This document shows positions 1-64,000 of a stretch of DNA of 64,000 nucleotides, in pieces. The DNA is from Candidatus Moraniibacteriota bacterium (lineage in GTDB: Bacteria > Patescibacteriota > Minisyncoccia > Moranbacterales > UBA1568), in contig JAYTWI010000020.1 of assembly GCA_043743535.1 (NCBI GenBank), positions 10,039 to 74,038 on the forward strand. Reading direction: 5' to 3'. Positions within the stretch are counted from its first letter, which is position 1. Every line of letters starts with the position of its first letter. The position numbers were made by a program, and so were the translations under genes. The notes below the pieces were generated by a model that ran no database searches, was not told where the DNA came from, and was given only the letters and a program-made list of their open reading frames with translations.

Positions 1-959
1 TTGCCAAGCAGGCAGGAGTAAGGGCATGTGAACAGGTCATTACCGGGGACAAGATGAGTCACTGGACAGAAAAAGAATACGACGAACACACCAAACAATA
101 CACGATTTTCGCCCGCATCGTGCCGGAACAAAAAGAAAAAATTATCGCCGCCCTGAAAAAAGACGGTTTCACCGCTATGGTAGGTGATGGCGCCAACGAC
201 GCCCTCGCGATCAAAAAAGCCGACCTGGGCATCGCTATGTTCGAAGGCGCCCCCGCCACCAGAAAGCTCGCCTCCATCGTTCTTACAAATAACAGTTTTA
301 CCGCACTGCCGGGCGGCGTCACACTGGCCGACAGTATCATCAAAAACGCTGAGATTTTCGCCAGCCTCTTTTTAGGATCAGCCCTGTTCACCGGCCTTTT
401 ATTTGTCGCCGTCAGTTGTGTGGGATATCCTTTCCCACTCACCCCGCTCAATATCACTCTCATCAACTACTTCACTGTGGGCTTCCCTGGTATTCTCGTT
501 TCCTACTGGACCCTGTGGCCAGCCGAAGAAGTGCTCGCTCCGAGTACACCGGGATTTCTCCATAAAGTCGCTCCCTTCATGATTGCCTCGGCCATTCTCG
601 AGGCACTGGCCGTCTTCCTGCTCTTTGTCTTGAGTCCCGCCACGATGAAAGCAACTTCGTCGAATTTGTGGGTAGTGGTCGGTTCCGTTTTGGTTGGCTA
701 CGTCTTTTTTCTCTTCACCCCGCGTGTCTACCGCGGCGCTCTTTCCTCTGTCCAAAGAAGAGACCTCGTCATTCTTACACTCGTTGAATTCGCCTTCTTC
801 TTTCTCATCTTTCACTTCTCCCCATTCCTCCATTTTTTTGAAATTCTCGGTTCCACTGCTACCCTTTCATCTTTCTCTTTCTTAGCGGTAATCCTCCTCT
901 TCGGGGTGATCCAAGCGACGCTCGCCTGGCGAAACACCCGCAAAGCCGCCACCCCATAA
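1..959 (+). CDS. P-type cation-transporting ATPase, C-terminal portion (5' end lies outside window)
   Basis: Reading frame is open from nt 3. ...VITGDK (P-type TGD motif) precedes the first ATG. GDGANDALAIKKADLGIAM hinge motif, then C-terminal TM helices. Confidence 0.8.
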   Translation, partial: AKQAGVRACEQVITGDKMSHWTEKEYDEHTKQYTIFARIVPEQKEKIIAALKKDGFTAMVGDGANDALAIKKADLGIAMFEGAPATRKLASIVLTNNSFTALPGGVTLADSIIKNAEIFASLFLGSALFTGLLFVAVSCVGYPFPLTPLNITLINYFTVGFPGILVSYWTLWPAEEVLAPSTPGFLHKVAPFMIASAILEALAVFLLFVLSPATMKATSSNLWVVVGSVLVGYVFFLFTPRVYRGALSSVQRRDLVILTLVEFAFFFLIFHFSPFLHFFEILGSTATLSSFSFLAVILLFGVIQATLAWRNTRKAATP

Positions 960-983
960 GCCAAAGAGTCAAACTTCGCTCCC

Positions 984-1715
984 TTGTTCATTCTGGTCAG
1001 TTCCAGTACCATAGAAACGAACTCTCTCCATATGAATTCTTTTTTCGCTCGTCATCACCACTATTGGCGACAATCACAATTTTCCCAGTCCGCACTGGTG
1101 GGCTTGGTCATGTTCGTAACGAGCCTCTACATCAATCGCGTAGCGAGCCTCTACGCCACCGCCCAAGCCAGTAACCCCGTAAGCGACCTCTTGCTCGACA
1201 ATCTGCCGGTAATGAACGTCGACTGGATTGTCAATGATATGGCGGTTCTTTTTGGTTTCTTTATGCTCTTTCTTATCCTGTGGCAACCACGGCGCATCCC
1301 TTTTGTATTCAAAAGCGTAGCCCTCTTCATCACCGTGCGAGCAGGCTTTATCGTCTTTACTCATCTAGCCCCATTTCCGGATCGTATTTACCTTGACCCC
1401 GACGATATTTTTCGCACCCTGACGTACGGCGGAGACTATTTCTTCTCCGGTCATTCTGGTATGCCCTATCTCTTCGCCCTCATTTACTGGCAGGAAAAAT
1501 GGGTGCGTTACCTGTGCCTCGGCGGAGCCGTCCTTCTGGGAGCTGGTGTCATCTTGGGTCACCTCCATTACTCGATCGATGTCTTCGCGGCCTTCTTCAT
1601 CACCTACGGTATCTTCGCGATGGCTCAGCGCTTCTTCTCCTACGCCTACCACGTCTTCTCCGAACAAGAGCCTATTCCGCCACAGGAAGAGTCTTTCAAA
1701 AATCCTCTCATGTAA
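984..1715 (+). CDS. PAP2_C / sphingomyelin-synthase-like integral membrane protein (putative)
   Basis: Multi-TM protein. FFSGHSG and HLHYSIDV resemble the SGH / HYxxDV motifs of PAP2_C phosphotransferases. The start codon could be further downstream. Confidence 0.45.
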   Translation: MFILVSSSTIETNSLHMNSFFARHHHYWRQSQFSQSALVGLVMFVTSLYINRVASLYATAQASNPVSDLLLDNLPVMNVDWIVNDMAVLFGFFMLFLILWQPRRIPFVFKSVALFITVRAGFIVFTHLAPFPDRIYLDPDDIFRTLTYGGDYFFSGHSGMPYLFALIYWQEKWVRYLCLGGAVLLGAGVILGHLHYSIDVFAAFFITYGIFAMAQRFFSYAYHVFSEQEPIPPQEESFKNPLM

Positions 1716-1743
1716 TGCTCGTATCGAAAGCAAAATAACAGGT

Positions 1744-1817
1744 ATCCACCTGATTTTACCAGCACTCGCTCGGAAACAAAAGTGCACTTTTGTTTCACTC
1801 GCTTCGTTTGGTAATAA
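1744..1817. repeat. 74-nt intergenic repeat element, copy A (inverted copy at 50628..50704; 72/74 identical)
   Basis: Direct comparison with the reverse complement of 50628..50704. Core is a perfect 24-nt palindrome, GAAACAAAAGTGCACTTTTGTTTC. Confidence 0.8.
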
Positions 1818-1818
1818 A

Positions 1819-1850
1819 AAAGACCACCCAGAAGGATGGTCTTTTTCTTA
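1819..1850. terminator. bidirectional rho-independent terminator between convergent genes
   Basis: AAAAAGACCA-cccagaagga-TGGTCTTTTT. A-tract, 10-bp stem, T-tract. Confidence 0.7.
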
Positions 1851-1864
1851 TCTCACGAACCGAT

Positions 1865-2680
1865 CTACAGTCCGTACGAAACGAAGTAATCAATCTTGGC
1901 TGCTTTCTTCACCCCTTCTACCCAGGCCTTGGCCTCGGTAGAAAATTTCTGACCCTTCAACTGCTCACGCACCTGGCTCCGCAGATCATCAGAACTCATA
2001 CCCTTCTGTGGCAGCGTCTTATTATCCTTGAGATAGGCAGTCACTTCATCTTCGGTGACGGTTGTCTTATCAGCCAAGAGGAGTTCTAATTCCTTCTGGA
2101 TCAATATCTGTTCTCGCAATTCAGATTCTGTCATCCCCTGCTGAGCGAGCGCCTGATCCAAGGTACCACCCTGGCCAGCTACCTGAGTCTCAATTTTTTT
2201 GATTTCAGCATCGATCACGGTATTCTTCACGACAATTTTGTTCTTCTCTATTTCCGTGGCAATCAGTTTTTTGGTAATCATAGTTTCGAGCACCTGCTTG
2301 CCAGACTGTTTCTCCAATTCTTGGATTATACTCAAACGGCCAATCGGACTACCGTTGACCATGGCCACTACCACCAGTCCCTTATTCGAATAGGCTAGCG
2401 CCAAAAGTAAAACCACAATAGCCACTCCCGCCACTTGAAAAAACTTCTTGTTATTCATTTTCTTCAACAATGGCAAAAGACTGGGTTTCATACCAGTACG
2501 CTCTCTTTCTACGATCGGCCGGTCTTTTGCTTCCGTATTCCCCACAAGCACCACTGGCGCTGGTGTTTCAACTGTCTTTTGTACCTGTGGTACTATGATA
2601 GTCTTTTCTGATGCAAGCACCGCGTTCACTTCATCTATCCCTCCTGTAGATTCTTCCTTTTTCGGCAGTTCATTTTCCAT
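1865..2680 (-). CDS. membrane-anchored SurA-N-terminal-domain (PpiD/SurA-like) chaperone-like protein
   Basis: N-terminal TM segment (FFQVAGVAIVVLLLALAY) followed by a SurA_N-like helical region (…QVREQLKGQKFSTEAKAWVEGVKKAAKIDYF). Confidence 0.5.
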   Translation of the reverse strand: MENELPKKEESTGGIDEVNAVLASEKTIIVPQVQKTVETPAPVVLVGNTEAKDRPIVERERTGMKPSLLPLLKKMNNKKFFQVAGVAIVVLLLALAYSNKGLVVVAMVNGSPIGRLSIIQELEKQSGKQVLETMITKKLIATEIEKNKIVVKNTVIDAEIKKIETQVAGQGGTLDQALAQQGMTESELREQILIQKELELLLADKTTVTEDEVTAYLKDNKTLPQKGMSSDDLRSQVREQLKGQKFSTEAKAWVEGVKKAAKIDYFVSYGL

Positions 2681-2807
2681 AATAGGTCCTTCGTTAATTA
2701 CTTACCTTTCCCCTCGTACGATTCGCTTTCCATCCTACACCAAAAAAGCAAAAAAGCCCACCCGAAGCGGATAGGCTCTTCCCCCCTTGTATCTGTTATA
2801 CGTTCAC

Positions 2808-3230
2808 TTATAGAGCATTCTCTTTCTCCACATAGGCCTTGAAACTCTCTAAAATAGCCTGCCAGCCAGAGCGCTGTTGCTCCTCTGAATGAGTATCTTC
2901 CATCTCAAAAGTCTCACTGACCAGTACCCCGACCATCATCGGGACGAAAGTCACCGTCACCAGGCGACCATCTGCCAACGTATAAGCCAAAAGCTCATTT
3001 TCTTTGACTGCTGTATAGGTACCAGGAAGATCAAAGGAAGATGAGCCGTCCTTGGCTGCCATAGTAAAGAGAAATTTTCCACCCACCCGCACATCATTTT
3101 CTGCGTGTGGGCAGTGCCAGTCGGCCGAGGCCTGATTCCATGCCTCGATCACTCGTGGATCAGTCCAGGCGCCCCACACCGTCTGTGGATCACCTTTGAC
3201 CATTACCTCTACCGTTATTGTCTTCTTCAT
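2808..3230 (-). CDS. SRPBCC / AHSA1 (activator-of-Hsp90-ATPase homologue)-like protein
   Basis: MKKTITVEVMVKGDPQTVWGAWTDPRVIEAWN… is a typical AHSA1/SRPBCC N-terminus. Start moved to the internal ATG at 3230. Confidence 0.65.
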   Translation of the reverse strand: MKKTITVEVMVKGDPQTVWGAWTDPRVIEAWNQASADWHCPHAENDVRVGGKFLFTMAAKDGSSSFDLPGTYTAVKENELLAYTLADGRLVTVTFVPMMVGVLVSETFEMEDTHSEEQQRSGWQAILESFKAYVEKENAL

Positions 3231-3234
3231 AGCC

Positions 3235-3672
3235 TTACTCCTTGCTAACACAGTTAAACATCCACTGCACACCATATTTATCAGTACAAGAACCAAAGTA
3301 CGCTCCCCAAAACATATCCGTCAGAGCCATCCCAACCTGGCCACCTTCGCACAAAGCTTCGAAAAGCCGCTTGGTTTCAGTGCGTGTGTCCGGCTCGAGG
3401 TTAATATAGACATTATTGCCCGGCGTCACGGTGAAGCCCATCGATTCCGGTGCATCCGTCCCCAAGAGAGCATGCCCACCTAAAATCGGCAACTCAACAT
3501 GCATCACCAGATTCTTGTCCGCTTCATTGATAGGCGGCTGCCCCTCCATCATGGGCACATCACTCATCCGCTTTATACCATCCACAAATTCCCCACCAAA
3601 CACCGATCGATAGAAATTAAACGCTGCCTCCGTCTCCCGCGGAAAATTGAGATAGGTACTGACTTTCGCCAT
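3235..3672 (-). CDS. VOC-family (glyoxalase/bleomycin-resistance/PhnB-like) protein
   Basis: …NFYRSVFGGEF…MHVELPILGGHALLGTDAP…GVQWMF… matches the PhnB-like VOC fold pattern. Confidence 0.7.
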   Translation of the reverse strand: MAKVSTYLNFPRETEAAFNFYRSVFGGEFVDGIKRMSDVPMMEGQPPINEADKNLVMHVELPILGGHALLGTDAPESMGFTVTPGNNVYINLEPDTRTETKRLFEALCEGGQVGMALTDMFWGAYFGSCTDKYGVQWMFNCVSKE

Positions 3673-3745
3673 ACATTTGTGATAAATAATTATGCTCGAG
3701 GTCTCTATTTTAACACGTGTTGGGTCTGATTCTCGATTTAAGAAT

Positions 3746-6223
3746 CTAGAGAATCTTCAGTCCCAGAGTGCAGGTGCCCACCAGTCCCGTGAGTATTCCT
3801 CCTACCACGGTACTGATGCGGTTACCCGAAGAGATAGTGGTGGGTGAACCAATCAGTGTCCCCGTTTTGGTACTGTTGAGCGATCCAGAAAGATCGATGG
3901 CTGAACTGAGCTGACTAGTACCAGCCCCAGGGGCATCCGAAGCCGTATCCACACTCACCTGGAAGGTACCGAGTAAACCAGCTGCTACAGAATACGAACA
4001 CTTGGCGCTCGTCAACTGATAGCTCCTATCCGCCACAAAGATAGCTTGCGTTAACACCGTAGCCAAAAGTGGCACTTGGATAAAGAGGGTCTGTGGGATC
4101 TTGTTCCCACCGACCGTGAGACTATCAGCCGTTGTAACCGCCAGCGTCTTCCCGGATGCAACCGTTGTTGTCCCATTCAGAGAAACTGCTCCCGTACCAG
4201 TCGCTAGTGTTCCTGAAGAGGCGGACTGATCTATGTTGCCGGAAGTAAGCGTCACACCTGTGACACCAGTGAGTGCTCCAGCAGCCGAGAGATTAAGAGT
4301 GGGAGAGGTCAGAAAATTATTCATCCCAGTCCCAAAGGTCAGGCCATTGAAAGTATTGCCACCAACGGCTGATACCGTTCCGAAAGAAATCCCAGTGAGA
4401 GTGTTCGTCCCACCAGATGTCCCCGTCAAGTCAAGTGTTATGCCTTTGACCGCATTCGTACCACTACTCCCGCTATTAGTGAGAGCGATGGTATGGGCGG
4501 TTCCGGTACTAGCAGAAAATGTCTGACTCAAAACCCCATCGCCACTCGTCAGCAGTACATCTTTGTTCGCTGCAATAGTCGTATCACCGTTGAGTGAGAT
4601 GGCACCAGTCCCCGTAGAGAATGTTCCGCTACCAACAATAGCCACATTGCCCGATCCTTGGGTATAGCCCGTGATGCCGGACAGGGCACCGCTCGTAGAA
4701 ACATCTAGTCCGGTAGAGTCCACTTGGAGGGCGCCTGTACTATTCCCCAATGTGAGCGCATTACCCGCTCCACTAGCTAAAATAGTAGCGCCCGAAGAAG
4801 TAAGTGAAGTAAAGATACTGGCTGCCGGACTGGTCCCGCCAATATTGATACCATTAATGGTGCCTCCATTAGCAGTCAGCGTGCCAGCGGTGATAGCGTT
4901 TGTCACATTCGAGAGTGTGAGAGCGGTCGCCGTGTTTGAACCACGATTGGCAACTGCATTCAGGGTGTCTGCTTCTGTTGCCGTCACTGTCACAACACCA
5001 CCGGATGCACCGATCGCATTGATACCCCCTGCTGCTACCGTCACGCTGCCGGTCTGACCGTTGAGAGCCGTCACGCCAGAATTGGTAATACTGATAGTGC
5101 CCAAACCATTAGAAATGCCAACCCCCGTCCCAGCACTGAGAACAGACAGGGCATAACCCGATCCATTGCCGATAAGCATCTGTCCATTGGTGGGAATAGT
5201 AGTGACACCGGTACCACCACTGCCAACGGGGAGCGCACTAATGCCGCTGATACTGCCACCCGTGATAGTCACACTGCCGGCGTTTTGCACAGCCAAGGTT
5301 CCAAGAGCGAGATTGGTTCGTGCTGTGGCCGCATTGGTCAGATCTGACAGGTTATTGGTTGATACCAAATCCCCTGTCCCGCCCCCACCCAAATAACTGG
5401 TAATATTACTACTAGTCACCAGCGTTCCTGAATTACCGGACAACGTAAAAGTCGCATCAGTAGAGAGCGTCCCGATATCAAGCGTCGCATAATGTGTATC
5501 ACTAGCGTCTTTTATTTTAAGGCTACTCCTCGCATCATCCAAAACGATGTTGTAGCCACCACCCTGCACCCAATCACTCGAAAGGCTTCCCAGACTTACC
5601 TCGGCCGTAGCACCCTCTCCCTGATTACCCGAAATATCAATCCCACTACCACCCACGGTTTTTTTGACATAGGCACCCGTTGTTTGTGATCCGAGTTTCA
5701 CTGCTCCGGTCTCGATCTCGGCATTTGATACCGTTTGTCCAATCAGGGATATCTGATTATTTTGTCGCAGCAGAGTGAGTAGGCGAGTTTGCTCGTCAGC
5801 TGTGAGATTAATTACCGTTCCTGAAACATCTCGAGTCAAAAGATCAGTTGGTGTTGTATAGAAATTCTGAGTGACTTCGGTCGTGTTATTCTCGATGACA
5901 CTTTTTTTGGTGATGATGTTTCCTTTAGCAGCGCCGTTCGTCACTGTCGATAAAGAACCAGGCGCGCCGCTGCCAGTGCTCTTGGTTCCTGAAGAAAAAG
6001 TTCCTTGTACTTGAGAAAAGGGAATGGTCCACTCTGCCACTGGAATCAGCCTGGTTTCATCTTGCAAAGACCGCTCCGTACCGGAAAAGAGCGGGCTCGT
6101 ATCGGTCTGAATAAGTGCACGGTCGAATACTGGCTGAATCGGCGCCGCAAGTGCGGTGCTACTAAAAAACGTAACAGTAAGCACCGCTCCAAGAAAAAGA
6201 AGTCCTCCGTATTTCTTTTTCAT
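3746..6223 (-). CDS. secreted Gly/Thr/Ser-rich repeat protein (beta-helix/adhesin-like surface protein)
   Basis: Sec signal peptide MKKKYGGLLFLGAVLTVTFFSSTALA. About 800 aa of low-complexity G/T/S/N/A repeats (…GTGVT…, …TLTGISFGTV…). Confidence 0.7.
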   Translation of the reverse strand: MKKKYGGLLFLGAVLTVTFFSSTALAAPIQPVFDRALIQTDTSPLFSGTERSLQDETRLIPVAEWTIPFSQVQGTFSSGTKSTGSGAPGSLSTVTNGAAKGNIITKKSVIENNTTEVTQNFYTTPTDLLTRDVSGTVINLTADEQTRLLTLLRQNNQISLIGQTVSNAEIETGAVKLGSQTTGAYVKKTVGGSGIDISGNQGEGATAEVSLGSLSSDWVQGGGYNIVLDDARSSLKIKDASDTHYATLDIGTLSTDATFTLSGNSGTLVTSSNITSYLGGGGTGDLVSTNNLSDLTNAATARTNLALGTLAVQNAGSVTITGGSISGISALPVGSGGTGVTTIPTNGQMLIGNGSGYALSVLSAGTGVGISNGLGTISITNSGVTALNGQTGSVTVAAGGINAIGASGGVVTVTATEADTLNAVANRGSNTATALTLSNVTNAITAGTLTANGGTINGINIGGTSPAASIFTSLTSSGATILASGAGNALTLGNSTGALQVDSTGLDVSTSGALSGITGYTQGSGNVAIVGSGTFSTGTGAISLNGDTTIAANKDVLLTSGDGVLSQTFSASTGTAHTIALTNSGSSGTNAVKGITLDLTGTSGGTNTLTGISFGTVSAVGGNTFNGLTFGTGMNNFLTSPTLNLSAAGALTGVTGVTLTSGNIDQSASSGTLATGTGAVSLNGTTTVASGKTLAVTTADSLTVGGNKIPQTLFIQVPLLATVLTQAIFVADRSYQLTSAKCSYSVAAGLLGTFQVSVDTASDAPGAGTSQLSSAIDLSGSLNSTKTGTLIGSPTTISSGNRISTVVGGILTGLVGTCTLGLKIL

Positions 6224-6224
6224 A

Positions 6225-6635
6225 CTATTTCATTAATTGTGGATTCTTCGCTTCATCGTCAGCGATAGCCTTTCGGATGACGCTATCATCTTTCATTGTT
6301 TCATAGAACAGCACATGCTCTCTATTGATAGTGATTCGGTTCTCTGGCCCATGGAGCTCATCGCCCAGCTTGATGAGAGACAACTTGGCAGTGGCTTCCG
6401 CGTTTGGCGCCTTTGGGTCAATGACATCAGTCTTGGCTTTTAGATAGTAAACATCAGACAAAACTAACATTTTTTCACCAAGAGATTGGATATGCCCAAA
6501 GTACACTTGGTCATTGGTCAAAAACACGGCACTATACCGAGCAGGGTCATACCCTCTATTCATACGGCAATACCCCCACGCCGCCCCTCCCACCACGACT
6601 AAAACCGCTACAATAATACTTATCTTCTTGTACAT
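6225..6635 (-). CDS. hypothetical N-terminally membrane-anchored protein
   Basis: Single N-terminal TM (ISIIVAVLVVVGGAAWGY). No recognisable domain. Confidence 0.45.
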   Translation of the reverse strand: MYKKISIIVAVLVVVGGAAWGYCRMNRGYDPARYSAVFLTNDQVYFGHIQSLGEKMLVLSDVYYLKAKTDVIDPKAPNAEATAKLSLIKLGDELHGPENRITINREHVLFYETMKDDSVIRKAIADDEAKNPQLMK

Positions 6636-6690
6636 ATTCTTTTGTTAAAAATGTATATGTTGTACTTGAAAAACATCTCTCACTTCCCCC

Positions 6691-7110
6691 CTACTGCCCT
6701 GTCGACATTTTTGTTCCTGCACCAGTCGAAGGAGAACGAAGCACTACGCCAAAGTCAATAATTCGATCCTCACTCGGTCGGTAGAGGAGCGCCTTTTCTT
6801 CCCATACAATCAATTTGTCTCCATTTTCTGCATGCTGATAAAAAGTATCAGTCAAACGCAATTGCTCGGCGTCACTCACGGTCGCTACGGCCGGTACGGC
6901 ATCCCCCAGTAAAACATGTTTTGAAATTTTCTCTCGTATGGACCGAGCCTCCCTTTCGCCATCTGGCAATCGGTGACTTTGCCAGTAGTTATAACCTAGA
7001 TACAGTGTGCCAATAATCCAGAAGAAAAAAAGAATCTTTTTCCAAAAATGCTTCCTCGATACTTTCGGTACTGAGACAACATCATCTGTTTGTATTTCGA
7101 CCTCTGACAT
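6691..7110 (-). CDS. hypothetical membrane protein
   Basis: One TM (ILFFFWIIGTLYLGYNYW). No recognisable domain. Confidence 0.45.
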   Translation of the reverse strand: MSEVEIQTDDVVSVPKVSRKHFWKKILFFFWIIGTLYLGYNYWQSHRLPDGEREARSIREKISKHVLLGDAVPAVATVSDAEQLRLTDTFYQHAENGDKLIVWEEKALLYRPSEDRIIDFGVVLRSPSTGAGTKMSTGQ

Positions 7111-7337
7111 ATATGAAAAATGTCTTTGAAAGAATCAAATAATTTTATTCTAAATAAATTATACACTTTTTGAGATACTTATGCCAAGTACCGCTCACAT
7201 CAAACCGCATAGGCCGTTCACATTGGCTCATGATACTTGCTTGGTGCCTACTTCGTGTGCGCCCGGTGACTTCGGTGGTGTTCGTGATAGCTCTTGCTTT
7301 TGCCCCACCCCTCCCAGTGCGCGCACAAGCAGACTCC

Positions 7338-9038
7338 CTATGATTTTTCTTTATCATTTCCACCAACTAACTTTTTGACTGTGGCAATGACATTATCAAA
7401 TACAGAAGTTAGCTTTGTTTTTGCTTCTTCGGTTAACCGAGATGTATGCATTACAGAGTTTCGTAGTGGTTTGTAGGGTTTATCTTCGTCTTCCAAGATA
7501 TCGTCTTTAATTATTTTTGCTAAATCTATGTAATCCAAATACATCAGCAGATTCTCTTCAGCAATTCTGATTTGGATTGAAGTTCCTGCAATTTTCTTAT
7601 CCTCCTGCAAGCCCTTTTTTCTGCTTTCACCTTTACAAAATTGGCACCAGCTTTTTTCTGATTGATTGGGTCTGGTTGTGCAAGTATGTCCGTCACTTTG
7701 CTTTAAACAACTAATTGGAATTTTGCCAGAATTTTCAATATGCCTTCTTAGAAGATTTTCGGAAATGAAGCACTCAATATAACCTGTACTGTTAAAAGCT
7801 GCGTCATCTGTTAGTTCTGTAAGAAAGTCATCACCCCCCTCGCCAGAACCTCCCATGTATTCTTTTTTTACTTCGCGGTATAGAGACTTTGCTTTTTTAA
7901 ATTTTGAAGCTTTTTCAAGATTACCATCTTTACCACGCTCATCACGGAGATCATCCCATTGATCCATTATTGCAAGCACTGTCTTTTTCAACTCACCCAA
8001 AAATTCTTTGTAGAGTGGGTCATCAGCGAGTACACCTTCTCGACTGCTGATGAATCTATCTTTTCCATCCTTATCCAAGGCATCAAAATGAATTTGACCA
8101 TACAAGTAGTTTTCAGGAAGCTGAGCAGATGGAATATGTTTCAAAATATCCGTCTCCCTTACTCGACCATTTACAAATAAATCCACACCCACTTTTTCTC
8201 CCGTAGAGTGTATGTTCCTATCCTTTGGAAATTCAACGGATGCAATAAAACCAGTGATCTTGTCCGCCATTTTTACGGGCATAGTTTTGTATACCTTTTC
8301 GCAATACTTCTCTAGATATTCGTCCCCAGTCCAATTGTTGATATTCCAAACAAACTCTGTCTTTTCCGCAATACTTTTTAGTGATGCAAGCGTTATGAGT
8401 TCTCGGTCAAGATATATATTGAAATTTTTATCTACGAGTGAAAATCTGAAGTGAAGCGCTATAATTTTTTTCAAAAAATCATCCGTATTGTGAATACCGT
8501 CCTTTATGTTTTCAAAACAGATAATAGTTCCATTAGTATGCCCGTCCTTCATCTCTGTAAATAATGAATCATCCACTGACTCAAGAGAATAATCGTGAGA
8601 GGATCTATCATCTTTGATGGCTTCATCTAATCCAGAATTATCTATTGCACCACCAACGTAATCATCTTCTAATGATTTTCTTGAAATGATAGTTATTTTG
8701 TCCGCACAGGACAAAAGAGCCAACTTCCCAATGCCTTTATTTCCTATATAAGGACGGAGGTACGGTTCTGGAGAGCTCATGCCACCCTGTGTTCTCTTTG
8801 AATACCCGACTTTTAAGAATCTTTCTTTAAAATCGGTGGAGTCCATTCCGATACCATCATCTTTAATCCAGAATCTATTATTTTCTTTGTCGATTGAGAT
8901 CCAGACATTTTTGGCATTCGCATCCCATGCATTGGAAATCGCCTCACCAATGACAGTAGGAAAAGTCCTGTATAAATTTCTACCGAGGTGATTTAGTACA
9001 CTCAGAGATATATTAAATGTATATTTTTCACTTTCCAT
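7338..9038 (-). CDS. MORC-like GHKL (Bergerat-fold) ATPase with central zinc ribbon and C-terminal HEPN-like motif
   Basis: GHKL motifs: EAISNAWDA (motif I), DDGIGM (DxGxG), GNKGIGKLA (GxxGxG). Zinc ribbon C…HTC…CQFC. C-terminal LRNSVMH (RNxxxH) at nt 7446-7463. 11-nt overlap with the upstream MTase gene. Confidence 0.7.
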   Translation of the reverse strand: MESEKYTFNISLSVLNHLGRNLYRTFPTVIGEAISNAWDANAKNVWISIDKENNRFWIKDDGIGMDSTDFKERFLKVGYSKRTQGGMSSPEPYLRPYIGNKGIGKLALLSCADKITIISRKSLEDDYVGGAIDNSGLDEAIKDDRSSHDYSLESVDDSLFTEMKDGHTNGTIICFENIKDGIHNTDDFLKKIIALHFRFSLVDKNFNIYLDRELITLASLKSIAEKTEFVWNINNWTGDEYLEKYCEKVYKTMPVKMADKITGFIASVEFPKDRNIHSTGEKVGVDLFVNGRVRETDILKHIPSAQLPENYLYGQIHFDALDKDGKDRFISSREGVLADDPLYKEFLGELKKTVLAIMDQWDDLRDERGKDGNLEKASKFKKAKSLYREVKKEYMGGSGEGGDDFLTELTDDAAFNSTGYIECFISENLLRRHIENSGKIPISCLKQSDGHTCTTRPNQSEKSWCQFCKGESRKKGLQEDKKIAGTSIQIRIAEENLLMYLDYIDLAKIIKDDILEDEDKPYKPLRNSVMHTSRLTEEAKTKLTSVFDNVIATVKKLVGGNDKEKS

Positions 9039-10074
9039 AGATTTCTAAGTGCTTTTTTATCTGTCTGCCAATCACAACCCCCAACTGAGGAGGAACTGCG
9101 TTACCAATATGCCTACTCAGTTTTGCACTAGGAAAATCCCCGAAATCATAATCAATAGGAAATGTCTGTAGTAATGCACCCTCACGTATTGAAAGTGCCC
9201 TGTTTTGTTCTGGATGTCCAAAACGTCCAGACCCATAACTTGTAAATTGCGTTGTGATTGTTGGTGACACGTCACCCCATCTCATTCGTCCATATACTGA
9301 AGTATATGTTTGCCCGCTATCTTTTTTGTAGCAGTCTGGCAATAGATTTTTATCCCAATCACGCCAAGTACCACCGGGTTTTGATTGAAGAATACGTTTC
9401 TTATTTATTGGCTCAAGCTTCTTTGCTTGGTGTAAATAATCCCTCTTTGATATTTCCCCCGCATCAATTCTCGGCAATTCACGAATAACGTCACCCACGG
9501 TAACATAATTATCCTTGGTATGCGTTTCTTTTGGTATTAAAATTTCGCCTAGTCTCGAAGCGAGCAAAATTAGACGGCTACGATTTTGTGGTATGCCGTA
9601 ATTTGGTGCATATACAACTTTCCAATCCACCTTATATCCAAGTTTTTTAAGTTTATTTACGAAGTTCTTAAATACATCTGTTGTCGTAACCCCACGAACG
9701 TTCTCCATTGAAACAATGTCTGGCTTAACAACTTTTATTCCACGGATAAAGTGATCAAGCAAGTTCCAGCGCTCATCCTTTGCATCTTTACGTAATTTAA
9801 AAGCATGAGAAGAAAAAGGTTGGCAGGGAGCACAGCCGACAAGCACCCGCACACTACCTTTTGAGTAAATTTTGTTTAACTCTTTAAAATCAAACTTCGA
9901 AATATCTGCTGATATAAACTTAGCTGCGTTGTTTTTCTCATACGCATAAGCGCACGACTCATCATTATCAAGACCAGCCAAGACTGATAATCCTGATTTT
10001 CTTAATCCGTATGTCAAACCACCTACTCCACTAAACAGATCAATGACTTCAATTTTTTTATCTTTTTTGCTCAT
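9028..10074 (-). CDS. DNA (cytosine-5)-methyltransferase (Dcm-type)
   Basis: Motif I DLFSGVGG, motif IV GCAPCQPFS, motif VI ENV, motif VIII QNRSR. Confidence 0.9.
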   Translation of the reverse strand: MSKKDKKIEVIDLFSGVGGLTYGLRKSGLSVLAGLDNDESCAYAYEKNNAAKFISADISKFDFKELNKIYSKGSVRVLVGCAPCQPFSSHAFKLRKDAKDERWNLLDHFIRGIKVVKPDIVSMENVRGVTTTDVFKNFVNKLKKLGYKVDWKVVYAPNYGIPQNRSRLILLASRLGEILIPKETHTKDNYVTVGDVIRELPRIDAGEISKRDYLHQAKKLEPINKKRILQSKPGGTWRDWDKNLLPDCYKKDSGQTYTSVYGRMRWGDVSPTITTQFTSYGSGRFGHPEQNRALSIREGALLQTFPIDYDFGDFPSAKLSRHIGNAVPPQLGVVIGRQIKKHLEIYGK

Positions 10075-10112
10075 GTGTCTTGTTTTTTAATTATACAACA
10101 TCGCAACATTTT

Positions 10113-11216
10113 TTATTTCCCGGACTTCGTTCGATTATCCTGCTTGCACAACATCTGGCAATTTTCTGCGGTGGTTTTTCCACCTTCGTGCCATGGATTG
10201 ATATGGTCGGCTTCCATTTCACTCAACTCAAAACTTTCCCCGCATTTCGTACAGATTCCTTTTTGTCTTTCGTATGATTCGCGCTTCATTTTGTCGTTGA
10301 AAGCGCGTATTGAGAGATGTCTTTCTTGTTTAGTGAAAAGAAAGGGATAGATACCAGACTTCTTCGTTACGTCATCGTCCTGCATCATTTTTGCGACCTC
10401 AATTTCTAGCTTTTCAGCATTCTGCTTCTTATCTTTAAATTGATTGTACAATTCACCCCAATTCACATTCGCCATTTCTTTGCGATGGTTAGAGAACGCC
10501 TTACGCACCCACGCTACAACATTTTGGAAATACTCCCACAGTTCGTCAGCTTTTTTATCATGCTGATGTTTCGCCATGTAATTAGCTACTTCACCACTAT
10601 TGATCCATGAAAGTGCCGTTTCCAAGTATTCTTGGCGGATTGGTGAACCCGTAAGCAACGCACCGCCGTCATTTGCCAAAAGGTAAGCAGCGCAATTTGA
10701 TTTACTAAATTTGAGTTTTGCGTCAGAGAGCCATGAGCCAGTATAAACAGCGTTGCGAAGTTCTTGATCGGTCAATTTTTCACCAGCGATATTGATAATC
10801 TTAAACCAATCAAGTTTCTCCTTGTCCGTACCTTCGCAGAAGTAGACCATCAATTCATAATCAAGAATCTGCTCCTGTTCCTCTTTGGTGAGATTGTGGA
10901 ACATCGCAAGGCGACCATTAAAATCCACCGAAAAATCACCGTTTGCAAATTGCCCAATACTGATTGTTCTTTGCTGCCCGTCCAGTACCTCGAAGCTATC
11001 TTCAGCAGTTTTTATCCAATACATTACGTTGAGCGGGAATCCTTTCTTGACGGTATCAATAACCGCGTCGCGCTGTTTGTCTTTATAAACAAACTCTCGT
11101 TGATATTTTGGACGGACATTAAGTTTCCCGCCGTAGGCAACAACACCTTCCTCGGCACTGTCTTTATAGCCTTCGACCACCTCACGGATTTTTATTTTAT
11201 GTAGTTCGATTTTCAT
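10113..11216 (-). CDS. DUF262 (ParB/GmrS-like)::HNH nuclease fusion (GmrSD/type-IV-restriction-like)
   Basis: N-terminal KYQREFVY…LDGQQR (DUF262 signature). C-terminal CTKCGES…ADHINPWHEGGKTTAENCQMLCKQDN (HNH with Zn-ligand Cys). Confidence 0.85.
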   Translation of the reverse strand: MKIELHKIKIREVVEGYKDSAEEGVVAYGGKLNVRPKYQREFVYKDKQRDAVIDTVKKGFPLNVMYWIKTAEDSFEVLDGQQRTISIGQFANGDFSVDFNGRLAMFHNLTKEEQEQILDYELMVYFCEGTDKEKLDWFKIINIAGEKLTDQELRNAVYTGSWLSDAKLKFSKSNCAAYLLANDGGALLTGSPIRQEYLETALSWINSGEVANYMAKHQHDKKADELWEYFQNVVAWVRKAFSNHRKEMANVNWGELYNQFKDKKQNAEKLEIEVAKMMQDDDVTKKSGIYPFLFTKQERHLSIRAFNDKMKRESYERQKGICTKCGESFELSEMEADHINPWHEGGKTTAENCQMLCKQDNRTKSGK

Positions 11217-11217
11217 A

Positions 11218-12321
11218 TTATTTTTTAGTTTTGATTAACAAACGAGTATACGTAGATTTAAGTTTTCCATTAACTTTAATCACGGTACCTCTATTCAAAT
11301 CGTTATATTCTGGTGAATCTTTTTGTGTGTACAACTTAGTCCGATACTCATAGTTAGGGTCTCTATTATCTGACATTCCCAAAATTTCAAATTGATTTGG
11401 GTTATATTTATCGAGGAAAGTTATTGGAACGCCCATTACACGCTTATAATCCATTGGAATTTCAGAAACTTTTGAGACTTCTATCGCTCCATAGTTGTCA
11501 TATTGAGGAAATTCTTTAGGTGAGTATTTTTTATAGAGCGTTAATAATTCATGTCGTTTGGCTACATCAAGATTTGTAAACCAACCAATATTACCAAATT
11601 TCCTGATCGTTTTATCCGGCTGCATGAATTCTTTCAATCTGCCATACCCAGGCCATAATTTATTTTCTTGAACTAATTTAAAAATGTCTTGATACTTTCT
11701 TGCATTGTCATTTCCGACAATCAGAAATTTCTTTTTATATTTAACTAACTGAGCAACGTATTCACGAAAGAGCGAGAATGGCGGATTTGTTACCACAATG
11801 TCAGCTTGCCGCAGTAGTTCAATACTTTCTTCGCTTCGAAAGTCTCCCTCGTCTTTGAGCGGAATCCATTCATTGTTTTTATTCGCCTTGAGTTGCTCGG
11901 CAATATCACGTAGATCAAATGCACCATCGCCGTCTATATCCGACACATCATTGATAATAAATTTGTTGGCGGTTACCTTTGGTCTACCCTTTGGTTCCGC
12001 TGGCTTACTCACAACCTTATCTTCGTAGCCAGGAAGAAGTGATGGCTGCAATACAAGCTCTGTATTGGCAATCCGTGAGCGCTTGTAACTCGTAGCGATG
12101 AGCCTTTTTAATCCAAGTTCTTTGAAGTTACTCGCAAAGTATTTGAAGAAATTACTCTCGAATGGGTCATCACAGTTGCAATACACTACTTTTCCACGAA
12201 ACTGCTCTTTGTAGTGCTTTACTTCTTTTTCAATATCAGAAAGCTGAGTATAGAACTCGTCGTTCTTTACCTTGGCTGCTCGGTGTAAGTTTGAATTTGA
12301 AGACTCAGTTTTCATAATCAT
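11218..12321 (-). CDS. N6-adenine DNA methyltransferase, EcoRI-methylase-like family (putative)
   Basis: N-terminal DEFYTQ, VVYCNCDDP…NFFKYF, motif IV DIVVTNPPFSLFREY. From memory it resembles M.EcoRI-family proteins; not verified. 1-nt gap to the downstream gene. Confidence 0.75.
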   Translation of the reverse strand: MIMKTESSNSNLHRAAKVKNDEFYTQLSDIEKEVKHYKEQFRGKVVYCNCDDPFESNFFKYFASNFKELGLKRLIATSYKRSRIANTELVLQPSLLPGYEDKVVSKPAEPKGRPKVTANKFIINDVSDIDGDGAFDLRDIAEQLKANKNNEWIPLKDEGDFRSEESIELLRQADIVVTNPPFSLFREYVAQLVKYKKKFLIVGNDNARKYQDIFKLVQENKLWPGYGRLKEFMQPDKTIRKFGNIGWFTNLDVAKRHELLTLYKKYSPKEFPQYDNYGAIEVSKVSEIPMDYKRVMGVPITFLDKYNPNQFEILGMSDNRDPNYEYRTKLYTQKDSPEYNDLNRGTVIKVNGKLKSTYTRLLIKTKK

Positions 12322-12464
12322 TTCTGTATCAAATCATCAACTTTGACTTTTCAGCTCTGATTTTCTTACCAAACTTGTCTTGCTTTGATTTAAGTTCGAA
12401 ATCTTCAGAACATTTTGAGAAGCACTTGTGTAATTTACCGCAAGCTTTTCATCAAAAGTAAGTC

Positions 12465-13319
12465 TCATGTATTTTTTGACTTTAGCTTTTGTGACTTTCG
12501 CGGTTCTGGTAAATAATTTTCACGAGAAGATATTTTCTTACCGCTCTTGAGCTCAAGTTGCCTCCGAGCATCTCCCGCGATATCGCCACCCGCTTTTGCA
12601 ACAGATTTATTTTCGAGAAAACCTTGTGCGTTTTTGTTGCGAGCGATTTCTGTCGTTGAAGCTTCCCCGAGCATGGTGAAAATGAGCTCGAGATCATTCA
12701 TGTGGTCACGCAAATTTTCCCGTTTCAATCCTTTGAGTTTATGGTATTGACTCGGAGTCATCCCAAATGTTGCCTTTGAAATTTCGGCGGTGAGGATTGC
12801 ATATTCTTGTCCTTCTTTTACTCCACGTTTTTTCCATTCACCTGCAAGTGTCTCGCGTACCTCAATACCACGCATTCGTTTTTCAATCCATGCTTCAGAA
12901 TATCCCTTAGCTTTATATATTGCTCGCGTGCGCTTTGTGGCAAGTTCTGGATTTTCTATCTCTTCAATTCGCTCATAACCAACTCGTGCCAGCCAGCGTT
13001 TGAAAGGTTCGGCTTTAGGAGAAGAAATTGATTGTATTATACGAAAAATTCCTTCTGTATTTGCACAGTTTAGTTTTTGTGGACCTCCTGCCGTATCTAC
13101 GGAAAGGGGGGTGGCAATTTGCCCCCACCCTTCAGAGAGTTCTTTGTCACGCCTACGCATGTCCTTAATGTATCCTTTTGGTTGAACAGAGTCTGTTAAA
13201 ACTGCCACGACATCTTCAATAACAAACCACCATTCGTTTTTATAAAGAGCCTTGCGCACTTCCTTCTTTTGAAAAATTGCGATTTTGGTAATGGTTTGGT
13301 TTTGTGTTGTCATAATCAT
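12465..13319 (-). CDS. Bro-N domain protein (DinD / phage anti-repressor-like)
   Basis: N-terminus …NEWWFVIEDVVAVLTDSVQPKGYIKDMRRRDKEL… fits the Bro-N fold pattern. Charged C-terminal half. Confidence 0.55.
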   Translation of the reverse strand: MIMTTQNQTITKIAIFQKKEVRKALYKNEWWFVIEDVVAVLTDSVQPKGYIKDMRRRDKELSEGWGQIATPLSVDTAGGPQKLNCANTEGIFRIIQSISSPKAEPFKRWLARVGYERIEEIENPELATKRTRAIYKAKGYSEAWIEKRMRGIEVRETLAGEWKKRGVKEGQEYAILTAEISKATFGMTPSQYHKLKGLKRENLRDHMNDLELIFTMLGEASTTEIARNKNAQGFLENKSVAKAGGDIAGDARRQLELKSGKKISSRENYLPEPRKSQKLKSKNT

Positions 13320-13465
13320 TTCAAAAGTTGATCTACGCTCACCCCAAGTACTTTCGAGACCTTTTCCATTGTGCTCAGTGTAAGATTTTGTTTGCCGTTC
13401 TCAACATTACTGATATATGCCCTATCTAAACCTAACGCTCGGGGAAATTTGAATTCCGAATTTTG

Positions 13466-13484
13466 GCGGAAGAGGAGGGATTCG
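13466..13484. repeat. 19-nt direct repeat of the tRNA-Ser 3' end (possible att remnant)
   Basis: gcggaagaggagggattcg is identical to 13634..13652, the T-arm/acceptor 3' half of the tRNA. Confidence 0.6.
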
Positions 13485-13634
13485 GTCACGAATATTTTTT
13501 GTGCCGACGCCCAAAAAATTTCTCGACCTCGCCTCGCGGCCAGACGTGCTCGTCTGGCATCGCTGTGGCCTTCTCATCCCTCTCGAAAGCCAAGCAGTTG
13601 GCTTTCTCTCTTGCCTCGTTCACTACGTTCACTG

Positions 13635-13721
13635 CGGAAGAGGAGGGATTCGAACCCTCGGTACGGTTTCCCGCACGCTTGCTTTCCAAGCAAGTACCTT
13701 AAGCCGCTCGGCCACCCTTCC
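13635..13721 (-). tRNA. tRNA-Ser (anticodon GGA)
   Basis: Hand-folded cloverleaf. Acceptor GGAAGGG/CTCTTCC, anticodon stem CTTGC/GCAAG with loop TTGGAAA, long variable arm, T-arm GAGGG-TTCGAAT-CCCTC, discriminator G. CCA not encoded. Confidence 0.85.
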
Positions 13722-13755
13722 CTGTTGTGAAGCCTTCCTTCACAAGAGTTTTATC

Positions 13756-15183
13756 CTATCGTATCTCGCGGATTCCCACAAGTTTGAGCACGTCCTGACC
13801 CGGGGTGCGACCGTGAAAGACCACTACCTGATCGCCAGACGACAGTTTCCCCTCTTTCTTCACCTCTTTCATCATTTGTTCGATCAATATGTCCGGTTTG
13901 CGATCGTTCTCGAAAAGGTAGGGATCGATCCCCCACACCAAAGAAAGTTCGTTGTACGTAGCCCGAGAATGAGTGGCCACAAAGAGGCGACTCTCGGGTC
14001 GGAAATGTGAGAGGAGGCGGGCAGTGGCACCGCTATCTGAAAAAAGGAAAATGGCTTTGACCCGGAAGCTCTTGGCCAATTCGTAGACACTGCGGAGCAT
14101 CGTCGCCTCCTCATTCTTGAAATTGAGATCGAGCGCCTTGTACAGATCATCGAAAGGTGACTCCTCAGTTTTTTCGATAATCTCGCTCATCATCGCAATA
14201 GTCTCGACGGGGTACTTGCCCATCGCTGACTCTTCCGAGAGCATGAGCGCATCGGCATGATCGATCACCGCGTTCGAGACGTCACTCACTTCGGCGCGGG
14301 TGGGGCGCAAATTGTCCGTCATACTCTTCATCATTTGTGTTGCCACGATTACCGGCTTGCCGGCTTTCAGGCTCTCGGCAATAATCGTTTTCTGCAAGAG
14401 CACTACTTCGCTTTCCGGCATCTCGATACCGAGGTCGCCACGCGCTACCATCACCGCATCAGTCGCTTTGACCAGGCTCTTCAAATTATGGATGGCTTCT
14501 TTGCGTTCGATCTTGGCCACAATTTTCGGGAAAGCTCCCCCCTCACCCAAAACCTTTTTCATTTCCGCCCGCACACAAGCGATATCTTCCACTGAACCGA
14601 CGAATGACAGCCCGATGAAATTGACGCCTTCTTTCAGTACAAAGGCCAAATCTTTCTTGTCTTTCTCGGAAAGAATATCGAGTTTCAATTTCGAATCAGG
14701 GAGAATGACACCTTTGCGATCCTTGAGTGTACCCGTACCCTTGGCTTCGGCCAAAACAAAATCTTTTTCTTTGGCTGTAACCGTTAGTTCTATCAACCCA
14801 TCCTCGATCAAAATAGCATGGCCGACCGCCACCCCGTCGATGATCCCCGCCATATCCAAAAGTACCAATGGTTCATTCCCTTCTCCCAGTATGTCTTTTT
14901 TGGCCACATCACTTACCCTCACCACCGTCCCCTGTTTGAGAGCGATTGTTTCACTGACACCCGTACGGATGCGTGGACCCTGTAGATCAGCCAGAATACC
15001 GATCGAGGTATGCAATTCTTCGGCCACTTCACGCACCCGGTTGATCACTTCTTTGTGCCAAGCGTATTCACCGTGAGAAAAATTAAGCCGCACCACATTC
15101 ATCCCGGCCGCTATCATCTGACGCAATACTTCTTTGGACTCGGAAGCAGGTCCGATAGTAGCCACGATTTTTGTTTGTTTCAT
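13756..15183 (-). CDS. pyk: pyruvate kinase
   Basis: MKQTKIVATIGPAS…MNVVRLNFSHG…LADLQGPRIRTG are canonical PK motifs. Confidence 0.95.
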   Translation of the reverse strand: MKQTKIVATIGPASESKEVLRQMIAAGMNVVRLNFSHGEYAWHKEVINRVREVAEELHTSIGILADLQGPRIRTGVSETIALKQGTVVRVSDVAKKDILGEGNEPLVLLDMAGIIDGVAVGHAILIEDGLIELTVTAKEKDFVLAEAKGTGTLKDRKGVILPDSKLKLDILSEKDKKDLAFVLKEGVNFIGLSFVGSVEDIACVRAEMKKVLGEGGAFPKIVAKIERKEAIHNLKSLVKATDAVMVARGDLGIEMPESEVVLLQKTIIAESLKAGKPVIVATQMMKSMTDNLRPTRAEVSDVSNAVIDHADALMLSEESAMGKYPVETIAMMSEIIEKTEESPFDDLYKALDLNFKNEEATMLRSVYELAKSFRVKAIFLFSDSGATARLLSHFRPESRLFVATHSRATYNELSLVWGIDPYLFENDRKPDILIEQMMKEVKKEGKLSSGDQVVVFHGRTPGQDVLKLVGIREIR

Positions 15184-15342
15184 AGAGAGACATTTTTATA
15201 TTTTTTAATCCACTGCCATCGCTTACCTTATTAGTATACCTGAAAATTGATAATTTGTTCAGAAAAAATCCCTAGAAATTTGAAAGGCCCGTCTTACGAT
15301 GTAAGAGGGCCATTCTTCTTGAGGGGGATTACCCCTCGTCTT

Positions 15343-15612
15343 TCACCTGCCACGACACGTGCGGTAGCTGTGGGGGCAGCGCGCCACCCACACCGGCGGC
15401 GGAGAGTACCACCGGCCGCCCATCATGTATGGATCAGGGTAGTACTGGTACGGCAGTACCTGTACCGGTGTGATCACGACCGCGGTCGTATCTTCCCGGC
15501 CGACTTCCTTGCCAGTGGCATCACGTGTCACCTTCGACACGCTCTGGTAGCTGACGCAGCCAGTGAGGCTAACAAAGAGGGCGATCAGGGTAAAACGGGT
15601 AATGGTGAACAT
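15343..15612 (-). CDS. small lipoprotein (Tyr/Pro/Trp-rich C-terminus), hypothetical
   Basis: Internal ATG gives MFTITRFTLIALFVSLTGC, a lipoprotein signal with lipobox LTGC. Confidence 0.5.
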   Translation of the reverse strand: MFTITRFTLIALFVSLTGCVSYQSVSKVTRDATGKEVGREDTTAVVITPVQVLPYQYYPDPYMMGGRWYSPPPVWVARCPHSYRTCRGR

Positions 15613-15830
15613 GAAACTCTCCTGGTGAAAATGGACTCGTGGAGCCCGGACTGGGGTTTGTTCAGAGTCTTTACTACTCTGTAACGATTTATAATACACC
15701 CAAATCGGTTTTTTGTCAAGACCTTGAGAAAAATTATTGGCTTAAATAAGGCATTATTTACATTTCTAAAACAACAAAAAATCCCGCACTTACGGGACTT
15801 CTTGTTTCCTCGAAAAATTACTCTCTATGT

Positions 15831-16226
15831 TCAGATATTGAGCTTCTTGACCGCATCTTTGACCACAGGAATAGCCCAGGCCTCCCCGGAAAGCGTCTTG
15901 ATCAGTGCCCTGACATCAACGACAAAGAGCACCAAACCAGCTATCCACCCGAAAAGCGGGATCCAAAAAACGAACGAACCGATGAAGAACGCCACAGAAA
16001 GAACCAAACCCTGCTTGGCATGAAATTGAGCGAACGGGCTATCTTTCTTCACCAAAAGTGGCACCAAAAAAAGAATGCCAATGTAGGAAAGGGCAGCCAC
16101 CAATTTATTGTCTGCCACATCCTGTAGAGAAAAAACTTCGGTCGCTACAGGAGCGGTCATAGGCGTTGCTACCGGTTCAGATGATTTCTCCTCTGTCACG
16201 GCGCCATAATTTTTCACTGGTTCCAT
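15831..16226 (-). CDS. small multi-TM membrane protein (DUF4870-like), hypothetical
   Basis: Three predicted TM helices. FAQFHAKQG motif. Confidence 0.45.
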   Translation of the reverse strand: MEPVKNYGAVTEEKSSEPVATPMTAPVATEVFSLQDVADNKLVAALSYIGILFLVPLLVKKDSPFAQFHAKQGLVLSVAFFIGSFVFWIPLFGWIAGLVLFVVDVRALIKTLSGEAWAIPVVKDAVKKLNI

Positions 16227-16255
16227 AGACGTATGATTATGTTACAACTTACACC

Positions 16256-16717
16256 TTACACTTCTAGTATACCGCTCTCAGCGAGCTCCTGCAAAATCTC
16301 CTGTGGGATGGGACTCCGTTTGGGACTGACTCCCGGATAGCGCCAAGTACTGATGATCTTAACTTTTGGTGGTGACAATATGAATGCTCGCCCATTTGCA
16401 GTGACTGTACCCTGATCATTTTTTCCTTTGGTGACATACATCACCCAGATTTCTTGTTTCCATGTCTCTTTGCCATTTACGGTCTTGGCAGAAACGGGTT
16501 GCATCACCGCCACGGTCTTAGGCGCGATGCCTACTTCAGTACGCCGTGGATGACGGATCACGCCACGCACTTTTTGCTCGCTTAATCCGTACTGTTTCAT
16601 CTTGTAGAGGGCGTGGGTCGTAAACTGAAAGGCGCCGGTCGGAGACAACTTTTGTTTCTCTCGAGCCTGAAAACGCGCCTTGGCCTTGCGCACAAATTCC
16701 TGGTAAGGCGACGGCAT
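16256..16717 (-). CDS. hypothetical protein
   Basis: ORF only. Weak resemblance to RelE-fold DUF4258 (…HALYKMKQYGLSEQKV…). Not asserted. Confidence 0.4.
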   Translation of the reverse strand: MPSPYQEFVRKAKARFQAREKQKLSPTGAFQFTTHALYKMKQYGLSEQKVRGVIRHPRRTEVGIAPKTVAVMQPVSAKTVNGKETWKQEIWVMYVTKGKNDQGTVTANGRAFILSPPKVKIISTWRYPGVSPKRSPIPQEILQELAESGILEV

Positions 16718-16718
16718 A

Positions 16719-17609
16719 CTATTTCATCTCCATCCCCCGCAAGGCCGCGATGCGCTCCGCAATGGGCGGATGAGTCATAAACAGTTTGGAAATAGTTTTT
16801 CCTTTGAAGGGATTGGCGATATAGAGCGGGGCGGTGGCGCGATTGGCCACTTCGAGCGGCTCTGTATCGGCAGCAATTTTTTCCAAAGCGCGTGCCAACC
16901 CTTCGGGGTAGCGGGTGAGGAGCGCGCCCGAGGCATCGGCTAATGATTCGCGCTTACGTGAAATAGCGAGCTGCATGAGCCAGGCGGCGAGCGGAGCCAA
17001 GATGGAGAGAATAATACCGAGAATCATAAACAACCCCTGAGAGCCGCCCCGGTCTTCGCGGTCACGCCCGCCAAAAAAAGCGAAGTTCCGAAACCAATCA
17101 GCCAGAAGAGCGATGAAGCCCACCAGAATCACTACTACTGTCGAAAGAAGCGTGTCGCGATTGCCAATATGTGATAGTTCGTGGGCGATTACCCCTTCTA
17201 GTTCCGTTTTTTCCAACGAAGCGATGATGCCGGTAGTGAGACAGATCACTCCGTGCTCCGGATCACGCCCCGTGGCAAAGGCATTCAAGGCACTGTCCTC
17301 GGTAATATATATCTTGGGCATCGGTAACCCAGCAGTGATGGCGAGATTCTCTACCAAGCGATAGACCTCTTTATTCTCGGCAAATGACAGTTCGTGGGCG
17401 TTACTCATCGACAGGACAATGCGGTCACTAAACCAATACGAAGCGACGCTCATCCCAATCGAAAAGAGCACGGCGATGTAGAGGACGGTGCTCGAATGCA
17501 TAGCGCCGGCAAAGACGTACCCAACGCCGATACAAAACACCAAAAAAACGCTGATGTACGCCCACGTCAGGCGGATATTTTTGTCGTACTGATTATATAA
17601 TGTGGCCAT
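16719..17609 (-). CDS. htpX: zinc metalloprotease HtpX (M48)
   Basis: HELSHIGNRD (HExxH) plus typical HtpX TM arrangement. Confidence 0.9.
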   Translation of the reverse strand: MATLYNQYDKNIRLTWAYISVFLVFCIGVGYVFAGAMHSSTVLYIAVLFSIGMSVASYWFSDRIVLSMSNAHELSFAENKEVYRLVENLAITAGLPMPKIYITEDSALNAFATGRDPEHGVICLTTGIIASLEKTELEGVIAHELSHIGNRDTLLSTVVVILVGFIALLADWFRNFAFFGGRDREDRGGSQGLFMILGIILSILAPLAAWLMQLAISRKRESLADASGALLTRYPEGLARALEKIAADTEPLEVANRATAPLYIANPFKGKTISKLFMTHPPIAERIAALRGMEMK

Positions 17610-17613
17610 ATTT

Positions 17614-18204
17614 TTAGCGGTTATGACTTGTGGAGAGATTATCCCACCATTCTGAAGGCGAAACTTGGTACAGTTGTTTGCCCAATTTCACTGCACTCGG
17701 CAAAGTCAATCTTTTCAATGGCGCATTGCCACGTTTGTCTTTACCCTTCAACCACAGTGTCGCCTCCTTGTTACCCTGCCATTCGTATTCGCGCAAGAGA
17801 AGAATTTGATCCAACAGATCAGCATTCTTGGTAATAATCGCTTCCTTGGAGGTTCGAACCATATACTCCGCACTCAAATCTTTCAAATCATCAAAGGGTA
17901 GCATATCGAGCTGTTCCCTACTCACTTCGTCTTCAAATATTTTTACGTAGCGTTTGTGCACCCAGTTGTGATCGCCCGTGCGTGCTTCCCCCATATCATG
18001 GAGAAGCGCCATCATCACCACCTTGTACGGATCTGCTTTTTCAATCTTGGCCAGAAACCAAGCAATCATGGCGACACGGAAAGAATGGGAGGCGATAGTG
18101 TCCGACGTATCATCAGACAGAAGCATCTGCCGATGCATGCGCGGCAATTTGCGCATGGTGCCGATTTCGTACAAAAAGTTGGTGATGCGGGAATAGCGAT
18201 CCAT
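17614..18204 (-). CDS. HD-domain phosphohydrolase (YfbR-like 5'-nucleotidase family)
   Basis: HSFRVAMIAW…LLHDMGEARTGD is the HD motif. Confidence 0.8.
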   Translation of the reverse strand: MDRYSRITNFLYEIGTMRKLPRMHRQMLLSDDTSDTIASHSFRVAMIAWFLAKIEKADPYKVVMMALLHDMGEARTGDHNWVHKRYVKIFEDEVSREQLDMLPFDDLKDLSAEYMVRTSKEAIITKNADLLDQILLLREYEWQGNKEATLWLKGKDKRGNAPLKRLTLPSAVKLGKQLYQVSPSEWWDNLSTSHNR

Positions 18205-18288
18205 AATGGTCAGAGGGTAAAGAAGTGACGCCCCCTATTTATCGAGTGCGCCACCAGTATAGCCATTTTTTCACCACCTGTACAGTAG

Positions 18289-18843
18289 CTAGAATGCTAC
18301 TTTCACTGGCTCTTTTTCCACTTCGCCCGCCTCAAAGAAATCACGCTTGGTGAAATTGAAAGCGCCGGCAATGATGTTCGAAGGGAACATATCGATCTTG
18401 TTATTTAATTCCAAGACGTTGCCGTTATAAAAACGACGTGAAGCCTGGATTTTGTTTTCCGTATCCGACAATTCGCGCTGCAACTCCAAGAAATTCTGGT
18501 TGGCTTTGAGATCTGGATAGGCTTCGGCTACGGCAAAGAGACTCTTTAAGGTTTGGGATAGCATATTTTCGGCCTGGGCTTTGTCGGCCGCACTGCCGTT
18601 TGACTGCATAGCAGCTGCCCGCGCCGCCGTCACCTTTTCGAATACCCCGCTCTCGTGAGCGGCATAGCCTTTGACGGTACTGACGAGATTAGGAATCAAA
18701 TCGTAGCGCCGCTTGAGCTGCACATCGATGTCGCTCCACGCTTCGCTCACCCGGTTACGCAAACGTACCAGCGTATTATACATCACCACTACCATGAGCA
18801 CGACGACAGCTAAAATCCCCAATACGATAAACAATCCATTCAT
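18289..18843 (-). CDS. lemA: LemA family protein
   Basis: N-terminal TM plus [33 protein letters not shown], the LemA signature. Confidence 0.9.
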
Positions 18844-18992
18844 AGATGTTGTGTTAATTCTCTAGATACTAACGGGATGAACCATTCACTTTCTTTTTAA
18901 TAGTACCAAATGCCCCTAAAAAAGCAATGCCGCCTCTTTTTGTGCTATACTCGAAGCAAGAAAGTAATATTTTTATCATTAAGTCTATCACT

Positions 18993-19433
18993 ATGGAGGC
19001 TATTCACCCCTATCTGGTCTTCCTTATCCCTATCGCCGTCGGCATCCTCACTCAATTGGCCAAATTCGCTATCTATACTTTCAAGCATGGTTTCAATATC
19101 GAATACGCTTTTACCCACGGCCATATGCCGAGTGCCCATACTTCACTCGTCGTTTCTCTCCTGGTCAGCGTTGCCTACTACGAGGGCGTGCACTCTGGCA
19201 CATTCGCCCTCGCAGCCGTCCTCGCCTTCATCGTCGTCGATGACGCTGCCCGCATCCGTATGTATTTAGGCGACCAGGGCCGTTACCTCAACATGCTAGT
19301 CGAAACGCTCGGTATCGAAAAAGATAAATTCCCCCGTTTGAAGGAGCGTGTTGGCCACCGCGTGAGCGAAGTAATCGGCGGCGCTTTCTTCGGCCTGTTT
19401 CTCTCTATCATTTTCATCCGTCTCTTCTCCTAG
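18993..19433 (+). CDS. divergent PAP2 (DUF212, acid-phosphatase/vanadium-haloperoxidase-related) membrane protein
   Basis: MEAIHPYLVFLIPIAVGILTQLAKF…GHMPSAHTSLVVSL…. Confidence 0.7.
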   Translation: MEAIHPYLVFLIPIAVGILTQLAKFAIYTFKHGFNIEYAFTHGHMPSAHTSLVVSLLVSVAYYEGVHSGTFALAAVLAFIVVDDAARIRMYLGDQGRYLNMLVETLGIEKDKFPRLKERVGHRVSEVIGGAFFGLFLSIIFIRLFS

Positions 19434-19463
19434 CCTTCTCCTCGTCGTAGGAAAAACACCTGA

Positions 19464-19492
19464 GAAAATCTCCCCGTATGGGGAGATTTTTT
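19464..19492. terminator. rho-independent terminator between convergent genes
   Basis: aaaATCTCCCCgtatGGGGAGATttttt. Confidence 0.65.
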
Positions 19493-19497
19493 GCATG

Positions 19498-20754
19498 CTA
19501 CGCCGCCAACTTTTTCAGTTCTTCCTCTATAACTTCCCGCTCATGCCAAGGAATCATGCGGTCGCGGAAAGCTATCGTCTCCTCCGCTCCCTTGCCGGTG
19601 ATGAGCACGATATCACCAATTTCTGCGAGCGCTAGAGCTTTGGCGATAGCCGTCCGCCGGTCAAAGATGCGAAAATATGTTTTGTCTTTTTTCTTACCCA
19701 CTCCTTGTTCGATATCATCGATGATCTGTTCAGGGTCTTCGTAGTACGGATCTTCATTGGTGAGGATAATGATATCGGCGTAACTAGAGGCGATCTCGCC
19801 CATTTGTGGGCGCTTACCACGATCACGTTCACCACAGGCTCCGAAGAGGTGAATAATTTTCGATCCAGGAATCTTCAGAGGCAGGATCGAGGCATAGAGC
19901 TTTTCGAAGGCATCCGGCGTCACTGCGTAATCGATGATGATATCGGCATCGATGTGATTTGGTACCAGCTCCATCCGTCCGGGCACACCCGTCACGCTTT
20001 CCAATGCCTCCTTAGCCACGGCAAAATCAATATCGAGCAAACGTGCTACGCCTAAGGAAGCCAAAGCGTTTTCGATATTAAACAACCCGGGCAACCTGAG
20101 ATAAAAATGCGTGCCATCAACGATAAACTCCGTCCCTTTGAAATCGAGAGAAATATCAGAAGCAAAAAGATGAGCGGCATGATCTTTGACACTATAGAGA
20201 AGTGATGGCTTCTCGGCCGGGGCACAGAAAAATTCTGGGTCTTCCATGTCCAAATTGACCACCGTCTGTTTGGCACGTCGGAAAAGTTTGCACTTGGCCT
20301 CGCGATACCGGGCCATCGTCTCGTGATAGTCCAAATGCTCGCGCGTCACATTGGTCATAACGGCGATAGCGTAGGGTATCCCCCACACTCGGTTCTGGTC
20401 GAGGGCGTGCGATGAAGTTTCGAGCACGGCGTATTGACATCCAGAGGCCACAGCCTCTCGCAAAAATTGTTGCAACCGCCAGGGCGATGGCGTGGTGAAT
20501 TTGGAGGCATTGACCCAATGCTTTTCGCCGATTTGAAAATTAATAGTTGAGGCCATAGCCACCTTTTTTCCGGCCCGTTCCAAAATACGGGTGATAAATT
20601 GTGTGGTAGTGGTCTTGCCATTGGTGCCCGTCACTCCGATTACTTGCAAACGACGAGCGGGGGAACCATACCAAATACTGGCTAAAACAGCGTTCGCCAG
20701 ATGATAGTAATTCTTCACCAAGCGTGGTGTCAGTTGTGAGAGGAAACGTTTCAT
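19498..20754 (-). CDS. Mur ligase family protein (MurE-like, lacks N-terminal domain)
   Basis: GVTGTNGKTTTTQFI…TTPSPWRLQQ…ETSSHAL…TNVTREHLDYH. Start overlaps the stop of the upstream RT gene (ATGA). Confidence 0.75.
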   Translation of the reverse strand: MKRFLSQLTPRLVKNYYHLANAVLASIWYGSPARRLQVIGVTGTNGKTTTTQFITRILERAGKKVAMASTINFQIGEKHWVNASKFTTPSPWRLQQFLREAVASGCQYAVLETSSHALDQNRVWGIPYAIAVMTNVTREHLDYHETMARYREAKCKLFRRAKQTVVNLDMEDPEFFCAPAEKPSLLYSVKDHAAHLFASDISLDFKGTEFIVDGTHFYLRLPGLFNIENALASLGVARLLDIDFAVAKEALESVTGVPGRMELVPNHIDADIIIDYAVTPDAFEKLYASILPLKIPGSKIIHLFGACGERDRGKRPQMGEIASSYADIIILTNEDPYYEDPEQIIDDIEQGVGKKKDKTYFRIFDRRTAIAKALALAEIGDIVLITGKGAEETIAFRDRMIPWHEREVIEEELKKLAA

Positions 20755-21842
20755 AGTGTTTTCATAGTAGGATTTTCAACATCCCATTTTTGAACAATCT
20801 CACTCATTAAACTATACCCATTCCCATGTGAAAGCAAGCCCACATACGACGCTAGCACCTCTTTCTTGCCCTTTGTTTCTACCAATCTCCGTAGCATACG
20901 TTTCTTGGTGACCGTCCGTAAGACTTGGTGTCTGGAGAAATGCACCCACCCCAGGAAATCCACTCCTGAGGACAGCGTCTTGATCGAGACCTTGTCCGGA
21001 TGAAGCTTCAGTCTCAGATTGAGTTGTAAAAACGCGTCTACCAATGTAAGTATCTTCTTCAATGCTTCTTTGTCCTGTGAAAATATAACAAAATCATCGG
21101 CATAGCGGATATAGTATTTAGCTTTCACCTGGTGCTTCATGAACTGGTCGAATTCATTGAGATAAATATTGATGAGGAGTTGCGAAGTCAGATTACCCAG
21201 AGGTAAACCAATACCTGTCATGCTAGGGTCAAAGCTACCAATAACCTTCTCGAGAAGCCACAAGACGTCCACGTCAAAGATACGTCGCTTCAAAATACTC
21301 ATGAGCACTGTCTGGTTGACAGAGGCAAAGCATTTTCGAATATCACCTTTGAGTATCCAAACAGTCTTGGTATGATTTTTGGAAGTCCGCCTGCCAAGGA
21401 CCTCGAAGCGACTCAGGGCTTTATACACACCCTTCTTTTTCCGACAAGAATATGAATCCGCAATAAAGGTATCGTCAAAAAAAGGATACAGAATACGGTA
21501 AATAGCATGGTGCAAGAGACGATCCCTGACCGAGGCCTTGTGAATATGGCGGGGCTTGGGGTCGGAGATGCGAAAAGCGTGGTAAGAACTGTGCGTGTAG
21601 GTTTTATTTGTCAGGTCACCATGCAAAGCAAAAATATTATCCATCAGGTGCAGTTCAAACTCTTGTACATCTTGCTTCTTGGTCTTTCCTCTCACGAATT
21701 CTTTCCAGGCTTCGAGGAGATTTTCGGGAGAGATGGTATGATGATAAGAAAGTTCTAACTTCTTTTTTTCTCTGTATGCTTCATCAAATTCCCCCCCCCC
21801 GAAGCTCTTGCCCCTTTTACAGAAGCTAAAGGAAGGATACAC
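20751..21842 (-). CDS. diversity-generating retroelement reverse transcriptase
   Basis: N-terminal …ENLLEAW…VRDRLLHHAIY… (DGR-RT hallmark). RT motifs ILKGDIRKCF, GLPLGNLTSQLLINIYLNEFD, YIRYADDFVIF (YADD), LHPDKVSI. Adjacent TR/VR pair. Confidence 0.9.
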   Translation of the reverse strand: MYPSFSFCKRGKSFGGGEFDEAYREKKKLELSYHHTISPENLLEAWKEFVRGKTKKQDVQEFELHLMDNIFALHGDLTNKTYTHSSYHAFRISDPKPRHIHKASVRDRLLHHAIYRILYPFFDDTFIADSYSCRKKKGVYKALSRFEVLGRRTSKNHTKTVWILKGDIRKCFASVNQTVLMSILKRRIFDVDVLWLLEKVIGSFDPSMTGIGLPLGNLTSQLLINIYLNEFDQFMKHQVKAKYYIRYADDFVIFSQDKEALKKILTLVDAFLQLNLRLKLHPDKVSIKTLSSGVDFLGWVHFSRHQVLRTVTKKRMLRRLVETKGKKEVLASYVGLLSHGNGYSLMSEIVQKWDVENPTMKTL

Positions 21843-22161
21843 ATTGTGGTATAGTTATATCTTTACTGTGCCAAAAATTCATCGACATTCCCTTGGTCAG
21901 AAAATTGATAGCCTTTTTGTAGAAACCATAGAGGCAGTTGCAGCGGCCAGCTTTTCTTCGGGTACGGACAAACTTCCCTACATACGACACTCCATCAAAA
22001 AAATGGATACTCTCAAACTTCTCTTGACGATTTTGTGGGAATTGAAGTCGCTGGATAACAAAAAGTATCTCGCTCTGTCAGTAAAGCTCGATGAAATAGG
22101 CAGGATGCTTGGTGGTTGGCAGGGACAAGTCTTGAAAAAACAAAACTCCTCACATGCATGA
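21808..22161 (+). CDS. Avd-like accessory protein (four-helix-bundle / 23S-rRNA-IVS-protein family), putative
   Basis: …VPKIHRHSLGQKIDS…YIRHSIKKMDTLKLLLTILWELKSL…LSVKLDEIGRMLGGW follows the Avd/IVS-protein pattern. Opposite strand to the RT; the called 5' ends overlap by 35 nt. Confidence 0.6.
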   Translation: MPLLQKLKEGYTLWYSYIFTVPKIHRHSLGQKIDSLFVETIEAVAAASFSSGTDKLPYIRHSIKKMDTLKLLLTILWELKSLDNKKYLALSVKLDEIGRMLGGWQGQVLKKQNSSHA

Positions 22162-22181
22162 GAGGAGAAAAGAAGAGAGTA

Positions 22182-22305
22182 GCGACGCGCAGAGCCGGGT
22201 TGTTGTCGTTCCAGTCATTGTCGAGCCAGTTCCAGTTGATCACCACCTTGTCGCCGTTCTCGACGAGATACGGAACGTAGAGGTTGCCATCGCGGTTCTG
22301 CACAA
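22182..22305 (-). repeat. DGR template repeat (TR)
   Basis: 124 bp aligned to 22653..22776. 14 mismatches, every one at a plus-strand T (a minus-strand A) of this copy. Asn (AAC) codons are enriched. Confidence 0.9.
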
Positions 22306-22646
22306 ATATACACAGCGCCTTCCATACCACCACCCCTCGAGTACTCTTGGGGTTGTATCGTATTCGGTATCTTAAATACCATAGCACTGTATACCAAGTA
22401 TCTTCATTTTTAGTGAAGTGTCTACATACACCACTCTACCCGAAACCGTAATCGAAGGTATTCTCAATGTATGGATACTGGATTCGGCCGCAGACAGTCG
22501 TAACCATCTGCAAGATGCGCCTACTACCACTGTCAGTATATCAAAGGGTGAAAAAATGAAAACCCCGCACTACCGTTCGGTAAAATGCGGGGTCGAAGGA
22601 CTAAGAATCAAGGGTCTAAAAGACCCAAAGTACAAAGTCCGAAGTA

Positions 22647-23312
22647 CTAACTTGCGACGCGCAGAGCCGGGTTGAGGCCGTCCCAGTCAAAGCCGAGCCA
22701 GTACCAGTAGATCACCACCTTGCCGCCGCGCTCGACGAGATACGGAACGTAGAGGCGGCCATCGCGGTTCTGCACAACATCTTTCCAGGCAAAGACTGCC
22801 TTGCCACGGAAGTGTTGACGGAAGACTTCGATGCCGAGCTTCTGGATCTCCTCCAGATCGCGCAGTGCGAGACACGTCGGGAGAATATCACTCTCCCTGA
22901 TGTACTGGTACAGCGCCTTGCCACCAATGACGCCGCCGTTCTCTTGCGTAGGGTGAAGCCAGGGCTTCACCCGATCGAAGCGGTATTCAACCGTGTCCGT
23001 ACGGTCAAACTCCTGATGCAGACGCTTCTTCAGCCATTCTGGGTATATCCCCTTGATGGCGTAGTTGACACGGAAGGTCTGATGCATGGTCTCGCGAGCA
23101 ACTTCGACGATTTTCTTGTCGAGCGGACAGAGACCGAGTATCCCGCGGAATTCATCCCGATCCACTTCTTTGATGTTGCCATCGAAGAGATCAGACAACA
23201 GACCGGAGGTGTAAAGCAACTGGAGCTGTTCCAATTGCGGATCCTTCTGCCCAACAAATGCAAGCAGGTGGGTGGCTTGCTTAAACGATCCATCACTCAT
23301 GGTATTCTCCAT
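22647..23312 (-). CDS. DGR target protein with C-terminal variable region (CLec/FGE-like fold presumed)
   Basis: C-terminus …VQNRDGRLYVPYLVERGGKVVIYWYWLGFDWDGLNPALRVAS matches the translated TR (…NWNWLDNDWNDNNPALRVA). No signal peptide. Confidence 0.85.
   Translation of the reverse strand: MENTMSDGSFKQATHLLAFVGQKDPQLEQLQLLYTSGLLSDLFDGNIKEVDRDEFRGILGLCPLDKKIVEVARETMHQTFRVNYAIKGIYPEWLKKRLHQEFDRTDTVEYRFDRVKPWLHPTQENGGVIGGKALYQYIRESDILPTCLALRDLEEIQKLGIEVFRQHFRGKAVFAWKDVVQNRDGRLYVPYLVERGGKVVIYWYWLGFDWDGLNPALRVAS
22653..22776 (-). repeat. DGR variable repeat (VR)
   Basis: Partner of the TR. Differs only at positions corresponding to template adenines. Confidence 0.9.
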
Positions 23313-23598
23313 TGAGCGCTACTCCTTACGGGTAGCTGCTACAGCTCTCGAGGATTCGAGTTTGCCATAGCCCCCTATCTTTTTTATATCATCATACAAA
23401 TCGTGTCACGGTCGTGATAAAATTTATATATACAAAAAAACATGGGGCTCTGGCAAAAACGTGTATTTTAACGAACTGTATATTATACACCTAAAAAGAA
23501 GAGGGTCAAGCGCAGTGTCAGACTTTTACTTAAGATAAGCGGTTTTTTCAGGGAATAAAAACTTGTTTGAGGATTTGTGGGGACCGCTGCAGGGAATA

Positions 23599-24759
23599 TT
23601 ACGCTGCCACAGGTGGTGCTGCCATTTTAGCGACAAAGGTGACGACGAGTATCAGGGTAGCAACAATCGGCAGGAAAAAATAATACTGGGGATGAGCGAG
23701 CGAGAGCAGGATACCACCAAACACTACCAACCGTGCTAGCACCGTTGGTATTTCCCGCACAATAACAAATCCTTCCTCGTCATCCCCTTTGACCGCCTTA
23801 TAAATAACACTGGAATACGAAACCAAGAATGCTGTCATCGTGAAAGAGGCTACCAGACTAATCAGATAGGCAGACCACTGATCGGCCACAAAAATTCTCG
23901 CGATCGAGAGCAGGATGAGGCCGAAAGCCGACCACAGTACCAGTCGATGATCAGAACGATCAACTTGTTTCCCGATCAAGAGCGTGAAGATGACCGCGCC
24001 GATAGTTGCCAGACTGCCGACAATACCTGGTACAGCCAAAGAGCCGATGATGAGAAAAATATAAATGCCCCAATACCATTCTGACTCTTCGATGATATTG
24101 TCCAGTCCCTCGAGGAAAAAGAGCAGTTTGCGGCGCTTGATTTTTTGCCAGGTCTGTCGAAAATCAAAGAAAACGCTTGCTTCGCTCACGCTGATACCCG
24201 CCAGAGGTAAATAAGAAACAGCCACTCCGACCATAGCGATAAGAAACGTTGGCCAGAAGCCAACTGCATATACCAATGCCGCCCCGCAAAGCGGACCAAC
24301 AATGGAGAAAAATTTCGGCAGAGCAAAAAAACGAGCGAGATCGCTCCCCATCTTATCGAAATCAGCATTCTTGATCAAGAGAATGTTAAGCGGGATCCAG
24401 TAAAAGAAGCTGGCTGCCCCGCCGACCACGGCAATAATCTGAATAGGAATGGCAAATGAGGGCAACAGAAAGAGGAGGAGAAAATAGAGCATCTCAAGAG
24501 GATAATTAAATTTGAAGACCCTGATGAGCCCAAAGTGTTGAATAAAGAGCGGGATAAACGTCAGGGAGAGGAAAAGCCCCGAGAGATGGAGTATGACAAA
24601 GTAACCGATTACCTCTGTAAGAGAATGCCCCTCCGTAAAAAAATAAATCGGCACGTAGACACTGACAAATGACAGAGCAATACCGCGGATGGTATGCGAA
24701 ATGAATACCCGATAAATCTGGCGCTTTCCCTCAAGATGAAATATATTCGCAAACGACAT
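23599..24759 (-). CDS. multi-pass membrane transporter (MFS-like), hypothetical
   Basis: About 11 predicted TM helices. No diagnostic motif. Confidence 0.5.
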   Translation of the reverse strand: MSFANIFHLEGKRQIYRVFISHTIRGIALSFVSVYVPIYFFTEGHSLTEVIGYFVILHLSGLFLSLTFIPLFIQHFGLIRVFKFNYPLEMLYFLLLFLLPSFAIPIQIIAVVGGAASFFYWIPLNILLIKNADFDKMGSDLARFFALPKFFSIVGPLCGAALVYAVGFWPTFLIAMVGVAVSYLPLAGISVSEASVFFDFRQTWQKIKRRKLLFFLEGLDNIIEESEWYWGIYIFLIIGSLAVPGIVGSLATIGAVIFTLLIGKQVDRSDHRLVLWSAFGLILLSIARIFVADQWSAYLISLVASFTMTAFLVSYSSVIYKAVKGDDEEGFVIVREIPTVLARLVVFGGILLSLAHPQYYFFLPIVATLILVVTFVAKMAAPPVAA

Positions 24760-24766
24760 AGTGTTC

Positions 24767-25771
24767 CTACCTAAGTATTTTTTTGCGCATCTGGCCTACC
24801 GCACTGAGGAAACGATACAGTGTGTACGTCATGTACGAGAGCACGATATCATAGGTACCTGGAAAAAACGTGGTGGCTGTTTGGGGCGAAAATCCCAATT
24901 TGAATGTAGTGATGCCGCGCCAAGAGTTACTTACGGAGTCCGTCCGGACACCGCCGAAATCATAACGCGTAGCGCCGCGATCCTTAGCGTATTTGATCTC
25001 TTCCCATTGGAGAAGGTACGGCGCCATCACGTCTCGGTGTTCATCACCTGATCCACCGTGCAGGTACGTCGCTGTCTTCCCATAGATGATGAGGAGGTTG
25101 GCAGCGATGACATTTCCATCATACTCCGCCACAAAGAGCTGACACATTTCCTCCGGCAAGTGAGAAAAAAAATGTTCATAGTACGCGCGTGGATGAGCGG
25201 CAATATTTTTTCGCCCCGTAGTCGCCCCCACCAATGCAAAAAAAGCATCTTGATATTTTTTTTCTCGCGAAATAAAAACTTTGACACCCCGCTTTTCTGC
25301 CAGTCGGACATTGTAGCGCGTTTTTCCCTTCATCTCTGCAAGTAAGGTATCCTCATCGGCCGTAATATCGATAACAAATATTTCTCGTGGCTGTATATCA
25401 CGCGATGCCTTCGCTACTCTATATGGTACACTCTTTCTGATAACTTCCAAAATTTCTTCTGTCTCTGGCTCGATCCGTATCCACCGGCAACTTCTCTCGC
25501 GCGCTCTCCGAATGAGTTCTTGGATGTTATTCTTGATTCCTGTTTCATCATGTATATTTCCTACAATTGGTCCTCTCGGAAAATACAGATACTTCCCGAT
25601 GAGTGGCAGCGTATGGACGATGCCACTGCCCCAAAAACCCTCTCCTGCCACATGTACCGTTGTGCGCGCCATGGATTCCTGAAAATGGCGCCACGCTTCT
25701 GATTGGAGCATGCCACCATCTTTGCTGCCGAACAAAATTTCTTCTCCATCCATAGAAATAGTCACTATCAC
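24767..25771 (-). CDS. FemAB-family peptidoglycan aminoacyltransferase
   Basis: …KTATYLHGGSGDEHRDVMAPYLLQWEEIKYAKDRGATRYDFGG… is the FemAB signature. Confidence 0.8.
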   Translation of the reverse strand: MIVTISMDGEEILFGSKDGGMLQSEAWRHFQESMARTTVHVAGEGFWGSGIVHTLPLIGKYLYFPRGPIVGNIHDETGIKNNIQELIRRARERSCRWIRIEPETEEILEVIRKSVPYRVAKASRDIQPREIFVIDITADEDTLLAEMKGKTRYNVRLAEKRGVKVFISREKKYQDAFFALVGATTGRKNIAAHPRAYYEHFFSHLPEEMCQLFVAEYDGNVIAANLLIIYGKTATYLHGGSGDEHRDVMAPYLLQWEEIKYAKDRGATRYDFGGVRTDSVSNSWRGITTFKLGFSPQTATTFFPGTYDIVLSYMTYTLYRFLSAVGQMRKKILR

Positions 25772-26340
25772 TTCTTGCCCAGATTTTTCAAGGCCTCACG
25801 AATACGTTTGCCCACATCTTTGATATCCATAGGCACGAGCTTCAGGGCTTCACGAGCCTGCGAAACACTATACCCCAAAGAAGTCAGTGCTTCGAGCGCA
25901 TCCTGTCCGGCGGCGGCATCACCCTGGTCATCTCCGGCTACGGCTTCCACTTTGTTTTGTAGCTCAATGATGACTTTTTCTGCTGTTTTCTTGCCTACCC
26001 CCGAAACACGGGTCAGGATACTCGCATCCCTGTTAACGATAGCCATACGGATGGTTTTGACGTCAGCGATGGAGAGAATAGACAGTCCAGCCTTGGGGCC
26101 GATGCCCGAAACAGAAATGAGGAGCTGAAACATATGGAGTTCTTCCTCATTGAGAAAGCCATATAAAGCGAGTGTGTCCTCGCGCACATGGGTATAAATA
26201 TGAAGCAAAACTTCGCCCTGCCCGGCCAATTTCCCCAGAGTATAGGCCGAAACCGATACCAAATAGCCGACACCACAAACCATGAGGATAACAGCATTCC
26301 CCCGCAGACCGGCAATTTTCCCTTCCAACTGAGCAATCAT
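25768..26340 (-). CDS. ruvA: Holliday junction DNA helicase RuvA
   Basis: MIAQLEGKI…GVGYLVSVS…LYGF…ELHMFQLLISVSGIGPKAGLSILS. Confidence 0.9.
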   Translation of the reverse strand: MIAQLEGKIAGLRGNAVILMVCGVGYLVSVSAYTLGKLAGQGEVLLHIYTHVREDTLALYGFLNEEELHMFQLLISVSGIGPKAGLSILSIADVKTIRMAIVNRDASILTRVSGVGKKTAEKVIIELQNKVEAVAGDDQGDAAAGQDALEALTSLGYSVSQAREALKLVPMDIKDVGKRIREALKNLGKK

Positions 26341-26526
26341 AGGCATATAAAAATGAAAATTCAAACCAAAAAACAGTATTCTTCACACGTTGCCATTGTT
26401 CCACTATTCTACCATTTATGCCTTTTTCTTGCCAAAAATCGAGGGACGTGCTAAAAATGAAGGGTCTCATTTCCTGTGTTTTTGGCCATTCATTTTTTTG
26501 GATTTTTAAATTTTGATTCTACTATC

Positions 26527-26796
26527 ATGCCGATCAAGAAATCTGCCAAGAAGTACATGCGCGTCACGGCCACCAACACCGAGCGAAACAAAATCGTCAA
26601 AGGTGTGGTGAAAAGCGCCATCAAAAAAACTCGCGAAGCAGTCACTGCCGGTAACATCGACGAGGCCAAGGAGTGGCTCAAAAAAGCAAGCAAGTCTCTC
26701 GACAAAGCTGCTCAAAAAAAAGTGATCAAGAAAAACACCGCTGCTCGCAAAAAGTCCCGTCTCAATACTTTGGTCAAAGGAGCCGTCAAAAAATAG
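26527..26796 (+). CDS. rpsT: 30S ribosomal protein S20
   Basis: MPIKKSAKKYMRV…NKIVKGVVKSAIKK…DKAAQKKVIKKNTAARKKSRL. Confidence 0.9.
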   Translation: MPIKKSAKKYMRVTATNTERNKIVKGVVKSAIKKTREAVTAGNIDEAKEWLKKASKSLDKAAQKKVIKKNTAARKKSRLNTLVKGAVKK

Positions 26797-26810
26797 TCTG
26801 TCGTGATAGC

Positions 26811-26836
26811 AAAAACTCCCCGGTGGGGAGTTTTTT
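26811..26836. terminator. bidirectional rho-independent terminator
   Basis: aaaaaCTCCCCggtGGGGAGtttttt. Confidence 0.7.
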
Positions 26837-26837
26837 C

Positions 26838-27800
26838 TTAGAATTTCCACACGAACAAATCCAATGAAACGAGCGGGTCGGCTTTGCCTTGTTTCAAAGC
26901 ACTGTCGATATCCGAGAGAAGGGAGAGTCCCTGTTTGAGGCGCGCCAGGGGAAAATATTCGATAACCGAGAGCACCTTCTGTACCACATAAGGCGAAAGT
27001 GATGTCGCCGAAACTACGTCAGAAGAGCGCCTGATACCACGATCGAAGACCTCTCGCACGATGATCATCTGTCGCACCTGCCATGCGCAAAGCGAAAGTA
27101 ACGGAAAGACTCCGGCCGGTTTCTTCCCCTCTTCATGGAACAAGAGTAAGGCGCGTTTTTTCTCACCCCGCCCCAAAGCATTCAGTGCTTGAAAGATCAT
27201 TTGCTCCTGCGGGCGCTCTAATAAGAGCTCAACGTCCGAAACCGTAATCTGCCCCGTTTCTTTGAAAGTCGTCAGTTTCTCCAATTCTGAAACAATACGC
27301 GCCGCATTATTGCCCGTAGCGGCCAGGAAAAGCTTCAAAGCCTGGGGATCAAAGGACAGTTCTTGCTCCAAAAGGGCAAGCTCTTTCTTTACCAAAGAGA
27401 GTCCCTGGTCTTTCGTAGAGCTGACCTCCTCTTCTTTATCCATAATCGGAAAAAGTGTTTTTGCCAGGAGCGACGTTTTTTTGATCTTGCCACTCTCTAC
27501 AAAAAGCAGGAGTAACTTCTCATCCGTCCCTTTCCTCTGTTCGGAGAGAAACGTCACAAGCATTTTTTCTGCTGTTTCCTCAAGCGTGAACGGGTGAAAA
27601 AAAACAACCATTTTTTCCGCTGAAAATAATCCGCTGGCAGAGGCCGCAAGCGCCTGCCCTATTCCCTCTACATCCTCCTTCCCTTCAAAATCAAAAACAA
27701 AAACTTCTCCTTTGGGATATTTTTTTTGAAATGCTTTGACAATCGCCCGTTTGCGGCGCCCGACCAAGAAATCATCTTCCCCGTGAAGCAATGTGATCAT
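26838..27800 (-). CDS. holA: DNA polymerase III delta subunit
   Basis: MITLLHGEDDFLV…, then a helical clamp-loader-like domain. Size fits (about 320 aa). Confidence 0.7.
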   Translation of the reverse strand: MITLLHGEDDFLVGRRKRAIVKAFQKKYPKGEVFVFDFEGKEDVEGIGQALAASASGLFSAEKMVVFFHPFTLEETAEKMLVTFLSEQRKGTDEKLLLLFVESGKIKKTSLLAKTLFPIMDKEEEVSSTKDQGLSLVKKELALLEQELSFDPQALKLFLAATGNNAARIVSELEKLTTFKETGQITVSDVELLLERPQEQMIFQALNALGRGEKKRALLLFHEEGKKPAGVFPLLSLCAWQVRQMIIVREVFDRGIRRSSDVVSATSLSPYVVQKVLSVIEYFPLARLKQGLSLLSDIDSALKQGKADPLVSLDLFVWKF

Positions 27801-27883
27801 AGGACTGTTTTCTTTCAATATTTCTCTAGTATAACAAAAAACAGACGCGCGGTCTGTTTTCTGCCTAAAAAGCGACGAAAGAG

Positions 27884-29077
27884 TTATTCAGCCGGGGTCC
27901 AGTTGAAAGCCTGTCCAGGCACCATCACCTCTACCCAGATCTGGCCGGGAACAAATTTGACCTCATTGCTACTTTCATCATAAAACGTCAGTTTGTTCTC
28001 AGCACTGGATTTGTCTTTGCGCCACGTACCACGGTATGTCTGACCATTCATATAATAGAAGGCGCTGCCACTGTCGATAGTATCAAACCATGGGTCACCT
28101 AACTGTAGATTATTGTAGCGACCGGAAATATTGGTCGGACCAGTTTTTTCTTCGGCTGGTAAACCATCCCATGGATCCTGTACTCCGCGTCCTTTGTAAT
28201 CAACCGTGGCCAAAATCTGTTCGTTCTCTGCTACGACGACGACGATATTCTTAGGAGCGATGCGTTCTTTGTTGTTACGATCAGTGTCCGGCACGCCACC
28301 CCAGGTACGTGGATAATTGTTGGCCTGTGGGGCGTAGTCATAGTCCGCCGCCATGATACCAGGATAACCGATGTGGAGATGACCACCCTTGGGCCTAGCA
28401 TCCATATTTGCCTCTTCTTGGTGCGGATAGCCCGCAAACTTGCTCTCCAGGCGGTAGCCAAAATTCTTCGCCCCCTCGAGTACTTTGGCAAACTTCACGT
28501 AACCAGTATCTTCGATACGCATCGGACCAGTGCGCTCTTTGCGGAAACAATACTCGGATGCCTTATGCCCACCCTGACCATTGCAGTCAAGGTTATCGAT
28601 TACGCCGTCATTCAATTTCTTGATAGCAAAGGCCGAGCCGCCCCAGCCGACAAAGATAGCGTCCAAACCCTTGGCCACATTGATATAATCATGCCGAGCG
28701 CTTCTGATCGAGCCTACTTCTTCCGGGTTACCGCACTGGTACACTCCCATCATCCGAGTGACGAAAATCCCCGTCGCTGGATTGGGCATTTCAAAAACCA
28801 TATCGGCCTGAGAGAGACCAGCCACTGGCCGCGCCTGCGAGTCTACTGGCTGCATAATTGCTACCGGACGACGGTTCCAGTCAGCACAAGAGACACCAGA
28901 AAGCGCTCCTACTGGACCCGTGTTGGCTGGACCAGTCGACGCCACCGACGGAGATTGATTCTTATTGTTTAGCTCGATTGGCTTGCGCGCCTGCTTGTTA
29001 CTGAAAGTAAAATAATAGACGAGCCCTCCTAATGTAAGCACTACCAAGAGAACAACCAACTTCTGTTTCGCACTCAT
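27884..29077 (-). CDS. DUF3048 domain-containing secreted/lipoprotein
   Basis: N-terminal TM/signal, then …RRPVAIMQPVDSQARPVAGLSQADMVFEMPNPATGIFVTRMMGVYQ (DUF3048 N-terminus). Confidence 0.7.
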   Translation of the reverse strand: MSAKQKLVVLLVVLTLGGLVYYFTFSNKQARKPIELNNKNQSPSVASTGPANTGPVGALSGVSCADWNRRPVAIMQPVDSQARPVAGLSQADMVFEMPNPATGIFVTRMMGVYQCGNPEEVGSIRSARHDYINVAKGLDAIFVGWGGSAFAIKKLNDGVIDNLDCNGQGGHKASEYCFRKERTGPMRIEDTGYVKFAKVLEGAKNFGYRLESKFAGYPHQEEANMDARPKGGHLHIGYPGIMAADYDYAPQANNYPRTWGGVPDTDRNNKERIAPKNIVVVVAENEQILATVDYKGRGVQDPWDGLPAEEKTGPTNISGRYNNLQLGDPWFDTIDSGSAFYYMNGQTYRGTWRKDKSSAENKLTFYDESSNEVKFVPGQIWVEVMVPGQAFNWTPAE

Positions 29078-29090
29078 ATATGTTTGATAA

Positions 29091-29942
29091 TTACTTTTGA
29101 CAGTGGGGGCAGAAGAAAACACTTCGACTGCCTAATACTTTTCGTTCTATTATTGTACCACATTTCTTGCATGGCTTCTTGGTTCGCCCATAGACAGAGA
29201 GCGTCTTCTGAAAGCGCCCTTCTAAGCCATCTGTATCACGAAAATCCCCGTCGCTCGTGCCGCGCAGCCTTACCGCGAGCCTGAGCACTCGTTTGATGGC
29301 TGGCAGTATCTTTTTCTCTTCATCGAATGAGAGGGTGCTGATGCGCCGCATAGGGAGCACCCCTGCGAGAAATAGTGCTTCACTACGGTAAATATTACCG
29401 ATACCAGCAATGTGATGCTGTTCCAGTAACATCTCCCCGATGGGGCGATTGGCTCGTAGTAACAGTAGTTCACCAAACATTTTTTGATTGAGTGTAGGTG
29501 AGAGGGCGTCAACCCCTAGGCTCGCGATGCTCGGCAATGTTTCCACTTCCCCCGTTTTCATAAGTTTAAGCCAGCCGAATTTTCGCATATCAGAGAACTC
29601 CAGTGTTGTGCCATCGGTGAACGTAAATATATGGTGGATGTAACCATTGACCCGATCTGCCGTAAAGGCCCGCGACTGACGATTACCTTCATTTTTGATC
29701 AAAAAATGCCCCGTCATCTTCAAATGAGCCACGATGGAATAGTCATTGGAAAGATCAATGATCACGTGCTTGCCCAAGCGCCTCGTCCCCGAAATAGTCG
29801 CTCCCTTGGTAAGACGGCGAAAGGTAGTCGGAGGCGTCAAGATTTTTTTTTGCCAATCACTCCAAAATCTGGCGATGGTTTTCCCCACGATCTTCTTCCT
29901 AAGCTGAGTAACCACTGTTTGTACTTCTGGTAGCTCGGGCAT
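29091..29942 (-). CDS. mutM: formamidopyrimidine-DNA glycosylase (Fpg/MutM)
   Basis: MPELPEVQTV… N-terminus (catalytic Pro2, Glu3). C-terminal zinc finger CKKCGTII…CPHCQ. Confidence 0.9.
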   Translation of the reverse strand: MPELPEVQTVVTQLRKKIVGKTIARFWSDWQKKILTPPTTFRRLTKGATISGTRRLGKHVIIDLSNDYSIVAHLKMTGHFLIKNEGNRQSRAFTADRVNGYIHHIFTFTDGTTLEFSDMRKFGWLKLMKTGEVETLPSIASLGVDALSPTLNQKMFGELLLLRANRPIGEMLLEQHHIAGIGNIYRSEALFLAGVLPMRRISTLSFDEEKKILPAIKRVLRLAVRLRGTSDGDFRDTDGLEGRFQKTLSVYGRTKKPCKKCGTIIERKVLGSRSVFFCPHCQK

Positions 29943-30127
29943 ATTCTGCGAAATTTCCAATGACTCAATTTTTTAAAAATGTTGCATGCGGTGACGCATA
30001 ATTCATTGTAATTCTTTTTGATGCGCAAAGCGAGATTGACGCAAAGTCTTTTTTCTGCTATACTACGGGGGTAATAAAGAACGGGTGTCCCCCGTTCTTT
30101 CTATTTTTAATCAGGTAAAACAAAGCT

Positions 30128-30481
30128 ATGACTGAAGGGAAATTTTATGCCGGTGGAGTACAACGCTTCTCTAGAGAGGGCAGTTCGTTACAAGAAAGAA
30201 GTATAAAATTCGATCAATCGCCCTTTCTCTTGAAGCTGGAGCAGCTACGAGCTGGTAATGCCAAAGAAATCGCTGAAAAATATGAAATTGGTAGGCTGGT
30301 AGATGATTTACTTTCCGATCATGACAGGGATCCAGGGCTACTGACAGAAGACATTTGTACCGATTTCCTCAATAGAAATCCTGGGTTTGAAGGCTATCAT
30401 CCTGCACTTGTCAGAGCCGTAGCCGAAGAAATCGAAGTAAAGCGAAGAGCAAAAGAGGCTCTACGAAATACCAAGCACTGA
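30128..30481 (+). CDS. hypothetical protein
   Basis: ORF only. Followed by a terminator. Confidence 0.35.
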   Translation: MTEGKFYAGGVQRFSREGSSLQERSIKFDQSPFLLKLEQLRAGNAKEIAEKYEIGRLVDDLLSDHDRDPGLLTEDICTDFLNRNPGFEGYHPALVRAVAEEIEVKRRAKEALRNTKH

Positions 30482-30487
30482 AACTTA

Positions 30488-30514
30488 ATACCGGCTTCGC
30501 AGCCGGTTTTTTCT
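30488..30514 (+). terminator. rho-independent terminator
   Basis: ACCGGCttcgcaGCCGGTtttttc. Confidence 0.65.
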
Positions 30515-30565
30515 TGTCTTTCTTCCCTAACAAGCTCATCGACTCATAGGACTGTAAAGCTCTTC

Positions 30566-33181
30566 CTAAATTTCTCCCCAGTTTTTCCCAACAAGTGTCT
30601 CGGCGATAAGCGGCACACGAAGGGGATAAACACTCTCCATCGCTTTTTTAATTTCTCGAACAAAGATCTCCGCTTTTTCTTCTTTGACCTCAAAAATCAA
30701 TTCATCGTGCACCTGTAGCAGCATCCGAGCATCAGCGCCATATTTCGCCACTACTTTTTCACAGGCGAGCATGGCAAGCTTCATAATATCCGCTGCCAAG
30801 CCTTGGATGGGCATATTGATCGCCATCCGTTCGGCCGCCCGGGCAATTTGCACATTGCCACTTTCAATCTCTTTGGTATAGCGCCGCCGCCCCAATTCCG
30901 TTTCCACATAATGATTTTTTCTGGCTCCCTCTTTCATCTCTTCGATATATTTCGCCACGCCAGAAAATTTTTCAAAATACGCTTGAATGAACTGCGCCGC
31001 TTCCTTTTGATCAATCTCGGCTGCCTGGGATAATCCGTACGCTCCCATACCGTACATAATACCGAAATTGAAAACCTTGGCCTGACGACGCATTTCCGGG
31101 GTCACTTCTTCCGGGGTCACTTTGTAGACTACCGAAGCGGTGGTTTTGTGGACATCTTCCTGATGGCGGAAGGCCGCCACTAACGCTTTATCCTGGCTCA
31201 AATGAGCCATCATTCGCAGTTCAATCTGAGAATAGTCCGCCCCCACCAAAACATAGCCCTTGTCCGCTTCAAAGGCTCCACGGATGCGTTCGCTCCACAC
31301 GCTCCTTGCAGGAATATTTTGCAAATTCGGATCCATGGAAGAGAGTCGTCCAGTTGACGCCACTGCCTGATGGTAGGTGGTATGGATGCGGCCATCAGAT
31401 TGTACCAATCCCGGCAGAACATCGAGGTAGGTATTTTTCAATTTTGTTAGCTCACGGTAATGCTCAATTTTCTCGATGATGGGATAGGCTTTCAATTTTT
31501 GCAATTCAGGAGAGGCAGTGGAAATACCCGTCTTGGTTTTCTTAATGTTGCTCGTGGGAATACCGAGATCCTCGAAAAGAACCACTGCCAGCTGTTTGGG
31601 CGAATTGATATTGAACTCTTTGTCAGCAAAAGTGTAGATGCTTTTTTCAAGCTTGGTAATTTCCACCGCCAGTTCCGCTGACAATTCTTGCAATTTCTTG
31701 CCATTCAAAATAATGCCATTTTTCTCCATAACAAAGAGCGTGCAGAGAAGTGGCATTTCAATGTTTTCAAAAACAGTAGAGAGCGTCTTACTTTTCGTTT
31801 GTGTCTTACTCACTTCATGCAATTTTTCCCGATAGCGCTCCTCCAATTTCAGTAGATAGGGTGCCGCAAAAAACGGAGTCTCCTCACTGTATTCGACAAG
31901 CACCAAGTATTCCAGATCGACATTGCCCCCAGAATCCAAAAGATAGGCTGCAAGCAAAACATCGAAAATAACTCCCCGTAAAATAATTCCCTCCCCATCG
32001 AACACATGCATAAGCGCCTTGGCATCGTAAAGAACTTTCGCCATTTTTTCGTCTTGCAAAAATGGCTTGAGAACTTTTTTATTTTCTTCGTTCCATGTAA
32101 CCACAAAACTTTCTTCTCCATGTGCCGACAAATGAACTGATTGTATGGCCGCCCCAAAAAGTGACTGGGTTTCTTGCTCCACCCACAAAGCTATTTTCTT
32201 CCCCCGCGACTTTTGAAAAAACTCCTCAATTTCTTTTTTTGTTTTCAGTGCCTGTTCCTTCGTTTTCTTCTCTTTTTTTCCTGCCTCTTGCTTCATATCT
32301 CCTCCCCCAGCACTGCCTGCTAAACGCTTTATCAAGCTGAAAAACCCCAAGTGCTGAAACATCTTGGTGATGGTGCTCCGCTCAAAATCTGTGGCTAAAG
32401 CGGCAGTCAAATCGAGATGCACCGGTACCGCCGTATGTATCCGTCCCAAATCACGCGATAAAAAGGCCTTCTCTTTATCAGCGGCCAATTTCATCTGCAC
32501 CGCCGGTTTCAATTCTGCCAGTGCCGCATACACTCCCTCGAGATTAGTATATTTTTGCAACAATTCCGTGGCAGTTTTTTCGCCAATACCTTTCACACCC
32601 GGAATATTATCCGATGGGTCACCACGCAAACCCTTATAGTCGGGCAGCTGCTCTGGCGTAAATCCATATTTGGCAAACACTCCCTTTTCATCAAAGAGTA
32701 CCAGATCCTTGATTCCCTTACGAATAGAAAATACTTTGACATGTGCCGTGACCAATTGCAGAATATCGTTGTCTCCGGTCACGATGATCACGTCGACTCC
32801 TTCTTTCTCCGCCTGCCGAGCCAGCGTCCCCACACAGTCGTCTGCCTCGAAACCAGCCTGTTCATAAATAGGAATATTGAAGGCGCGCACCACTTCTTTG
32901 ACCAGCGGAAATTGCGCCACCAAATCATCTGGCGTCTTGGTACGCGTCGCTTTGTAGTCGACATACATCTCATCACGAAACGTTTTGCCCGGTAAATCGA
33001 AAGAAGCCGCGATATATTCCGGATGAAATTTTTCCAAAACCGCGAGCAAAGTCATCGAGAAACCATAAACCGCATTGACCACTTGACCGTCTTTGCTCGT
33101 GAGTGGCGGCAAAGCATGGTACGCCCGATGAATGAGCGCGTTACCATCAAGCAGAACCAAAATTTTGGGATGTTTTTGCAT
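30566..33181 (-). CDS. polA: DNA polymerase I
   Basis: 5'-3' exonuclease N-terminus (LLDGNALIHRAYHAL). Pol motifs RRQAKVFNFGIMYGM and LLQVHDELIFE. Confidence 0.95.
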   Translation of the reverse strand: MQKHPKILVLLDGNALIHRAYHALPPLTSKDGQVVNAVYGFSMTLLAVLEKFHPEYIAASFDLPGKTFRDEMYVDYKATRTKTPDDLVAQFPLVKEVVRAFNIPIYEQAGFEADDCVGTLARQAEKEGVDVIIVTGDNDILQLVTAHVKVFSIRKGIKDLVLFDEKGVFAKYGFTPEQLPDYKGLRGDPSDNIPGVKGIGEKTATELLQKYTNLEGVYAALAELKPAVQMKLAADKEKAFLSRDLGRIHTAVPVHLDLTAALATDFERSTITKMFQHLGFFSLIKRLAGSAGGGDMKQEAGKKEKKTKEQALKTKKEIEEFFQKSRGKKIALWVEQETQSLFGAAIQSVHLSAHGEESFVVTWNEENKKVLKPFLQDEKMAKVLYDAKALMHVFDGEGIILRGVIFDVLLAAYLLDSGGNVDLEYLVLVEYSEETPFFAAPYLLKLEERYREKLHEVSKTQTKSKTLSTVFENIEMPLLCTLFVMEKNGIILNGKKLQELSAELAVEITKLEKSIYTFADKEFNINSPKQLAVVLFEDLGIPTSNIKKTKTGISTASPELQKLKAYPIIEKIEHYRELTKLKNTYLDVLPGLVQSDGRIHTTYHQAVASTGRLSSMDPNLQNIPARSVWSERIRGAFEADKGYVLVGADYSQIELRMMAHLSQDKALVAAFRHQEDVHKTTASVVYKVTPEEVTPEMRRQAKVFNFGIMYGMGAYGLSQAAEIDQKEAAQFIQAYFEKFSGVAKYIEEMKEGARKNHYVETELGRRRYTKEIESGNVQIARAAERMAINMPIQGLAADIMKLAMLACEKVVAKYGADARMLLQVHDELIFEVKEEKAEIFVREIKKAMESVYPLRVPLIAETLVGKNWGEI

Positions 33182-33185
33182 ACTC

Positions 33186-34337
33186 CTACTTTCCGTTTTC
33201 CTCCAAAAAATTGTTGAGATAATTTTCTCGATTGATCACCAAAAACACACTCTCGGGGTAGCTGGCTCGCCAAAGCTTTGGCTCTTTTGCATCGGCCTGC
33301 CATTTGCATTCGATGGCCGTCAACATTCCACTACTCTCACGAATGATATCCACTTCTTTGCCAGTATGTGTGCGCCAAAAGTAGTACTGGTCATTTTTCC
33401 TCTGCAAAATGCTTTGTTTGTATAATTCCATAAAAACAAAATTTTCCCAGAGACTCCCCATATCGTTCCGATTGGTCAGGCTATTGAACTGTCCGATGAC
33501 GGCATTACGCACCCCTAAATCAAGAAAATAATATTTCGATTTCTTGGAAATTTCATTGCGCAGATTACGATTAAAACCACGCACTTTCTTGATAACAAAC
33601 ATCTTCTCCAATACATCGAGATAGCGCCCCACCGTCTTCACATCGGTTTTCACTGTATTGGCGATCTCATTCTGCGAGACCTCGTTGCCGATTTGAAACG
33701 CCAGACATTTCGTAATATCACGCAACAAATCAGGCGACTTGATCTTATCCAAAACCAAAATATCTTTATACAGATAGGAGGAAACGAGTTCGTTCAATAT
33801 CCGCTCTTTATCAAAACGATCCTTGGTAACCAACACTTCTGGATACGAGCCGTAAATAAGAAAATCGTCCAAAGTATTTTGCAGTTCAAATCGACTCCCG
33901 CTCATTTCTGATTGAGCGAGTGGTAGAAGCGTCAAGGTAAAATGTCGCCCCGTCAATGGCTCACCGATTTTTGATGACAGGTCAAATGAGGAGGATCCGG
34001 TGAGAATCAGTTCTTTTTCAGGGAAAGCATCGATAATCATTTTTGTTCCCAGACCAATACTCGGCACCTGTTGTGCTTCGTCGATGGCAATGATGTCATA
34101 CGGTCTCGCAAAATCCAAAAGGTCGTCTCGCATTTCTTTCCCAAAAAGCTCCCGTATCCGAAAATCGTCTCCGGTGACAGAAAAAATTGCTCTCTTCCCC
34201 TGTTTTGCGAGATAAGCATTAAGGAGGGTCGTCTTCCCTACTCTTCGTGGTCCATAGATAACCAGAGCGCGTTTTGGTGCCACTACACTCTCTATATCCT
34301 GTTTCCGAAGGAATTTCATATATTTATGGTACACCAA
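33186..34337 (-). CDS. AAA+ ATPase (AAA_14 + DUF4143 family)
   Basis: Walker A VIYGPRRVGKTTLL. Typical DUF4143 C-terminus. Confidence 0.85.
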   Translation of the reverse strand: MVYHKYMKFLRKQDIESVVAPKRALVIYGPRRVGKTTLLNAYLAKQGKRAIFSVTGDDFRIRELFGKEMRDDLLDFARPYDIIAIDEAQQVPSIGLGTKMIIDAFPEKELILTGSSSFDLSSKIGEPLTGRHFTLTLLPLAQSEMSGSRFELQNTLDDFLIYGSYPEVLVTKDRFDKERILNELVSSYLYKDILVLDKIKSPDLLRDITKCLAFQIGNEVSQNEIANTVKTDVKTVGRYLDVLEKMFVIKKVRGFNRNLRNEISKKSKYYFLDLGVRNAVIGQFNSLTNRNDMGSLWENFVFMELYKQSILQRKNDQYYFWRTHTGKEVDIIRESSGMLTAIECKWQADAKEPKLWRASYPESVFLVINRENYLNNFLEENGK

Positions 34338-34630
34338 ACCATAAATATTGTCAAATATATGGTTTTCAATACCATATATTTACATTTTATAACACAGTAA
34401 TCAGTGGTGACAGTGCGTAATAGACCCGATGGATAATGGCATTCCCATCTTGCCAGAATGCCTATAAATAGGCGGGTCGAGCAACACCAAAACTTTCAGA
34501 CGTTTTCCATGTTTTCAGTATACGTCCCCCCGCTCTAATCTCGCAAAAAAAGCTAGAGGAAGAGTCGCTGTGGAATTTTAGTGAACCAGCATCGCTGCTA
34601 CTGCCACAAACTCAGTTTCATTGGAATGAC

Positions 34631-35953
34631 TTAGATACTTCGCAAATCCCAGGATTCTATCGAGTTGCTTTTTAGAGGTGATAACGTCTCCCGACCAACG
34701 AACTGCCTCCTTACTATTTCCTCAAAAACAGCACATATTTTTTCCGCATCGACTGTAGGATCATATGTAGCAAATTTTTGTGGGTTATAGTTTGATTGGA
34801 ATGTCTCTAGAGCCATGGTCATCATTTCCTCTCGAGTCGGGGTAGTATAGCCGTCCTTGCCCAGGGCTCTCCAATATTTCCTGAGTGAGAGAACACAATC
34901 ACGCATATCTTTCATATATCCTACTCTCACATCTCTGTACATATTCGTTCTGGCACTGATGTCATCATTCTCAAAACCAGGCAACTTATTAATATTAATA
35001 CTTTTCACCGCAGCAGTATCAACAATCTCTCCCATCAACGTCAAGTTGGAAGAGTGCATGTGATAGTAAGTTAGTCCGTGAGAGATAAGAAGCGCCAGGT
35101 TCTTAATATGTTGCTTGAACATCGTGTCAAAGTACATTCTTTGGTGCTCTGGATTATCAATCTGTAGCTGGGGCGTATCTCTTTTTTCAAGTTTTGCTTC
35201 CTCGTTGAAAGCCCCATATACGGCTAAAAGCATATCTTTTTTATCTTTTCCATTTTCACTTTCTACATATTCTTCTATCCTTCGATTACTTCTCAGAAGC
35301 CTCACGCCCATGTATGGCCTATTTTGTTCACTAGCGTCTACGATGCCCCGTTCTCGTGCTTGATCCAAATTAAGCAGTTCCCCATTAAAACTTACCTTAT
35401 TTACCTGAGCAATAACCCAGTAGAGTTCTGATCGAATGCCAATAGCAGTCAGTCTTTTTGTTAATTCGACCAGATCATACATCCATTCAAAATCCTCCCT
35501 CGTTGCATGCCCCAAATTTATAGTACTTCCATATTCATTACGCGTTTTAAGGGAGGAGGGGCTGTTGTCCTTCATAACTTCACCCTTTACCATTCCGATA
35601 CCCTTGGTAGAAATATCAAAGTAATGATGCTCTATACCAGATTCGTCAGGGTATGAGGTGTGCCCAGGCGTGTCCACTGAACGCCAGTGTGGTGGCCTTC
35701 CTAAGACAACATTCTTCGTTCCGTCACTATTATCAATCATGTATAAAAAATCTTCGGCTTGTGCATTGCCATCAGCCTGAATTTTCTGATTTTTAAAAAC
35801 GATCTGATAGTCCTCGGGTTTCAAGGTTTCAAGCAGTACTGGGTGCGGATTAACGCCAGCAATAGTTCTTCCTCCGCGCTCCAGTCCCTCTGTTTTTCGC
35901 GGATCAGGAATGCGACTATAGCCTGCAAAATGTGGCTGCTCTAAAGTGCGCAT
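34631..35953 (-). CDS. hypothetical protein (440 aa), downstream of the giant repeat protein gene
   Basis: ORF in an AT-rich segment. No confident domain assignment. Confidence 0.5.
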   Translation of the reverse strand: MRTLEQPHFAGYSRIPDPRKTEGLERGGRTIAGVNPHPVLLETLKPEDYQIVFKNQKIQADGNAQAEDFLYMIDNSDGTKNVVLGRPPHWRSVDTPGHTSYPDESGIEHHYFDISTKGIGMVKGEVMKDNSPSSLKTRNEYGSTINLGHATREDFEWMYDLVELTKRLTAIGIRSELYWVIAQVNKVSFNGELLNLDQARERGIVDASEQNRPYMGVRLLRSNRRIEEYVESENGKDKKDMLLAVYGAFNEEAKLEKRDTPQLQIDNPEHQRMYFDTMFKQHIKNLALLISHGLTYYHMHSSNLTLMGEIVDTAAVKSININKLPGFENDDISARTNMYRDVRVGYMKDMRDCVLSLRKYWRALGKDGYTTPTREEMMTMALETFQSNYNPQKFATYDPTVDAEKICAVFEEIVRRQFVGRETLSPLKSNSIESWDLRSI

Positions 35954-36038
35954 AAAGTATAGTTAGTTTATACAACATTTTTGAATAAGGTCGGTACAAT
36001 CATGACACGATAGAATAATTACTTCTCTTTTGCCTACT

Positions 36039-39000
36039 TCACTTCAATACACCGACATCCTCTGGCGAGATAAAGAAGCAGTTTTGAGTGATACTATACC
36101 CATTAAAGTCAGTCTCCCTCTGGGGCAGACCAGTAACTCTATTTTTCGTAGCAAATTCAGGATTCCTTTTCAAAGTAGCCAGGAAATTAAAGACGGCGTT
36201 TCTATTGGAGGCACCCCCCCCACGGTGGTCATCAATAACGATAGCGACCTGGGCGTCTTTCTTATCAGCGACCTCCCTCACATACTGTACTATTTTTCGT
36301 ACAAAGTCAGAAACCTTGAGTTGATTGATGGTGTTTTCAATTGGATTTAAACCACGAATAACCATGAGTTTTTGACCACTGGCTGTGGTGGCCTCAATAA
36401 CGACGCAAGCCCCTGCCAATCGCTCTTCTTTTTCTTTGCCAGGATTTTGCTTGAAGACAAGCGCTGTAAAATTGGGAAATTTCTCGGCGATTGAACCATA
36501 CTTGGATGCCCAACAAGCATCCGCAATATGGCCAGAGAGCTCCATGAGCGTACCTCGACTCGGTAGGATTTCAAATGGTGTTTTCCCCTTTGTCTCAACA
36601 TTAGTAGCATCCCGCACGGCTTTAGCAAGTGTCGCCGTGTCTAAGAGATCATCAAACTTCTTGGCAACACTGGTAGTGGAAAAATATGTCCTAAGAGTCT
36701 CCTGGTTAGTAATATGATCAACAAACTCAATCACCTTAGAAACATTGGCCACCGAAATATTTGCTTCCGCGTCCTGCACATCAAATTCCATCCAGGAAGG
36801 ATTCTTGCGCAACGCTAAGGAAAAAACAGCTTCCTGAATAATAGGCCGACATCCTTTGATATCGAGGAGTATATCCATATTTGTCTGGAGATCCTGCACT
36901 GAGCGTATGTTCACTGTTTCTAGCCCAGCAACTTTCTCTTCCAAATTCTGTCTAGCTTTTTCATTGGTAAGTAATGGGAGTTTTGCTCGATAAGTATCAA
37001 TGGTCTGAGTAGTTATAACTCGCAACTTCTCTGCATACTGAGAAAAAACCTTGCTACCTTCTAAACTTTTTTGAGCTTCTCCAAGGCTTCGCAATAATGC
37101 TATGTATTTACTAACAACGTCTTCTGTCCACTGATGCTCTGTCACTGCCTTGGCATCCAAAGTCTGGATATCTACTCTCTTGGCCACAAATGCGGCGTCC
37201 GGCTTCATCGGTTCTATGGCCAATACTCTTTTAAGTTCCCCTATGGTCTTTTCACCAAAGCCAGCTTCATCAAAGCGAACATACTTCTTAAAATAGTCTA
37301 ACAGAATCGGATGAGCAAATACTCGTTCCTTGTCAATTACATCATTCCCCCAGTCCACTCGCTCCTTGCGTAATAATTGTAAAAATTTATTCACAAGCTC
37401 TTTACCTGTCGCTTTAAACCGAATCTGGGGGATTTCAACTTCTTCTGTTTCTGCGATGAAGCCTTCCTTAGATAGAACCTCTAAATCATCAATCCGGGTA
37501 GCAAAAGGAAATATAGCTTTACCAATCACTACTTTTTCTTCTTTACTTAATAAAAAATTTCTACTGACACTAGTAATTTTATTGATAAGATCTTTATCCC
37601 CGAACTTACACAGAGCTACCGTGCCTTCTACAACAGCCTCTCGGATCTCTGGCGATTTCAGGACTGTTTCTGGAAGAGAGAATACTTGAATAATTTCGAG
37701 GGCATCATAGAAATCATGAGATTTGATTCGTGCAAGCATACCTTCTCTGGCGGCTTTCTGGATCTCTGGCGATTTCAGGACTGTTTCTGGAAGAGAGATT
37801 GCTTTAATGATTGCACGGACTCTCGGGGTAAAATTATTACTACTACCTTTCCTGAGTTGAACTGCTATACTCTCTCCTGCGACTTCGAAAATGACAGCTT
37901 CAGAGAAATGAAAGGTTTTGGCGATGTTGAGAGCCTGACTAACATTGATATCATCAGAACTGAGTTGTGCCACCATGTTCTCTTTTGCTGCTTGTTGAAT
38001 TTCTGGTAATTTGAGGACCGCCTGGGGCGGAGAGAACTCATAAATAATAGAAATGGCACTATCTGCATTGCCAGTCTGGAGATATGTCATCATAGCCTCT
38101 CTTGCGAGTTTGCGGACGACGGCTTCAGAAAAAATATGGCACGTAGTGGCAATTCTTCTGGCAATGCAGATATTGCCATTTCTGAGTTGTGCAGCCACTC
38201 CTTCTCTTGCAGCTTGTTGAATTTCTGGTAATCCCATGGCTGTTTTTGGGAGAGAAAAAGTCTTAATAGTTGTGGGGACAGTGCCTATATTGCCATTTCT
38301 GAGTTGTGCCACCATGTTCTCTTTTGCAGCTTGTTGAATTTCTGGTAATCCGATAAAAGTTTTTGGGAGAGCGAATACGTCTATAATTTTAAGAGCTCTT
38401 GCAATAGAATTATTGTCTGTAAACTTGAGCTGTGTGGCCAGTCCTTCACTGGCAGCTTGATAAATGAGTGCTTCAGGAAGCTTGAAGGTCTCGATAAATC
38501 GAGGAACAAAATCAGCCTCATCCCCATAACTTTGGCCTTTGCTTAAAATATCAACAAGTCCCGCCCTAGCTATGGTTTGCACATTATTTGATTGAATCTG
38601 CCTGCCCGAAAGTGAAAAAGTTTCAACAAACGCCATTGCTGACCACCATTCACCCGCATTCAGTTTCTCAAGCATAGCCTGGCTTGCCAGAGATCGAAGT
38701 GGGGATGTGTCTGAAGATTTAAAAGCGCCCAATTTCTGCAAATCTTTAATCTGAAATAAAAATTCAGTAAGCGCCCCGTTACGAACAGCCATCATTTGCC
38801 TCATAATACACTCCGTACTCAACTTGTCGATATCCAAAAAACTCTTGTCGGTATATTGCAAAATATGAACAAGTGCGCGAAACGAAAGAGAAGTATTTTG
38901 AATGTGCTTTGCTGATTCCTGGGAGAGAGGGATAGTACCCGGGAGAATACTTCTCAGTGAGGAGTCGTCCTCAAATACTTCATCAATATTTTTTATGTTG

Positions 39001-40661
39001 ACAATGAAATCACTCACCAGATCAATCCCTGTGTGCTCTTTTTCCATCATCAACATTTGTGCCTCTTTGACAGCACTACCCTCACCATCCCACCGACCCA
39101 CTAAACCAGCCCACTGGTAAATTGCTTTCTGATTACGCGAACTGACTTCCTTTTTTGACTCCTCAAAAGCCCGGCTATAATCTCCATTGATTTCCGGTTG
39201 ACTTAAAAACTTTTGTGTTTTCGTTACTGCTAAAATATCAATCGACGATGCCCCTGCGGTCATAAGCTTGTGTGCCCGTTTGAGATCACCAAAAGGCACA
39301 TCATTAATAAAATCAACCCTAAATTCCCGAGTAACATCTGTTCTGTCTCCTGAGAAATGCCAGTGCAAGTCAAGTGCCATTTGCGCTAAGCTCTTATGAC
39401 GTTCGTTCTTTTGTTCTTGTTCCGACAATTCAGCTCGCAATAAACTACCGAGAAACTTTTTGAGATTTGCGCTTTGAATACGAGCATGTTCATACTGTTT
39501 AAAGGTCGTTTCCAGCTGTTTCAGTGCTTGAGTGTATTCACATTGTATGGATGAAAGCTGGGCCTCACGCTCTTCATCGGGTAAATTCCTTTTCTCTACA
39601 CGGGAAACTTCCCGCTGTTTTTTAGCATCCAGTCTATCTATTTCTCTCTGAGTATCTTCGCGGAATTTTTTGCTACGGCTTTCCAGTTCTGAATCAATAA
39701 ATTCCCCCATTTGTTCATCATCAGCACCTTCCGTGAGAAAGGTAATCTGCTTCTTCAATACATAAGCTCTCTCAGCGTATTTTGACACTCCTGATTTTCC
39801 CTCAAATCTTCCAATGTTGTGAAGGTCAACCCCGTTTATTTTCTGGCGCATCCCACGCAACTGCGCTTTTACTCCCTCTCCCAACTGTGCCCAAGCAATT
39901 GACTCCGCAAAACTCCCAATATAAGGAGAGCTTGGTCCTCTACTAGGATTAAACTTGGCCGCCTCAGCTACAATATCCGCCGCCCGAAGGATGACCTTAT
40001 GCTCTATTTCACCTTGAGATCCGTTTTTTGCCTCGAAATCCTTTCTTATTTTCTGATATAAATCTTGGAGAACGATATAATCATCATAATTCTGATCATT
40101 GAATCGGTTATTGAAAGTCTTCTGCTCCTGTCCTTTGGATTTATCTTTTTCAAGTGCTTTATATGCAATCCGAGCAATAGCATATTCCGGTGTTCCCTTC
40201 ATAAGCACTCGCCTCAAGTCTCGTTCGAGGCCTAATCGTACCTCATAAGGAGAAGCATAAATGATCTGAGGTTTTGTTTTATCATCACCACTATGACCAT
40301 AGTAGGTAGTATGATCTGGCTCTATTTTGGTAATTCTTCCGCTCAGTAACTGCCTATAGAAGTCTAGTCGCTTCTCAATATATTGATGCGCCTCTGGATT
40401 TATTTCCTCTACTATCCTTATTCCATCCTGAATGCCCAGAGTAGACAACTTATGAAAAACGAGTTTGAAATTGCTACTATCAAATGTTTCCTCATCTTCT
40501 ACATCAGAAAACATTCCCTTTTCAACACGATCGATTTGCGCAAAAAGAGTGGTGTATTCTGGGTCATCGTATACTTGCGCCACAAGCTCGGCTTGTGGAC
40601 TTTCCTCATGTAATTTTTTTATATCCGGAGAGGCTACACTCTCAAAATTTTTTAGTCGCAT
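36039..40661 (-). CDS. giant (1540 aa) intracellular tandem-repeat protein, function unknown
   Basis: No signal peptide or TM. Central array of 36-38-aa repeats (FSLPxTxxxLPEIQQAAxExxxAQLRxGN…). Unrecognised N- and C-terminal domains. Confidence 0.7.
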   Translation of the reverse strand: MRLKNFESVASPDIKKLHEESPQAELVAQVYDDPEYTTLFAQIDRVEKGMFSDVEDEETFDSSNFKLVFHKLSTLGIQDGIRIVEEINPEAHQYIEKRLDFYRQLLSGRITKIEPDHTTYYGHSGDDKTKPQIIYASPYEVRLGLERDLRRVLMKGTPEYAIARIAYKALEKDKSKGQEQKTFNNRFNDQNYDDYIVLQDLYQKIRKDFEAKNGSQGEIEHKVILRAADIVAEAAKFNPSRGPSSPYIGSFAESIAWAQLGEGVKAQLRGMRQKINGVDLHNIGRFEGKSGVSKYAERAYVLKKQITFLTEGADDEQMGEFIDSELESRSKKFREDTQREIDRLDAKKQREVSRVEKRNLPDEEREAQLSSIQCEYTQALKQLETTFKQYEHARIQSANLKKFLGSLLRAELSEQEQKNERHKSLAQMALDLHWHFSGDRTDVTREFRVDFINDVPFGDLKRAHKLMTAGASSIDILAVTKTQKFLSQPEINGDYSRAFEESKKEVSSRNQKAIYQWAGLVGRWDGEGSAVKEAQMLMMEKEHTGIDLVSDFIVNIKNIDEVFEDDSSLRSILPGTIPLSQESAKHIQNTSLSFRALVHILQYTDKSFLDIDKLSTECIMRQMMAVRNGALTEFLFQIKDLQKLGAFKSSDTSPLRSLASQAMLEKLNAGEWWSAMAFVETFSLSGRQIQSNNVQTIARAGLVDILSKGQSYGDEADFVPRFIETFKLPEALIYQAASEGLATQLKFTDNNSIARALKIIDVFALPKTFIGLPEIQQAAKENMVAQLRNGNIGTVPTTIKTFSLPKTAMGLPEIQQAAREGVAAQLRNGNICIARRIATTCHIFSEAVVRKLAREAMMTYLQTGNADSAISIIYEFSPPQAVLKLPEIQQAAKENMVAQLSSDDINVSQALNIAKTFHFSEAVIFEVAGESIAVQLRKGSSNNFTPRVRAIIKAISLPETVLKSPEIQKAAREGMLARIKSHDFYDALEIIQVFSLPETVLKSPEIREAVVEGTVALCKFGDKDLINKITSVSRNFLLSKEEKVVIGKAIFPFATRIDDLEVLSKEGFIAETEEVEIPQIRFKATGKELVNKFLQLLRKERVDWGNDVIDKERVFAHPILLDYFKKYVRFDEAGFGEKTIGELKRVLAIEPMKPDAAFVAKRVDIQTLDAKAVTEHQWTEDVVSKYIALLRSLGEAQKSLEGSKVFSQYAEKLRVITTQTIDTYRAKLPLLTNEKARQNLEEKVAGLETVNIRSVQDLQTNMDILLDIKGCRPIIQEAVFSLALRKNPSWMEFDVQDAEANISVANVSKVIEFVDHITNQETLRTYFSTTSVAKKFDDLLDTATLAKAVRDATNVETKGKTPFEILPSRGTLMELSGHIADACWASKYGSIAEKFPNFTALVFKQNPGKEKEERLAGACVVIEATTASGQKLMVIRGLNPIENTINQLKVSDFVRKIVQYVREVADKKDAQVAIVIDDHRGGGASNRNAVFNFLATLKRNPEFATKNRVTGLPQRETDFNGYSITQNCFFISPEDVGVLK
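37600..38500 (-). repeat. intragenic tandem DNA repeats (period about 111-114 bp) encoding the 36-38-aa repeat array
   Basis: Near-identical stretches recur, e.g. tctggcgatttcaggactgtttctggaagagag at about 37642 and 37768. gcagcttgttgaatttctggtaat occurs at least three times. Confidence 0.5.
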
Positions 40662-40854
40662 ATTTCCTCAGTATCTCCTGGTTAATTTGTCTCTGAAAGT
40701 GGTATATGAATACTAGATTAACACGGCTAGATTATTATCAGCAATTGATTTACATACAACTCTGATTATTTTCAACGTATTTAATAAATGACAACACATT
40801 ACCATCAAAAAGTACCGGAGTTTTTGGATGCTTTTCCATAGCAGTAGTATACGC

Positions 40855-41301
40855 TTACCCTTCTTTTTGTTCTACTCTTATTTCTCGCTTCATTTCAGAA
40901 AGACTTTCGATCGTGACCTCTACTCTTTTTTCGGGCAAAATATTTACAATTCGTTCTGGCCATTCCACAATGACCACCCCCTCCGGGTCGGCGCACCATT
41001 CGGCAAACCCAAGTTCGCGAAAATCCTTTTCCTCTACTCGGTAGGCATCGGCATGATAAACGCGCTTGATCCCAGTAGCACTCGGCATAGACAATTCATA
41101 CTGCTTCATAATGACAAACGTCGGACTGATATACGGCCGCGTGGCACCGAAACCGGCGAGCAACCCCTGTGTAAAAGTCGTTTTGCCCGCCCCCAAATCA
41201 CCAGTGAGACAAAGAAGCACCCCAGGAGGCATTGTTTCTGCCATCTGCTGGCCGAAAGCCTTGGTCTCTTCTGCTGAATAGGTAGTTATTATCTGTTCCA
41301 T
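40855..41301 (-). CDS. tsaE: tRNA threonylcarbamoyladenosine biosynthesis protein TsaE
   Basis: P-loop LCLTGDLGAGKTTFTQGL. Size and context fit. Confidence 0.85.
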   Translation of the reverse strand: MEQIITTYSAEETKAFGQQMAETMPPGVLLCLTGDLGAGKTTFTQGLLAGFGATRPYISPTFVIMKQYELSMPSATGIKRVYHADAYRVEEKDFRELGFAEWCADPEGVVIVEWPERIVNILPEKRVEVTIESLSEMKREIRVEQKEG

Positions 41302-41471
41302 AATACGTCCATCCTAGCGTAAAACGCTTTTTCTGGCGAGCCAGAGCCTCTGATTTGACACTGGGGTCTTTCCCTGATATCTTTCACTACTTGCTCGATA
41401 GAATATTTGATATTTGATTTTAAATTTTCCGCCCTAAACGGATCGGCCTCGGGCTAAGAACCTATCCCCCT

Positions 41472-42614
41472 ATGTCTCTTTCTCCCTACCAGCAACTCGA
41501 AGAACTGCTCAAAAAGACCGTCGCTCCGCTCATTATTCTCCCCTCTTACCCTAGCCGTGACTCCTTGGCCACCGCCTTTGCGCTAGCCTTTTTCCTCAAA
41601 AGCATTGGTAAAGAGGCATTTGTTGCAGGCGAGAACATTCTCAAAGATAAAGAGTCCCTCGCTTTTCTGGGCGAGCCAGAGCACCTCTTGCCTACCATTA
41701 CTGGGGCCCGTGATTTCGTCCTTTCTTTCAATACCGAGCGCAACAAAATCACCAATGTGCGAACCGAAAATATAGCAGGGGAACTCCGTATCTACCTCAC
41801 ACCGGAGAACGGCGCCATCGATCCACGTGATTTTTCTTTTATCCCCGCCAAGTTCAAATATGATCTGGCAATTATTGTCGGTGCCTCTGACAAAGAACAT
41901 TTAGGGAAAATTTATGAAGACAATCCAGATATTTTTTATGAACTCCCGATCGTCAATATTGATAACCACTCCGACAACGAGTTGTATGGGCAGGTGAACC
42001 TGGTCGATATGACCGCCTCTTCTAATGCTGAAATGTTAGCAGAAATGTTGCAAAAAAGTGCCCTCGGTAAACTGGATGAAAAAACGAGCGAGAGCCTACT
42101 TACTGGCATCATCGCCGCTACCGAAAGTTTTCAGAAAAAAAACACCACTCCCAAGGCCTTGCAAATCGCCTCCCGCCTGATGGATGGTGGTGCCGATCAA
42201 CAAAAAATCATCCGCTCGCTCTATAAGACCCAACCACTGCATCTTCTGAAACTGTGGGGCCGGGTGATGGCTCAAGTGAAATGGAACGAGAGTCTGAAGC
42301 TGATCTGGACGCTGGTCAGTATCGAAGACCTGGTCCAGGCGCGGGCTCATGCAGACGATCTGCCACACGTCTTGGAGAAAATCCGCCACAATTATTCTTC
42401 CGGCCACTTCTATATGATTCTCTATCCAGAAAACAATATGGTGGTGCGTGGTCTGGTCAAAGCAGCCTCTGCTGAGAATCTCGCCCTCTTCGCAGCCAGG
42501 ATGGAGGGGGCACTTCATGACGATACCTTTGAATTTTCCCTCCCGGCCAATAGCCTCGATGAAGCCGAGAATATCATCATCGGCAAGATGCAAAAAACGT
42601 TCGTCGCTCCCTAG
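41472..42614 (+). CDS. DHH-DHHA1 family phosphoesterase-like protein (NrnA-like) with degenerate catalytic motifs
   Basis: Overall NrnA-like layout. DHH motif reads IDNHSDN, motif I reads PSRDS, GGGH reads SSGH. Confidence 0.55.
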   Translation: MSLSPYQQLEELLKKTVAPLIILPSYPSRDSLATAFALAFFLKSIGKEAFVAGENILKDKESLAFLGEPEHLLPTITGARDFVLSFNTERNKITNVRTENIAGELRIYLTPENGAIDPRDFSFIPAKFKYDLAIIVGASDKEHLGKIYEDNPDIFYELPIVNIDNHSDNELYGQVNLVDMTASSNAEMLAEMLQKSALGKLDEKTSESLLTGIIAATESFQKKNTTPKALQIASRLMDGGADQQKIIRSLYKTQPLHLLKLWGRVMAQVKWNESLKLIWTLVSIEDLVQARAHADDLPHVLEKIRHNYSSGHFYMILYPENNMVVRGLVKAASAENLALFAARMEGALHDDTFEFSLPANSLDEAENIIIGKMQKTFVAP

Positions 42615-42718
42615 GGATCTTTGGAAAAAAATGTCATAACAAAGAAGCGCTTCCTTTGCTTGTGAGGTGCTTTTTGAGGTACAATGAAAGGGAAATATAA
42701 ACTAAAAAACATTTTCGT

Positions 42719-45700
42719 ATGGTGCAGGTGATTCACAAAGATGTGGCCAATACAGAAAACCTCATCAAGGGCGAACAAACAAAAAAAGCGCTTGAAAAAA
42801 TGGAGGGGGAGTCGATTGAGCAAGCGGCTTCGCGACTGGCGGCTGGGAGTGGCCTCCCTTATATTGATCTTCATCTTTTCCCACTCGATCCAGAAAACGT
42901 GATGCTCATCCAAGAGAATGAGGCACGTGCCAACGGATTAACTTTATTTTACAAAAAGGATGTGGCTGTCCGTTTTGCGCTGCTCGACCCGAAGAATTCC
43001 CAGGCCAACGAATACATCACGAAAAAAGCCACTGACGAGGGCTGGCATATTGAAATCTATGTCACTTCCCTCCCCTCCCTGGAATACGCATGGCACAACT
43101 ACAAAAAACGCACTCTCATCGATAATCTCGACTTGGTGCGTGTTTCTTTGGGAGAACAGGACGTCGAGCGCTTCGAAAAGGACTTTGGCGAACTGATTGC
43201 CCTCAAAGAAAACCACAGTGTCTCTACCTCACGGGCGATGGAAATCATTCTGGCCGGCGCAGAAAAGTTGCGCACGAGCGACATCCACATCGAAGCGGAA
43301 GAAGAGCGAGTACGGTTACGTTACCGTATCGACGGCGTACTCCAGGATATCGGCTTTCTCCCCAAGGAGATGTACCAGCTCCTCACTTCACGCATCAAGA
43401 TGATCGGCAAGATGCGCATCAATATCCGAAACAAAGCTCAAGACGGCCATTTTTTCATTGAACTCGACGGCAAAAGGATCGATGTGCGTGTCTCAAGTAT
43501 TCCTGGAAAATTCGGAGAGAGTATTAATATGCGTCTTCTCTCCAGTAGCGACGTCATCGGCGAAGTTGATAACATCGGTCTTCGTGGTCTAGCCTACGAA
43601 GAAGTTTTGCGTCAAATTGAAAAATCAAGCGGTATGATCTTGAACACCGGCCCGACCGGTTCCGGTAAAACAACGACCCTCTACACACTCTTAAATCGCA
43701 TCAACAAGCCGGGCGTTAAAATCATCACCGTGGAGGATCCGATTGAATATTCTCTCCCCGGCATCGTCCAGACTGAAGTATCCAAAGATGAAACCTACAC
43801 CTTTGCCACCGCGCTACGGGCTATCGTAAGACAAGATCCTGATGTCGTCTTGATCGGAGAAATTCGTGATGAGGAGACCGCCGACATTGCCGTCAATGCC
43901 GCCCTGACCGGCCACCTCGTTTTTTCTACCCTTCATACCAATAGCGCCCCCGCCTCAATCCCTCGTCTCATTGAGCTTGGGGTCAAGCCATCGCTTATCG
44001 GTTCTGCTCTCAATGTCTTGATCGGCCAACGCCTGGTGCGCAAGATCTGTGACAAATGCAAAGTGCCCTATGACTTAGCCAACGAGACTGCTGATTCGAT
44101 CATCAAACTCATTACTATTATTTCGCCCAAAGCTAAGGTCAAACTCCCAACCAACGTCACCGCCCTATGGCAAGCACCCGGATGCGTTGCGTGCCATTTC
44201 ACTGGCTTCCGCGGGCGAATCGGTATTTTCGAAGTCTTAACGCTGACCCCAGAAATTACCGAACTCATCAACAATATGGCGACTGAGGAAGAGATTTTCA
44301 AAGCCGCACTCGAGAATGGTATGGTGACGATGACCCAAGACGGTATCTTGAAAGCCATAGACGGTATAACCACCCTCGACGAGGTATGGCGTGTGGCCGA
44401 CCAAACAGACATTCTAAAAAGTATTTATAGCCAACTCATGTCCAATGAACTCTCTCGAGCTTCCTTCATTTCCGAAACCCTCTACAACGAAACACGCAGT
44501 CATATCGATATCGTCTCCGCTTTCGGCCCCTATCTCCTCTCCATCAATCCCCAACTACGCCTTCCAACCGTCTTCGCAGCGGCTGTTGCTCTGCATGCCG
44601 GCGACATCCATATTGAGCCACAGGGAGAAAATTTTACCATCCGTTTCCGCATCGATGGTATTCTTCAGACCGTAGCTGCCTTTCCCCTCAATGAATACCC
44701 TAGCTTCTTGGGAGAAATCAAAGTTTTAGGCGGTTTGAAAACCAGCGAACGCGCCGGCATCACCGATGGTCGCTTTTCTATCACGCTCGAGAAGCCCCTA
44801 ACCGCAGGCAGCAACAAAATCGATATCCGTCTCTCCATCATTTTAGGCGGTTTCGGTGAAACGGTCGTTTTGCGATTACTCAATCAATCTGCCACTAAGC
44901 TAGATCTCGCCACTCTCGGCCTGCGAGCTCAAAATTTAGCCAAAATCATTACTGCCACCGAAAAACCAAACGGTCTCATCCTCAACACTGGACCGACCGG
45001 CTCTGGCAAGACAACAACTCTCTATGGTATTCTTGCTCGTCTCAATACCTCGGCCGTTAAAATTATCACTGTTGAAGATCCGATTGAATATCAGATGCCA
45101 GGCTTACTTCAGACCCAGGTCAATGAAAAAGAAGGCTACACTTTTGCTACCGCGCTCCGCTCACTCCTTCGTCAGAATCCTGACATCATGATGATTGGAG
45201 AAATTCGTGACGATGAAACCGCTCAGATTGCCGTCCAGGCAGGGAGCACTGGTCACCTTGTTCTCTCCACCCTCCATGCCAATTCTGCCGCTGGCACCGT
45301 TTCACGCTTACTCAAAATGGGCGTCTCAGGCGATGACCTCGCCAATGCCACCAACCTCATTTTTTCACAACGTCTGGTACGCAAAATCTGCCAAGTCTGT
45401 AAGGTCAAGGGGACTCCTTCCGTCGAAGAAGAATTGATAATCAAAAATGCACTCGCCACGCTTTCACCCAAGTCTGGCATCGTCATAACCAAAACTGACA
45501 CCATTTGGCATAGCGCGGGCTGTGAAAAATGTAGTGGCACCGGATACGCTGGACAAATTATTCTCTCCGAAACCATGCCTATGGATAATGAAATTCAATC
45601 ACTCATTGCGCGGAGCGCCCTGGTGAGTGAGATTGAGACTCAAGCGGTCGAGAACGGCATGATTACCCTCATACAAGATGGTATTCTCTGTGTATTGGAA

Positions 45701-45745
45701 GGCCAGACTACTCTCGACGAAGTGAAGCGTGTCACCAATCTTTAA
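42719..45745 (+). CDS. tandem-duplicated type II/IV secretion (PilB/GspE-family) ATPase fusion
   Basis: Two complete units. Each has an N2-like domain, Walker A LNTGPTGSGKTTTLY, IITVEDPIEY, Asp/His boxes and a tetracysteine motif (CDKCK…GCVAC and CQVCK…GCEKC). Confidence 0.85.
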   Translation: MVQVIHKDVANTENLIKGEQTKKALEKMEGESIEQAASRLAAGSGLPYIDLHLFPLDPENVMLIQENEARANGLTLFYKKDVAVRFALLDPKNSQANEYITKKATDEGWHIEIYVTSLPSLEYAWHNYKKRTLIDNLDLVRVSLGEQDVERFEKDFGELIALKENHSVSTSRAMEIILAGAEKLRTSDIHIEAEEERVRLRYRIDGVLQDIGFLPKEMYQLLTSRIKMIGKMRINIRNKAQDGHFFIELDGKRIDVRVSSIPGKFGESINMRLLSSSDVIGEVDNIGLRGLAYEEVLRQIEKSSGMILNTGPTGSGKTTTLYTLLNRINKPGVKIITVEDPIEYSLPGIVQTEVSKDETYTFATALRAIVRQDPDVVLIGEIRDEETADIAVNAALTGHLVFSTLHTNSAPASIPRLIELGVKPSLIGSALNVLIGQRLVRKICDKCKVPYDLANETADSIIKLITIISPKAKVKLPTNVTALWQAPGCVACHFTGFRGRIGIFEVLTLTPEITELINNMATEEEIFKAALENGMVTMTQDGILKAIDGITTLDEVWRVADQTDILKSIYSQLMSNELSRASFISETLYNETRSHIDIVSAFGPYLLSINPQLRLPTVFAAAVALHAGDIHIEPQGENFTIRFRIDGILQTVAAFPLNEYPSFLGEIKVLGGLKTSERAGITDGRFSITLEKPLTAGSNKIDIRLSIILGGFGETVVLRLLNQSATKLDLATLGLRAQNLAKIITATEKPNGLILNTGPTGSGKTTTLYGILARLNTSAVKIITVEDPIEYQMPGLLQTQVNEKEGYTFATALRSLLRQNPDIMMIGEIRDDETAQIAVQAGSTGHLVLSTLHANSAAGTVSRLLKMGVSGDDLANATNLIFSQRLVRKICQVCKVKGTPSVEEELIIKNALATLSPKSGIVITKTDTIWHSAGCEKCSGTGYAGQIILSETMPMDNEIQSLIARSALVSEIETQAVENGMITLIQDGILCVLEGQTTLDEVKRVTNL

Positions 45746-45771
45746 ACTTTAAATTTTTTTATTCACTCCAC

Positions 45772-45805
45772 AAAAAAAATCACACCCATCAGGTGTGATT
45801 TTTTA
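45772..45805 (+). terminator. rho-independent terminator
   Basis: aaaaaaaATCACACCcatcaGGTGTGATtttttt. Confidence 0.7.
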
Positions 45806-46108
45806 CTCCAGAAACTGATTCATCTGTAGACAAATCCTTTGGCATAGGAGCGAAAGGAAAGGAAAAGTGTCGAGGTATAGCGCAGCTTGTGACCACCCTA
45901 CCCGGATCTTGGCAACGGTTCCCGTGATTGAGGACAAAAGATAGAGATCCCCAACTGTCTACAGGTGAAGCAGTCCCTGCAGGTCTGTTTTTTCGTTTTT
46001 TAAGCGAAATATGATGATAGCATAGCTTTATTTATTTGTCAAGAGGTGTTAGAATAGAAAAAAGAGTACTGATTTCTTGCCTTTTTAAAGCCAATTTCTA
46101 CACCAAAA

Positions 46109-47119
46109 ATGATTAATGCCACTACCGAAGTCCCGGAGGAACAAAGCCTCGATACGACACTCCGGCCACAAAATTTCACTGACTATATCGGCCAAGAAAA
46201 AATCAAACGTCATCTTGATATTTTTATTCAAGCGGCCAAAAAACGAAACGAAAATATCGACCACGTTTTGCTCTATGGTCCAGCTGGTTTAGGAAAGACC
46301 ACTCTGGCTCATATCATCGCCAAAGAAATGGGCGTCAACATCAAGGTCACCTCTGGCCCAGCCATTGAAAAAGTGGGTGACCTAGGCTCCATTCTCACCA
46401 ACCTGGAAGATGGTGATGTCTTGTTCATCGATGAAATTCACCGTTTGAACAAACTGATTGAAGAAGTATTATATCCAGCAATGGAAGACTACAAACTCGA
46501 TATCATCATCGGCAAAGGTCCGGCTGCTCGTACTATCCAGCTCGATCTGCCGCGTTTCACCTTGATCGGTGCTACCACACGCTTAGGGGCTCTTTCCAAT
46601 CCGCTCCGCAATCGCTTCGGTTCAACCCATCGGCTAGAATTTTATGCCCCAGAAGATATCGAAAAGATCGTTAAACGTTCGGCCAATATCCTCGACATCG
46701 GTCTCGACAGAGCTGGAGCCAAGGCCATTGCCACTTCCAGCCGCCAAACACCACGCGTAGCCAACCGTATCCTCAAACGTGTGCGTGACTATGCCTCGAT
46801 CAAAGACGCCACCACTATTAGTGAAGACCTCGCCAAAGAAGCTCTCACCCTCTACGAAATCGATCACCTCGGCCTAGAACCAACTGACCGACACATACTC
46901 GCCACCCTCATCCACAAATTCAGGGGCGGACCAGCCGGCATCCAAGCCCTCGCCGCCGTCACTGGTGAAGAAATTCAGACTATCGAAGACGTCTACGAAC
47001 CATACCTCATCCAGCTCGGATTTCTCGCCCGCACCCCCCGCGGCCGAGTGGTGACCGAAGCGGGTTTCACGCACCTCGGTCTCAAAATGCCCGCTGATCA
47101 TCAAGATAAATTATTGTAA
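46109..47119 (+). CDS. ruvB: Holliday junction ATP-dependent DNA helicase RuvB
   Basis: [22 protein letters not shown]…, plus sensor and arginine-finger regions typical of RuvB. Confidence 0.95.
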
Positions 47120-47131
47120 AAATTCACTACA

Positions 47132-47173
47132 AAAAAGAAAATCCCACATGACATTCCATGTGGGATATTTTTT
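47132..47173. terminator. bidirectional rho-independent terminator
   Basis: aaaaaagaaaATCCCACATGacattcCATGTGGGATatttttt. Confidence 0.7.
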
Positions 47174-47211
47174 AAGATACAGACTCAGGGAGATCCAGCA
47201 GCAGGAATAGT

Positions 47212-48042
47212 TCAGTTCTTGAGACCAATGCGGGTAACTAACCGCCGATCTTTCATACAACTCTCCGCATTTCTTGTAAATGCATATCGACTCACGTCCC
47301 ATTGCTTTTTTGTTTGCCGACTGAAGTAAACCACATCGACAGTTTTGGCTTCACCCTGTATAACCTCGACAAAAGCAAGGTTGCACGGATGAAAACAAGG
47401 ATTATTGCCAGGGAATGAGGCAAGGGCCATGTCAGACCCTGACGTTGCTAGATCGATAATTCCCTCAATGGCAGGAAGTGTCAGGGTATAGCCGCGTCTG
47501 ACCAGCAATTGCTGCAGCCAAGAATCAGGTGTTTCGTCAGATACCCCCAGTAACTCCGACGCCAACTGTGAATGGCTAGCCATACCTTTCATCTTGAACA
47601 CGCGAATTTTTCCGTTTGGCTGGCCAGGAAGGATGTCGGGCCATGAGATATACCGTTCATCCTTTATCGCTACTTCGAAGACGTTTGGATAACGCTTCTT
47701 ATTCGCAAAACAACTACTCAAAGTTTTTGCCGAGAAAGAAGGGATTCTCACATCCCTGAAATGCGCAAGAATGTCCTCTGTTCCAGCTGACCGCTGAAAC
47801 AGCTGCTGAATATCTTCGGTTGTATTGACTCCTGTTCGAAGGGTTCTATCACTGAGGCGGTGCAGAGTTTCCATGACATGGCTATATGACAAAGACGTCC
47901 CCACTTGCCCTGCCAACGATTGCATCCTGCGATAAAGTTTACCCAGTTGATCGTCGTCAATCTTATTCATCGCTATATCTCCTTGGTTAAAGAACTTGTT
48001 ATCCTCTTTTAAGGTAACAACACAGTATAGCCCATTTTTCAT
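47212..48042 (-). CDS. hypothetical protein
   Basis: ORF only. The start may be the internal MNKIDDD. Confidence 0.4.
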   Translation of the reverse strand: MKNGLYCVVTLKEDNKFFNQGDIAMNKIDDDQLGKLYRRMQSLAGQVGTSLSYSHVMETLHRLSDRTLRTGVNTTEDIQQLFQRSAGTEDILAHFRDVRIPSFSAKTLSSCFANKKRYPNVFEVAIKDERYISWPDILPGQPNGKIRVFKMKGMASHSQLASELLGVSDETPDSWLQQLLVRRGYTLTLPAIEGIIDLATSGSDMALASFPGNNPCFHPCNLAFVEVIQGEAKTVDVVYFSRQTKKQWDVSRYAFTRNAESCMKDRRLVTRIGLKN

Positions 48043-48179
48043 GAACTGTAAATAATAGGGTCATATTACTCAGTATTTATACCGTAGTATGTACATTTTT
48101 TGCTTTATTAATTGACTTTTTTGTCTCTATTTACTATAATTTATTTGTCGACCTTTTTACCGACATAATTATAAATAGC

Positions 48180-48911
48180 ATGGAATCCAGAAACCTTGAA
48201 GCCTTTGGCCTCACCGAAAAAGAATCTCGCGTTTACCTGGCTCTCCTAGAGCTTGGTGAGGCTACCATCGGCGCTATCGCCAAAAAATCCGCTATCAAGC
48301 GCACTACCCTCTACGATGTGGTCGAAAACCTGAAAAAGTCTGGTTTGGTGGGCAGTGTGAAAAAAGGCAAGAAGTCCCTCTACTTCGCCGAAGATCCCCG
48401 CACCCTTGAAGGAAAACTCGAAGAAAAGCGGGAATCTCTCCAAAAAATGCTCCCAGAACTCCTTTCCATTGCCAACTTCCTCGATAACAAGCCAAAAATC
48501 AGATTTTACGAAGGCAAAGAGGGTATCAAGGAAGTCTACAAAGACACCCTCAAGCACAAAGACCAAGAACTCTTGGCTTGGGTGTCCGAAGAGGCCGTTT
48601 CAGCTTTTGATCTTGAATTCTTGAGTAGCTATTATCTCCCTCGCCGAATTGAAAAAAAAATATGGGTGCGTGCCATCGCCCCCAAGCTTCCTTACATGGA
48701 GCAGTACCAGGGGGAAGATGTCGCGTCACTTCGCCGGACCAAACTCATCGACCCAGAAGACTTTCCTCTGCTTGTTGAAATTAACCTGTATGGCCGGAAT
48801 AAAATCGGCATCATGTCTTTTTCCGAGCAAACCAGCCTCATCATCGAAAGTGACCGCATCTTCCGCACGCTCAAAAGCATCTTCGAACACCAGTGGTCTT
48901 CACTTCATTGA
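48180..48911 (+). CDS. TrmB-family transcriptional regulator
   Basis: N-terminal wHTH …LTEKESRVYLALLELGEATIGAIAKKSAIKRTTLYDVVENLKKSGLV…. Confidence 0.7.
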   Translation: MESRNLEAFGLTEKESRVYLALLELGEATIGAIAKKSAIKRTTLYDVVENLKKSGLVGSVKKGKKSLYFAEDPRTLEGKLEEKRESLQKMLPELLSIANFLDNKPKIRFYEGKEGIKEVYKDTLKHKDQELLAWVSEEAVSAFDLEFLSSYYLPRRIEKKIWVRAIAPKLPYMEQYQGEDVASLRRTKLIDPEDFPLLVEINLYGRNKIGIMSFSEQTSLIIESDRIFRTLKSIFEHQWSSLH

Positions 48912-49210
48912 TTAGCGAAACCGCTTGGGAATCACCCCGGAGAGTGGTAAAATAAAGAAACGAAAATACCAAAAAATATTTATGTATCCATTCATTGGTT
49001 TGTTCTATACCTTTCTTTTTTTCAGTTACGTCACTACGGCTCTTTTTATTGTCTTCCATCTCTTACGCTACTCACTCAATCGTAAAATGGCTATCTTTAG
49101 CACACTCTTTTTTCTTTTCGTTTTTGCCTTTCTGCTCTTCACCAACGCCATGATTTTTTTCTCTTTGCCTTTAGACACGATTTTCCCCATTCACCTTTCA
49201 TTATAATTTT

Positions 49211-49813
49211 ATGCCCACTCTCCCCATCTTCAACCGTTTTCATTTCCAAGGTCAACACGAAAACGAGCAAGTGCAAAAGGTCATTCACCGCCATTGGTTC
49301 AATATCCTCGCCCATTTCGTGACCGTGCTTTTACTCACCTTCATTTTGATCGGCAGTCTAACTACTATCCCGGCCTACTTCCCCGATATGCTCGGGGCAC
49401 ACAACCCTGCTTTCTTTGCCTTCATCGAAACCACGCTCTTCATCTTCCTTTGGCTCTATGGATTCCTCGTATGGATCGACTACTTTTTTGATGTTTGGGT
49501 CATCACCAACGAACGTATCGTCAATATCGAACAGAGGGGGCTCTTTACTCGTGATATTAGCGAGCTACAATTTGAAAGCATCCAAGATGTTACTGCTTCC
49601 GTGAGCGGACTCATCCCGACGATGCTTAACTTCGGTGATGTCTCCGTGCAAACCGCCGCCGAACAAGAACGTTTCGTTTTCCGTCAGGTGCCTGATCCCT
49701 TCGCCGTCAAAGACGCCATTATGCAATTATCGCGCGACACTATCCGCGACGATATGGGTCTCATCGGCAATACGCTCCGCAACAAAGCGGCCGCAACCGA
49801 AAAAACTGCTTAG
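49211..49813 (+). CDS. membrane protein with bacterial PH (bPH_2/YdbS-like) domain
   Basis: Two TM helices, then …WVITNERIVNIEQRGLFTRDISELQFESIQDV…. Confidence 0.55.
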   Translation: MPTLPIFNRFHFQGQHENEQVQKVIHRHWFNILAHFVTVLLLTFILIGSLTTIPAYFPDMLGAHNPAFFAFIETTLFIFLWLYGFLVWIDYFFDVWVITNERIVNIEQRGLFTRDISELQFESIQDVTASVSGLIPTMLNFGDVSVQTAAEQERFVFRQVPDPFAVKDAIMQLSRDTIRDDMGLIGNTLRNKAAATEKTA

Positions 49814-49906
49814 AAGGAAGCGTGTTTCCTTTTTTCTGTCTTTCCGCTAGAATATCTTTTGACGCATATTTCTAAACGTCAGGTATTATCTTTTGATTTT
49901 CATCCT

Positions 49907-50626
49907 ATGTCAGGGCACTCTCACTGGGCCGGCATCAAACATCATAAAGGATTAAACGATGCTAAACGCGCCGCGGTTTTTACCAAGTATGGCCGCAACA
50001 TCATCATTGCTGCCGCCGCTCACGGAGGCAATCCTGATATCAACTACTCTTTGAAGATTGCTATCGATGCCGCTCGTACGGTCAATATGCCCAAAGACAA
50101 CATCGACCGAGCCATCAAGCGTGGCACTGGTGAACTAAAGGAAGGTAACCAGATTGAAGAACTCACCTACGAAGCCTATGGCCCAGGCCAAGTAGCGCTC
50201 ATCATCGAAACCGCTACCGACAGCAAGAATCGCACAGTGAGTGAGATAAAAAGTATCCTCACCAAAGGCAACGGCAAATTTGTTCCCACTGGCTCCGTGA
50301 GTTTTATGTTCCGCCGAATCGGGCTCATTACCTTTTCCCTGGAAAAATATGCAAGCGGAACTCTGGAGATGGAAACGCTCGAATCCGGGGCGGATGATTT
50401 TTTTGTCACCCCCGAAGTATTCGTCGTCATCACCGCTATTGATAAACTCCAGTCGGTAGAAGAATATTTCCGCCAGAAAAATCTCCTCTGTGAAAATGCC
50501 GCTCTCGGTTACATCCCCACCCAAACCGCTCGCCCGGCAGAAAAAGATATCCCTTCTTTGGAAAAATTGCTGGAGACTCTGGATGATCACCCAGACGTGC
50601 AGCGGGTGTGGGATAATAGGGAATAG
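49907..50626 (+). CDS. yebC: YebC/PmpR-family transcriptional regulator
   Basis: MSGHSHWAGIKHHKG…NIIIAAAAHGGNPDINYSLKIAIDAARTVNMPKDNIDRAIKRGTGE. Confidence 0.9.
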   Translation: MSGHSHWAGIKHHKGLNDAKRAAVFTKYGRNIIIAAAAHGGNPDINYSLKIAIDAARTVNMPKDNIDRAIKRGTGELKEGNQIEELTYEAYGPGQVALIIETATDSKNRTVSEIKSILTKGNGKFVPTGSVSFMFRRIGLITFSLEKYASGTLEMETLESGADDFFVTPEVFVVITAIDKLQSVEEYFRQKNLLCENAALGYIPTQTARPAEKDIPSLEKLLETLDDHPDVQRVWDNRE

Positions 50627-50627
50627 C

Positions 50628-50704
50628 TTATTACCAAACAAAGCGAGTGAAACAAAAGGGCACTTTTGTTTCCGAGCGAGTGCTGGTAAAATCAGGTGGA
50701 TATC
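50628..50704. repeat. 74-nt intergenic repeat element, copy B (inverted relative to 1744..1817)
   Basis: Reverse complement matches copy A at 72/74 nt. The differences are gtgcCc versus gtgcAc and gctTTg versus gctTCg. Confidence 0.8.
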
Positions 50705-50716
50705 TATTATTAGTAG

Positions 50717-50758
50717 AAAAAGAAGAAGCGTCGTAGGATTTCCCACGACGCTTTTTAA
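50717..50758. terminator. bidirectional rho-independent terminator
   Basis: aaaaagaagaAGCGTCGTaggatttcccACGACGCTtttt. Confidence 0.65.
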
Positions 50759-50776
50759 TTCTTCACTCCTTTCCTT

Positions 50777-51193
50777 TCACTCCTTGATGCGGATATGGAA
50801 AGGGTCAGGCTGCTCAAATGCCTCACAATGAGGGGAGATGGTCACGGTTGCTTCTCGCTCAAGCAAGCTCCCTTGTGAGCTCATTTCGCATCTGACTTCA
50901 AACCGTCGAAAAATGCTGATGTGCCCCTGAGCAGCCGACAGGCGCTTTACTTTCGGCGTCTTGCCTGAGATGAGGTAAAGTTCCCATATCTGGCTCGTAC
51001 GGAGGTAGACTAACAGGACACGCGTCACCAGAATGAGATCTCCTTTGTAGAGGATTTGGTGGTTATCCGCTCGAGCATCTCCGCCCGGAGCGGGGAGAAG
51101 TGCAAACACTTCGCGATCAGTAGCTTGCTTGGCCCAGGCTGGGTCGAGTGCGTCAATCTCGATCACTTGCTTCTCTTTCATCACAAACTCCAA
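50777..51193 (-). CDS. hypothetical protein
   Basis: ORF only. Confidence 0.4.
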   Translation of the reverse strand: MEFVMKEKQVIEIDALDPAWAKQATDREVFALLPAPGGDARADNHQILYKGDLILVTRVLLVYLRTSQIWELYLISGKTPKVKRLSAAQGHISIFRRFEVRCEMSSQGSLLEREATVTISPHCEAFEQPDPFHIRIKE

Positions 51194-51379
51194 CCCGGAT
51201 GCCGCCGGAAACGGTGAGCGTGCTTGCTCATTTTTTTTAAAGAACTTTACAGTATACTCTATTGTTGTATATTTGTCAACTGTTTTATGGCTTTATTTAA
51301 AATGTTTTATTGATATATTTTCATTATTTGTTGACTCTATACCAACAACATGTTAAAATAAGGGAAGAAAAGCCATGTT

Positions 51380-52165
51380 ATGGAGGAACTGTTCCGAAAA
51401 CTGGGATTGAATGATAACGAACGCGAGGTCTATCTCGCAGTTTTAAAAGCGGGGAAAATCGCTCCTTATCAGGTTGCCAAAATAACCAGCATCAATCGCA
51501 CCACTGTCTACTCTGTGGCCAAAAAACTGGTAAAAATGGGCTTGGTCGTACAAGATCTAGGGCAAAAAGTGAATTACCTCGTCGCTACTTCTCCAGAAAA
51601 ACTGGTAACTGTCTTCGAACGTGAAGAAAAGAAACTCACTGAAAAGAAAAATGTAGCCAAAGAGCTAGCCAAAGAGCTTTCAAGCCTCACGAGCGAAAAA
51701 CACTATTCCGTCCCCCGTATCCGCTTTATTGAAGAGGCACAGATTGAAGAGTATCTGTATGAAGCCTACCCGCGCTGGGCAGAGAATGTAGCCGCGAACG
51801 ATAATGTCTGGAGAGGTTTCCAGGATGATTCATTTACCAGCCACTATGAAAAATGGATTAATTGGACTTGGCAATTCTCGAAAGAAAACATTCGGACTGA
51901 GATATTCTTCAACCGGGCAGAAATTGAGAAAAAACTTTTCGAGAAGCATCCCTCACGAAAAATACGTTTGCTTCCAGAAAATATTGCCTTTGATTCAAAT
52001 TTCTGGGTCGCTGGGGATTATCTCATTATGGCTCAAACACGGGTTCGACCACACTACTTAGTGGAAATTCACGATGCCGTCTTGGCGCGTAACCAGCGCG
52101 AACTTTTTCGTGGGCTATGGCAACTGGCTCCGGAAAGTGAAACCACTAAACAATCCGTCCTATGA
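51380..52165 (+). CDS. TrmB-family transcriptional regulator (paralogue of 48180..48911)
   Basis: …NDNEREVYLAVLKAGKIAPYQVAKITSINRTTVYSVAKKLVKMGLV…. Confidence 0.65.
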   Translation: MEELFRKLGLNDNEREVYLAVLKAGKIAPYQVAKITSINRTTVYSVAKKLVKMGLVVQDLGQKVNYLVATSPEKLVTVFEREEKKLTEKKNVAKELAKELSSLTSEKHYSVPRIRFIEEAQIEEYLYEAYPRWAENVAANDNVWRGFQDDSFTSHYEKWINWTWQFSKENIRTEIFFNRAEIEKKLFEKHPSRKIRLLPENIAFDSNFWVAGDYLIMAQTRVRPHYLVEIHDAVLARNQRELFRGLWQLAPESETTKQSVL

Positions 52166-52659
52166 AAATCCTTGGTATTGACCCGGGCACGGCGACAGTG
52201 GGCTGGGGCATCATCGAAATTATTAAAGGAAAAACCACTTCCATGGCTTTCGGACATATCAGCACCTCCAAGGATCTGGCAATGGAAAAACGTTTGACCG
52301 AAATTGCCACCGACCTCAGGAACATCATCCAGAAATACCAGCCCGAAGAGGCGGCCGTGGAGGAACTCTTCTTCTTCAAGAACCAAAAAACCATCATTTC
52401 CGTCGCCCAGGCAAGGGGCGTTATTCTCTTGACTTTAGAGTCTTTACGTGTTAGTATTGCTGGCTACACTCCCCTTGAAGTGAAGCAAGCTCTGACCAAT
52501 TATGGGCGAGCAGACAAGTCCCAGGTACAACTGATGGTCAAGGCTCTCCTCAAGCTCCCGAGCATACCCAAACCCGATGATACAGCTGATGCCTTAGCAG
52601 TAGCACTGTGTCATGCGAGCCGCCGGAAGATGGAGGCCGTGAAGAACAGAACATCCTGA
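52162..52659 (+). CDS. ruvC: crossover junction endodeoxyribonuclease RuvC
   Basis: MKILGIDPGTATVGWGIIE… 4-nt overlap with the upstream gene. Confidence 0.9.
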   Translation: MKILGIDPGTATVGWGIIEIIKGKTTSMAFGHISTSKDLAMEKRLTEIATDLRNIIQKYQPEEAAVEELFFFKNQKTIISVAQARGVILLTLESLRVSIAGYTPLEVKQALTNYGRADKSQVQLMVKALLKLPSIPKPDDTADALAVALCHASRRKMEAVKNRTS

Positions 52660-52701
52660 TACTTTCTCTTGTTCCTAATCCATACTTCATAATTCATCAC
52701 T

Positions 52702-53361
52702 ATGCACTACCATCCCCTCATCAACTTCATTGTTGAACAAGGCGTGCCACTCCAGACGGTCACGCTCCTTTTAATGCTTCCTATTGTCGTCACTCTGGTT
52801 GCTTTTTTTCGCCAAATTGTCGGTATTAAGGCCTTCGGCATCTACACCCCCTCCATCATCACCTTTGCTCTCTTGGCCTTTGACCCCAATGGCCTCAAGT
52901 ACGGCATCGCCATTTTTGTCAGTGTCATCGTGGTGGGAATGATTTCGCGCCTCATTATGAAGCAATTCCGTTTGCTCTATCTGCCGCGTGTCGCCATGAC
53001 CGTCTCCATCATCTCGCTCTCCATCTTGTTGGTTCTGGTAGTCGGCGGGATGTTCCAACGCACGGGATTGGCGGCAGTCTCCATTTTTCCTCTCCTCATT
53101 ATGATTACGCTCGCGGAAAAATTCGTAGCTGCCCAAATCGAAAAAGGCAACCGCGTGGCTTTTATTCTCGCCGCGGAAACACTCATCATTTCCGTCGTCG
53201 GTTATTTTTTAGTCAGCTGGCATTTCCTCACGACACTCGTCCTGCAATTTCCTTGGCTTATTCTTTTTACCTTTCTCATCAATTTCTCGCTGGGGAAATG
53301 GACGGGCTTGCGTATCACCGAATACCTACGCTTCCGCAAAATTATTAGCCACCTTCAATAA
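52702..53361 (+). CDS. 7TM membrane protein (7TM_transglut-like, without transglutaminase domain)
   Basis: About 7 predicted TM helices. Immediately upstream of the RimK-like ATP-grasp gene. Confidence 0.55.
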   Translation: MHYHPLINFIVEQGVPLQTVTLLLMLPIVVTLVAFFRQIVGIKAFGIYTPSIITFALLAFDPNGLKYGIAIFVSVIVVGMISRLIMKQFRLLYLPRVAMTVSIISLSILLVLVVGGMFQRTGLAAVSIFPLLIMITLAEKFVAAQIEKGNRVAFILAAETLIISVVGYFLVSWHFLTTLVLQFPWLILFTFLINFSLGKWTGLRITEYLRFRKIISHLQ

Positions 53362-53405
53362 TCACCTTCCCTTTTTCTAATGTATTTTTTACCTTTCGTC
53401 TTCTG

Positions 53406-54812
53406 ATGTTTCATCGTATGTTCGATTTCTTCCAGAAAAGCAGCCGAATTTTGGGAATGAATGCCCGCAATCTTGACTATATCCGCCCCCATAACCGCAA
53501 GCGCGGGATGGAATTGGCCGACAACAAACTGCTGTGCAAACGCGCCCTCAAGAAAAACAACCTGGGTGTGCCAGACCTGATTGCAAAAATTAAAACGCAC
53601 GCGGAGTTGGATAGTTTTGATTGGACTCTGTTACCCAACAGCTTTGCTCTCAAGCCGAATCGTGGATTTGGCGGTGAAGGAATCCTTGTCGTCTATGGAC
53701 GGAAGAAAAATGGCGAACCGACGTGGATCAAAGCCGATGGTTCAACCATCACTATTGATGATTTAAAAACACACATCCGCAACATTCTCGATGGCTCATA
53801 TTCCCTAGCTAACACTCCAGATATCGCTTTCTTCGAAGAACGACTGAGACTTTTGAAACTCTTTAAACCCTATTCCTACAAAGGCATTCCCGACATCCGG
53901 GTCATCGTTTTCAATCAAGTACCCGTCATGGCCATGCTTCGCCTCCCTACTCGTGCTTCCGATGGCAAAGCCAACCTGCAGCAAGGCGCGGTCGGGGTCG
54001 GTATCGATCTCGCTACTGGCACCACCACGACGGCCATTTTAGGCAAGGGTCACCTCATCGAATACGCCCCCGGCACCCGCCTCGTGCTCTCGGGTATCAA
54101 GATTCCTTATTGGAAAGAAATTTTGCGGATGTCTGTCGAGGCACAGCGACTCTCAGGCCTTGGCTTCCTCGGAGCCGACATCTGTATCGATCGCGAACGT
54201 GGACCGGTCATCCTAGAACTCAACGCTCGCCCGGGCCTCTCCATCCAACTGGCTAACCTAGCCGGTCTGAAAGAACGTCTGCGCCGCGTGTCGGGATTAA
54301 AAATCAAAACAACCGAACGCGGGATGCGAGTGGGAATGAATCTTTTCGGAGGCGAGATCGAGGAAGAGATCGAGGAACTCTCCGGCAAGCGCGTCATTGG
54401 CAGCATCGAAAAAATCAAGCTCATCGGCAAAGAGGGAAAAGAAATTGAAGTGGAGGCCAAAATCGACACCGGCGCCGACTCCACCGCCATCGATAGCGAG
54501 CTAGCCAAAGAACTCGGTTTTATGGAGACACTTCGCCTCTTCGAAGAAAAAGTGGCTGGACGAGACGTAATGAAAGAAATGACCAAAGAAGAACGCGAAG
54601 TTTTATTTACCGATATTCCTGGACTCACTGACACTCGAGCAGTTAAATCCTCGCACGGTTATTCCTACCGCCCAGTCATCCTGATTGATCTTGTTATCGA
54701 TACCTTTCTCATTCCCGCTAAAGTTTCCGTTATTGATCGTTCACACCTCGAATATCCAGTGATTGTCGGGCGGAAGCATCTACGAAAATTTCTCATCGAC
54801 GTCAACAAATAG
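53406..54812 (+). CDS. RimK-like ATP-grasp (alpha-L-glutamate-ligase-related) fused to retropepsin-like DTGA aspartic peptidase (DUF785)
   Basis: N-terminus …RILGMNARNLDYIRPHN… (alpha-L-glutamate ligase-related N-terminus) and ATP-grasp core. C-terminus …EVEAKIDTGADSTAID… (DTGA active site). Confidence 0.75.
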   Translation: MFHRMFDFFQKSSRILGMNARNLDYIRPHNRKRGMELADNKLLCKRALKKNNLGVPDLIAKIKTHAELDSFDWTLLPNSFALKPNRGFGGEGILVVYGRKKNGEPTWIKADGSTITIDDLKTHIRNILDGSYSLANTPDIAFFEERLRLLKLFKPYSYKGIPDIRVIVFNQVPVMAMLRLPTRASDGKANLQQGAVGVGIDLATGTTTTAILGKGHLIEYAPGTRLVLSGIKIPYWKEILRMSVEAQRLSGLGFLGADICIDRERGPVILELNARPGLSIQLANLAGLKERLRRVSGLKIKTTERGMRVGMNLFGGEIEEEIEELSGKRVIGSIEKIKLIGKEGKEIEVEAKIDTGADSTAIDSELAKELGFMETLRLFEEKVAGRDVMKEMTKEEREVLFTDIPGLTDTRAVKSSHGYSYRPVILIDLVIDTFLIPAKVSVIDRSHLEYPVIVGRKHLRKFLIDVNK

Positions 54813-54846
54813 CCGTGCCCTTTTTTATTTTTTATCTCATCCTTTT

Positions 54847-55836
54847 ATGGAAATCCAAGAATACATTCAACGAATCAAACATGGCGGCTTCAAATCCTTT
54901 GTAAAAAAAGTTGTCGAGTTAAAAATCCCGGTAGAAGTGATTCACGGTAAAAATACCCTACTCAAACTGGAACACAGCAAAAAAATCATTTTCTGTTATA
55001 AAGGAAACCTGCCTGTGTATCGAAGAATGGGCAACCTAACAAAAAACAAACAAGTAACTAAAACAGTCCTCACCGCTTTCGGCATCGCCACCCCACGCGG
55101 AGTCATTGCTACCTCACTTGTTGAAGGTCTACGACTAACGAAGGAAGCGGCTCTGAAATATCCCCTTATCTGTAAACCAGTAGATGGCTCACTGGCCAAA
55201 GGTGTCACTTGGGATATTGCCTCCCCCCAAGAACTCCGAGCAGCGGTGGCACACGCCAAGAACGCCTACGGAAAACGACCTCGCTCCCAATTTCTCATCG
55301 AAGAAATGTTTGTGGCAGATGAATACCGAGTATTGGTTTTCAACGGAAAGGTGCTTTCATGTGTGCAAAAAATTTCAGCCGGGATTGCTGGCGATGGACA
55401 CTCAACCATCCAAGAGCTGATTGAAACCTTCAACAAAAAACGCACCCCCGGTTTTGAAATCCGCCTCGACAAGGTCGCCAAAGAAACACTCAAAAGGCAC
55501 CTCCTCACTCTCGAAACCATACTACCCAAAGGACGCTTCTTCAAACTGCGGAATAATCTCAATATGTCTGACGGGGGGCGAGCCATCGACTGTACCCAAA
55601 AAATGCACCCCTATTTCAAAGATGTGGTGGTACGTGCCACCGATGCCGTCGGGCTGACGTACGGCGGAATTGATTTTTTCGCGGACGACATCACCTCGCC
55701 CAAAAGTAAATACATCGTGCTCGAAATTAATCCCAATCCTTTCTACAATATGCACGAGAAACCACTTGTTGAGGGAAAAGGTGTCGATGTCTCAAGCATC
55801 ATTCTCAAAAGTATTTTCCCAAATCTAAAGGCCTAA
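54847..55836 (+). CDS. cyanophycin-synthetase-like ATP-grasp domain protein (no Mur-ligase domain)
   Basis: …LICKPVDGSLAKGV…EYRVLVFNGKV…AGIAGDGHSTIQELIE…NLNMSDGGRAIDCT…GIDFFADDITSP… resembles the CphA N-terminal ATP-grasp region. Confidence 0.7.
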   Translation: MEIQEYIQRIKHGGFKSFVKKVVELKIPVEVIHGKNTLLKLEHSKKIIFCYKGNLPVYRRMGNLTKNKQVTKTVLTAFGIATPRGVIATSLVEGLRLTKEAALKYPLICKPVDGSLAKGVTWDIASPQELRAAVAHAKNAYGKRPRSQFLIEEMFVADEYRVLVFNGKVLSCVQKISAGIAGDGHSTIQELIETFNKKRTPGFEIRLDKVAKETLKRHLLTLETILPKGRFFKLRNNLNMSDGGRAIDCTQKMHPYFKDVVVRATDAVGLTYGGIDFFADDITSPKSKYIVLEINPNPFYNMHEKPLVEGKGVDVSSIILKSIFPNLKA

Positions 55837-55926
55837 ATTCATTCAGTAGCACAATAAAAAGGAGGTTTCGGCTTCTCTTTTCCCCCATTTCGTGCTATAC
55901 AATAGAGATACTCCTGTTATTACTGT

Positions 55927-58497
55927 ATGAAATTTTTCCCTCGCAAGCGCCACATTTCTGCTGAAATAAAGCCAAAAAGTCACCTGTGGGGCATTTTTTG
56001 GAAAGTTTCTTTTTCTTTTTTGGCGTTCTTTCTCGTAATCACGATCGGATCCTTTGCCTATATCGCCAAGGATCTCCCCAACCCCAATACCGTTAACAAC
56101 CGTGTTTTGGCCGAATCGACCAAGATCTACGATCGCACTGGCACTCACCTCCTCTATGAAGTACATGGGGAAGAAAAGCGCACCGTTATCCGCTTTCAGG
56201 ATATGCCCGAAGTCATCAAATATGCCACCATTAGCCTCGAAGACCAGGATTTCTATAACCACCATGGAATTAAACTGACTTCCATCGCTCGTTCGATCTT
56301 CAAAGACGTCGCCCAGCTCGGTAAAGCCCAGGGCGGGTCTACTATCACCCAGCAATTCGTCAAAAACTCCCTTTTGAGCAACGAAAAGACCCTCACTCGC
56401 AAGATTAAAGAGGTTATCTTGTCGTTGGAAGTGGAAACAAAGTTCTCTAAGGATGAGATTTTGGCCATGTACCTCAATGAAATCCCCTATGGCTCAAACG
56501 CCTACGGAGTCGAAGCGGCCGCTCAGACGTTTTTCGGTAAACCAGCCAAGAAGCTTTCATTAGATGAGGCTGCTCTTATCGCTTCGCTCCCCCAGGCTAC
56601 CGCCTACTATTCCCCCTACGGTTCACACCGTGACGCTTTGATAGGCCGCAAAGACTTTGCCTTAAAAACGATGGCCAGACTTGGTTATATTACTGGCGAC
56701 CAAGCAGATGAAGCTATTAATGCCGACACGATAGGAAAAATGCTTCCCCAAAAGGACATTATTGCTGCGCCACACTTCGTCATGTATATCAAAGATTATC
56801 TCCAACAGAAATACGGTGACCAGGCAGTAGAACAGGGCGGTATGAAGGTTATCACCACCCTTGATTATGACAAGCAGCAGCTAGCTGAGACCGCTGTCCG
56901 TGATGGCGCGGGTAACAACAAGAAATGGAAAGCCAATAACGCTGCTTTGGTGGCCATAGATCCAAAAACGGGGCAAATTCTTTCTATGGTAGGCTCAAAA
57001 GATTATTTCGGCGCAGCGGAACCTGCCGGCTGCGTTTCAGGGAAAACATGTACCTTTGAGGCAAATTTTAACGTCGCCACCGCCAATCGTCAACCAGGAT
57101 CATCTTTCAAGCCATACGTCTATCTGACCGCCTTTACCAAAGGCTATCTTCCAGAAACGATGCTCTACGACGTCGATACTCAGTTTGAGACAGCTGAGGG
57201 CAAAAGCTATGCGCCACAGAATTATGATGGCAAATTCCACGGACCGCTCCCGATGATGAAAACTCTCGGTGGATCCTTAAACGTTCCAGCCGTCAAAACG
57301 CTCTACCTCGTAGGGGTGAAAAATGCCATCCAACTTGCCAAAAGCCTGGGTATTAGTGGTCTCAATGACCCTTCGCGCCTGGGATTGTCTCTGGTTTTGG
57401 GCGGCGGAGAAGTCAAACTCCTCGAGCATGTGGCAGCCTACGGATCGCTCGCTACGGGCGGCATCAAACACGAAAAAACCGCTATCTTGCGCATTGAAGA
57501 CCCCAAAGGGCAAGTGCTTGAGGAATACAAACCGAACCCCGGTGAACGGGTGGTGGATGAAAAATACGTCGCTATGCTTGATTCTGTTATGTCTAATAAT
57601 GCAAACCGTTCCTGGGTATTCGGGGAAAACAACCCTCTACGCTTTGACAATCGCCCCGTAGCCGCCAAAACAGGAACCACCAACGAATTCCGTGATGGTT
57701 GGACTATTGGCTTTACTCCCTCGCTTGCAGTGGGTGTGTGGGCCGGCAATAACGACAACTCGCCCATGGTCACCGGGGCTGATGGTGTGAACGTTGCCGC
57801 CCCGATTTGGCGTTCTTTCTTAGACAAGACCCTAACGAACTACCCCATCGAAAATTTCCCCAAATACAATCCAGATGATGAAATCGGTGATGGTGATGGC
57901 AAAACGAACAAACCAATGCTAGCTGGTAAACTGGAATCGAGTAATAACCTCAAGGTATGCGAGATTCCCAAGGATAAAGGGAGCTACTGCCTCGCGAACA
58001 AGTATTGCCGCGACAAAGATGTCACCAAAAAGGATTTTGTCAGTTCTCACGATATTCTCTACTACATTAATCGTGATGACCCTCGTGGGCCTGTCCCGGA
58101 TAAACCAGAAAATGATTCTCAATTTAAAAACTGGGAGAAGGCTGTGGCGGATTGGTATAGTAAACAAAAAGGCGTCATATCTGATCAGGCACCAACCAAG
58201 GACTGCCAAGCCAATGATTTCAAAGGTTATAACCCAAACGTCAGTCTCACTACGCCAAGTAGCACAAGCTCTGCCTCCATCACCTTAAGCGTCAACGCTG
58301 ATGCTCCGTATGGTGTCGATAAAGTCACTTATTCTGTTGATGGCACAGAAGTTGGGACGGCAAATAGTAGCCCATATTCGCTTTCCTACACTATTCCAAC
58401 AGGGAAAAACAATTCCACCCTAAAAATTGAAGCGGAACTGCGTGACCAGAATGGCAATACAGCGAATGACTCGCGTTCGATAAGTGTCGCCTTCTAG
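55927..58497 (+). CDS. class A penicillin-binding protein (bifunctional glycosyltransferase/transpeptidase) with C-terminal extension
   Basis: GT51 motif ISLEDQDFYNHHG. TP active site PGSSFKPYVY (SxxK). N-terminal TM anchor. Confidence 0.9.
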   Translation: MKFFPRKRHISAEIKPKSHLWGIFWKVSFSFLAFFLVITIGSFAYIAKDLPNPNTVNNRVLAESTKIYDRTGTHLLYEVHGEEKRTVIRFQDMPEVIKYATISLEDQDFYNHHGIKLTSIARSIFKDVAQLGKAQGGSTITQQFVKNSLLSNEKTLTRKIKEVILSLEVETKFSKDEILAMYLNEIPYGSNAYGVEAAAQTFFGKPAKKLSLDEAALIASLPQATAYYSPYGSHRDALIGRKDFALKTMARLGYITGDQADEAINADTIGKMLPQKDIIAAPHFVMYIKDYLQQKYGDQAVEQGGMKVITTLDYDKQQLAETAVRDGAGNNKKWKANNAALVAIDPKTGQILSMVGSKDYFGAAEPAGCVSGKTCTFEANFNVATANRQPGSSFKPYVYLTAFTKGYLPETMLYDVDTQFETAEGKSYAPQNYDGKFHGPLPMMKTLGGSLNVPAVKTLYLVGVKNAIQLAKSLGISGLNDPSRLGLSLVLGGGEVKLLEHVAAYGSLATGGIKHEKTAILRIEDPKGQVLEEYKPNPGERVVDEKYVAMLDSVMSNNANRSWVFGENNPLRFDNRPVAAKTGTTNEFRDGWTIGFTPSLAVGVWAGNNDNSPMVTGADGVNVAAPIWRSFLDKTLTNYPIENFPKYNPDDEIGDGDGKTNKPMLAGKLESSNNLKVCEIPKDKGSYCLANKYCRDKDVTKKDFVSSHDILYYINRDDPRGPVPDKPENDSQFKNWEKAVADWYSKQKGVISDQAPTKDCQANDFKGYNPNVSLTTPSSTSSASITLSVNADAPYGVDKVTYSVDGTEVGTANSSPYSLSYTIPTGKNNSTLKIEAELRDQNGNTANDSRSISVAF

Positions 58498-58501
58498 TTC
58501 G

Positions 58502-58840
58502 CTAGCGCTCTTGTGCTATTTTTATCTCAACAATTGCCTCCGTCCCTGCTAGGGTATTGATTTTCCTTTTCAAACTTTCACGCTGTAACCACACCTCATT
58601 TCCCCACAGAGAGCTTTTTGGCGCCAGAAAAAGTTGTTTTTCTTTATAAAAAACTGGTATGATATTTTCTCCACCACGCACACCGTATTCTTCCACTAAA
58701 ACTTTCTTGCAGATATAAAACAAGGTCTTTTCGTCGAGCAAAACACTCCCCCCCTCAGCGAGAGTTCTTTTTTTTGGCAACAATTCTTTCAAAGTCCTCA
58801 TACTTCTCCTGATTTCTAAACCTCGATCATACTGATTCAA
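58502..58840 (-). CDS. DUF721 (DciA-like) protein
   Basis: Small basic protein immediately downstream of dnaN. …LFYICKKVLVEEYG…IIPVFYKEKQLFLAPKSSLWGNEV…. Confidence 0.45.
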   Translation of the reverse strand: MNQYDRGLEIRRSMRTLKELLPKKRTLAEGGSVLLDEKTLFYICKKVLVEEYGVRGGENIIPVFYKEKQLFLAPKSSLWGNEVWLQRESLKRKINTLAGTEAIVEIKIAQER

Positions 58841-58855
58841 ATCACTATAGAGCTC

Positions 58856-60004
58856 TTATTTACGAATAGGCATCATAATATAGAGGTATTCTTCTTTAGG
58901 ATGATTTTTTTCATCAAGCATCCGTAGTCCAGCCGGCGTACTACTGGTATTGGCCATAAAAAGAACTTTTTCGCCACCCAAAGCATTTATCCCCTCCAAA
59001 ACGTAGCGCGGATTGAAAATTATCACCAAATCACCCTCACCCGAAACAAAATCCACTGGTAAAACGGTCTTATTTTCCCCCACTTCTTGAGATTGCGAAA
59101 CAAAAGTACAGTTATTCTGTTCCTTACTGAAATGGAGCACTATTTCACCCGCACTATAGGAAGAAAAGGCTCCCCCAATCTTGATGGCCCTTTGGAGGGA
59201 TTCTCTTTCAAAGATAACTTGTGTGGTAAATGACTGTGGGATGATCTGCTTATAGTCTGGGTATTTTCCATTAATGATGCGAGAAACAATCTCTACCCCA
59301 TCTACCTCAAAAAAAAGCTGATTTTCCTCAAGCGCCATCTGCACCGCTATACTCTCCGGAGTTACCACTCGCATAATTTCACTTAAAACATTCCCTGGTA
59401 GTATTAAAGACTGATTATTTTTGAGAAATTCCTGATACTGTGACCCAGCCCCTGTAAAAGGGATAATCTCTTCCGCCAAGCGAAAACTGTCTGTGGCGGC
59501 AATATGTAGAGCCTGAGGAAAAAATGATATATGCACCCCTGTTAACTCTAGTCGTGCCTCATTCGTACTCACACAGAATAAAAGCCGAGAAAGGGCGTTT
59601 TTTAACTCCTGAGCAGGGAAGGAAAAAAAATATTCCTTTTTATACTGCGGAATAATAGGAAAATCCTTTCCATCCATCCCCTTGATTTTCATTTGGTACG
59701 TAGTACTTATTACTCGGAGATTCTGACTATCACTTTCCAACTCTAAAACATCACCACTAGGTAAATTATGAATAAAGTTACTGAGAATTTTTGCGGGAAC
59801 AGTTATTTTCCCTTCCTTTTCAATCTTTGCTCCAATAACCACGATAACACCAATTTCCAGATTGGTAGCAGAAAGCTTTAATCTCCCCTTTTCTGTTTCC
59901 AAAAGAAAGTTACTTAAAATTGGTAGGGTAGTTTGTTTCCCAACTACTCGTTCAAGATAAGAAAGGGCTTTGGCAAGATTTTCTTGAGTACAGATAATTT
60001 TCAT
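58856..60004 (-). CDS. dnaN: DNA polymerase III beta sliding clamp
   Basis: MKIICTQENLAKALSYLERVV…LPILSNFLLETEKGRLKLSATNLEIG…. Confidence 0.9.
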   Translation of the reverse strand: MKIICTQENLAKALSYLERVVGKQTTLPILSNFLLETEKGRLKLSATNLEIGVIVVIGAKIEKEGKITVPAKILSNFIHNLPSGDVLELESDSQNLRVISTTYQMKIKGMDGKDFPIIPQYKKEYFFSFPAQELKNALSRLLFCVSTNEARLELTGVHISFFPQALHIAATDSFRLAEEIIPFTGAGSQYQEFLKNNQSLILPGNVLSEIMRVVTPESIAVQMALEENQLFFEVDGVEIVSRIINGKYPDYKQIIPQSFTTQVIFERESLQRAIKIGGAFSSYSAGEIVLHFSKEQNNCTFVSQSQEVGENKTVLPVDFVSGEGDLVIIFNPRYVLEGINALGGEKVLFMANTSSTPAGLRMLDEKNHPKEEYLYIMMPIRK

Positions 60005-60266
60005 AGATTGTTTTGGTTAATTATTTAATGAAAGAGAAAGGGGATATTATTATAATTAGGAATGTGGATAACTGGATAACTGAGTGTTTTCTTTCTAATA
60101 GCGAACTTTTATCGGATGGGTGAGTAAAATACTTTAGGATAACTTTCATAATTTTGCGGACAAGTAAGGAGAAGTGAGATGGAGTGGATATTTATTCACT
60201 GCGGGACGATAGTTACACAGGAGCTATACGCTATTTTTCGGTGGTTATACAGGTTTATACAGATGT
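60005..60266. promoter_or_regulatory. dnaN-dnaA intergenic DnaA-box cluster (oriC candidate)
   Basis: Perfect box tgtggataa at 60063-60071. Near-matches ctggataac, taggataac, agtggatat, gtggttata. Confidence 0.55.
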
Positions 60267-61679
60267 TTAACTGTAATAGAGACGTTCACGGAGGGTGGCG
60301 AGCTCTTCTTTGAGACGGAGGCTCTGTTCTTTATTCTTATTAATCTTTTCGTAAGCGTGTAGGACGGTGGTATGGTCACGTCCGCCCAAGAGTTGGCCGA
60401 TGGTGGAAAAAGCGGTTTGGAGTTCTTGACGCAAGAGATACATCATCACCTGCCTTGGATGAGAAATTTCTTTTTTTCGGCCTTTTTTTATCAGATCATC
60501 TTTGGTAATGTTGTAGAATTCACCAATGATACGAAAAACATCATCTACCTGTAAGTTTTTTTTGTTATTTTCAATCAGTTGCGAGAGAATCTTTTCCGTA
60601 TTTTCAATAGTAGGGGGTATTTTGTGAAATTCGCAGTAGGCGACGACTCGGTTGAGCGCCCCTTCGAGTTCACGGATATTTTGGGAAATATTTTCAGCGA
60701 TGAATCGGATGGCTGGAGTGTCTATAATAAAGCCTTTTTCGGCTAATTTTGACTCTAAGATAGCAATCCGTGTCTCGAGGGTAGGACGGCTAATATCAGT
60801 GATCATGCCGCCCTCGAAACGTGAGCGCAGGCGGTCTTCGAGCGTAGGAATGGCCTTCGGGGGGCGATCGCTTGAGATGACGATCTGTTTATTTATCTGG
60901 TAGAGAGCATTAAATATGTGGAAAAATTCATTCTGAGTTTTTTCTCGGCCGGAAAGGAACTGCACATCATCAATAATGAGGAGATCCATTTGCTGGTAGT
61001 ATTCTTTGAATGTATCAATCTTCTGATTTTTGATTGAATCCACCAGTTCAGTAGTAAAGCGTTCAGAAGTGATGTATTTAATGCGCTTTTCTGGGGAGTT
61101 TTTGACAACTTCATTGCCGATAGACTGGAGGAGGTGTGTTTTCCCTAATCCTACCCCACCATAAATGAAAAGTGGGTTGTAGGCCATCCCGAGGTTTTGA
61201 GAAACCGCAAAACAAGCTGCGCGGGCCAGATCGTTATTTTCCGCTACAATAAAATTTTCAAAAGTGTATCGGCTGTTTAAGTTGGCTTCGTGAAAAACTG
61301 GGGGCGTAGATTGTTCATCGCTGAAAGAAGGTTTCTCAATGAGCTTTTTTCGAAAGAATCCTGCATTTTCCGGACTTTTTACGGCATCGACTTTTTTGAT
61401 CGAATCAAGTGCTGGAGAAGTCGTGAATGTTTTATCAAGAGCTAAAGAACAACGTATTTCAGTAATATTGGGGTCGAAACTATATAGGGCCTTTAAGATA
61501 TAATGGTTATATTTATTCTCCAGCCATTCTTTGGCAAAACCATTTGGCACCCCGATAGTGACGACGCCTTCCTGGTTTTTGAGAATGCGGGTATTTTTAA
61601 ACCAGGTAATGAAGTTGGCTTTGGATATGGAGAGTTCAATCTGCCCCAAAACTGCCCGCCATAGCTCTTCATTCGTCAT
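60267..61679 (-). CDS. dnaA: chromosomal replication initiator DnaA
   Basis: AAA+ Walker A GGVGLGKTHLL. C-terminal DNA-binding domain …HTTVLHAYEKI…. Confidence 0.95.
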   Translation of the reverse strand: MTNEELWRAVLGQIELSISKANFITWFKNTRILKNQEGVVTIGVPNGFAKEWLENKYNHYILKALYSFDPNITEIRCSLALDKTFTTSPALDSIKKVDAVKSPENAGFFRKKLIEKPSFSDEQSTPPVFHEANLNSRYTFENFIVAENNDLARAACFAVSQNLGMAYNPLFIYGGVGLGKTHLLQSIGNEVVKNSPEKRIKYITSERFTTELVDSIKNQKIDTFKEYYQQMDLLIIDDVQFLSGREKTQNEFFHIFNALYQINKQIVISSDRPPKAIPTLEDRLRSRFEGGMITDISRPTLETRIAILESKLAEKGFIIDTPAIRFIAENISQNIRELEGALNRVVAYCEFHKIPPTIENTEKILSQLIENNKKNLQVDDVFRIIGEFYNITKDDLIKKGRKKEISHPRQVMMYLLRQELQTAFSTIGQLLGGRDHTTVLHAYEKINKNKEQSLRLKEELATLRERLYYS

Positions 61680-61860
61680 AGAGGCAGAAATTAAAACAAG
61701 TGAAGTAAATTATATCATGGGCACTAAGAACAAGCGAGAGACACGAAAGGGTGAATTGGTGGATAGATGGTGGATAAGTCTGATAAAGGCTCTATAATTG
61801 ACTTTTTTATCATTTCTGATACACTTCATAAACATTCGATAATTTACTCTCTCTCCCTGT
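61680..61860. promoter_or_regulatory. dnaA-rpmH intergenic region with DnaA boxes and AT-rich candidate DUE
   Basis: ggtggatag (61758-66), ggtggataa (61769-77, 1 mismatch to consensus). AT-rich stretch 61791-61850. Confidence 0.5.
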
Positions 61861-62001
61861 ATGTCAAAGAAAACATACCAGCCGAAAAGTCGCAAACGTT
61901 CCCGTCGCCATGGTTTTTTGAAGCGCATGAATACCAAAGGAGGCCAGGCAATCATTACGCGCCGTCGTCGCCAGGGTCGCAAAAAACTCTCTGTCGCCTA
62001 A
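61861..62001 (+). CDS. rpmH: 50S ribosomal protein L34
   Basis: Hand-translated: [46 protein letters not shown]. Below the ORF-track size cut-off. Confidence 0.9.
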
Positions 62002-62013
62002 TTGCCTTCCTGT

Positions 62014-62361
62014 ATGCTGAAAAAAGGCTTTCGTCTAAGGAAAAAAGAGGATTTTGACCAGGTGTTTCGCAGAGGGAAACCCCTTTTTTTTGGAGAAATA
62101 GGCTGTAAAGTCTTGCCGAACAAACTGTCTCATTTGCGTCTTGGATTTTCTTTTAGCAAGAAGCATCTGGCTTTGGCAACAGAGAGGAACACTTTGCGAC
62201 GGATACTTTCCGAGGTTTTTACCCTCTCCCCAAAGCAGCCAGCAGAAGCCAGTATGGATATCGTCTTTTTTACCGTTAAAAAGCCAAAAAACATCGGTTT
62301 TTCCGCTATGAAACCACTGGCGGAAAGTGTTATTGAACATCTTGTCCATTCAATAAAATAA
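62014..62361 (+). CDS. rnpA: ribonuclease P protein component
   Basis: MLKKGFRLRKKEDFDQVFRRGK… follows rpmH as in the conserved rpmH-rnpA-yidC-jag order. Confidence 0.85.
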   Translation: MLKKGFRLRKKEDFDQVFRRGKPLFFGEIGCKVLPNKLSHLRLGFSFSKKHLALATERNTLRRILSEVFTLSPKQPAEASMDIVFFTVKKPKNIGFSAMKPLAESVIEHLVHSIK

Positions 62362-62375
62362 ACAAACAGATATTT

Positions 62376-63128
62376 ATGACTGCACTTTTTCACTCCCTCA
62401 TCTTTCAGCCAGTCTACAACATCCTCATATTTTTCAATAACGTTATTCCGGGACATGACTTTGGGGTGGCTATCATCCTCACAACGCTGCTTATCAAGAC
62501 GCTTTTTATCCCCCTTTCCAAGAAGCAGATTGAATCTCAGAAAAAGATGCAGGAACTACAGCCACAGCTGAAGGCAATCCAGAAGAAGTACAAAGACAAT
62601 AAGGAACAGCAAACCAAGGCAGTCATGGCTTTTTACAAGGAAAATAAGGCAAATCCGCTCGCCGGCTGTCTTCCTTTACTTGTCCAATTAGTGGTCTTGA
62701 TTGCCATCTACCGAGTTATTATTACTATTTCGCAAGCCGGATTTACCGTGGAAGCAAGTGATCTCTATGCTTTTATGAGCAATCCTGGGGAAGTACATCA
62801 TTTGTTTCTGAATTTTGTTGATTTGACCAAGCCAAACTATGTGCTGGCCTTTCTTTCGGCTCTAGCACAGTATTTCCAGACAAAAATGCTTTTTCAAAAC
62901 CAGGAAAAGAAAGTGGTGGACAAAGAGACTTCCGAAGAACCAGATTTTGCCACTATAATGAATAAGCAGATGCTTTATTTAGGCCCCGGCATTACTTTTT
63001 TCATCGGTGTGACATTCCCGGCTGCATTGGCTCTTTATTGGCTCTTCTCTACTATCTTTATGATTGGACAACAGTTACTTATCGCCAAAAAGAAACAAGT
63101 TGTCACTCTGCTGACTCAAGGTAAGTAA
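62376..63128 (+). CDS. yidC: membrane protein insertase YidC (short form)
   Basis: …LSKKQIESQKKMQELQPQLKAIQKKYKDNKEQQTKAVMAFYKENKANPLAGCLPLLVQ…. Confidence 0.85.
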   Translation: MTALFHSLIFQPVYNILIFFNNVIPGHDFGVAIILTTLLIKTLFIPLSKKQIESQKKMQELQPQLKAIQKKYKDNKEQQTKAVMAFYKENKANPLAGCLPLLVQLVVLIAIYRVIITISQAGFTVEASDLYAFMSNPGEVHHLFLNFVDLTKPNYVLAFLSALAQYFQTKMLFQNQEKKVVDKETSEEPDFATIMNKQMLYLGPGITFFIGVTFPAALALYWLFSTIFMIGQQLLIAKKKQVVTLLTQGK

Positions 63129-63145
63129 CGTCTAAGAGAAGCGCT

Positions 63146-63625
63146 ATGGCAAACAAACTTGAAACAACCTTCGAAATGATTGTGACTGAGATTCTCACTA
63201 AAATGGGATTTATAGCAACAGTCAAAGTGACAAGCAAAGAAGTCACCCCGATGAGCTTCTATTGTTCCGTCAGGGTGGAAGAAGGCCAGAACCTGCTTAT
63301 TGGCCAATATGGGGTCAATCTAGCTGCTCTTCAGCATATAGTGAGAGTCCTGGCACGTAGGCAGACCGGCGAAACGATGGAGATTGTGGTAGATATCAAC
63401 GATTATTTTGCGGAAAAGAAATCCCTTTTGGAAAGAGAGGCTGAAAAGGCTATGGAAGAAGCATTGCAGAACAATATTTCAGTTGCCCTCCGACCGATGC
63501 TCCCCTATGAACGAAAGATTATCCACGCTTTTCTCTCCACCAAGCCGAGTGTTACCACCGAAAGCGTCGGTCAGGGAGAATCACGGAAAGTGATGATCCG
63601 GCCACATCCAAAAACGGAAGAGTAA
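63146..63625 (+). CDS. jag: Jag/KhpB-like RNA-binding protein (KH + R3H)
   Basis: C-terminal R3H …KIIHAFLSTKPSVTTESVGQGESRKVMIRP. Confidence 0.8.
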   Translation: MANKLETTFEMIVTEILTKMGFIATVKVTSKEVTPMSFYCSVRVEEGQNLLIGQYGVNLAALQHIVRVLARRQTGETMEIVVDINDYFAEKKSLLEREAEKAMEEALQNNISVALRPMLPYERKIIHAFLSTKPSVTTESVGQGESRKVMIRPHPKTEE

Positions 63626-63668
63626 TAAGCCTTCCGAACGACGGACTAAACAGCAATTGTTTTCTAGT

Positions 63669-64000
63669 TATGGTTATTGCCAGAAAAATTGCTTACAATG
63701 TCGTACTGAATTCCTTCCTCAAAGTTTTTTCGACGGTTATTTTGTCGCTTCTTTCTATCAGATTGATGACAGGGTATCTCGGCCAAGAGGGTTTTGGGAA
63801 GTATGCCACTGTTCTAGCCTTCTTTTCTTTCTTCACGGCTTTTGCTGACTTGGGCCTAGGTTCAGTCACGGCTCGCGAAATATCACGTCCCGGCGCCGAC
63901 GAAGGAGAAATCCTCGGCAACGTACTAGCTTTACGGCTTATTTCTTCTTTGACGCTCCTGCTTCTTTCTCCTTTGGTGGCGCTTTTCTCTCCATATGCTC
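63669..64000 (+). CDS. MurJ/Wzx-family flippase, N-terminal part (3' end outside window)
   Basis: ATG at 63669, open to the window end. TM-rich …LLSIRLMTGYLGQEGFGKYATVLAFFSFFTAFADLGLGSVTAREISRPGA…. Confidence 0.55.

Follow-up and report, generated by a model that had tools for sequence, protein, structure and literature searches.

A family of small, modular, hairpin-forming repeats in Candidatus Moranbacteria

CPR genomes are tiny and streamlined, and little is known of their non-coding and mobile DNA. In a 64-kb stretch of a Candidatus Moraniibacteriota genome (the window, by which we mean the whole stretch of DNA that was analysed), a palindromic sequence occurs twice in inverted orientation, each time between genes. 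An earlier note on this DNA described the pair and offered three candidate identities, namely a MITE- or REP-like element, a small RNA, and a palindromic protein-binding site. The locus raises the question of whether the sequence is a repeat that moves, a transcript that folds, or a site that is bound.

Results

Two copies of an 84-nt unit adjoin intrinsic terminators

The inverted pair described previously, nucleotides 1744 to 1817 and the reverse complement of nucleotides 50628 to 50704, is real, and its members differ at 2 of 74 positions, with an A/C difference in the palindrome centre and a C/T difference in the 3′ arm. The true span is longer than 74 nt, however. A repeat search of the window returns inverted-repeat arms of 84 nt and 95% identity, located at nucleotides 1734 to 1817 on the forward strand (copy W1) and 50628 to 50711 on the reverse strand (copy W2), with a spacing of 48.8 kb. 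A covariance model of the element (R1, built from 13 copies) scores W1 at 106.4 bits (E 2.7e-23) and W2 at 93.4 bits (E 4.2e-20), and an unfiltered covariance-model search of the 64-kb window recovers W1 and W2 with no further weak copies.

The 24-nt core was proposed to be a perfect palindrome. This holds for W1, where nucleotides 1773 to 1796 read GAAACAAAAG-TGCA-CTTTTGTTTC (core sequence GAAACAAAAGTGCACTTTTGTTTC), whereas the core of W2 at nucleotides 50649 to 50672 carries one mismatch in the central four positions (forward strand GAAACAAAAG-GGCA-CTTTTGTTTC). The core of the element is best written as GAAACAAAAG-NNNN-CTTTTGTTTC, and a search for this palindrome in dinucleotide shuffles of the window gave a match count of zero in 100 of 100 cases. 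The short direct repeat that had been noticed around the core, CACTCGCT(T)CG, is indeed found on both arms; it is weakly conserved in relatives and is partly base-paired in the extended hairpin described below.

Both copies are flanked by convergent ORFs, as had been observed. W1 lies between a PAP2-family gene (984 to 1715, forward strand) and a SurA-like gene (1865 to 2680, reverse strand), in the 3′ region of the former and in sense orientation relative to it, with a terminator directly after the copy. W2 is antisense relative to yebC and is situated between the stop codon of this forward-strand gene (50624 to 50626) and a terminator common to the convergent gene, a 138-aa ORF on the reverse strand (50777 to 51193). 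The GC-rich terminators reported beside the two copies are present as G+C-rich hairpins followed by T-runs at approximately 1818 to 1847 and 50717 to 50757. The first, AAAAAGACCACCCAGAAGGATGGTCTTTTT (1818 to 1847), is a bidirectional intrinsic terminator as judged by its sequence and folds. The second, found after yebC by a terminator scan (50717 to 50757), is likewise bidirectional, is kept in all relatives examined, and marks the insertion point. Both terminators are context outside the repeat, and a sequence reading of the element led us to reject a terminator identity for the element itself.

Only spurious ORFs cross the unit, whose length is 84 to 190 nt across the family. Two of these, at 1546 to 1941 and 50135 to 50746, match each other only across the element, in agreement with the previous explanation of their similarity; the peptide that they have in common over the element is IHLILPALARKQKC.FVSLA.FGNK.

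The element has fixed boundaries and two dissimilar hairpins

The boundaries are identical in every copy of the family, comprising (A)ATAAC on the left and GGTAATAA on the right, and the flanks beyond them are unrelated. In W1 these ends correspond to AATAAC at nucleotides 1734 to 1739 and GGTAATAA at 1810 to 1817 of the forward strand. The order from left to right is (A)ATAAC, a small hairpin, a GATTTTA linker, an imperfect hairpin of approximately 59 nt, and GGTAATAA. The small hairpin, which is recovered in folds and occupies nucleotides 1739 to 1752 of the forward strand in W1, reads CAGGT-ATCC-ACCTG in the window and CGGGT-ATTG-ACCCG in other copies, and shows A-U to G-C covariation at one pair. 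The long hairpin (1756 to 1814, forward strand) is supported by RNA and DNA folds and by pairing statistics. Its outer stem is formed by TTACCAG and TTTGGTAA (1756 to 1762 with 1808 to 1814, forward strand), and the TTACC/GGTAA portion is replaced by TTAAC/GTTAA in the family copies L059 and L021. Between the outer stem and the 10-bp inner stem (GAAACAAAAG/CTTTTGTTTC) lies a conserved, asymmetric internal loop with CACTCGCT(T)CG on each arm. The unpaired sequence of this loop is strongly conserved across species, and the tetraloop that closes the inner stem is variable (UGCA, UGCC, GAAA, UAAA, ACUA, or CAAA).

The two hairpins thus lie near both ends of the element, 1 to 3 nt from its boundaries. 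AATAA precedes the left end and terminates the right end, and this sequence (or ATAA/AATA) stands at both ends of all copies, identical each time. Terminal inverted repeats are absent, in that the first 20 nt are unrelated to the reverse complement of the last 20 nt; the inverted repeats of the element are internal.

Several lines of evidence indicate that the hairpins have been maintained. In a 10-sequence alignment (A3), 93.8% of the cells assigned to stems are paired, versus 41 to 52% when partners are slid. Compensatory changes occur at three pairs, the clearest of which (C-G, 4; U-A, 3; U·G, 1) falls in the segments previously read as a direct repeat, although this covariation reflects few independent events. 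The invariance of the inner stem is due in part to the database search pattern, which demanded the stem. Changes from C-G to T-A and from A-T to G-C are present in this stem in three divergent units that were outside selection by the pattern (units B1 and B2 of L046 and the second copy of L003). Both strands fold far better than shuffles, either as DNA or as RNA. DNA folds have z values of −4.2 and −4.7 for W1 and of −2.6 to −3.0 for W2, and RNA folds of 116-nt windows have z values of −5.6 and −7.1 versus shuffles.

These data do not single out one strand as the functional one. The outer stem of the forward strand gains two G·U pairs, which would be A·C on the other strand, in 8 of the 9 distinct sequences, whereas the pairs of the small hairpin are kept better on the reverse strand (88.6% versus 81.8%), where alone the degenerate versions of this hairpin stay paired. 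When the element is read in reverse, its small hairpin and the TTATTTT that comes after it look like a terminator. No promoter is conserved upstream, the sequence being unrelated up to AATAAC in every copy.

Related copies occur in other Moranbacteria-type assemblies

Two scans for the pattern GAAACAAAAGNNNNCTTTTGTTTC, one of species-representative genomes and the other of metagenome contigs, yielded 62 loci, which were searched with model R1 and were also sorted by flanking sequence. Outside the window, the model recognises 12 family copies among them (63 to 114 bits), spread over at least seven other Moranbacteria-type assemblies. Two MAGs labelled Moranbacteria carry two copies each, nzgw503 (L005 and L011) and MFD09730.bin.1.17 (L008 and L010, at 2.7 and 26.3 kb of a 652-kb contig). 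The other copies are from CAYGEA01, which is labelled Bdellovibrionales (L003), from LLBZ01 (L059), and from the metagenomes C687J35174 (L029, L036, and L061), Ga0209542 (L015), Ga0172379 (L046), and Ga0247807 (L021, a divergent copy). Apart from paralogy of TrmB and P-type ATPase genes, there is no synteny between the window and the family loci. Copy number is low, with two copies in the 64-kb window and two exact-stem copies in the 652-kb contig, the latter 23.7 kb apart in direct orientation. It is also oddly alike, at two per judged genome, clustered within 24 to 49 kb.

The earlier note held that a chance duplication would be favored if only the two window copies existed and relatives were without them. 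A family does exist in other genomes, although the orthologous sites in close relatives are nevertheless empty. The literature on CPR/Patescibacteria repeats, MITEs, and non-coding RNAs yielded no description of the element, and we conclude that this family of Candidatus Moranbacteria (CPR) is real and previously undescribed.

Searches of other collections gave no sign of the family. Viral contigs contain no match to the palindrome, and two flank patterns produced only chance matches there, none with the context of the element. Phage and plasmid collections hold no true match, with one chance match of 47 nt in a Salmonella usher gene. When the window and 11 family loci were compared with Rfam at the gathering score, which covers ribozymes, riboswitches, HEARO, and IS605-associated RNAs, only tRNAs were reported, and an E-value scan of nucleotides 1650 to 1900 gave only sub-threshold, terminator-driven matches.

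Some loci that carry the search pattern are of other kinds. About 35 of 51 metagenome matches have the same 10-bp stem with flanks unlike those of the element, and we judged this group (Family B) to be unrelated. Its members lie within ORF-free inverted repeats of approximately 540 nt that are very abundant in coral-type metagenomes (L001, at 4688 to 5225 and 7327 to 7868, plus about 35 metagenome loci among L012 to L062), and they probably represent a repeat of a eukaryotic host. Other non-family loci among the 62 are coding sequences that match the pattern by chance. L048 (1216 to 1273), on a metagenome contig of 2 kb, is partly related to the hairpin (36 bits) and immediately precedes a tRNA gene.

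Long forms carry additional hairpins at fixed positions

The copies fall into two size classes, the 84-nt short form of the window and a long form of approximately 190 nt with added hairpins, of which there are six examples (L005, L008, L010, L015, L029, and L036). The extra sequence of the long form, approximately 75 nt, is accommodated in the loop of the small hairpin and folds into two further hairpins. Their stems covary (CCATGG/CCATGG, CCAGGG/CCCTGG, and CCGCGG/CCGCGG), and their loops are YAAG, equivalent to CUUR on the other strand. In L008 and L015, a further hairpin of 26 to 30 nt is inserted after GATTTTAC, in the internal loop of the long hairpin; the motif of this insert, CCTCGATTCGAGTC.AAGCGGGC, is also found outside the element in L010.

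Units can also be joined head to tail, and the joins in L010 and L046 are exactly at AATAA. The L046 locus (440 to 745, reverse strand) has the tandem order terminator, unit B, element A, terminator, unit B, where unit B (GAAATGAAA.../...TTTCATTTC) is related to the long hairpin but has diverged from it, and has the end GTAATA. A Bro-N gene and a parB-like gene are 0.7 to 1.6 kb away, the parB-like gene at 1.6 kb. L003 has, 95 nt from its first copy, a second and degenerate one that corresponds to the 3′ half of the element (3918 to 3963), with a small hairpin of its own added within the 5′ internal loop.

Orthologous sites in close relatives are empty

The closest named homologues of the window YebC are all from Candidatus Moranbacteria or Moraniibacteriota MAGs, and the relatives that we compared have YebC identities of 92% (L069), 87% (L070 to L072), 86% (L064 and L065), and 85% (L066 to L068). 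Only in the window do 84 nt intervene between the yebC stop codon and the terminator. In four related species the element is missing, and the homologous terminator (...AAGAAGCGTCGTAGGATTTCCCACGACGCTTTTT) is found 4 to 13 nt past the stop codon. The SurA-like/PAP2 locus of relatives is also without the element, and model R1 detects no copy in approximately 155 kb from close relatives. Given that the terminator is kept and the element missing in four related species, with no copy in the approximately 155 kb, this sequence comparison indicates that the element is an insertion, which at yebC lies between the stop codon and the terminator. The empty sites are too diverged for the junctions to be placed, and an AATAA duplicated on insertion is indistinguishable from an AATAA that belongs to the element.

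Gene order between and around W1 and W2 is collinear with that of relatives that are without the element. As read from the genomes compared, a distribution that is sporadic in close relatives yet conserved in distant Moranbacteria is what a mobile or horizontally spreading sequence would show. Three short-read contigs from the window's own genome have an end within the element, as is expected of a repeat.

The element resembles several known repeat systems without matching any

The mosaic construction of the element resembles that of BOX, ERIC, and BIME sequences, whose features we take from general knowledge. ERIC sequences (also called IRU) are 127-nt imperfect palindromes of enterobacteria that are non-coding and have inverted-repeat ends. 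The element is like them in its size class, its long imperfect hairpin, its location in transcribed intergenic or 3′ regions, its lack of an adjacent transposase, its longer variants created by insertions at fixed internal sites, and a copy number that varies greatly between species. It differs in having no sequence similarity to ERIC, no inverted-repeat ends, a host in another clade (CPR), and an apparently much lower copy number. BOX elements of Streptococcus pneumoniae have the modular arrangement boxA-boxB(n)-boxC, and the mechanism that mobilises them is unknown. Here the likeness is in the mosaic of constant 5′ and 3′ modules with optional internal modules, the intergenic location, and the stable predicted structure, whereas the sequence is unrelated, the host belongs to another phylum, and far fewer copies of the element have been seen.

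PATEs are palindrome-associated elements derived from IS200/IS605, with subterminal hairpins at both ends and insertion 3′ of a fixed tetra- or pentanucleotide. The REP/REPIN-RAYT systems and the PATEs share with the element a design based on hairpins rather than terminal inverted repeats, an extragenic position beside terminators, tandem joining of units, and a possible insertion at a fixed AATAA without a classical duplication. Unlike them, the element has two dissimilar hairpins, boundaries that nearly coincide with the feet of the hairpins, and a low copy number, and no Y1 transposase was seen at its loci (8 to 20 kb each). A textbook REP is rejected: GTAG, CGTC, CTAC, and GACG are all absent from the 84-nt unit, and the composite hairpin of approximately 59 nt is long and scarce, whereas REP/REPIN sequences are imperfect palindromes of 20 to 40 nt with a conserved GTAG or CGTC head, present in tens to hundreds per genome. 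Classical MITEs such as Correia and RUP are similar in being small, non-coding, polymorphic for insertion between relatives, and co-transcribed with their neighbours. The element is likewise small, non-coding, and present or absent at orthologous sites, but the terminal inverted repeats that define these MITEs are missing from it, so that a textbook MITE is rejected as well.

Two further comparisons were negative. Integron attC sites have complementary R′′/R′ boxes (consensus RYYYAAC...GTTRRRY) at their two ends, whereas the ends of the element, AATAAC and GGTAATAA, are not complementary and are off this consensus. TIGR arrays lie beside a Nop-domain Tas gene and are made of units in tandem, in which box C/D motifs flank variable spacers (PMC12045711). 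The units of the element occur singly, what would be their spacers are alike from copy to copy and from species to species, no neighbouring gene is Tas-like, and the CCA trinucleotide is not conserved (CCA, CCG, CCU, or ACG).

Discussion

A non-autonomous repeat is the favored reading

The element combines a family that crosses genomes, sharp boundaries, sites that are filled in one genome and empty in others, maintained hairpins, a lack of terminal inverted repeats, and a lack of any adjacent transposase. It looks like a mobile or duplicative insertion rather than a conserved gene or regulatory site. We assign a probability of roughly 0.55 to the reading in which the copies constitute a new family of small, non-coding, modular palindromic repeats that are non-autonomous, in the manner of REP, ERIC, and BOX. 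Their low copy number is unlike a proliferating MITE or REP and counts against that kind of element. Of the identities originally proposed, MITE/REP-like survives in the broad sense of a repeated non-coding hairpin insertion, whereas an independent small RNA and a protein-binding site are unlikely. No transposase or integrase was found among the window ORFs examined or adjoining any family locus (8 to 20 kb per locus), nor was any mobilising enzyme or autonomous partner found at the family loci. The neighbours of the copies are ordinary genes, often encoding membrane, metal, or redox proteins.

How might such a repeat move? The element may land in AATAA sequences, which would be frequent in the A-tracts beside bidirectional intrinsic terminators. 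Such a preference would explain why copies adjoin terminators, and W1, L010, L036/L015, L046, and L059 end directly at a terminator hairpin. In the IS200/IS605 and REP-RAYT systems, a folded single strand is mobilised in trans by an enzyme that recognises its hairpin. Because hairpins are present and terminal inverted repeats are absent, our best guess is that the element similarly moves as a folded single strand, acted on in trans by an HUH/Y1-style enzyme that recognises hairpins; this is the least certain step of the proposal and is put forward tentatively. Once situated between a stop codon and a terminator, the element is likely co-transcribed within the 3′ UTR, to which it would add a stable hairpin. 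The effect of the added hairpin is probably close to neutral, with a possible orientation-dependent influence on transcript stability or termination.

A more unusual form of movement, which we regard as doubtful, would make the element a CPR-specific module of structured nucleic acid with a transposition mechanism of its own. In one version, a single-stranded hairpin would target AATAA beside terminators and be moved by an as yet unrecognised enzyme; in the other, an RNA would be copied back into DNA by a resident reverse transcriptase, and the window does contain an active-looking diversity-generating retroelement. In either version recognition would be through the conserved internal loops, and function rather than decay might account for the low, paired copy number.

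Evidence bearing on functional RNA, binding-site, and paired-end explanations

The element might instead be a structured RNA module, either a small RNA or a cis-acting UTR element, that acts as a folded transcript, for instance in transcript stability or processing or as a sponge for a protein or an RNA, and that has spread by duplication and horizontal transfer. The folds that are much more stable than shuffles, the compensatory changes at three pairs, the conserved internal-loop sequence, and the addition of long-form sequence in loops, with its own covarying hairpins and tetraloops, are all consistent with such an RNA. So are the two forward-strand G·U pairs that make the outer stem longer in 8 of the 9 distinct sequences, and the forward 3′ end is often followed by a terminator. 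The forward strand matches the direction of local transcription at approximately 9 of 11 scorable loci, a bias that is not significant (binomial p ~0.07), and at W2 and L059 transcription runs the other way. The better pairing of the small hairpin on the reverse strand leaves no single functional strand, the covariation comprises few independent events, and no Rfam family matches. Moreover, a needed RNA would not usually be missing from the orthologous sites and from approximately 155 kb of close relatives. An independent small-RNA gene in particular appears unlikely because the upstream sequence is unrelated in every copy, up to AATAAC, and no promoter is shared. On balance, we consider the structured RNA module to be an unlikely but credible explanation.

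If the palindrome were instead a double-stranded site for a host protein, it could be parS-like and close to the origin or could serve as an operator for a TrmB-family or metal-responsive regulator. The palindrome has a variable centre, and TGTTTCAC at its right edge corresponds to one half of the canonical parS. Both copies are less than 60 kb from the origin (dnaN, dnaA, rnpA, and yidC at 58.8 to 63.1 kb), two copies lie within 24 kb in the 652-kb contig, a parB-like gene is 1.6 kb from the L046 copy, TrmB genes are near W2 and the L010 copy, and metal or redox genes are near several copies. The window also has no canonical parS of its own: the 16-bp palindrome TGTTNCACGTGAAACA is not matched there even when three mismatches are allowed, nor is it matched in the first 62 loci, and a canonical parS identity is rejected. 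However, the half-sites have an everted arrangement compared with parS, with 12 bp between them, and relatives that share the origin-region synteny are without a copy for approximately 10 kb on each side of yebC, a distance that reaches dnaA. Family loci share no synteny with the window, and positions at gene 3′ ends are wrong for operators. A simple double-stranded operator also seems unlikely from the sequence because the unit is 84 to 190 nt long and polar, with compensatory changes outside the palindrome and hairpin insertions in its loops. We therefore view a site of this kind as improbable. It is more improbable still, to the point of being scarcely credible, that W1 and W2 are paired functional ends, either recombination sites or the termini of a 49-kb invertible or mobile segment. 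They are inverted and 48.8 kb apart, and they enclose a restriction-modification island, a tRNA gene, and a diversity-generating retroelement; yet gene order is collinear with that of relatives without the element, GC skew does not change sign between the copies, the two copies of the 652-kb contig are in direct orientation, and no recombinase is adjacent.

Implications

On the favored reading, a non-autonomous hairpin repeat, the result as it stands is a useful annotation and no surprise. The family can serve to mark assembly breaks, given that short-read contigs of the source genome end in it, and to trace strain-level variation as well as horizontal exchange among Moranbacteria. It also offers a handle for finding an enzyme that moves hairpin DNA in these organisms. 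If the element acts as an RNA, it would be among very few structured non-coding RNAs specific to CPR.

Genomic setting of the window copies

The replication-origin region lies at the right end of the window (58856 to 63128), with dnaN (58856 to 60004), dnaA (60267 to 61679), rnpA, and yidC. GC skew is negative throughout until a sign change near 60 kb. A role of the element as an origin or terminus marker is rejected, the skew being uniformly negative between the copies and flipping only near dnaA at approximately 60 kb, and relatives with the origin synteny being without the element.

Between the copies lies a complete-looking diversity-generating retroelement (20751 to 23312, reverse strand). 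Its reverse transcriptase (20751 to 21842) matches RVT_1 (E 2e-24), and its 124-nt repeat is present as a template copy at 22182 to 22305 and as a variable copy at 22654 to 22777, at the 3′ end of ORF 22647 to 23312; all 14 of the 14 mismatches between the two are adenine in the template copy. A link between the element and this retroelement is rejected, in that the W1/W2 differences are not adenine-specific and the element is intergenic.

The region from 7100 to 13730, which adjoins a tRNA gene (13635 to 13721, reverse strand) and has a low GC content (39 to 41%), is probably a restriction-modification or defence island that was acquired. Its products are an EcoRI-type methylase, a GmrSD/HNH protein, a cytosine methylase, a HATPase_c_3 protein, and a Bro-N protein. 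Relative to some relatives, the window has two extra gene modules (47212 to 48911 and 50777 to 52165), each consisting of a hypothetical gene on the reverse strand and a TrmB-family regulator gene on the forward strand. One separates ruvB from a bPH_2 gene; the second, which separates yebC from ruvC, is shared by L069 to L072 and is missing from L064 to L068. A link between the element and the inserted TrmB modules is rejected, since L069 to L072 have the second module and not the element.

Genes for metal or redox membrane proteins are found by several copies, including ferric-reductase-like genes in L011 and L059, a gene for an HMA-DsbD-cupredoxin protein in L010, two heavy-metal P-type ATPase genes in L003, and a P-type ATPase gene together with the PAP2 gene at W1 (window nucleotides 3 to 1715). 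These neighbours may only reflect accessory regions that are often exchanged. Finally, tandem repeats of approximately 81 to 93 nt, with spacings of 117, 222, and 237 nt, are present at 37615 to 38388 inside a 1540-aa ORF (36039 to 40661), and a short-read contig of the source genome apparently breaks near them.

Follow-up and report, generated by a model that had tools for sequence, protein, structure and literature searches.

Known restriction systems with GHKL ATPases

GHKL-type ATPases have appeared beside restriction genes in several comparative studies. GHKL restriction enzymes, recognised since R.HgiDII, were classified for that type in 2008 (Orlowski & Bujnicki, PMC2441816), the year that also saw a description of MORC/paraMORC operons carrying Dcm and Vsr (Iyer, Abhiman & Aravind, PMC2292703). 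Fusions of paraMORC to HEPN domains in restriction-modification (R-M) contexts were described in 2013 (Anantharaman et al., PMC3710099; see also the R.NmeAIP subfamily in PMC2441816). In 2025 the GHKL-nuclease defence protein VcSduA was validated experimentally, with ATPase and nuclease residues both being needed against phage (PMC12137116). A reading made from the DNA sequence alone (hereafter the sequence-only reading) did not count GHKL ATPases among the characterised restriction components, a view that these four studies make out of date.

The locus analysed here lies in a window of 64,000 nucleotides, meaning the whole stretch of DNA studied, and comprises four genes, A to D. Its C-D pair recalls the R.HgiDII/R.BbrUII-type systems (NF050001), in which an m5C methyltransferase (MTase) is followed by a GHKL protein and often then by Vsr. 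The N-terminal GHKL-S5 part of D is 34% identical to the N-terminus of an HgiDII-type protein at locus L029, and a partner m5C MTase sits immediately upstream of D, with an 11-nt overlap. Unlike these enzymes, D lacks the HgiDII-type C-terminal domain: the L029 example has a D...ExK-like signature there, whereas D is HEPN-like. The paraMORC-HEPN(Ymh) fusions share with D the joining of a GHKL ATPase to a HEPN domain at the C-terminus, the Rx4-6H motif of that domain and a position beside DNA methylase genes, and are experimentally uncharacterised, as D is. They differ in that the HEPN domain of D lacks a Ymh (PF09509) match, carries a Cys4 insert and occurs in one architecture only.

Other described systems match in part. 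The MORC/paraMORC R-M operons (PMC2292703) resemble C-D in their GHKL+S5 ATPases with intact motifs, their cytosine methylases and Vsr, and their patchy, laterally mobile distribution; most of them also contain SF-II helicases and separate endonucleases, whereas C-D has neither. VcSduA, of Shedu type I-D (PMC12137116), is like D a single polypeptide in which an N-terminal GHKL ATPase controls a C-terminal nuclease-type effector. It differs from D in having no partner methyltransferase and in using a DUF4263 PD-(D/E)xK DNase rather than HEPN as its effector, and neither DUF4263 nor Shedu models in Pfam and PADLOC matched D. Overall, the locus is an R-M island of the ordinary kind, bar one uncharacterised variant. 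Its single unusual feature is that D, the attacker of the second pair, has an RNA-cutting-type domain where a DNA-cutting one would be expected.

Four tightly packed genes

An ORF search confirmed four co-oriented, tightly packed genes on the minus strand. Gene A (11218..12321, 367 aa) encodes an EcoRI-family N6-adenine DNA methyltransferase and forms the modification half of module 1; gene B (10113..11216, 367 aa) encodes a DUF262 (ParB-like, DGQQR) and HNH nuclease, the predicted restriction half of that module. Gene C (9028..10074, 348 aa) encodes a C5-cytosine DNA methyltransferase, the modification half of module 2, and gene D (7338..9038, 566 aa), the predicted effector half, a MORC-like GHKL-S5 ATPase whose C-terminal domain is HEPN-like. 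The sequence-only reading had the spacings right: a 1-nt gap between A and B, a 38-nt gap between B and C, and an 11-nt overlap between C and D. Its domain and motif assignments for all four genes also hold up in Pfam and by motif (NPPF, DGQQR/HNH, PCQ/ENV/QNRSR, Bergerat, Cys4).

No terminator-like sites were found between the four genes. A promoter-like site falls within B near its 3′ end, ∼60 nt before C. Shuffled sequence yields sites of both classes at least as often. The lack of a terminator between B and C argues for co-transcription of the genes here, and a single A-B-C-D transcription unit is plausible.

Genes A and B form a putative Type II-like system

Gene A matches the Pfam family EcoRI_methylase (PF13651, E 4e-124) and the PADLOC MTase_II model PDLC03297 (E 4e-104), and carries the NPPF motif. 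In B, Pfam recognises GmrSD_N/DUF262 (E 7e-19) and HNH (PF01844, E 8e-13), and the REBASE-derived PADLOC model REase_II PDLC03418 matches B from end to end (residues 1-367 on profile positions 1-372 of 372, E 3.8e-140). The DGQQR and HNH/Cys4 residues of B are invariant in 21 homologues.

Across a B-centred sample of 160 loci and 113 plasmid records, an EcoRI-family MTase is the constant partner of B. Of the 134 loci with room for such a gene, 126 have an A-like gene on the same strand as B, no more than 1.5 kb upstream. Plasmids from four phyla carry B homologues together with an EcoRI-family MTase (annotated ‘DUF262 protein | EcoRI family methyltransferase’), and 78/80 viral-contig loci show this pairing too; C and D were absent from the one plasmid region opened around an A-B pair. 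We regard A-B as a widespread putative Type II-like R-M system, in which A would mark host DNA at N6-adenine and B, the partner nuclease, would cut DNA without the mark.

B resembles GmrSD, BrxU and SspE (DUF262 + DUF1524) in starting with a ParB-like DUF262 domain that carries a DGQQR-type motif and in ending with a His-Me-finger nuclease. Unlike them, it has a classical zinc-bound HNH domain (PF01844) rather than DUF1524, and is half their size. A GmrSD-type Type IV assignment for B was rejected, given the lack of DUF1524 and the near-constant presence of an adenine MTase partner; this pairing instead suggests modification-blocked rather than modification-dependent restriction. Three features are odd for a classical Type II restriction enzyme (REase): B is more conserved than A (64-90% vs 45-84%), it stands without any adjacent methylase in three loci, and A is split in L161. 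We found no characterised member of the A-B or C-D family in the literature, and therefore infer the activities of both pairs.

Genes C and D: a cytosine methylase linked to a GHKL protein with a HEPN-like domain

Gene C is a Dcm-type enzyme by Pfam (C-5 DNA_methylase, PF00145, E 1.5e-63), by TIGR00675 dcm (154 bits against a cut-off of 101) and by its PCQ, ENV and QNRSR motifs, and it also matches PADLOC MTase_II. Among solved structures its best matches are DNMT1 catalytic domains. C and D are linked: in a D-centred sample of 91 loci, 87 have a C-like gene immediately upstream of D and in the same orientation. The pair spans CPR, Proteobacteria, Bacteroidota, Chloroflexota, Planctomycetota and DPANN archaea. 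Vsr is its only recurrent extra partner: it accounts for 28 of the 141 first neighbours, and all 28 are among the ∼72 on the downstream side. The others are a mixture of Type I, II and III R-M genes, including an EcoRI-type methylase in three cases.

D begins with a GHKL domain (Pfam HATPase_c_3, E 1.7e-17), followed by an S5-fold transducer domain. The Bergerat residues E32, N36, D60, G62, G64, G99, K101, G102, G104, G170 and T171 are invariant in 28 homologues, as is the FVNGR transducer motif, in keeping with the intact ATP-binding site that had been read from the sequence. The structure of D is closest to the eukaryotic proteins MORC2, MORC3 and SMCHD1. PADLOC REase_II models PDLC03419/03485 match D, and its residues 6-378 match positions 1-374 of the NF050001 ‘BbrUII/HgiDII family restriction enzyme’ profile at 277.9 bits (E 1.8e-82). 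This is also the whole-protein score, below the curated cut-off of 550 bits, and D has no match to the C-terminal part of the profile (∼375-659) past position 374. Likewise, the HgiDII-type C-terminus of L029, searched against the window, found nothing outside the GHKL part.

In place of that C-terminus, residues ∼401-560 of D (7359..7838, minus strand) form a HEPN-like domain. HEPN motifs have been defined as Ex3[KR] and as Rx4-6H with a polar residue (N, D or H) after the R (PMC3710099). D presents the first as E427-N-L-L-R431 (7746..7760, minus strand), with E427 and R431 invariant in 28 homologues, and the second as R526-N-S-V-M-H531 (7446..7463, minus strand), with R526, the polar N527 after it and H531 all invariant. 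Between the first two long HEPN helices sits a Cys4 zinc-ribbon-like insert (C444, C453, C465 and C468; 7635..7709, minus strand) whose cysteines are at least 90% conserved; family member P0110 lacks this insert and keeps both HEPN motifs. Translating the intervals of both motifs and of the insert confirmed the residues in D. Pfam HEPN models, Ymh (PF09509) included, gave no match at E up to 10 to D and 21 family members, and the HEPN-like domain of D is restricted to one architecture. By these features D is a MORC-like GHKL-S5 ATPase with HEPN motifs replacing the HgiDII-type nuclease domain, an uncharacterised variant.

The C-D pair, with Vsr where present, might alternatively serve methylation and repair, D acting as a MutL-like matchmaker that stimulates Vsr-type T:G repair after 5mC deamination. 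We consider this quite improbable. Vsr is absent from ∼60% of the C-D loci, the window included, and a repair function offers no role for the invariant HEPN catalytic motifs of D. In addition, the ATPase engine of D is homologous to REBASE-listed restriction enzymes, and D was never seen without C, a pattern in keeping with a toxin/protector logic.

Probably two adjacent pairs rather than one composite system

The sequence-only reading had proposed a candidate undescribed composite module. In such a module all four genes would act jointly; D could, for example, drive or regulate the HNH nuclease B, with two methylation marks needed for self-protection. Such a system would account for the co-oriented, edge-to-edge genes with no terminator-like site between them. 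The A-B-C-D order, with short B-C gaps, is found in four genomes: that of the window and those of L001, L055 and L161, with D identities of 80%, 47% and 54%, respectively. At L003, A and B′, the counterpart of B there, directly flank the C-D pair, and paraMORC1 genes can co-occur with HNH endonucleases (Iyer et al., PMC2292703).

Profile matches and distribution nevertheless point to two R-M pairs, on both counts the kind of outcome that the sequence-only reading had itself named as fatal to its proposal. A and C fall under PADLOC MTase_II and B and D under REase_II, and the N-terminal 374 residues of D belong with the BbrUII/HgiDII family. Each pair is autonomous. D occurs in none of the 160 B-centred loci, 113 of which extend 1.5 kb or more past B on the downstream side, and was not seen among the plasmid rows inspected; conversely, A/B are absent from 85/91 D-centred loci, with A/B-like genes in only five. 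Other R-M types are equally frequent beside C-D. The closest relatives of the window's own C-D pair (L002, L004 and L005; D 80%) lack A-B, as do the closest C-D relatives of L055 and L010.

Where the pairs do co-occur, their relationships are incongruent, which argues that A-B and C-D were juxtaposed independently. L001 and L003 have near-identical C-D genes (C 93%, D 91%) and differing A/B genes (A 43%, B 38%), and the order A-B-C-D in L001 contrasts with A-C-D-B′ in L003. In the window, A-B is closest to L161 (67% and 83%), whereas D is closest to L001-L005 (80%) and only 54% identical to that of L161. The distribution thus largely refutes a composite four-gene system, which we consider very improbable. 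The four genes are probably two separate pairs of methylase and attacker lying side by side. A selective or mechanistic preference for pairing A-B with C-D is possible.

A predicted methylation-gated effector

The locus probably carries two two-gene modules, each complete in itself and mobile independently of the other, side by side in the same orientation, together with a Bro-N gene that is a defence candidate. In module 2, the Dcm/DNMT1-like C would mark host DNA, and D would be its translationally coupled partner; the 11-nt overlap suggests co-translation and a possible complex. The engine of D is homologous to that of the R.HgiDII/R.BbrUII ‘GHKL restriction enzymes’. Its effector would be a HEPN domain bearing a zinc ribbon and keeping the Ex3R and RNx3H motifs intact, in the place of the HgiDII-type D...ExK nuclease domain. 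Like MORC and MutL, D may dimerise or clamp on DNA in an ATP-dependent manner. DNA methylated by C would keep D inactive, and unmethylated invader DNA would switch on its HEPN active site. That site would then cut RNA, leading to an abortive-infection-like growth arrest rather than classical DNA cleavage.

To our knowledge, every characterised HEPN enzyme cuts RNA. By analogy with these enzymes we tentatively propose RNA as the target of D, a possibility that we rate at slightly less than even. The domain make-up suggests that D is a methylation-gated RNase effector, a prediction for which we infer both the substrates and the gating by methylation. We found no characterised precedent in the literature for a methylation-based system whose only effector is a HEPN RNase.

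The anticodon nucleases PrrC and RloC offer a different model. They too combine an NTPase with a C-terminal HEPN RNase domain and are linked to DNA-modification genes. D might accordingly be a guardian: a latent HEPN anticodon nuclease, silenced by its partner methylase or by a neighbouring R-M complex and released once a phage anti-restriction protein disables that complex. It could then guard A-B as well as C. Anantharaman et al. (PMC3710099) proposed the same analogy for Ymh-type paraMORC-HEPN fusions near R-M genes, and the possible C-D complex would suit it. Against it, PrrC and RloC accompany complete Type I R-M systems with their own REase, whereas C-D has no other nuclease, bar an occasional Vsr, in 85/91 loci. 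Their ATPase is of the ABC type and that of D is GHKL, the HEPN domain of D is not of the Ymh family, and their activation by a phage peptide has no counterpart seen for C-D. A guardian role is improbable on these grounds, and we favour D as the predicted methylation-gated effector of module 2.

A low-GC island beside a tRNA gene

The four-gene segment lies 8-10 GC points under the window average. GC content is 0.36-0.43 over positions 7000-13500, compared with ∼0.46-0.53 for the flanking DNA and 0.41-0.51 over the rest of the window, which bears out the AT-richness noted from the sequence. A tRNA gene had been placed directly against the operon: tRNA-Ser(GGA) is indeed nearby (13634-13721, minus strand; ARAGORN; Rfam RF00005, 54.6 bits), but it lies 1.3 kb away, with a Bro-N gene, an XRE-HTH fragment (13321-13465) and a 19-nt tRNA repeat in between. 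The repeat (13466..13484, plus strand) exactly copies the 3′ end of tRNA-Ser and forms an att-like scar at the tRNA-proximal island edge. Two exact copies are present, against 0.02 expected by chance; no third copy was found near the distal island edge with up to three mismatches permitted.

The low GC, the tRNA 3′-end repeat, the HTH fragment and the occurrence of both modules on plasmids and viral contigs argue for the horizontal origin that had been suggested. The segment is likely part of a small, horizontally acquired restriction/defence island beside tRNA-Ser, with tRNA-Ser(GGA) its probable integration target. The Bro-N gene, E (12465..13319, minus strand, 284 aa; Pfam Bro-N, E 2e-12), matches PADLOC candidate PDC-S13 (E 1e-111) and is the third defence-candidate gene of the low-GC island, outside both pairs. 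It never adjoins C-D, and it adjoins A-B again in L094, L103, L142 and L117.

Gene layout and island edge

The four genes of interest are co-oriented on the reverse strand: A (12321..11218), an EcoRI-family m6A methylase (Pfam EcoRI_methylase); B (11216..10113), a DUF262-HNH protein (GmrSD_N/DUF262 and HNH); C (10074..9028), an m5C methylase (C-5 DNA_methylase); and D (9038..7338), a MORC-like GHKL-S5 ATPase (HATPase_c_3) with a HEPN-like C-terminus. A sequence-only reading had these ORFs and their spacings right, with gaps of 1 nt between A and B and 38 nt between B and C and an 11-nt overlap of C and D, and its domain assignments are borne out by Pfam. Catalytic residues, including the Bergerat motifs of D, are invariant in homologue alignments. 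The reported low GC content is also real, at 0.36-0.43 over 7000-13500 versus roughly 0.46-0.53 in the flanks.

The segment had further been said to abut a tRNA gene. In fact, tRNA-Ser (13634-13721) stands 1.3 kb off A, with three features between. A Bro-N gene (12465-13319, reverse strand) matches the PADLOC candidate PDC-S13 (E 1e-111). Within 13321-13484, a coding fragment for an XRE-type HTH, truncated at its N-terminus, lies beside a 19-nt exact copy of the 3′ end of tRNA-Ser (13634-13652); this direct repeat is 149 nt from the tRNA, on its downstream side. Taken as a set, the three features resemble the decayed border of an element integrated at the tRNA. No integrase is left, and a third copy of the repeat marking the distal island border was not found with up to 3 mismatches allowed. 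A promoter and terminator scan for operon structure gave counts not above those of shuffled sequence. The ~190-nt spacer running from the D stop codon to the neighbouring gene (7150-7340) is relatively GC-rich; it was rejected as an RNA element, having no Rfam match and a weak folding signal (z = -1.69).

Two catalogued modules

All four genes fall in already catalogued R-M families by HMM. A is assigned to PADLOC MTase_II, and the full length of B is covered by PADLOC REase_II PDLC03418 (E 4e-140). C is hit by PADLOC MTase_II as well as by TIGR00675 (dcm). For D, the hits are to two REase_II models of PADLOC and to the NCBIfam 'BbrUII/HgiDII family restriction enzyme'; the latter is confined to profile positions 1-374 of 659 and, with 278 bits, stays under the cut-off of 550. 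Databases class relatives of D as Type II restriction enzymes, yet its effector domain carries an RNase signature.

The architecture is very probably that of two separate modules, A-B and C-D. Their distributions were compared in two sets of loci: 91 found with a D alignment (80 genomic, 10 from viral contigs and 1 extra) and 160 from metagenomes and viral contigs, found with a B alignment. Relatives of D are encoded in 397 of ~185,000 species-representative genomes, spanning many bacterial phyla and DPANN archaea. A C-like methylase lies directly upstream of D in 87 of the 91 D-centred loci, and A- or B-like genes occur in only five. Conversely, an A-like methylase precedes B in 126 of the 134 B-centred loci that have room for one, and D is found in none of the 160, of which 113 extend 1.5 kb or more past B on the downstream side. 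Plasmid records from four phyla carry the same annotated pair, 'DUF262 protein' and 'EcoRI family methyltransferase'. The sole recurrent partner of C-D is Vsr, which takes 28 of the 141 first-neighbour positions, every one of them on the downstream side (~72 positions). Other neighbours are mixed, comprising Type I, II and III methylases, Res subunits and unrelated genes; an EcoRI-type methylase appears three times, no more commonly than the others.

The sequence-only reading had proposed that A-B-C-D form one undescribed composite defence module. In its favour, the same order is seen again in three of the collected loci of relatives (L001, L055 and L161). Other arrangements also exist, namely A-C-D-B′ in L003 and C-D-A-B′ in L010, where B′ is a distant DUF262-HNH gene. 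L001 and L003 share nearly the same C-D (C 93%, D 91%) and have differing A and B (43% and 38%) in a differing arrangement. L161 holds the A-B pair closest to the one in the window (67% and 83%), but the D of the window has its nearest relatives in L001-L005 (80%, versus 54% for L161). For L055 and L010, the closest relatives by C-D have no A-B. Because the A/B and C/D relationships are incongruent, the juxtaposition arose independently several times, as is expected of two abundant mobile R-M cassettes gathering in the same islands. Inheritance of the four genes as a unit was tested and is ruled out by the same incongruence. A true four-gene composite is thus highly improbable, and the claim of an undescribed one is not supported: these are two independent catalogued modules in an ordinary R-M/defence island, though a mild preference for pairing A-B with C-D is possible. 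Each is an autonomous methylase/effector pair; in C-D, the linkage is obligate, the genes overlap translationally, and the ATPase and HEPN motifs are intact. The locus is an ordinary example of R-M systems clustered in a mobile island.

In L003 (363-5664), C-D is flanked directly by an EcoRI-family methylase on one side and a distant (35%) DUF262-HNH gene on the other, two genes that are contiguous in L010. The L003 C-D looks like a cassette inserted at the A-B′ junction.

The A-B pair and recognition sites

Pairs of an EcoRI-family methylase and a DUF262-HNH protein are extremely common in CPR bacteria as well as in plasmids and phages, and a literature search found no characterised system of this composition. 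A-B would be Type II-like, with the m6A mark of A blocking the DUF262-HNH nuclease. Three observations caution against a simple Type II reading. First, B is oddly better conserved than A (64-90% versus 45-84% identity across the B-family loci L081-L160 and L174-L253), the opposite of the usual R-M pattern. Second, B stands without an adjacent methylase in three loci (L084, L121 and L146). Third, the A of L161 (4681-5801) is broken into two ORFs, with B intact.

The Bro-N gene also adjoins A-B modules in four metagenome loci (L094, L103, L117 and L142), in the last of which it sits between A and B; it was never found beside C-D. In L146, a RhuM-family gene takes the place of A directly upstream of B.

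Palindrome avoidance was searched for recognition sites (AATT-type and GTCGAC) in the 64-kb window, and 6-mers gave no signal. CATG, GATC and GGCC are under-represented there (z -4.0 to -4.8 versus maximal-order Markov expectation); this generic depletion may reflect other R-M systems of the genome, AATT and GTCGAC being unrelated. Co-variation of the methylase target-recognition domain (TRD) with parts of D was dropped as an approach, since variability in the TRD (residues ~181-260) does not exceed that of the remainder of C. This points to a single specificity, or a few, within the family.

Fold and C-terminal domain of D

By sequence, D has only weak matches in the PDB, to Hsp90 N-terminal domains, and a fold search was needed. 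The closest structures are eukaryotic MORC2, MORC3 and SMCHD1, followed by Hsp90 and MutL. The HEPN superfamily is defined by an Rx4-6H motif in which the R is followed by a polar residue, usually accompanied by an upstream Ex3[KR] (PMC3710099). D has R526-N-S-V-M-H531 and E427-N-L-L-R431, both invariant family-wide, and these motifs are the stronger line of evidence for the predicted HEPN assignment. A Cys4 insert is placed between the first two long helices; one family member lacks it and keeps both HEPN motifs. Pfam HEPN models, including Ymh, matched the C-terminus in none of 21 members, and Pfam and NCBIfam scans of the domain alone and in 21 homologues matched no family. Occurrence of the domain in other architectures was ruled out by an exhaustive search of 1.84 billion representative proteins, which returned the same ~560-aa architecture only.

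Proposed function of C-D

The frequent presence of Vsr indicates that C really methylates host DNA. D would act as an ATP-driven DNA clamp, MORC- or MutL-like. A role as a MutL-like helper of Vsr repair is very unlikely. D may be kept silent by the methylation of C, with unmethylated DNA activating its HEPN site. If it behaves like every HEPN enzyme characterised so far, this site would cleave RNA, and RNA as the target is plausible at somewhat below even chances. We tentatively propose that C-D could represent an uncharacterised class of 'restriction-modification' that works as a methylation-gated abortive infection system, in which a MORC-like clamp senses cytosine methylation and unmethylated invader DNA switches on a HEPN RNase, so that the restriction component would not be a DNase. 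If D truly cuts RNA upon encountering unmethylated DNA, the boundary between restriction and abortive infection would be blurred.

Related GHKL systems

Operons of MORC/paraMORC proteins with cytosine methylases and Vsr were described by Iyer et al. (PMC2292703). Orlowski and Bujnicki listed five REBASE 'Type II REase' subfamilies with N-terminal GHKL domains, including R.HgiDII and R.NmeAIP, which has a Ymh-like C-terminus (PMC2441816). VcSduA, a GHKL-nuclease fusion, has been shown experimentally to defend against phage (PMC12137116). Anantharaman et al. found paraMORC proteins fused to HEPN(Ymh) domains near R-M genes and compared them with PrrC and RloC (PMC3710099). We consider a PrrC/RloC-like guardian role for D unlikely. 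D belongs neither to the Ymh HEPN family nor to the HgiDII family in the strict sense, but it does fit the broader class in which a paraMORC protein with an effector stands beside Dcm. It thus adds one more uncharacterised member or variant to a known kind. Modest residual interest lies in a HEPN-bearing GHKL partner of a cytosine methylase. Both this family and the EcoRI-methylase/DUF262-HNH family are widespread and biochemically uncharacterised.

The comparison was based on HgiDII only, as sources disagree on the chemistry of M.BbrUII. In L029 (6362-11656), the order is m5C methylase, HgiDII-type R gene, Vsr and D-like gene, so both kinds of GHKL partner stand behind one methylase. The BbrUII/HgiDII-family gene is genuine, split over two ORFs (301 and 329 bits). 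Its C-terminus is unlike that of D and carries a D...ExK-like signature; D thus has the ATPase engine of HgiDII but not its effector. L022 (7005-11638; identical to L164 and viral per IMG/VR) encodes, in this order, an m5C methylase, an extra 628-aa GHKL paralogue and a D-like gene. The C-terminus of the paralogue appears TIR-like by eye, with no Pfam match.

Among solved structures, the best sequence matches of C are to the catalytic domains of eukaryotic DNMT1 (E 2e-26), which rank above M.HaeIII and M.HhaI. If the proposed gating is true, C-D would be a tractable bacterial model of the coupling between MORC ATPases and DNA methylation. The pairing of a prokaryotic DNMT1-like C with a MORC-like D echoes the way in which MORC proteins are tied to DNA methylation in eukaryotes.

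Follow-up and report, generated by a model that had tools for sequence, protein, structure and literature searches.

A C5 methyltransferase-linked GHKL ATPase with a HEPN-like C-terminal domain from a Candidatus Moraniibacteriota genome

A gene pair organized like a restriction-modification system

Does a gene pair that is organized like a Type II restriction-modification (R-M) system have to act by cutting DNA, or may its effector be directed against RNA? This question is raised by two overlapping genes found in the window, i.e. the whole stretch of 64,000 nucleotides of a Candidatus Moraniibacteriota bacterium that was analysed here. The genes code for a C5 cytosine DNA methyltransferase (MTase) and for a GHKL ATPase with an unusual tail (Table 1). 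A preliminary description of this DNA had recognized a HEPN-like motif in that tail and proposed an ATP-regulated RNase of the abortive infection type. Both the open reading frame and its length of 566 aa, as given there, were confirmed in the sequence, and the observation of a GHKL ATPase with a HEPN-like tail holds. The RNase activity, the regulation by ATP and the role in abortive infection which it proposed may be functions of such a protein, and we return to them below.

Table 1. Window positions of the gene pair and of the protein features discussed in the text
Feature	Position	Strand	Basis or remark
Whole GHKL-HEPN-like ORF, 566 aa, stop codon included	7338..9038	(-)	
C5 cytosine DNA methyltransferase, 348 aa, upstream partner gene	9028..10074	(-)	Pfam DNA_methylase E=1.5e-63, full model; TIGR00675 dcm
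11-nt overlap (ATGGAAAGTGA), MTase stop codon / ATPase start codon	9028..9038	(-)	sequence read directly
GHKL (Bergerat-fold) ATPase domain, residues ~1-200	8439..9038	(-)	Pfam HATPase_c_3 (PF13589) E=1.7e-17
Middle (transducer/S5-like) alpha+beta domain and long connecting helix, residues ~201-375	7914..8438	(-)	AF2 secondary structure, Foldseek
C-terminal all-alpha HEPN-like domain, residues 376-566	7341..7913	(-)	
E427-N428-L-L-R431, Ex3[KR]-type motif within helix 410-436	7746..7760	(-)	alignment A4
Four-Cys (C444, C453, C465, C468) loop, putatively metal-binding, inserted into the HEPN-like domain	7635..7709	(-)	
R491, additional invariant arginine (I-x-I-R)	7566..7568	(-)	alignments A4, A1
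R526-N-S-V-M-H531, R[ND]x3H motif	7446..7463	(-)	end of helix 513-530, ahead of last helix 537-559

The ATPase module is intact

Residues 1-375 of the protein comprise a GHKL ATPase, which is intact, and a middle domain of the MORC/Hsp90-like type, and the all-alpha C-terminal domain (residues 376-566) follows directly. The three N-terminal motifs listed in the preliminary description were found at residues 32-40 (EAISNAWDA), 60-65 (DDGIGM) and 99-107 (GNKGIGKLA), and the protein has the full set of ATP-binding motifs of the GHKL type, namely ExxxN, DxGxG and GxxGxG(K), together with the lid. E32, N36, D39, D60, G62, G64, G99, G102, G104 and K105 are invariant among 78 homologues of 50-87% identity (alignment A1). 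In the AF2 model, an alpha+beta domain as expected of a GHKL transducer (S5-like) spans residues 201-335. Foldseek aligned residues 1-~420 over ~410-440 columns to the ATPase-plus-middle modules of TRAP1/Hsp90 and MORC2/3/4 (E~1e-12). The invariant arginines R292, R294 and R333 are candidates for the catalytic basic residue of the ATPase module.

The methyltransferase gene accompanies the ATPase gene at every testable locus

A C5 MTase homologue lies directly upstream of the ATPase gene at 43 of the 43 testable genome loci, and at 39 of the 41 intact family loci the two genes overlap by 4-47 nt. The 11-nt overlap which had been reported for the window is real. The adjacent cognate DNA methyltransferase which is characteristic of Type II R-M systems is hence present here. 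Beyond the ATPase module, Pfam, NCBIfam and PADLOC detected no DNA endonuclease domain of the PD-(D/E)XK, HNH, GIY-YIG, PLD or half-pipe kind, and many loci (e.g. L006 and L008) are devoid of any other defence-related gene.

An RNA methylase was also considered, but this idea was rejected in view of the 45-52% identity between the methylase and the MTases paired with BbrUII/HgiDII-type relatives. As to the surroundings of the gene pair, no terminator was detected 3' of the ATPase gene, and the GC-rich stretch located there folds barely better than its shuffled versions (z=-1.85). When att-type repeats flanking the whole island were sought, only the 3' end of tRNA-Ser turned up, as a 19-nt copy 168 nt away.

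Relatives with a homologous ATPase module and methyltransferase bear different tails

What follows the N-terminal part differs among proteins in which this part (375 aa) and also the MTase (35-52% identity) are homologous. A D..ExK tail is present in the Burkholderia and Halobaculum proteins, both of which score above the cutoff of NF050001, the model of the BbrUII/HgiDII enzymes, and its motif was also recognized by eye, without NF050001 scoring, in the Campylobacter protein; the MTases of these three relatives share 45-52% identity with that of the window. A weak SduA_C/HSDR_N match was obtained for the Burkholderia tail only. In Neisseria (N. gonorrhoeae, locus L011), HATPase_c_3 is combined with a Ymh-HEPN tail (PF09509, E=2.9e-25) bearing the motif FRNPVQH, and the Listeria relative has yet another tail, belonging neither to the D..ExK nor to the Ymh type. 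As such varied tails are borne by a common N-terminus accompanied by a common MTase, the tail is therefore a swappable effector.

The window protein matches NF050001 with E=1.8e-82, but it reaches just 278 bits against a cutoff of 550 bits. Only residues 3-378 are covered by the NF050001 and PADLOC REase_II matches (6-378 in the case of NF050001), which corresponds to model positions 1-374 of 659, whereas with genuine members the model is matched over positions 1-659, at 651 and 801 bits. The D ... (E/D)xK nuclease block, found at loci L009, L010 and L012, is absent from the window protein with its all-alpha tail. The preliminary description was unaware of the homology of the N-terminal two thirds to the genuine Type II restriction enzymes BbrUII/HgiDII.

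The tail carries two invariant HEPN-type motifs in canonical positions

One Rx4H motif in a 566-aa sequence is not beyond chance, as 0.48 occurrences are expected from the composition; the motif is thus meaningful because it is conserved, and not because it is present in one sequence. The residues R526 and H531 of LRNSVMH, which had been pointed out as possibly catalytic and whose conservation had been suggested as a check, turned out to be invariant both in the 78 homologues of A1 and in alignment A4, consisting of 32 sequences of 24-57% identity and more diverse than A2 (38 members). R[ND]xxxH is retained in 114 of 115 cluster representatives. Position 527 is N or D, so that the arginine is followed by a polar residue, as it is in the conserved Rx4-6H motif of HEPN domains.

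Besides R526 and H531, the only invariant residues of the tail in A4 are E427, N428, R431 and R491 (in A1, the last one is R in 77 sequences and K in one). E427-x3-R431 corresponds to the second, upstream acidic motif of HEPN domains, Ex3[KR], which is one of the two signatures by which catalytic HEPN domains are marked, the other being the RNxxxH-type motif (Anantharaman et al. 2013, PMC3710099, section 6). This second invariant signature had been missed before.

A further check that had been suggested concerned the helical nature of the C-terminal segment, and both AF2 models showed it to be all-alpha (pLDDT 84.6 and 87.4). Helix 513-530 closes with the Rx4H motif, and it is followed by a loop (531-536) and the last helix (537-559), in agreement with the rule that Rx4H in HEPN domains is located where helix-3 ends and the loop leading to helix-4 begins (PMC3710099, section 7). 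The helix bearing Ex3R and that bearing Rx4H are separated by the Cys loop and other variable material, at a site where HEPN domains have inserts.

The tail belongs to no catalogued HEPN family

Neither the sequence nor the profile methods used here tie the tail to any HEPN family. Pfam matched no HEPN family when searched with the isolated tail at E<=10 or with all 38 A2 members, and a HEPN_Swt1 match of one A2 member (E=0.058) was dismissed as noise. Neither the window tail nor any of the 38 family members matched PF09509 (Ymh; gathering score of 25 bits) at E<=10. When tail HMM profiles (A2 and A4) were compared with all PDB sequences, the only matches were noise from ferritin, DEPTOR and NF-YC. 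Comparison by hhalign with a shallow Ymh alignment, built from the Neisseria domain and containing 6 sequences only, resulted in a probability of 0.3% for A2 and 0.2% for A4; the aligned columns were only 15 around RNxxxH in A2, and the best alignment of A4 was off the motif.

Foldseek returned nothing significant for the tail model against the PDB (no match below E=0.66), the top TM-score being 0.35, to Csm6. The best structural neighbours were 1wwp, 4nqf, 1jog, 8xdj, 7ae2 and 5yep, with ~90-103 residues superposing at 5-11% identity. With the tail profile as query, HMMER recovered 213 clusters in an exhaustive search; the ten long matches scanned by Pfam all had the architecture with a GHKL N-terminus, and shorter matches may be fragments. 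These matches therefore do not link the tail to other families. Judging from the motifs and their place in the all-alpha models, the tail is probably a member of the HEPN superfamily lying outside every catalogued family and lacking a Pfam model.

A four-Cys loop is inserted into the tail of one subclade

The preliminary description proposed a zinc ribbon with a histidine, of the pattern Cx5HxC. One part of this proposal stands: C444, C453, C465 and C468 provide four conserved potential metal ligands, all of which are kept in 71 of 71 insert-bearing sequences, the whole insert being missing in 7 of the 78 close homologues. The histidine does not stand, as H451 is variable (K/N/Q/E in homologues). 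DSSP assigned residues 437-465 in both AF2 models, which contain no metal, to coil, without the two beta-hairpin knuckles of a zinc ribbon, each of which supplies a CxxC-type pair (pLDDT ~78-84), and the segment is here termed a four-Cys, putatively metal-binding loop. The pattern also has to be corrected to C444-x6-H451-x-C453 ... C465-x2-C468, with only one CxxC pair (C465/C468), the other pair being Cx8C. The loop is restricted to a subclade, being missing from most distant clades and from the Paracoccus plasmid homologue.

Comparison with known systems

Fusions of paraMORC (GHKL) and HEPN domains in R-M contexts were already described in 2013 (PMC3710099), which the preliminary description did not take into account. 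Among them, paraMORC-Ymh HEPN fusions near R-M genes, i.e. those of the R.NmeAIP type (PMC3710099; Orlowski & Bujnicki 2008, PMC2441816), were proposed to be PrrC/RloC analogues (Anantharaman et al. 2013, PMC3710099). The window protein shares with them the GHKL and middle module followed by an alpha-helical C-terminal domain with RNxxxH, and the position of its gene directly downstream of a C5 MTase gene. It differs from them in its tail, which has no PF09509 match, gives a non-significant hhalign result with Ymh and, in the window subclade, contains the four-Cys loop. Moreover, its N-terminal module has a far closer relative in BbrUII/HgiDII (E=1.8e-82) than in the protein from Neisseria (27% identity). 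The fusion type was thus predicted in 2013, but the tail domain of the window protein is a new variation which belongs to no catalogued family.

The BbrUII/HgiDII enzymes covered by NF050001 are of the paraMORC3-like 'GHKL + RE-fold nuclease' kind (Iyer et al. 2008, PMC2292703). Their first ~375 residues are homologous to those of the window protein, and the kind of C5 MTase partner, the gene order and the tight spacing are the same as well. However, true members are 660-680 aa long and end in an HxWLLDPxW ... D ... (E/D)LK block, in place of which the window protein has its HEPN-like domain. By the N-terminal module, these DNA-cutting restriction enzymes are the closest characterised relatives, which counts against an RNase reading.

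PrrC and RloC accompany complete Type I R-M systems, including a separate restriction subunit, in contrast to the window ATPase-HEPN protein, which is the sole partner of its methylase. Their NTPase is ABC/Rad50-like and the N-domain of the window protein is GHKL, so that the resemblance is functional only; it consists in an R-M-linked NTPase module joined to a C-terminal HEPN RNase (a putative one in the window protein), following the analogy drawn in PMC3710099. MNT-associated HEPN toxins, like other small HEPN proteins, can be superposed on the tail over 70-78% of their length, but the MNT-associated toxins are stand-alone proteins of ~120-150 aa with a nucleotidyltransferase antitoxin, and no sequence relationship is detectable. 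The HEPN domain of sacsin is generally regarded as nucleotide-binding and not as RNA-cutting. This protein, presented in PMC3629688 as a eukaryotic chaperone-like protein of 4,579 aa, has a C-terminal HEPN domain in addition to its Hsp90-like GHKL repeats, and lacks a methylase context.

An RNA-cleaving effector is the preferred reading

We consider it rather probable that the two genes form a self-contained R-M-like cassette, in which a paraMORC-type GHKL ATPase is equipped with an uncatalogued HEPN effector in place of the D..ExK block. The cassette protein is most likely a methylation-gated, ATP-driven RNase module, an activity we infer from its architecture and motifs; for all GHKL-HEPN proteins, RNase activity is a putative one. 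In the mechanism we propose, the C5 methyltransferase would mark host DNA, and the 566-aa protein would be kept dimeric via its C-terminal HEPN-like domains. When DNA without the methylation of the partner is met, ATP binding would shut the N-terminal GHKL gates, like in MutL, MORC and Hsp90, and gate closure would join two R526-x4-H531 / E427-x3-R431 sites into an active metal-independent RNase; as with HEPN RNases in general, which cut from a composite active site of the dimer, a 2',3'-cyclic phosphate would be left on the RNA. Cleavage of RNA, either global or limited to transcripts close to the foreign DNA, would then block the invader or the infected cell, and if the methylase were lost, the RNase activity would be turned on the host.

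It might be argued that the protein is simply a conventional DNA-cutting Type II restriction enzyme, whose tail would act on DNA as a new kind of nuclease or recognition domain, perhaps a re-purposed HEPN fold with the four-Cys loop aiding DNA binding. The matches to NF050001 and PADLOC REase_II over the same span, the gene order, overlap and strict C5 MTase pairing typical of Type II R-M, and the similarity of the MTase to those of nuclease-tailed relatives all fit this idea. On the other hand, the match ends at model position 374 of 659 and falls short of the cutoff, the D..ExK block is absent, the AF2 models show no strand-containing nuclease fold in the tail, the invariant residues of the tail are the RNase-type HEPN motifs, and the Cys loop is absent from most clades, all of which makes such an enzyme unlikely in our opinion. 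We know of no HEPN domain that cuts DNA. If the HEPN-like domain had taken over the DNase role within the Type II restriction enzyme lineage and itself cut unmethylated DNA, which we find quite unlikely, it would be the first restriction endonuclease with a HEPN fold; an RNA-cleaving response to unmethylated DNA is more probable than a HEPN DNase, but this output was previously proposed for the Ymh fusions.

Another way to account for the tail is to regard it as non-catalytic and serving dimerisation or ligand binding, as proposed for the sacsin HEPN domain, with the protein being a clamp or sensor on DNA, driven by ATP, which would bring in a separate nuclease, e.g. DUF262-HNH. GHKL ATPases require a C-terminal dimerisation element, and a DUF262-HNH gene does adjoin the cassette in the window and at loci L002/L020, L014 and L016. 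Nevertheless, the DUF262-HNH protein was rejected as an obligatory nuclease partner because it co-occurs with the cassette, together with an EcoRI-like MTase of its own with which it forms a separate R-M pair, in just ~3 of 44 genome loci, and at many loci there is no further nuclease in the vicinity. In addition, R, [ND], H and ExxxR are all invariant, whereas non-catalytic HEPN domains typically lose Rx4H (PMC3710099), and we would thus give this explanation little credence. The tail could also be a family-specific helical bundle unrelated to HEPN, with a convergent or coincidental resemblance in motif and fold. All sequence-based tests were negative, Foldseek found nothing significant and a single Rx4H could arise by chance, as this possibility would predict; however, two independent invariant HEPN motifs lie in the expected helices and the sister lineage has a bona fide HEPN domain (Ymh) at the equivalent position, which makes it very unlikely.

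A constant sensor with exchanged effectors

If the reading of the protein as an RNA-cleaving effector holds, the cassette would be a minimal two-gene system which reads DNA methylation and responds by RNA cleavage, so that restriction-modification and abortive infection would be joined in their logic. The ATPase core and the methylase are constant and the effector is exchanged, the tails being D..ExK nuclease-type, Ymh-HEPN, HEPN-like and at least one further kind; such a family is therefore a natural experiment, with one sensor driving different outputs. Annotation by homology (PADLOC REase_II, NF050001) would call the window protein a restriction enzyme from its ATPase module alone. The family is chiefly one of Patescibacteria, among them human oral Saccharibacteria, and of DPANN archaea, about the defence repertoires of which little is known. 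A protein identical to the 566-aa product of the window is also present on other public contigs.

The ATPase module resembles that of Type II restriction enzymes

The motifs quoted in the preliminary description were all recovered in the 566-aa protein, whose N-terminal two thirds match HATPase_c_3 (Pfam, E=1.7e-17). The ATP-binding residues E32, N36, D39, D60, G62, G64, G99, G102, G104 and K105 are unchanged across 78 homologues. The full-length AlphaFold2 model built on the alignment of these homologues is confident (pLDDT 84.6, pTM 0.77); up to about residue 370 it shows a GHKL domain followed by a middle domain of alpha+beta type and then a long helix. A Foldseek search with this model aligned about 410-440 columns to TRAP1/Hsp90 and MORC2/3/4 over their ATPase and middle modules (E~1e-12). 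The NCBIfam model NF050001, "BbrUII/HgiDII family restriction enzyme", matched residues 6-378 (E=1.8e-82), this match being limited to model positions 1-374 of 659 and scoring 278 bits against a 550-bit cutoff, and two PADLOC "REase_II" models cover the same span. The ATPase module is thus homologous to its counterpart in genuine Type II restriction enzymes, while the tail differs.

Features of the 566-aa protein, its cassette and the surrounding region
Feature	Position	Strand	Basis or remark
GHKL-HEPN-like ORF, 566 aa	7338-9038	minus	ORF read directly
EAISNAWDA	residues 32-40		ATPase motif
DDGIGM	residues 60-65		ATPase motif
GNKGIGKLA	residues 99-107		ATPase motif
Tail helices	residues 379-394, 402-408, 410-436		predicted models
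Cys-bearing coil	residues 437-465		predicted models
Helix (two short helices follow it)	residues 466-484		predicted models
Helix ending in R526-N-S-V-M-H531	residues 513-530		predicted models
Final helix, after short loop	residues 537-559		predicted models
LRNSVMH with R526 and H531	7446-7463	minus	read directly
Complete C5 DNA methylase	9028-10074	minus	Pfam, E=1.5e-63
EcoRI-like N6-adenine methylase and DUF262/GmrSD_N + HNH protein	10113-11216 and 11218-12321	minus	second, separate restriction-modification pair
Bro-N domain protein	12465-13319	minus	PADLOC candidate defence family PDC-S13, nearly end to end, E=1.4e-111
tRNA-Ser	13634-13721	minus	low-GC block just downstream
825-aa protein, N-terminal signal-like segment, long Gly/Thr/Ser/Ala-rich repeats	3746-6223	minus	no Pfam match
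Two small predicted membrane-anchored proteins without family, after 825-aa gene	6225-6635, 6691-7110

The tail probably belongs to the HEPN superfamily

The tail (residues 376-566), whose C-terminal part had been proposed to be HEPN-like, proved to be alpha-helical throughout, both in the full-length model and in a tail-only model (pLDDT 87.4, pTM 0.80). Members of the HEPN superfamily carry an Rx4-6H motif, placed where helix 3 ends and the loop to helix 4 begins, with a polar residue (N/D/H) after the arginine; many families have an additional Ex3[KR] motif upstream of it (PMC3710099). All of these features are present in the tail, where E427-x3-R431 forms the Ex3R motif, and the variable Cys-loop region separates the helix bearing it from the one bearing Rx4H. 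One Rx4H is by itself unremarkable in this protein (0.48 expected from composition), and its significance thus lies in its conservation among homologues rather than in its mere presence. R526 and H531 are both invariant among the 78 homologues, at 50-87% identity, and the only invariant positions in 32 diverse tails (24-57% identity to ours) are E427, N428, R431, R491, R526 and H531. When the tail profile was run exhaustively with HMMER against 1.84 billion cluster representatives, it matched only 213 clusters, the numerous shorter matches possibly being fragments; R-[ND]-x3-H is kept in 114 of the 115 representatives that cover the motif. Ten long matches were scanned with Pfam, of which eight had the same GHKL N-terminus and two gave no Pfam hit.

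Foldseek with the tail gave no match in the PDB below E=0.66, Pfam at E<=10 found no family in 38 family members apart from one member's hit to HEPN_Swt1 at E=0.058, taken as noise, and tail profile searches of the PDB returned noise only. Alignment of the tail to the Ymh HEPN family with hhalign was non-significant as well, and the tail tested negative for membership in that family. On balance, we find it quite probable that the tail belongs to the HEPN superfamily.

A clade-specific four-Cys loop is inserted in the HEPN-like domain

A zinc ribbon had also been proposed. Its cysteines do exist, in the arrangement C444-x6-H451-x-C453 ... C465-x2-C468, the spacing being one residue longer than originally written. 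Each of the 71 aligned homologues carrying the insert keeps all four; the histidine, H451, varies (K/N/Q/E in homologues), only one of the two Cys pairs is of the CxxC type, and the loop is modelled as coil, without beta-hairpins. The whole insert is missing from 7 of 78 close homologues, from most of the distant clades and from a copy on a Paracoccus plasmid. The zinc-ribbon proposal holds only in part: the feature is better described as an insertion in the HEPN-like domain, a four-Cys loop that is specific to this clade and probably binds metal.

The ATPase gene is linked to a C5 methylase

The ATPase start codon sits within the 3' end of the methylase ORF, and the 11-nt overlap noticed earlier is real (ATGGAAAGTGA). 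A pattern scan of 185,579 species genomes yielded 44 loci; as the pattern took in residues around H531, conservation of this histidine in these loci is partly by construction, the arginine being outside the pattern. Most loci come from Patescibacteria (Saccharibacteria, including oral Nanoperiomorbus, Paceibacterota, Moraniibacteriota, Woesebacteria and others), and a few from DPANN archaea, Omnitrophota, Acidobacteriota and Gammaproteobacteria. At every locus having upstream DNA (43/43), the gene directly upstream, on the same strand, encodes a homologous C5 methylase. The coding regions share 4-47 nt in 39 of the 41 intact pairs, and at several loci the pair stands alone among unrelated genes.

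Three of the 44 copies look disrupted: two have frame changes within the ATPase module (L024 and L041), and one (L029) ends early, at 496 aa, before RNxxxH. At three other loci (L048, L050, L053) the methylases are 87-89% identical to ours, yet identity of the partner ATPases drops to 46-51% over the N-terminal module and to 31-37% over the tail; the methylase thus does not evolve in concert with its partner, suggesting recombination inside the cassette. The same cassette is also found on the 20-kb conjugative plasmid pBM153 of Paracoccus tegillarcae, a cultured alphaproteobacterium (locus L008, 3923-6638), where it adjoins a second dcm-vsr pair. This copy (44% identity, motif VRNAVGH, no Cys loop) would be a tractable source for experiments.

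Relatives carry other tails

A tblastn search against plasmids found relatives whose homology is limited to the first ~375 residues. Two of them, from Burkholderia glumae and Halobaculum, belong to the BbrUII/HgiDII family proper, scoring 651 and 801 bits across the whole NF050001 model, and carry HxWLLDPxW ... D ... (E/D)LK motifs in their tails; the same motifs were read by eye in a Campylobacter coli protein, the NF050001 scoring having covered the former two. The Burkholderia tail alone has weak, sub-threshold similarity to SduA_C and HSDR_N, which agrees with the restriction-endonuclease-fold tail of paraMORC3 described by Iyer et al. (PMC2292703).

A fragmented Neisseria gonorrhoeae copy ends in a Ymh HEPN domain (Pfam, E=2.9e-25) with the motif FRNPVQH. 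In that strain (locus L011, 1927-4644) the cassette appears decayed. At least two ORFs now make up its GHKL-Ymh gene, one of 297 aa with HATPase_c_3 and another of 198 aa with PF09509, and tblastn found the upstream C5 methylase in two separate pieces. A Listeria protein has a further, different tail with no Pfam match; in L. monocytogenes (locus L013, 2992-4926) this 644-aa relative stands behind a C5 methylase, and its C-terminal domain (...VLISHTKADKK...) may be the TIR-type extension of paraMORC4 of Iyer et al. 2008.

Because all of these relatives, with their different tails, follow a homologous C5 methylase (35-52% identity), the family is a conserved methylase and ATPase core with an exchangeable C-terminal effector, the HEPN-like domain occupying the effector slot in our protein.

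Systems of this kind have already been described by comparative genomics. Fusions of paraMORC to Ymh HEPN domains in restriction-modification neighbourhoods were proposed in 2013 as functional analogues of PrrC/RloC (Anantharaman et al., PMC3710099), and the same architecture was noted for R.NmeAIP by Orlowski and Bujnicki in 2008 (PMC2441816); our literature search found no paper with experiments on any GHKL-HEPN protein. The paraMORC-Ymh fusion is the closest described class, to which our protein may be likened in its working, although it lies outside both the Ymh and the BbrUII/HgiDII families as their models define them. It is a variant with a BbrUII/HgiDII-like ATPase core, a HEPN-like domain without a Pfam model and a subclade four-Cys loop. 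Eukaryotic sacsin, with its Hsp90-like GHKL repeats and HEPN domain, is a distant architectural parallel.

A methylation-gated RNase is the preferred reading

We take as established the architecture, the intact ATPase site and the invariant HEPN-type catalytic motifs in canonical position, together with the obligate methylase linkage and the exchange of the effector with nuclease-type and HEPN tails in relatives. The reading that we consider somewhat probable as a whole is a methylation-gated, ATP-driven, metal-independent RNase. Since HEPN RNases are active as dimers that form a composite site, and since GHKL ATPases require a C-terminal dimer contact, the protein would be expected to dimerise through its tail. 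Its N-terminal gates would shut on ATP upon meeting DNA without partner methylation, which would turn on the RNase and halt either the invader or the cell it has infected; a host that lost the methylase would have the same activity turned against itself.

It is unlikely that the protein is instead a genuine restriction enzyme that cuts DNA, its tail being novel or re-purposed. Similarly improbable is a non-catalytic, sacsin-like HEPN domain serving as a dimerisation or ligand module, with the nuclease located elsewhere; this reading is weakened by the neighbouring DUF262-HNH gene, which accompanies the cassette in only about 3 of the 44 genome loci. That the tail is a helical bundle unrelated to HEPN seems to us less likely still.

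The interpretation first put forward, which places a GHKL ATPase with a HEPN-like effector next to a C5 methylase, draws support from the motif and its position, from its conservation, and from fold neighbours and context, but not from any statistically significant family match.

The cassette lies in a low-GC block next to a tRNA gene

The cassette belongs to a 6.3-kb low-GC block (window 7000-13400; 37-41% GC vs 46-52% in flanks). An exact 19-nt copy of the tRNA-Ser 3' end is found 168 nt away (13466-13484 = 13634-13652); a repeat bounding the whole block was looked for and not found. The block looks like an acquired, integrated defence island with an att-like remnant.

Besides the cassette, the block contains the second restriction-modification pair and the Bro-N gene. 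In that pair, the methylase is well matched (Pfam, E=3.6e-124), and the whole of the DUF262/GmrSD_N + HNH protein is covered by a match to PADLOC REase_II PDLC03418 (E=3.8e-140). This pair also adjoins the cassette, in other gene order, at loci L002/L020, L014 and L016, and is absent beside most loci. The Bro-N protein, the first island gene on the tRNA side, has a weak DinD-like match.

At the other island boundary, the stop codon of the ATPase gene opens a GC-rich stretch of ~170 nt (7170-7340). A search for an intrinsic terminator there was negative, and the stretch folds only marginally more stably than shuffled sequence (z=-1.85). A strong promoter-like site for the next gene (11/12 matches) lies at 7187-7158. 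The flanking pyruvate kinase shares 70-75% identity with its counterparts in named Moranbacteria/Moraniibacteriota, so that the host probably belongs to this candidate phylum. The 825-aa repeat protein is presumably a surface protein encoded by the host genome.

Follow-up and report, generated by a model that had tools for sequence, protein, structure and literature searches.

The DUF262 domain has so far been discussed only in defence proteins that depend on or sense DNA modification, namely GmrSD, BrxU, SspE, Menshen, Dazbog and PD-T4-2 (PMC10952713, PMC12065111). SspE is reported as depending on the host's own modification and as nicking DNA when triggered by its NTPase activity (PMC9646914; PMC10952713). 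The type II restriction enzymes that use an HNH nuclease were sorted by Orlowski and Bujnicki in 2008 into 14 subfamilies (PMC2441816), and none of those listed is described there as having a ParB/DUF262 domain; the list also shows no obvious match to the pair considered here. For the class of DUF262-HNH proteins considered here, our literature search found neither a biochemical report nor a solved structure of any member, and it found no description of a PF13651 methylase paired with a DUF262-HNH protein. Here we analyse such a pair, a methylase gene (M) and a nuclease gene (R), in a 64,000-nucleotide stretch of DNA from a Candidatus Moraniibacteriota bacterium (the window), and compare it with these systems.

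Results

M matches the Pfam EcoRI_methylase profile PF13651 over its whole length (positions 1-345 of 345; E 3.6e-124, 415 bits) and the PADLOC model MTase_II (PDLC03297) end to end (E 4.1e-104). Authentic M.EcoRI, for which the E. coli plasmid copy adjoining the annotated R.EcoRI gene served as the reference, aligned with M from end to end in BLASTP at 42% identity (E 5e-87), and the assignment of M to the EcoRI-methylase family made in an earlier, sequence-only reading of the locus therefore stands. The protein carries the motifs DEFYTQ, CNCDDP (in the N-terminal conserved block) and VVTNPPFSLFREY, and its catalytic motif, NPPF within VVTNPPF, is an intact example of the (N/D)PP(F/Y) type. 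The M family has two hypervariable segments, around residues 85-150 and 316-350. No specific palindrome was depleted among the 4-mers and 6-mers of the window, the 4-mer palindromes being mildly and generically rarer; the window has 12 GAATTC sites (13.7 expected) and 361 AATT sites (380 expected), counts that point to no particular target. The features of the locus are collected in Table 1.

Table 1. Features of the M-R locus and its surroundings, in window positions
Feature	Position	Strand	Evidence
GHKL-ATPase protein, 566 aa, candidate REase of second module (HgiDII/BbrUII-like)	7338..9038	(-)	HATPase_c_3 E 1.7e-17; PADLOC REase_II
C5 cytosine methyltransferase (Dcm), 348 aa, M of second R-M module	9028..10074	(-)	Pfam DNA_methylase E 1.5e-63
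R gene, DUF262 (ParB/Srx-like, DGQQR) + helical middle domain + zinc-ribbon HNH nuclease, 367 aa	10113..11216	(-)	
1-nt M-R spacer, M stop TAA / R start ATG	11217..11217	(-)	read directly from sequence
M gene, EcoRI_methylase-family gamma-class N6-adenine DNA methyltransferase, 367 aa	11218..12321	(-)	Pfam PF13651, PADLOC MTase_II
3'-end remnant of HTH (controller-like) gene, ...KVKVDDLIQK*, stop overlapping M start	12318..12350	(-)	alignment to relative
Bro-N / PDC-S13 gene, 284 aa, between truncated HTH gene and M-R	12465..13319	(-)	Pfam Bro-N E 1.8e-12; PADLOC PDC-S13 E 1.4e-111
5'-truncated HTH_3 ORF, 57 aa	13316..13489	(-)	HTH_3 profile positions 17-55 only
att-like 19-nt exact copy of tRNA-Ser 3' end, island edge	13466..13484	(.)	second copy 13634-13652; as many matches in 0/100 shuffles
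tRNA-Ser(gga)	13634-13721	(-)	

R joins an N-terminal DUF262 domain (Pfam GmrSD_N/DUF262, PF03235; residues 34-158, E 6.9e-19), which contains the motif LDGQQR, to a C-terminal HNH domain (PF01844; residues 322-365, E 8.1e-13) with the motif CxxC...DH...N...CxxC. Among 37 homologues D79, G80, Q82 and R83 of the DUF262 domain are invariant and Q81 is present in at least 90%, and in the HNH domain C322 and N352 are invariant while D337 and H338 are each present in at least 90%; overall, the residues of DGQQR/YQR and D-H...N show little or no variation. The active sites of both M and R are conserved, and the ParB/Srx-like DUF262 domain keeps its nucleotide-binding signature whole. Pfam gave no DUF1524 match in R at E <= 0.01, the C-terminus being the PF01844 HNH domain. 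The solved structures closest to R are BrxU, SspE and DndI, which are modification-dependent or modification-sensing DUF262 nucleases and not type II enzymes, and no solved type II structure resembling the R model was found.

Residues 1-367 of R align with positions 1-372 of the 372-position PADLOC profile REase_II (PDLC03418; 465 bits, E 3.8e-140). Because both proteins match their PADLOC models from end to end, the family is already catalogued as a type II restriction-modification (R-M) system, under MTase_II and REase_II; the two PADLOC papers cite REBASE as their R-M source, and we found in them no named characterised enzyme behind REase_II. Elsewhere the nuclease goes under less telling names: NCBIfam has no model for it, PGAP calls R-type proteins only 'DUF262 domain-containing protein', and ten R homologue clusters carry no source names beyond 'DUF262 domain-containing', 'HNH endonuclease' and 'GmrSD ... 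domain-containing'.

The junction of the two genes reads ...AAA TAA T ATG AAA..., so that a single nucleotide separates them, and the earlier description of a DUF262::HNH gene 1 nt downstream of the methylase is borne out. Junctions about as tight are found in annotated relatives, with a 4-nt overlap in two of them (L001 and L095), a shared base in another (L002) and a 1-nt gap in a fourth (L092). We read the M-R junction as an operon junction, probably with translational coupling. A tblastn search of the whole window with R.EcoRI returned chance matches only (E > 1 throughout), so the reported absence of an EcoRI-type endonuclease holds for these 64 kb.

Linkage of M and R is near-obligate across bacteria, archaea, plasmids and a phage. 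A locus search built on a 9-sequence alignment gave 80 related bacterial and archaeal loci (R 59-87% identical), at 75 of which M lies upstream of R on the same strand; of the remaining five, three offer no upstream sequence for inspection and two have enough space but lack a methyltransferase, leaving 75 of 77 checkable loci with the arrangement. In these loci a DUF262-HNH gene usually stands downstream of an m6A methyltransferase, clearly at odds with the possibility that such genes are never methylase-linked elsewhere, and these co-occurrence figures refute the proposal that the two genes of the window belong to different systems. On plasmids, an EcoRI-family methyltransferase accompanies R on the same molecule in all 24 of the full-length matches listed, down to 37% identity, and the two genes mostly overlap or abut; a 7.5-kb Ligilactobacillus plasmid has a gene content of MerR, M, R and rep only. 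The pair forms an opposite-strand insert amid the structural genes of Flavobacterium phage laban6-1, and one TGA=Trp organism encodes an in-frame M::R fusion. Even among distant R representatives (35-46% identity) the methyltransferase is upstream or fused in five of seven. A few R homologues are without a nearby methylase, for example L013, and L089 in a phage-like context. The cassette is also found beside a large serine recombinase, and R is 59-92% identical across CPR bacteria, Archaea, Bacteroidota, Bacillota, Chloroflexota and Proteobacteria; as R-M modules go, the cassette has been transferred comparatively widely.

In their conserved cores M and R show the same degree of divergence (median distance 0.32 each), and the pairwise identities of the two proteins are correlated (Spearman 0.58), which argues that they have been inherited as a unit. 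Taking linkage and shared divergence together, we regard M and R as a cognate methylase-nuclease pair, and the pairing as the rule for the EcoRI-methylase family and not an oddity. Over the whole proteins the median pairwise identity is 63% for R versus 53% for M, with R the higher in 85% of pairs; the idea that this marks an unusual mechanism was dropped, since the two hypervariable segments of M explain the gap. The variable blocks of M and R showed no specific co-variation once core divergence was removed (partial r 0.06, a value reached by 62 of 500 permutations).

Some methylases linked to DUF262-HNH genes are as much as 61% identical to M.EcoRI, which nests among such methylases in a midpoint-rooted NJ tree. 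PF13651 methylases commonly have a DUF262-HNH protein as their partner, and it is R.EcoRI that looks exceptional. Because DUF262-HNH is the common partner and M.EcoRI lies inside that radiation, R.EcoRI more likely replaced a DUF262-HNH nuclease than the reverse. Of the suggestion that an HNH enzyme stands in for R.EcoRI here, making an unusual type II pair, the cognate pairing survives, supported by the locus and plasmid counts, the phage copy, the fusion and the PADLOC models, but the pair is not unusual and the replacement is likelier to have run the other way.

A second R-M module begins 38 nt downstream of R. Its Dcm gene and the GHKL gene downstream share 11 nt, and plasmid homologues of the GHKL gene abut DNA cytosine methyltransferase genes. 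The GHKL protein scores 278 bits against the NCBIfam BbrUII/HgiDII model, under its equivalog cut-off of 550, with a match to the N-terminal 374 of 659 profile positions; we take it to be related to BbrUII/HgiDII through its GHKL N-terminal half and its Dcm context, and not to be an equivalog. Dcm and GHKL homologues accompany the M-R pair in none of the 80 related loci, and the module, HgiDII/BbrUII-like and independent of the pair, is separate from it.

On the other side of the pair lie HTH-gene fragments. The remnant at the start of M, of which the last 10 codons alone are still in frame, can be aligned to L097/L098, a close relative (R 91% identical) in which the HTH_3-M junction is intact. 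The 5'-truncated HTH_3 ORF has lost, or has had replaced, roughly the first 16 positions of its HTH domain; it shares 39% identity with the 65-aa HTH protein of that relative (L097), and its 5' end overlaps the att-like repeat. Homologues of the intervening Bro-N gene sit between M and R at two other loci (L047 and L050), and the gene is probably an embedded hitch-hiker and not part of the core of the M-R pair. The pair is situated within a low-GC island next to a tRNA gene with the att-like repeat; no third att copy turned up when the opposite edge of the island was searched, and the GC-rich segment 7185-7345 yielded no Rfam family.

Discussion

We think it probable that M and R form a self-contained, horizontally mobile, type II-like R-M cassette in which M protects the host, R cuts unmethylated DNA and the DUF262 domain is likely to impose NTP gating. 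According to this view, M would N6-methylate adenine in a short target on host DNA, perhaps but not necessarily one related to GAATTC, and R would cut DNA that lacks this methylation through its beta-beta-alpha-metal HNH site. With M first and R following after 1 nt, expression of the two proteins would be coupled. The DUF262 domain most likely binds or hydrolyses NTP and in this way controls dimerisation or clamping, so that the nuclease is licensed as in BrxU, SspE and ParB. We infer that methylation blocks cleavage, that cleavage is sequence-specific and that NTP gates it.

A bolder proposal, about which we are doubtful, is that the cassette represents a distinct restriction class and not a Mg2+-only type II system. 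Here a ParB-like, NTP-gated clamp would read the absence of m6A, with a polarity inverse to that of GmrSD and BrxU and maybe resembling Ssp/Dnd-like sensing of a self mark, and DUF262-HNH would be the ancestral or default partner of EcoRI methylases, with R.EcoRI a late replacement.

Other explanations share some of this evidence. The invariance of the DUF262 NTP-binding motifs and the nearness of the BrxU, SspE and DndI structures also suit a non-orthodox, NTP-driven system with Ssp/Dnd-like logic, for which 'type II' would be a misnomer: the DUF262 domain would read m6A or its absence while clamping or sliding, and the nuclease would nick or cut away from a fixed site. The accounts of SspE cited above offer a parallel, R is without any hypervariable block on the scale seen in M, and once core divergence is removed the two proteins show no co-variation in their variable blocks. 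The hypervariable blocks of M may, however, be loops irrelevant to specificity, PADLOC classes R as a type II REase, and an M-first operon carried as a two-gene cassette on tiny plasmids has the exact look of classical R-M, and we judge such a system unlikely here. The breadth of R across phyla, together with carriage on small plasmids, in phage, beside a serine recombinase and, in the present case, in a tRNA-adjacent island with an att-like repeat, would fit a selfish, homing-type cassette as well. Its HNH nuclease would mainly cut cassette-free (unmethylated) alleles or rival replicons, bringing about spread or post-segregational killing, with M serving as self-antidote only and phage defence secondary. 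The mechanism would be that of the R-M cassette with another selective benefit, so the present data do not separate the two; we put its probability low.

The DUF262 N-domain that R has in common with GmrSD, BrxU and SspE, and weak matches of R to the PADLOC models mREase_IV (E 0.0027) and PD-T4-2_A, might instead mark R as a GmrSD-like, modification-dependent type IV enzyme, with M an unrelated orphan or part of another system. Yet a methyltransferase stands upstream on the same strand at nearly every checkable locus, usually tightly, and is even fused to R in one organism; R is without DUF1524 and far shorter than those enzymes; and a nuclease that cuts the product of its operon partner would be suicidal, all of which makes this interpretation very improbable. 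The idea raised by the sequence-only reading that M guards the host against a neighbouring activity would have to concern the HgiDII/BbrUII-like GHKL-ATPase nuclease, and nothing but proximity speaks for it. We give it next to no credence, since that candidate overlaps a C5 methylase of its own, has plasmid homologues that keep such company, and is missing, along with Dcm, from all 80 M-R loci.

If the R-M cassette interpretation is correct, genetic logic requires that the DUF262 nuclease found here leave methylated DNA uncut, and the pair offers a compact two-gene model, with a nuclease of 367 aa, for studying how modification reading by a ParB-like NTPase is coupled to HNH cleavage. Because R is so widely spread over CPR bacteria, archaea and many bacterial phyla, the cassette bears on barriers to transformation in uncultured lineages. 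Annotators should treat a 'DUF262 domain-containing protein' encoded downstream of an 'EcoRI family' methylase as a restriction enzyme, and should infer from the name 'EcoRI' methylase neither an EcoRI-type nuclease nor a GAATTC target.

Among known systems, GmrSD, BrxU and SspE share with R the N-terminal DUF262 domain and its DGQQR motif. The GmrSD/BrxU/SspE-like framing in the sequence-only reading nevertheless needs one correction: those proteins combine DUF262 with DUF1524 in ~560-600 aa, whereas R carries a classical zinc-ribbon HNH domain (PF01844) and, at 367 aa, is ~200 residues shorter than they and DndI are. The GmrSD/BrxU/SspE family moreover acts without a dedicated base methyltransferase partner, its members standing alone or being coupled to a phosphorothioation module, in contrast to the near-constant upstream m6A methylase of R, which implies that the response of R to modification would be of opposite polarity to that of GmrSD, BrxU, SspE and DndI. 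With HNH type II enzymes such as KpnI, NlaIII, SphI, Hpy99I and PacI, R has in common a beta-beta-alpha-Me HNH module beside a separate methylase gene. The pair resembles orthodox type II R-M systems in its separate, adjacent and co-inherited M and R genes, with intact SAM-binding and catalytic motifs in M and an intact nuclease motif in R, but an NTP-binding ParB-like domain in R is atypical for an orthodox REase, and the conservation of its NTP-binding motifs casts doubt on the NTP-free cleavage expected of orthodox type II enzymes. On the methylase side the pair resembles EcoRI itself: the N-terminal block of M and its DIVVTNPPFSLFREY...KKFLI catalytic block are almost identical to those of M.EcoRI; the partner here, however, is a DUF262-HNH protein instead of a PD-(D/E)xK nuclease of the R.EcoRI type, and the genes run M then R where the EcoRI plasmid has R then M.

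An EcoRI-family methylase gene directly ahead of a DUF262-HNH nuclease gene

Two 367-codon ORFs, which we call M and R, lie back to back on the minus strand (12321-10113), with a single base between the TAA stop of M and the ATG of R. The sequence-only reading had placed an EcoRI-family methylase 1 nt ahead of a DUF262::HNH gene, and both the Pfam matches and the junction sequence bear this out. M also matches a PADLOC MTase_II model (E 4.1e-104) and has NPPF as its catalytic motif. Compared along its entire length with authentic M.EcoRI, the reference being the E. coli plasmid gene that adjoins an annotated R.EcoRI, it shows 42% identity. R begins with its GmrSD_N/DUF262 domain (residues 34-158, E 6.9e-19; LDGQQR at 78-83) and ends with a classical HNH domain (residues 322-365, E 8.1e-13) bearing CxxC...CxxC zinc ligands. 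An R.EcoRI homologue was found nowhere across the 64-kb window, in agreement with the earlier remark that an EcoRI-type endonuclease is missing.

A confident AlphaFold2 model of R (37 homologues; pLDDT 92.4, pTM 0.79) comprises a mixed alpha/beta ParB/Srx-like part (~1-160), an all-helical part (~160-300) and a beta-beta-alpha HNH part (~305-367). Among R homologues of 35-55% identity, the nucleotide-binding residues of RPxYQR and DGQQR show little or no variation, and neither does the QELRN block; on the HNH side the same holds for D337, H338, N352 and C322, the last being the first zinc cysteine. Selection therefore acts on the putative nucleotide-binding pocket as well as on the nuclease site.

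Features in the window and at comparison loci from other genomes (L-numbers)
Feature	Position	Strand	Remarks
tRNA-Ser(gga)	13634-13721	-	
Direct repeat of tRNA-Ser(gga) 3' end, 19 nt	13466-13484; 13634-13652		exact; 168 nt apart
HTH_3 ORF, 57 aa, 5'-truncated	13316-13489	-	
Bro-N/PDC-S13 gene, also DinD-like	12465-13319	-	PADLOC candidate PDC-S13, E 1.4e-111
HTH_3 3' remnant, 10 codons	12318-12350	-	KVKVDDLIQK and stop, joined to M start; aligns with L097 HTH-M junction
M, EcoRI-family MTase	11218-12321	-	Pfam EcoRI_methylase PF13651, whole profile, E 3.6e-124, 415 bits
R, DUF262+HNH nuclease	10113-11216	-	Pfam GmrSD_N/DUF262 + HNH PF01844
C5 cytosine methylase (Dcm)	9028-10074	-	
GHKL-ATPase protein, 566 aa	7338-9038	-	11-nt overlap with C5 methylase gene
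GC-rich intergenic segment, ~160 nt	7185-7345		
825-aa ORF	3746-6223	-	
RhuM-like genes	L010 3949-4992; L060 3974-5011; L061 3848-4525; L011 189-836; L013 3561-4523		
Bro-N/PDC-S13 between M and R	L047 4158-4952; L050 762-1556		
65-aa HTH_3 gene	L097 3744-3941		
M::DUF262::HNH fusion (protein P0133)	L084 4001-6067		

M and R are linked across distant genomes

Public data hold more than 8000 close homologues of R, of which the best matches (78-92% identical) come from the CPR/Patescibacteria (Uhrbacteria, Paceibacterota, Ryanbacteria, Peribacteria and Gracilibacteria); 489 representatives of 50%-identity clusters match at E < 1e-30. A locus scan with one genome per GTDB species gave 80 loci with 59-87% identity in R, in hosts from the CPR, Archaea (Methanobacterium, Pacearchaeota), Bacteroidota, Bacillota, Chloroflexota, Proteobacteria, Actinomycetota and others. 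The sequence-only reading had called for a count of DUF262-HNH genes directly behind m6A MTases; scored by tblastn with the window's M, a same-strand EcoRI-family MTase lies upstream of R at 75 of the 80 loci. Three of the others have no upstream sequence to check, and two (L011 and L013) have some upstream room and no MTase; in both of these an embedded RhuM-like gene sits directly upstream of R, with only ~190 nt beyond it in L011. A gap of 0.6-3.7 kb separates M from R at 8 of the 75 loci, filled in those inspected by inserted genes; in L010, L060 and L061 these are RhuM-like, in L047 and L050 they are homologues of Bro-N/PDC-S13.

The linkage extends to mobile elements and to more distant homologues. 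All 24 full-length R homologues listed on plasmids, down to 37% identity, co-reside with an "adenine-specific methyltransferase EcoRI family protein"; in most cases the genes of the pair overlap or abut, and a 7.5-kb Ligilactobacillus plasmid has a gene content of MerR, M, R and rep only. In Flavobacterium phage laban6-1 the pair, its genes overlapping by 4 nt, is inserted on the opposite strand. Among seven cluster representatives at 35-46% identity, the MTase is upstream of or fused to R in five; none is present at L089, where the context is phage-like, and L086 is truncated too early to tell. At L084, whose host reads TGA as Trp, M, DUF262 and HNH form one continuous 688-aa protein; since FPSF replaces NPPF and CNAGDG replaces CNCDDP in its methylase part, that domain may be catalytically dead and act as a DNA-binding module only.

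Three explanations of the pairing had been offered: an odd type II pair, protection by M against a neighbouring activity, or membership of separate systems. The same-strand MTase at most loci, the plasmids, the phage and the fusion support a cognate pair, and the same linkage leads us to reject separate systems. Protection against a neighbour would point to the Dcm and GHKL genes downstream in the window, and this reading falls with their absence from every one of the 80 loci (0/80). From the linkage survey and that absence we infer that M and R form one functional unit, independent of the Dcm/GHKL module. What did not survive is the description of the pairing as unusual, as EcoRI-family methylases normally come with DUF262-HNH. 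R remains 59-92% identical among CPR, Archaea and at least six bacterial phyla (L004-L083 against window 10113-11216), which indicates that horizontal transfer of the M-R cassette has been both very recent and very broad.

The island and the history of the window's copy

The pair lies in a low-GC stretch at ~7.1-13.5 kb (~37-41% GC, versus ~46-52% on either side) adjoining a tRNA-Ser(gga) gene. The island genes all run along the minus strand and follow one another as HTH_3 ORF, Bro-N/PDC-S13, M, R, C5 methylase and GHKL. The GHKL protein matches the NCBIfam BbrUII/HgiDII restriction-enzyme family over its N-terminal half only, with a score of 278 bits that falls short of the equivalog cut-off (550), and it also matches PADLOC REase_II models; its C-terminal ~190 residues match no family. 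On plasmids its homologues adjoin DNA cytosine methyltransferase genes. The island therefore contains two adjoining R-M modules, the second (7338-10074, minus strand) independent of the M-R pair. No GTCGAC site occurs in the island.

The 19-nt copy of the tRNA end is an att-like scar at the island edge and falls inside the HTH ORF, where the 5' end is damaged; there is no third copy at the other edge (~7.1-7.34 kb). At that boundary, past the GHKL stop, the GC-rich intergenic segment has a predicted minus-strand fold of -58 kcal/mol (z -2.4) and no Rfam match at E <= 1. Just outside the island, the product of the 825-aa ORF begins with a stretch resembling a signal peptide and contains long repeats of low complexity, rich in Gly, Thr, Ser and Ala; it may be a surface or fibre-like protein.

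In a close relative (L097/L098) with R 91% identical to that of the window, the cassette runs from a large serine recombinase through a 156-aa ORF and a 65-aa HTH_3 gene to M and R, and the HTH stop overlaps the start of M. A similar HTH gene upstream of M was detected only in the nearest CPR relatives (L004, L097 and L098), where it is intact, 65 aa long and close to a large serine recombinase. Upstream of the window's M, the last ten residues of this gene survive in 33 nt and the remainder is gone. The truncated HTH ORF overlaps the start of Bro-N by 4 nt, mirroring the HTH-M junction, and the 17 nt that the start regions of Bro-N and M have in common are that junction, present twice. Judged from the damaged HTH genes against the intact arrangement in L097, L098 and L004, the window's copy has lost the recombinase together with an intact controller-like HTH gene, while gaining Bro-N/PDC-S13 upstream.

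Bro-N/PDC-S13, upstream of M in the window and between M and R at L047 and L050, looks like a recurrent gene embedded in the cassette. In several genomes, RhuM-like genes, so labelled by N-terminal sequence likeness only (MPKKK...TPDG...VWLTQ..MAELF), are inserted so that they separate M from R or immediately precede R.

Discussion

We think it quite probable that M and R are a methylation-protected, HNH-based R-M cassette. With R in an operon behind M, and on addiction-prone replicons, activation of R by the product of M would have to be avoided, and classical restriction of unmethylated DNA would be the simplest mechanism. By analogy with BrxU, SspE and ParB, the DUF262 domain could serve as an NTP-controlled switch (PMC10952713); that it makes the cassette mechanistically non-orthodox, both NTP-gated and mark-sensing, strikes us as rather unlikely.

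R matches PADLOC REase_II PDLC03418 end to end (E 3.8e-140), and for R-M systems PADLOC names REBASE as the source, so the R family already has a catalogue entry under type II restriction. Literature and database searches returned no named prototype, recognition sequence, paper or structure for the methylase-linked DUF262-HNH class, and NCBI names R homologues by domain only. The DUF262 defence proteins in reviews up to 2025 are GmrSD, BrxU, SspE, Menshen, Dazbog and PD-T4-2 only (PMC10952713, PMC12065111). The locus thus belongs to an already catalogued R-M kind, and what interest remains lies in the doubtful prospect of a non-orthodox, NTP-gated and mark-sensing mechanism.

Most plasmid matches to PF13651 adjoin a DUF262 gene, and small enterobacterial plasmids with a genuine R.EcoRI are a minority. 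DUF262-HNH-linked methylases (L047, L058) share up to 61% identity with M.EcoRI, which is nearer to these two than many such methylases are to each other (minimum BLOSUM distance 0.39 for M.EcoRI, median 0.49 among DUF262-HNH-linked methylases). A midpoint-rooted NJ tree places M.EcoRI within a 28-member clade of DUF262-HNH-linked methylases. Together these observations suggest, though weakly given an NJ tree without outgroup and loci picked by R similarity, that EcoRI-family methylases usually pair with DUF262-HNH and that R.EcoRI is the swapped-in exception.
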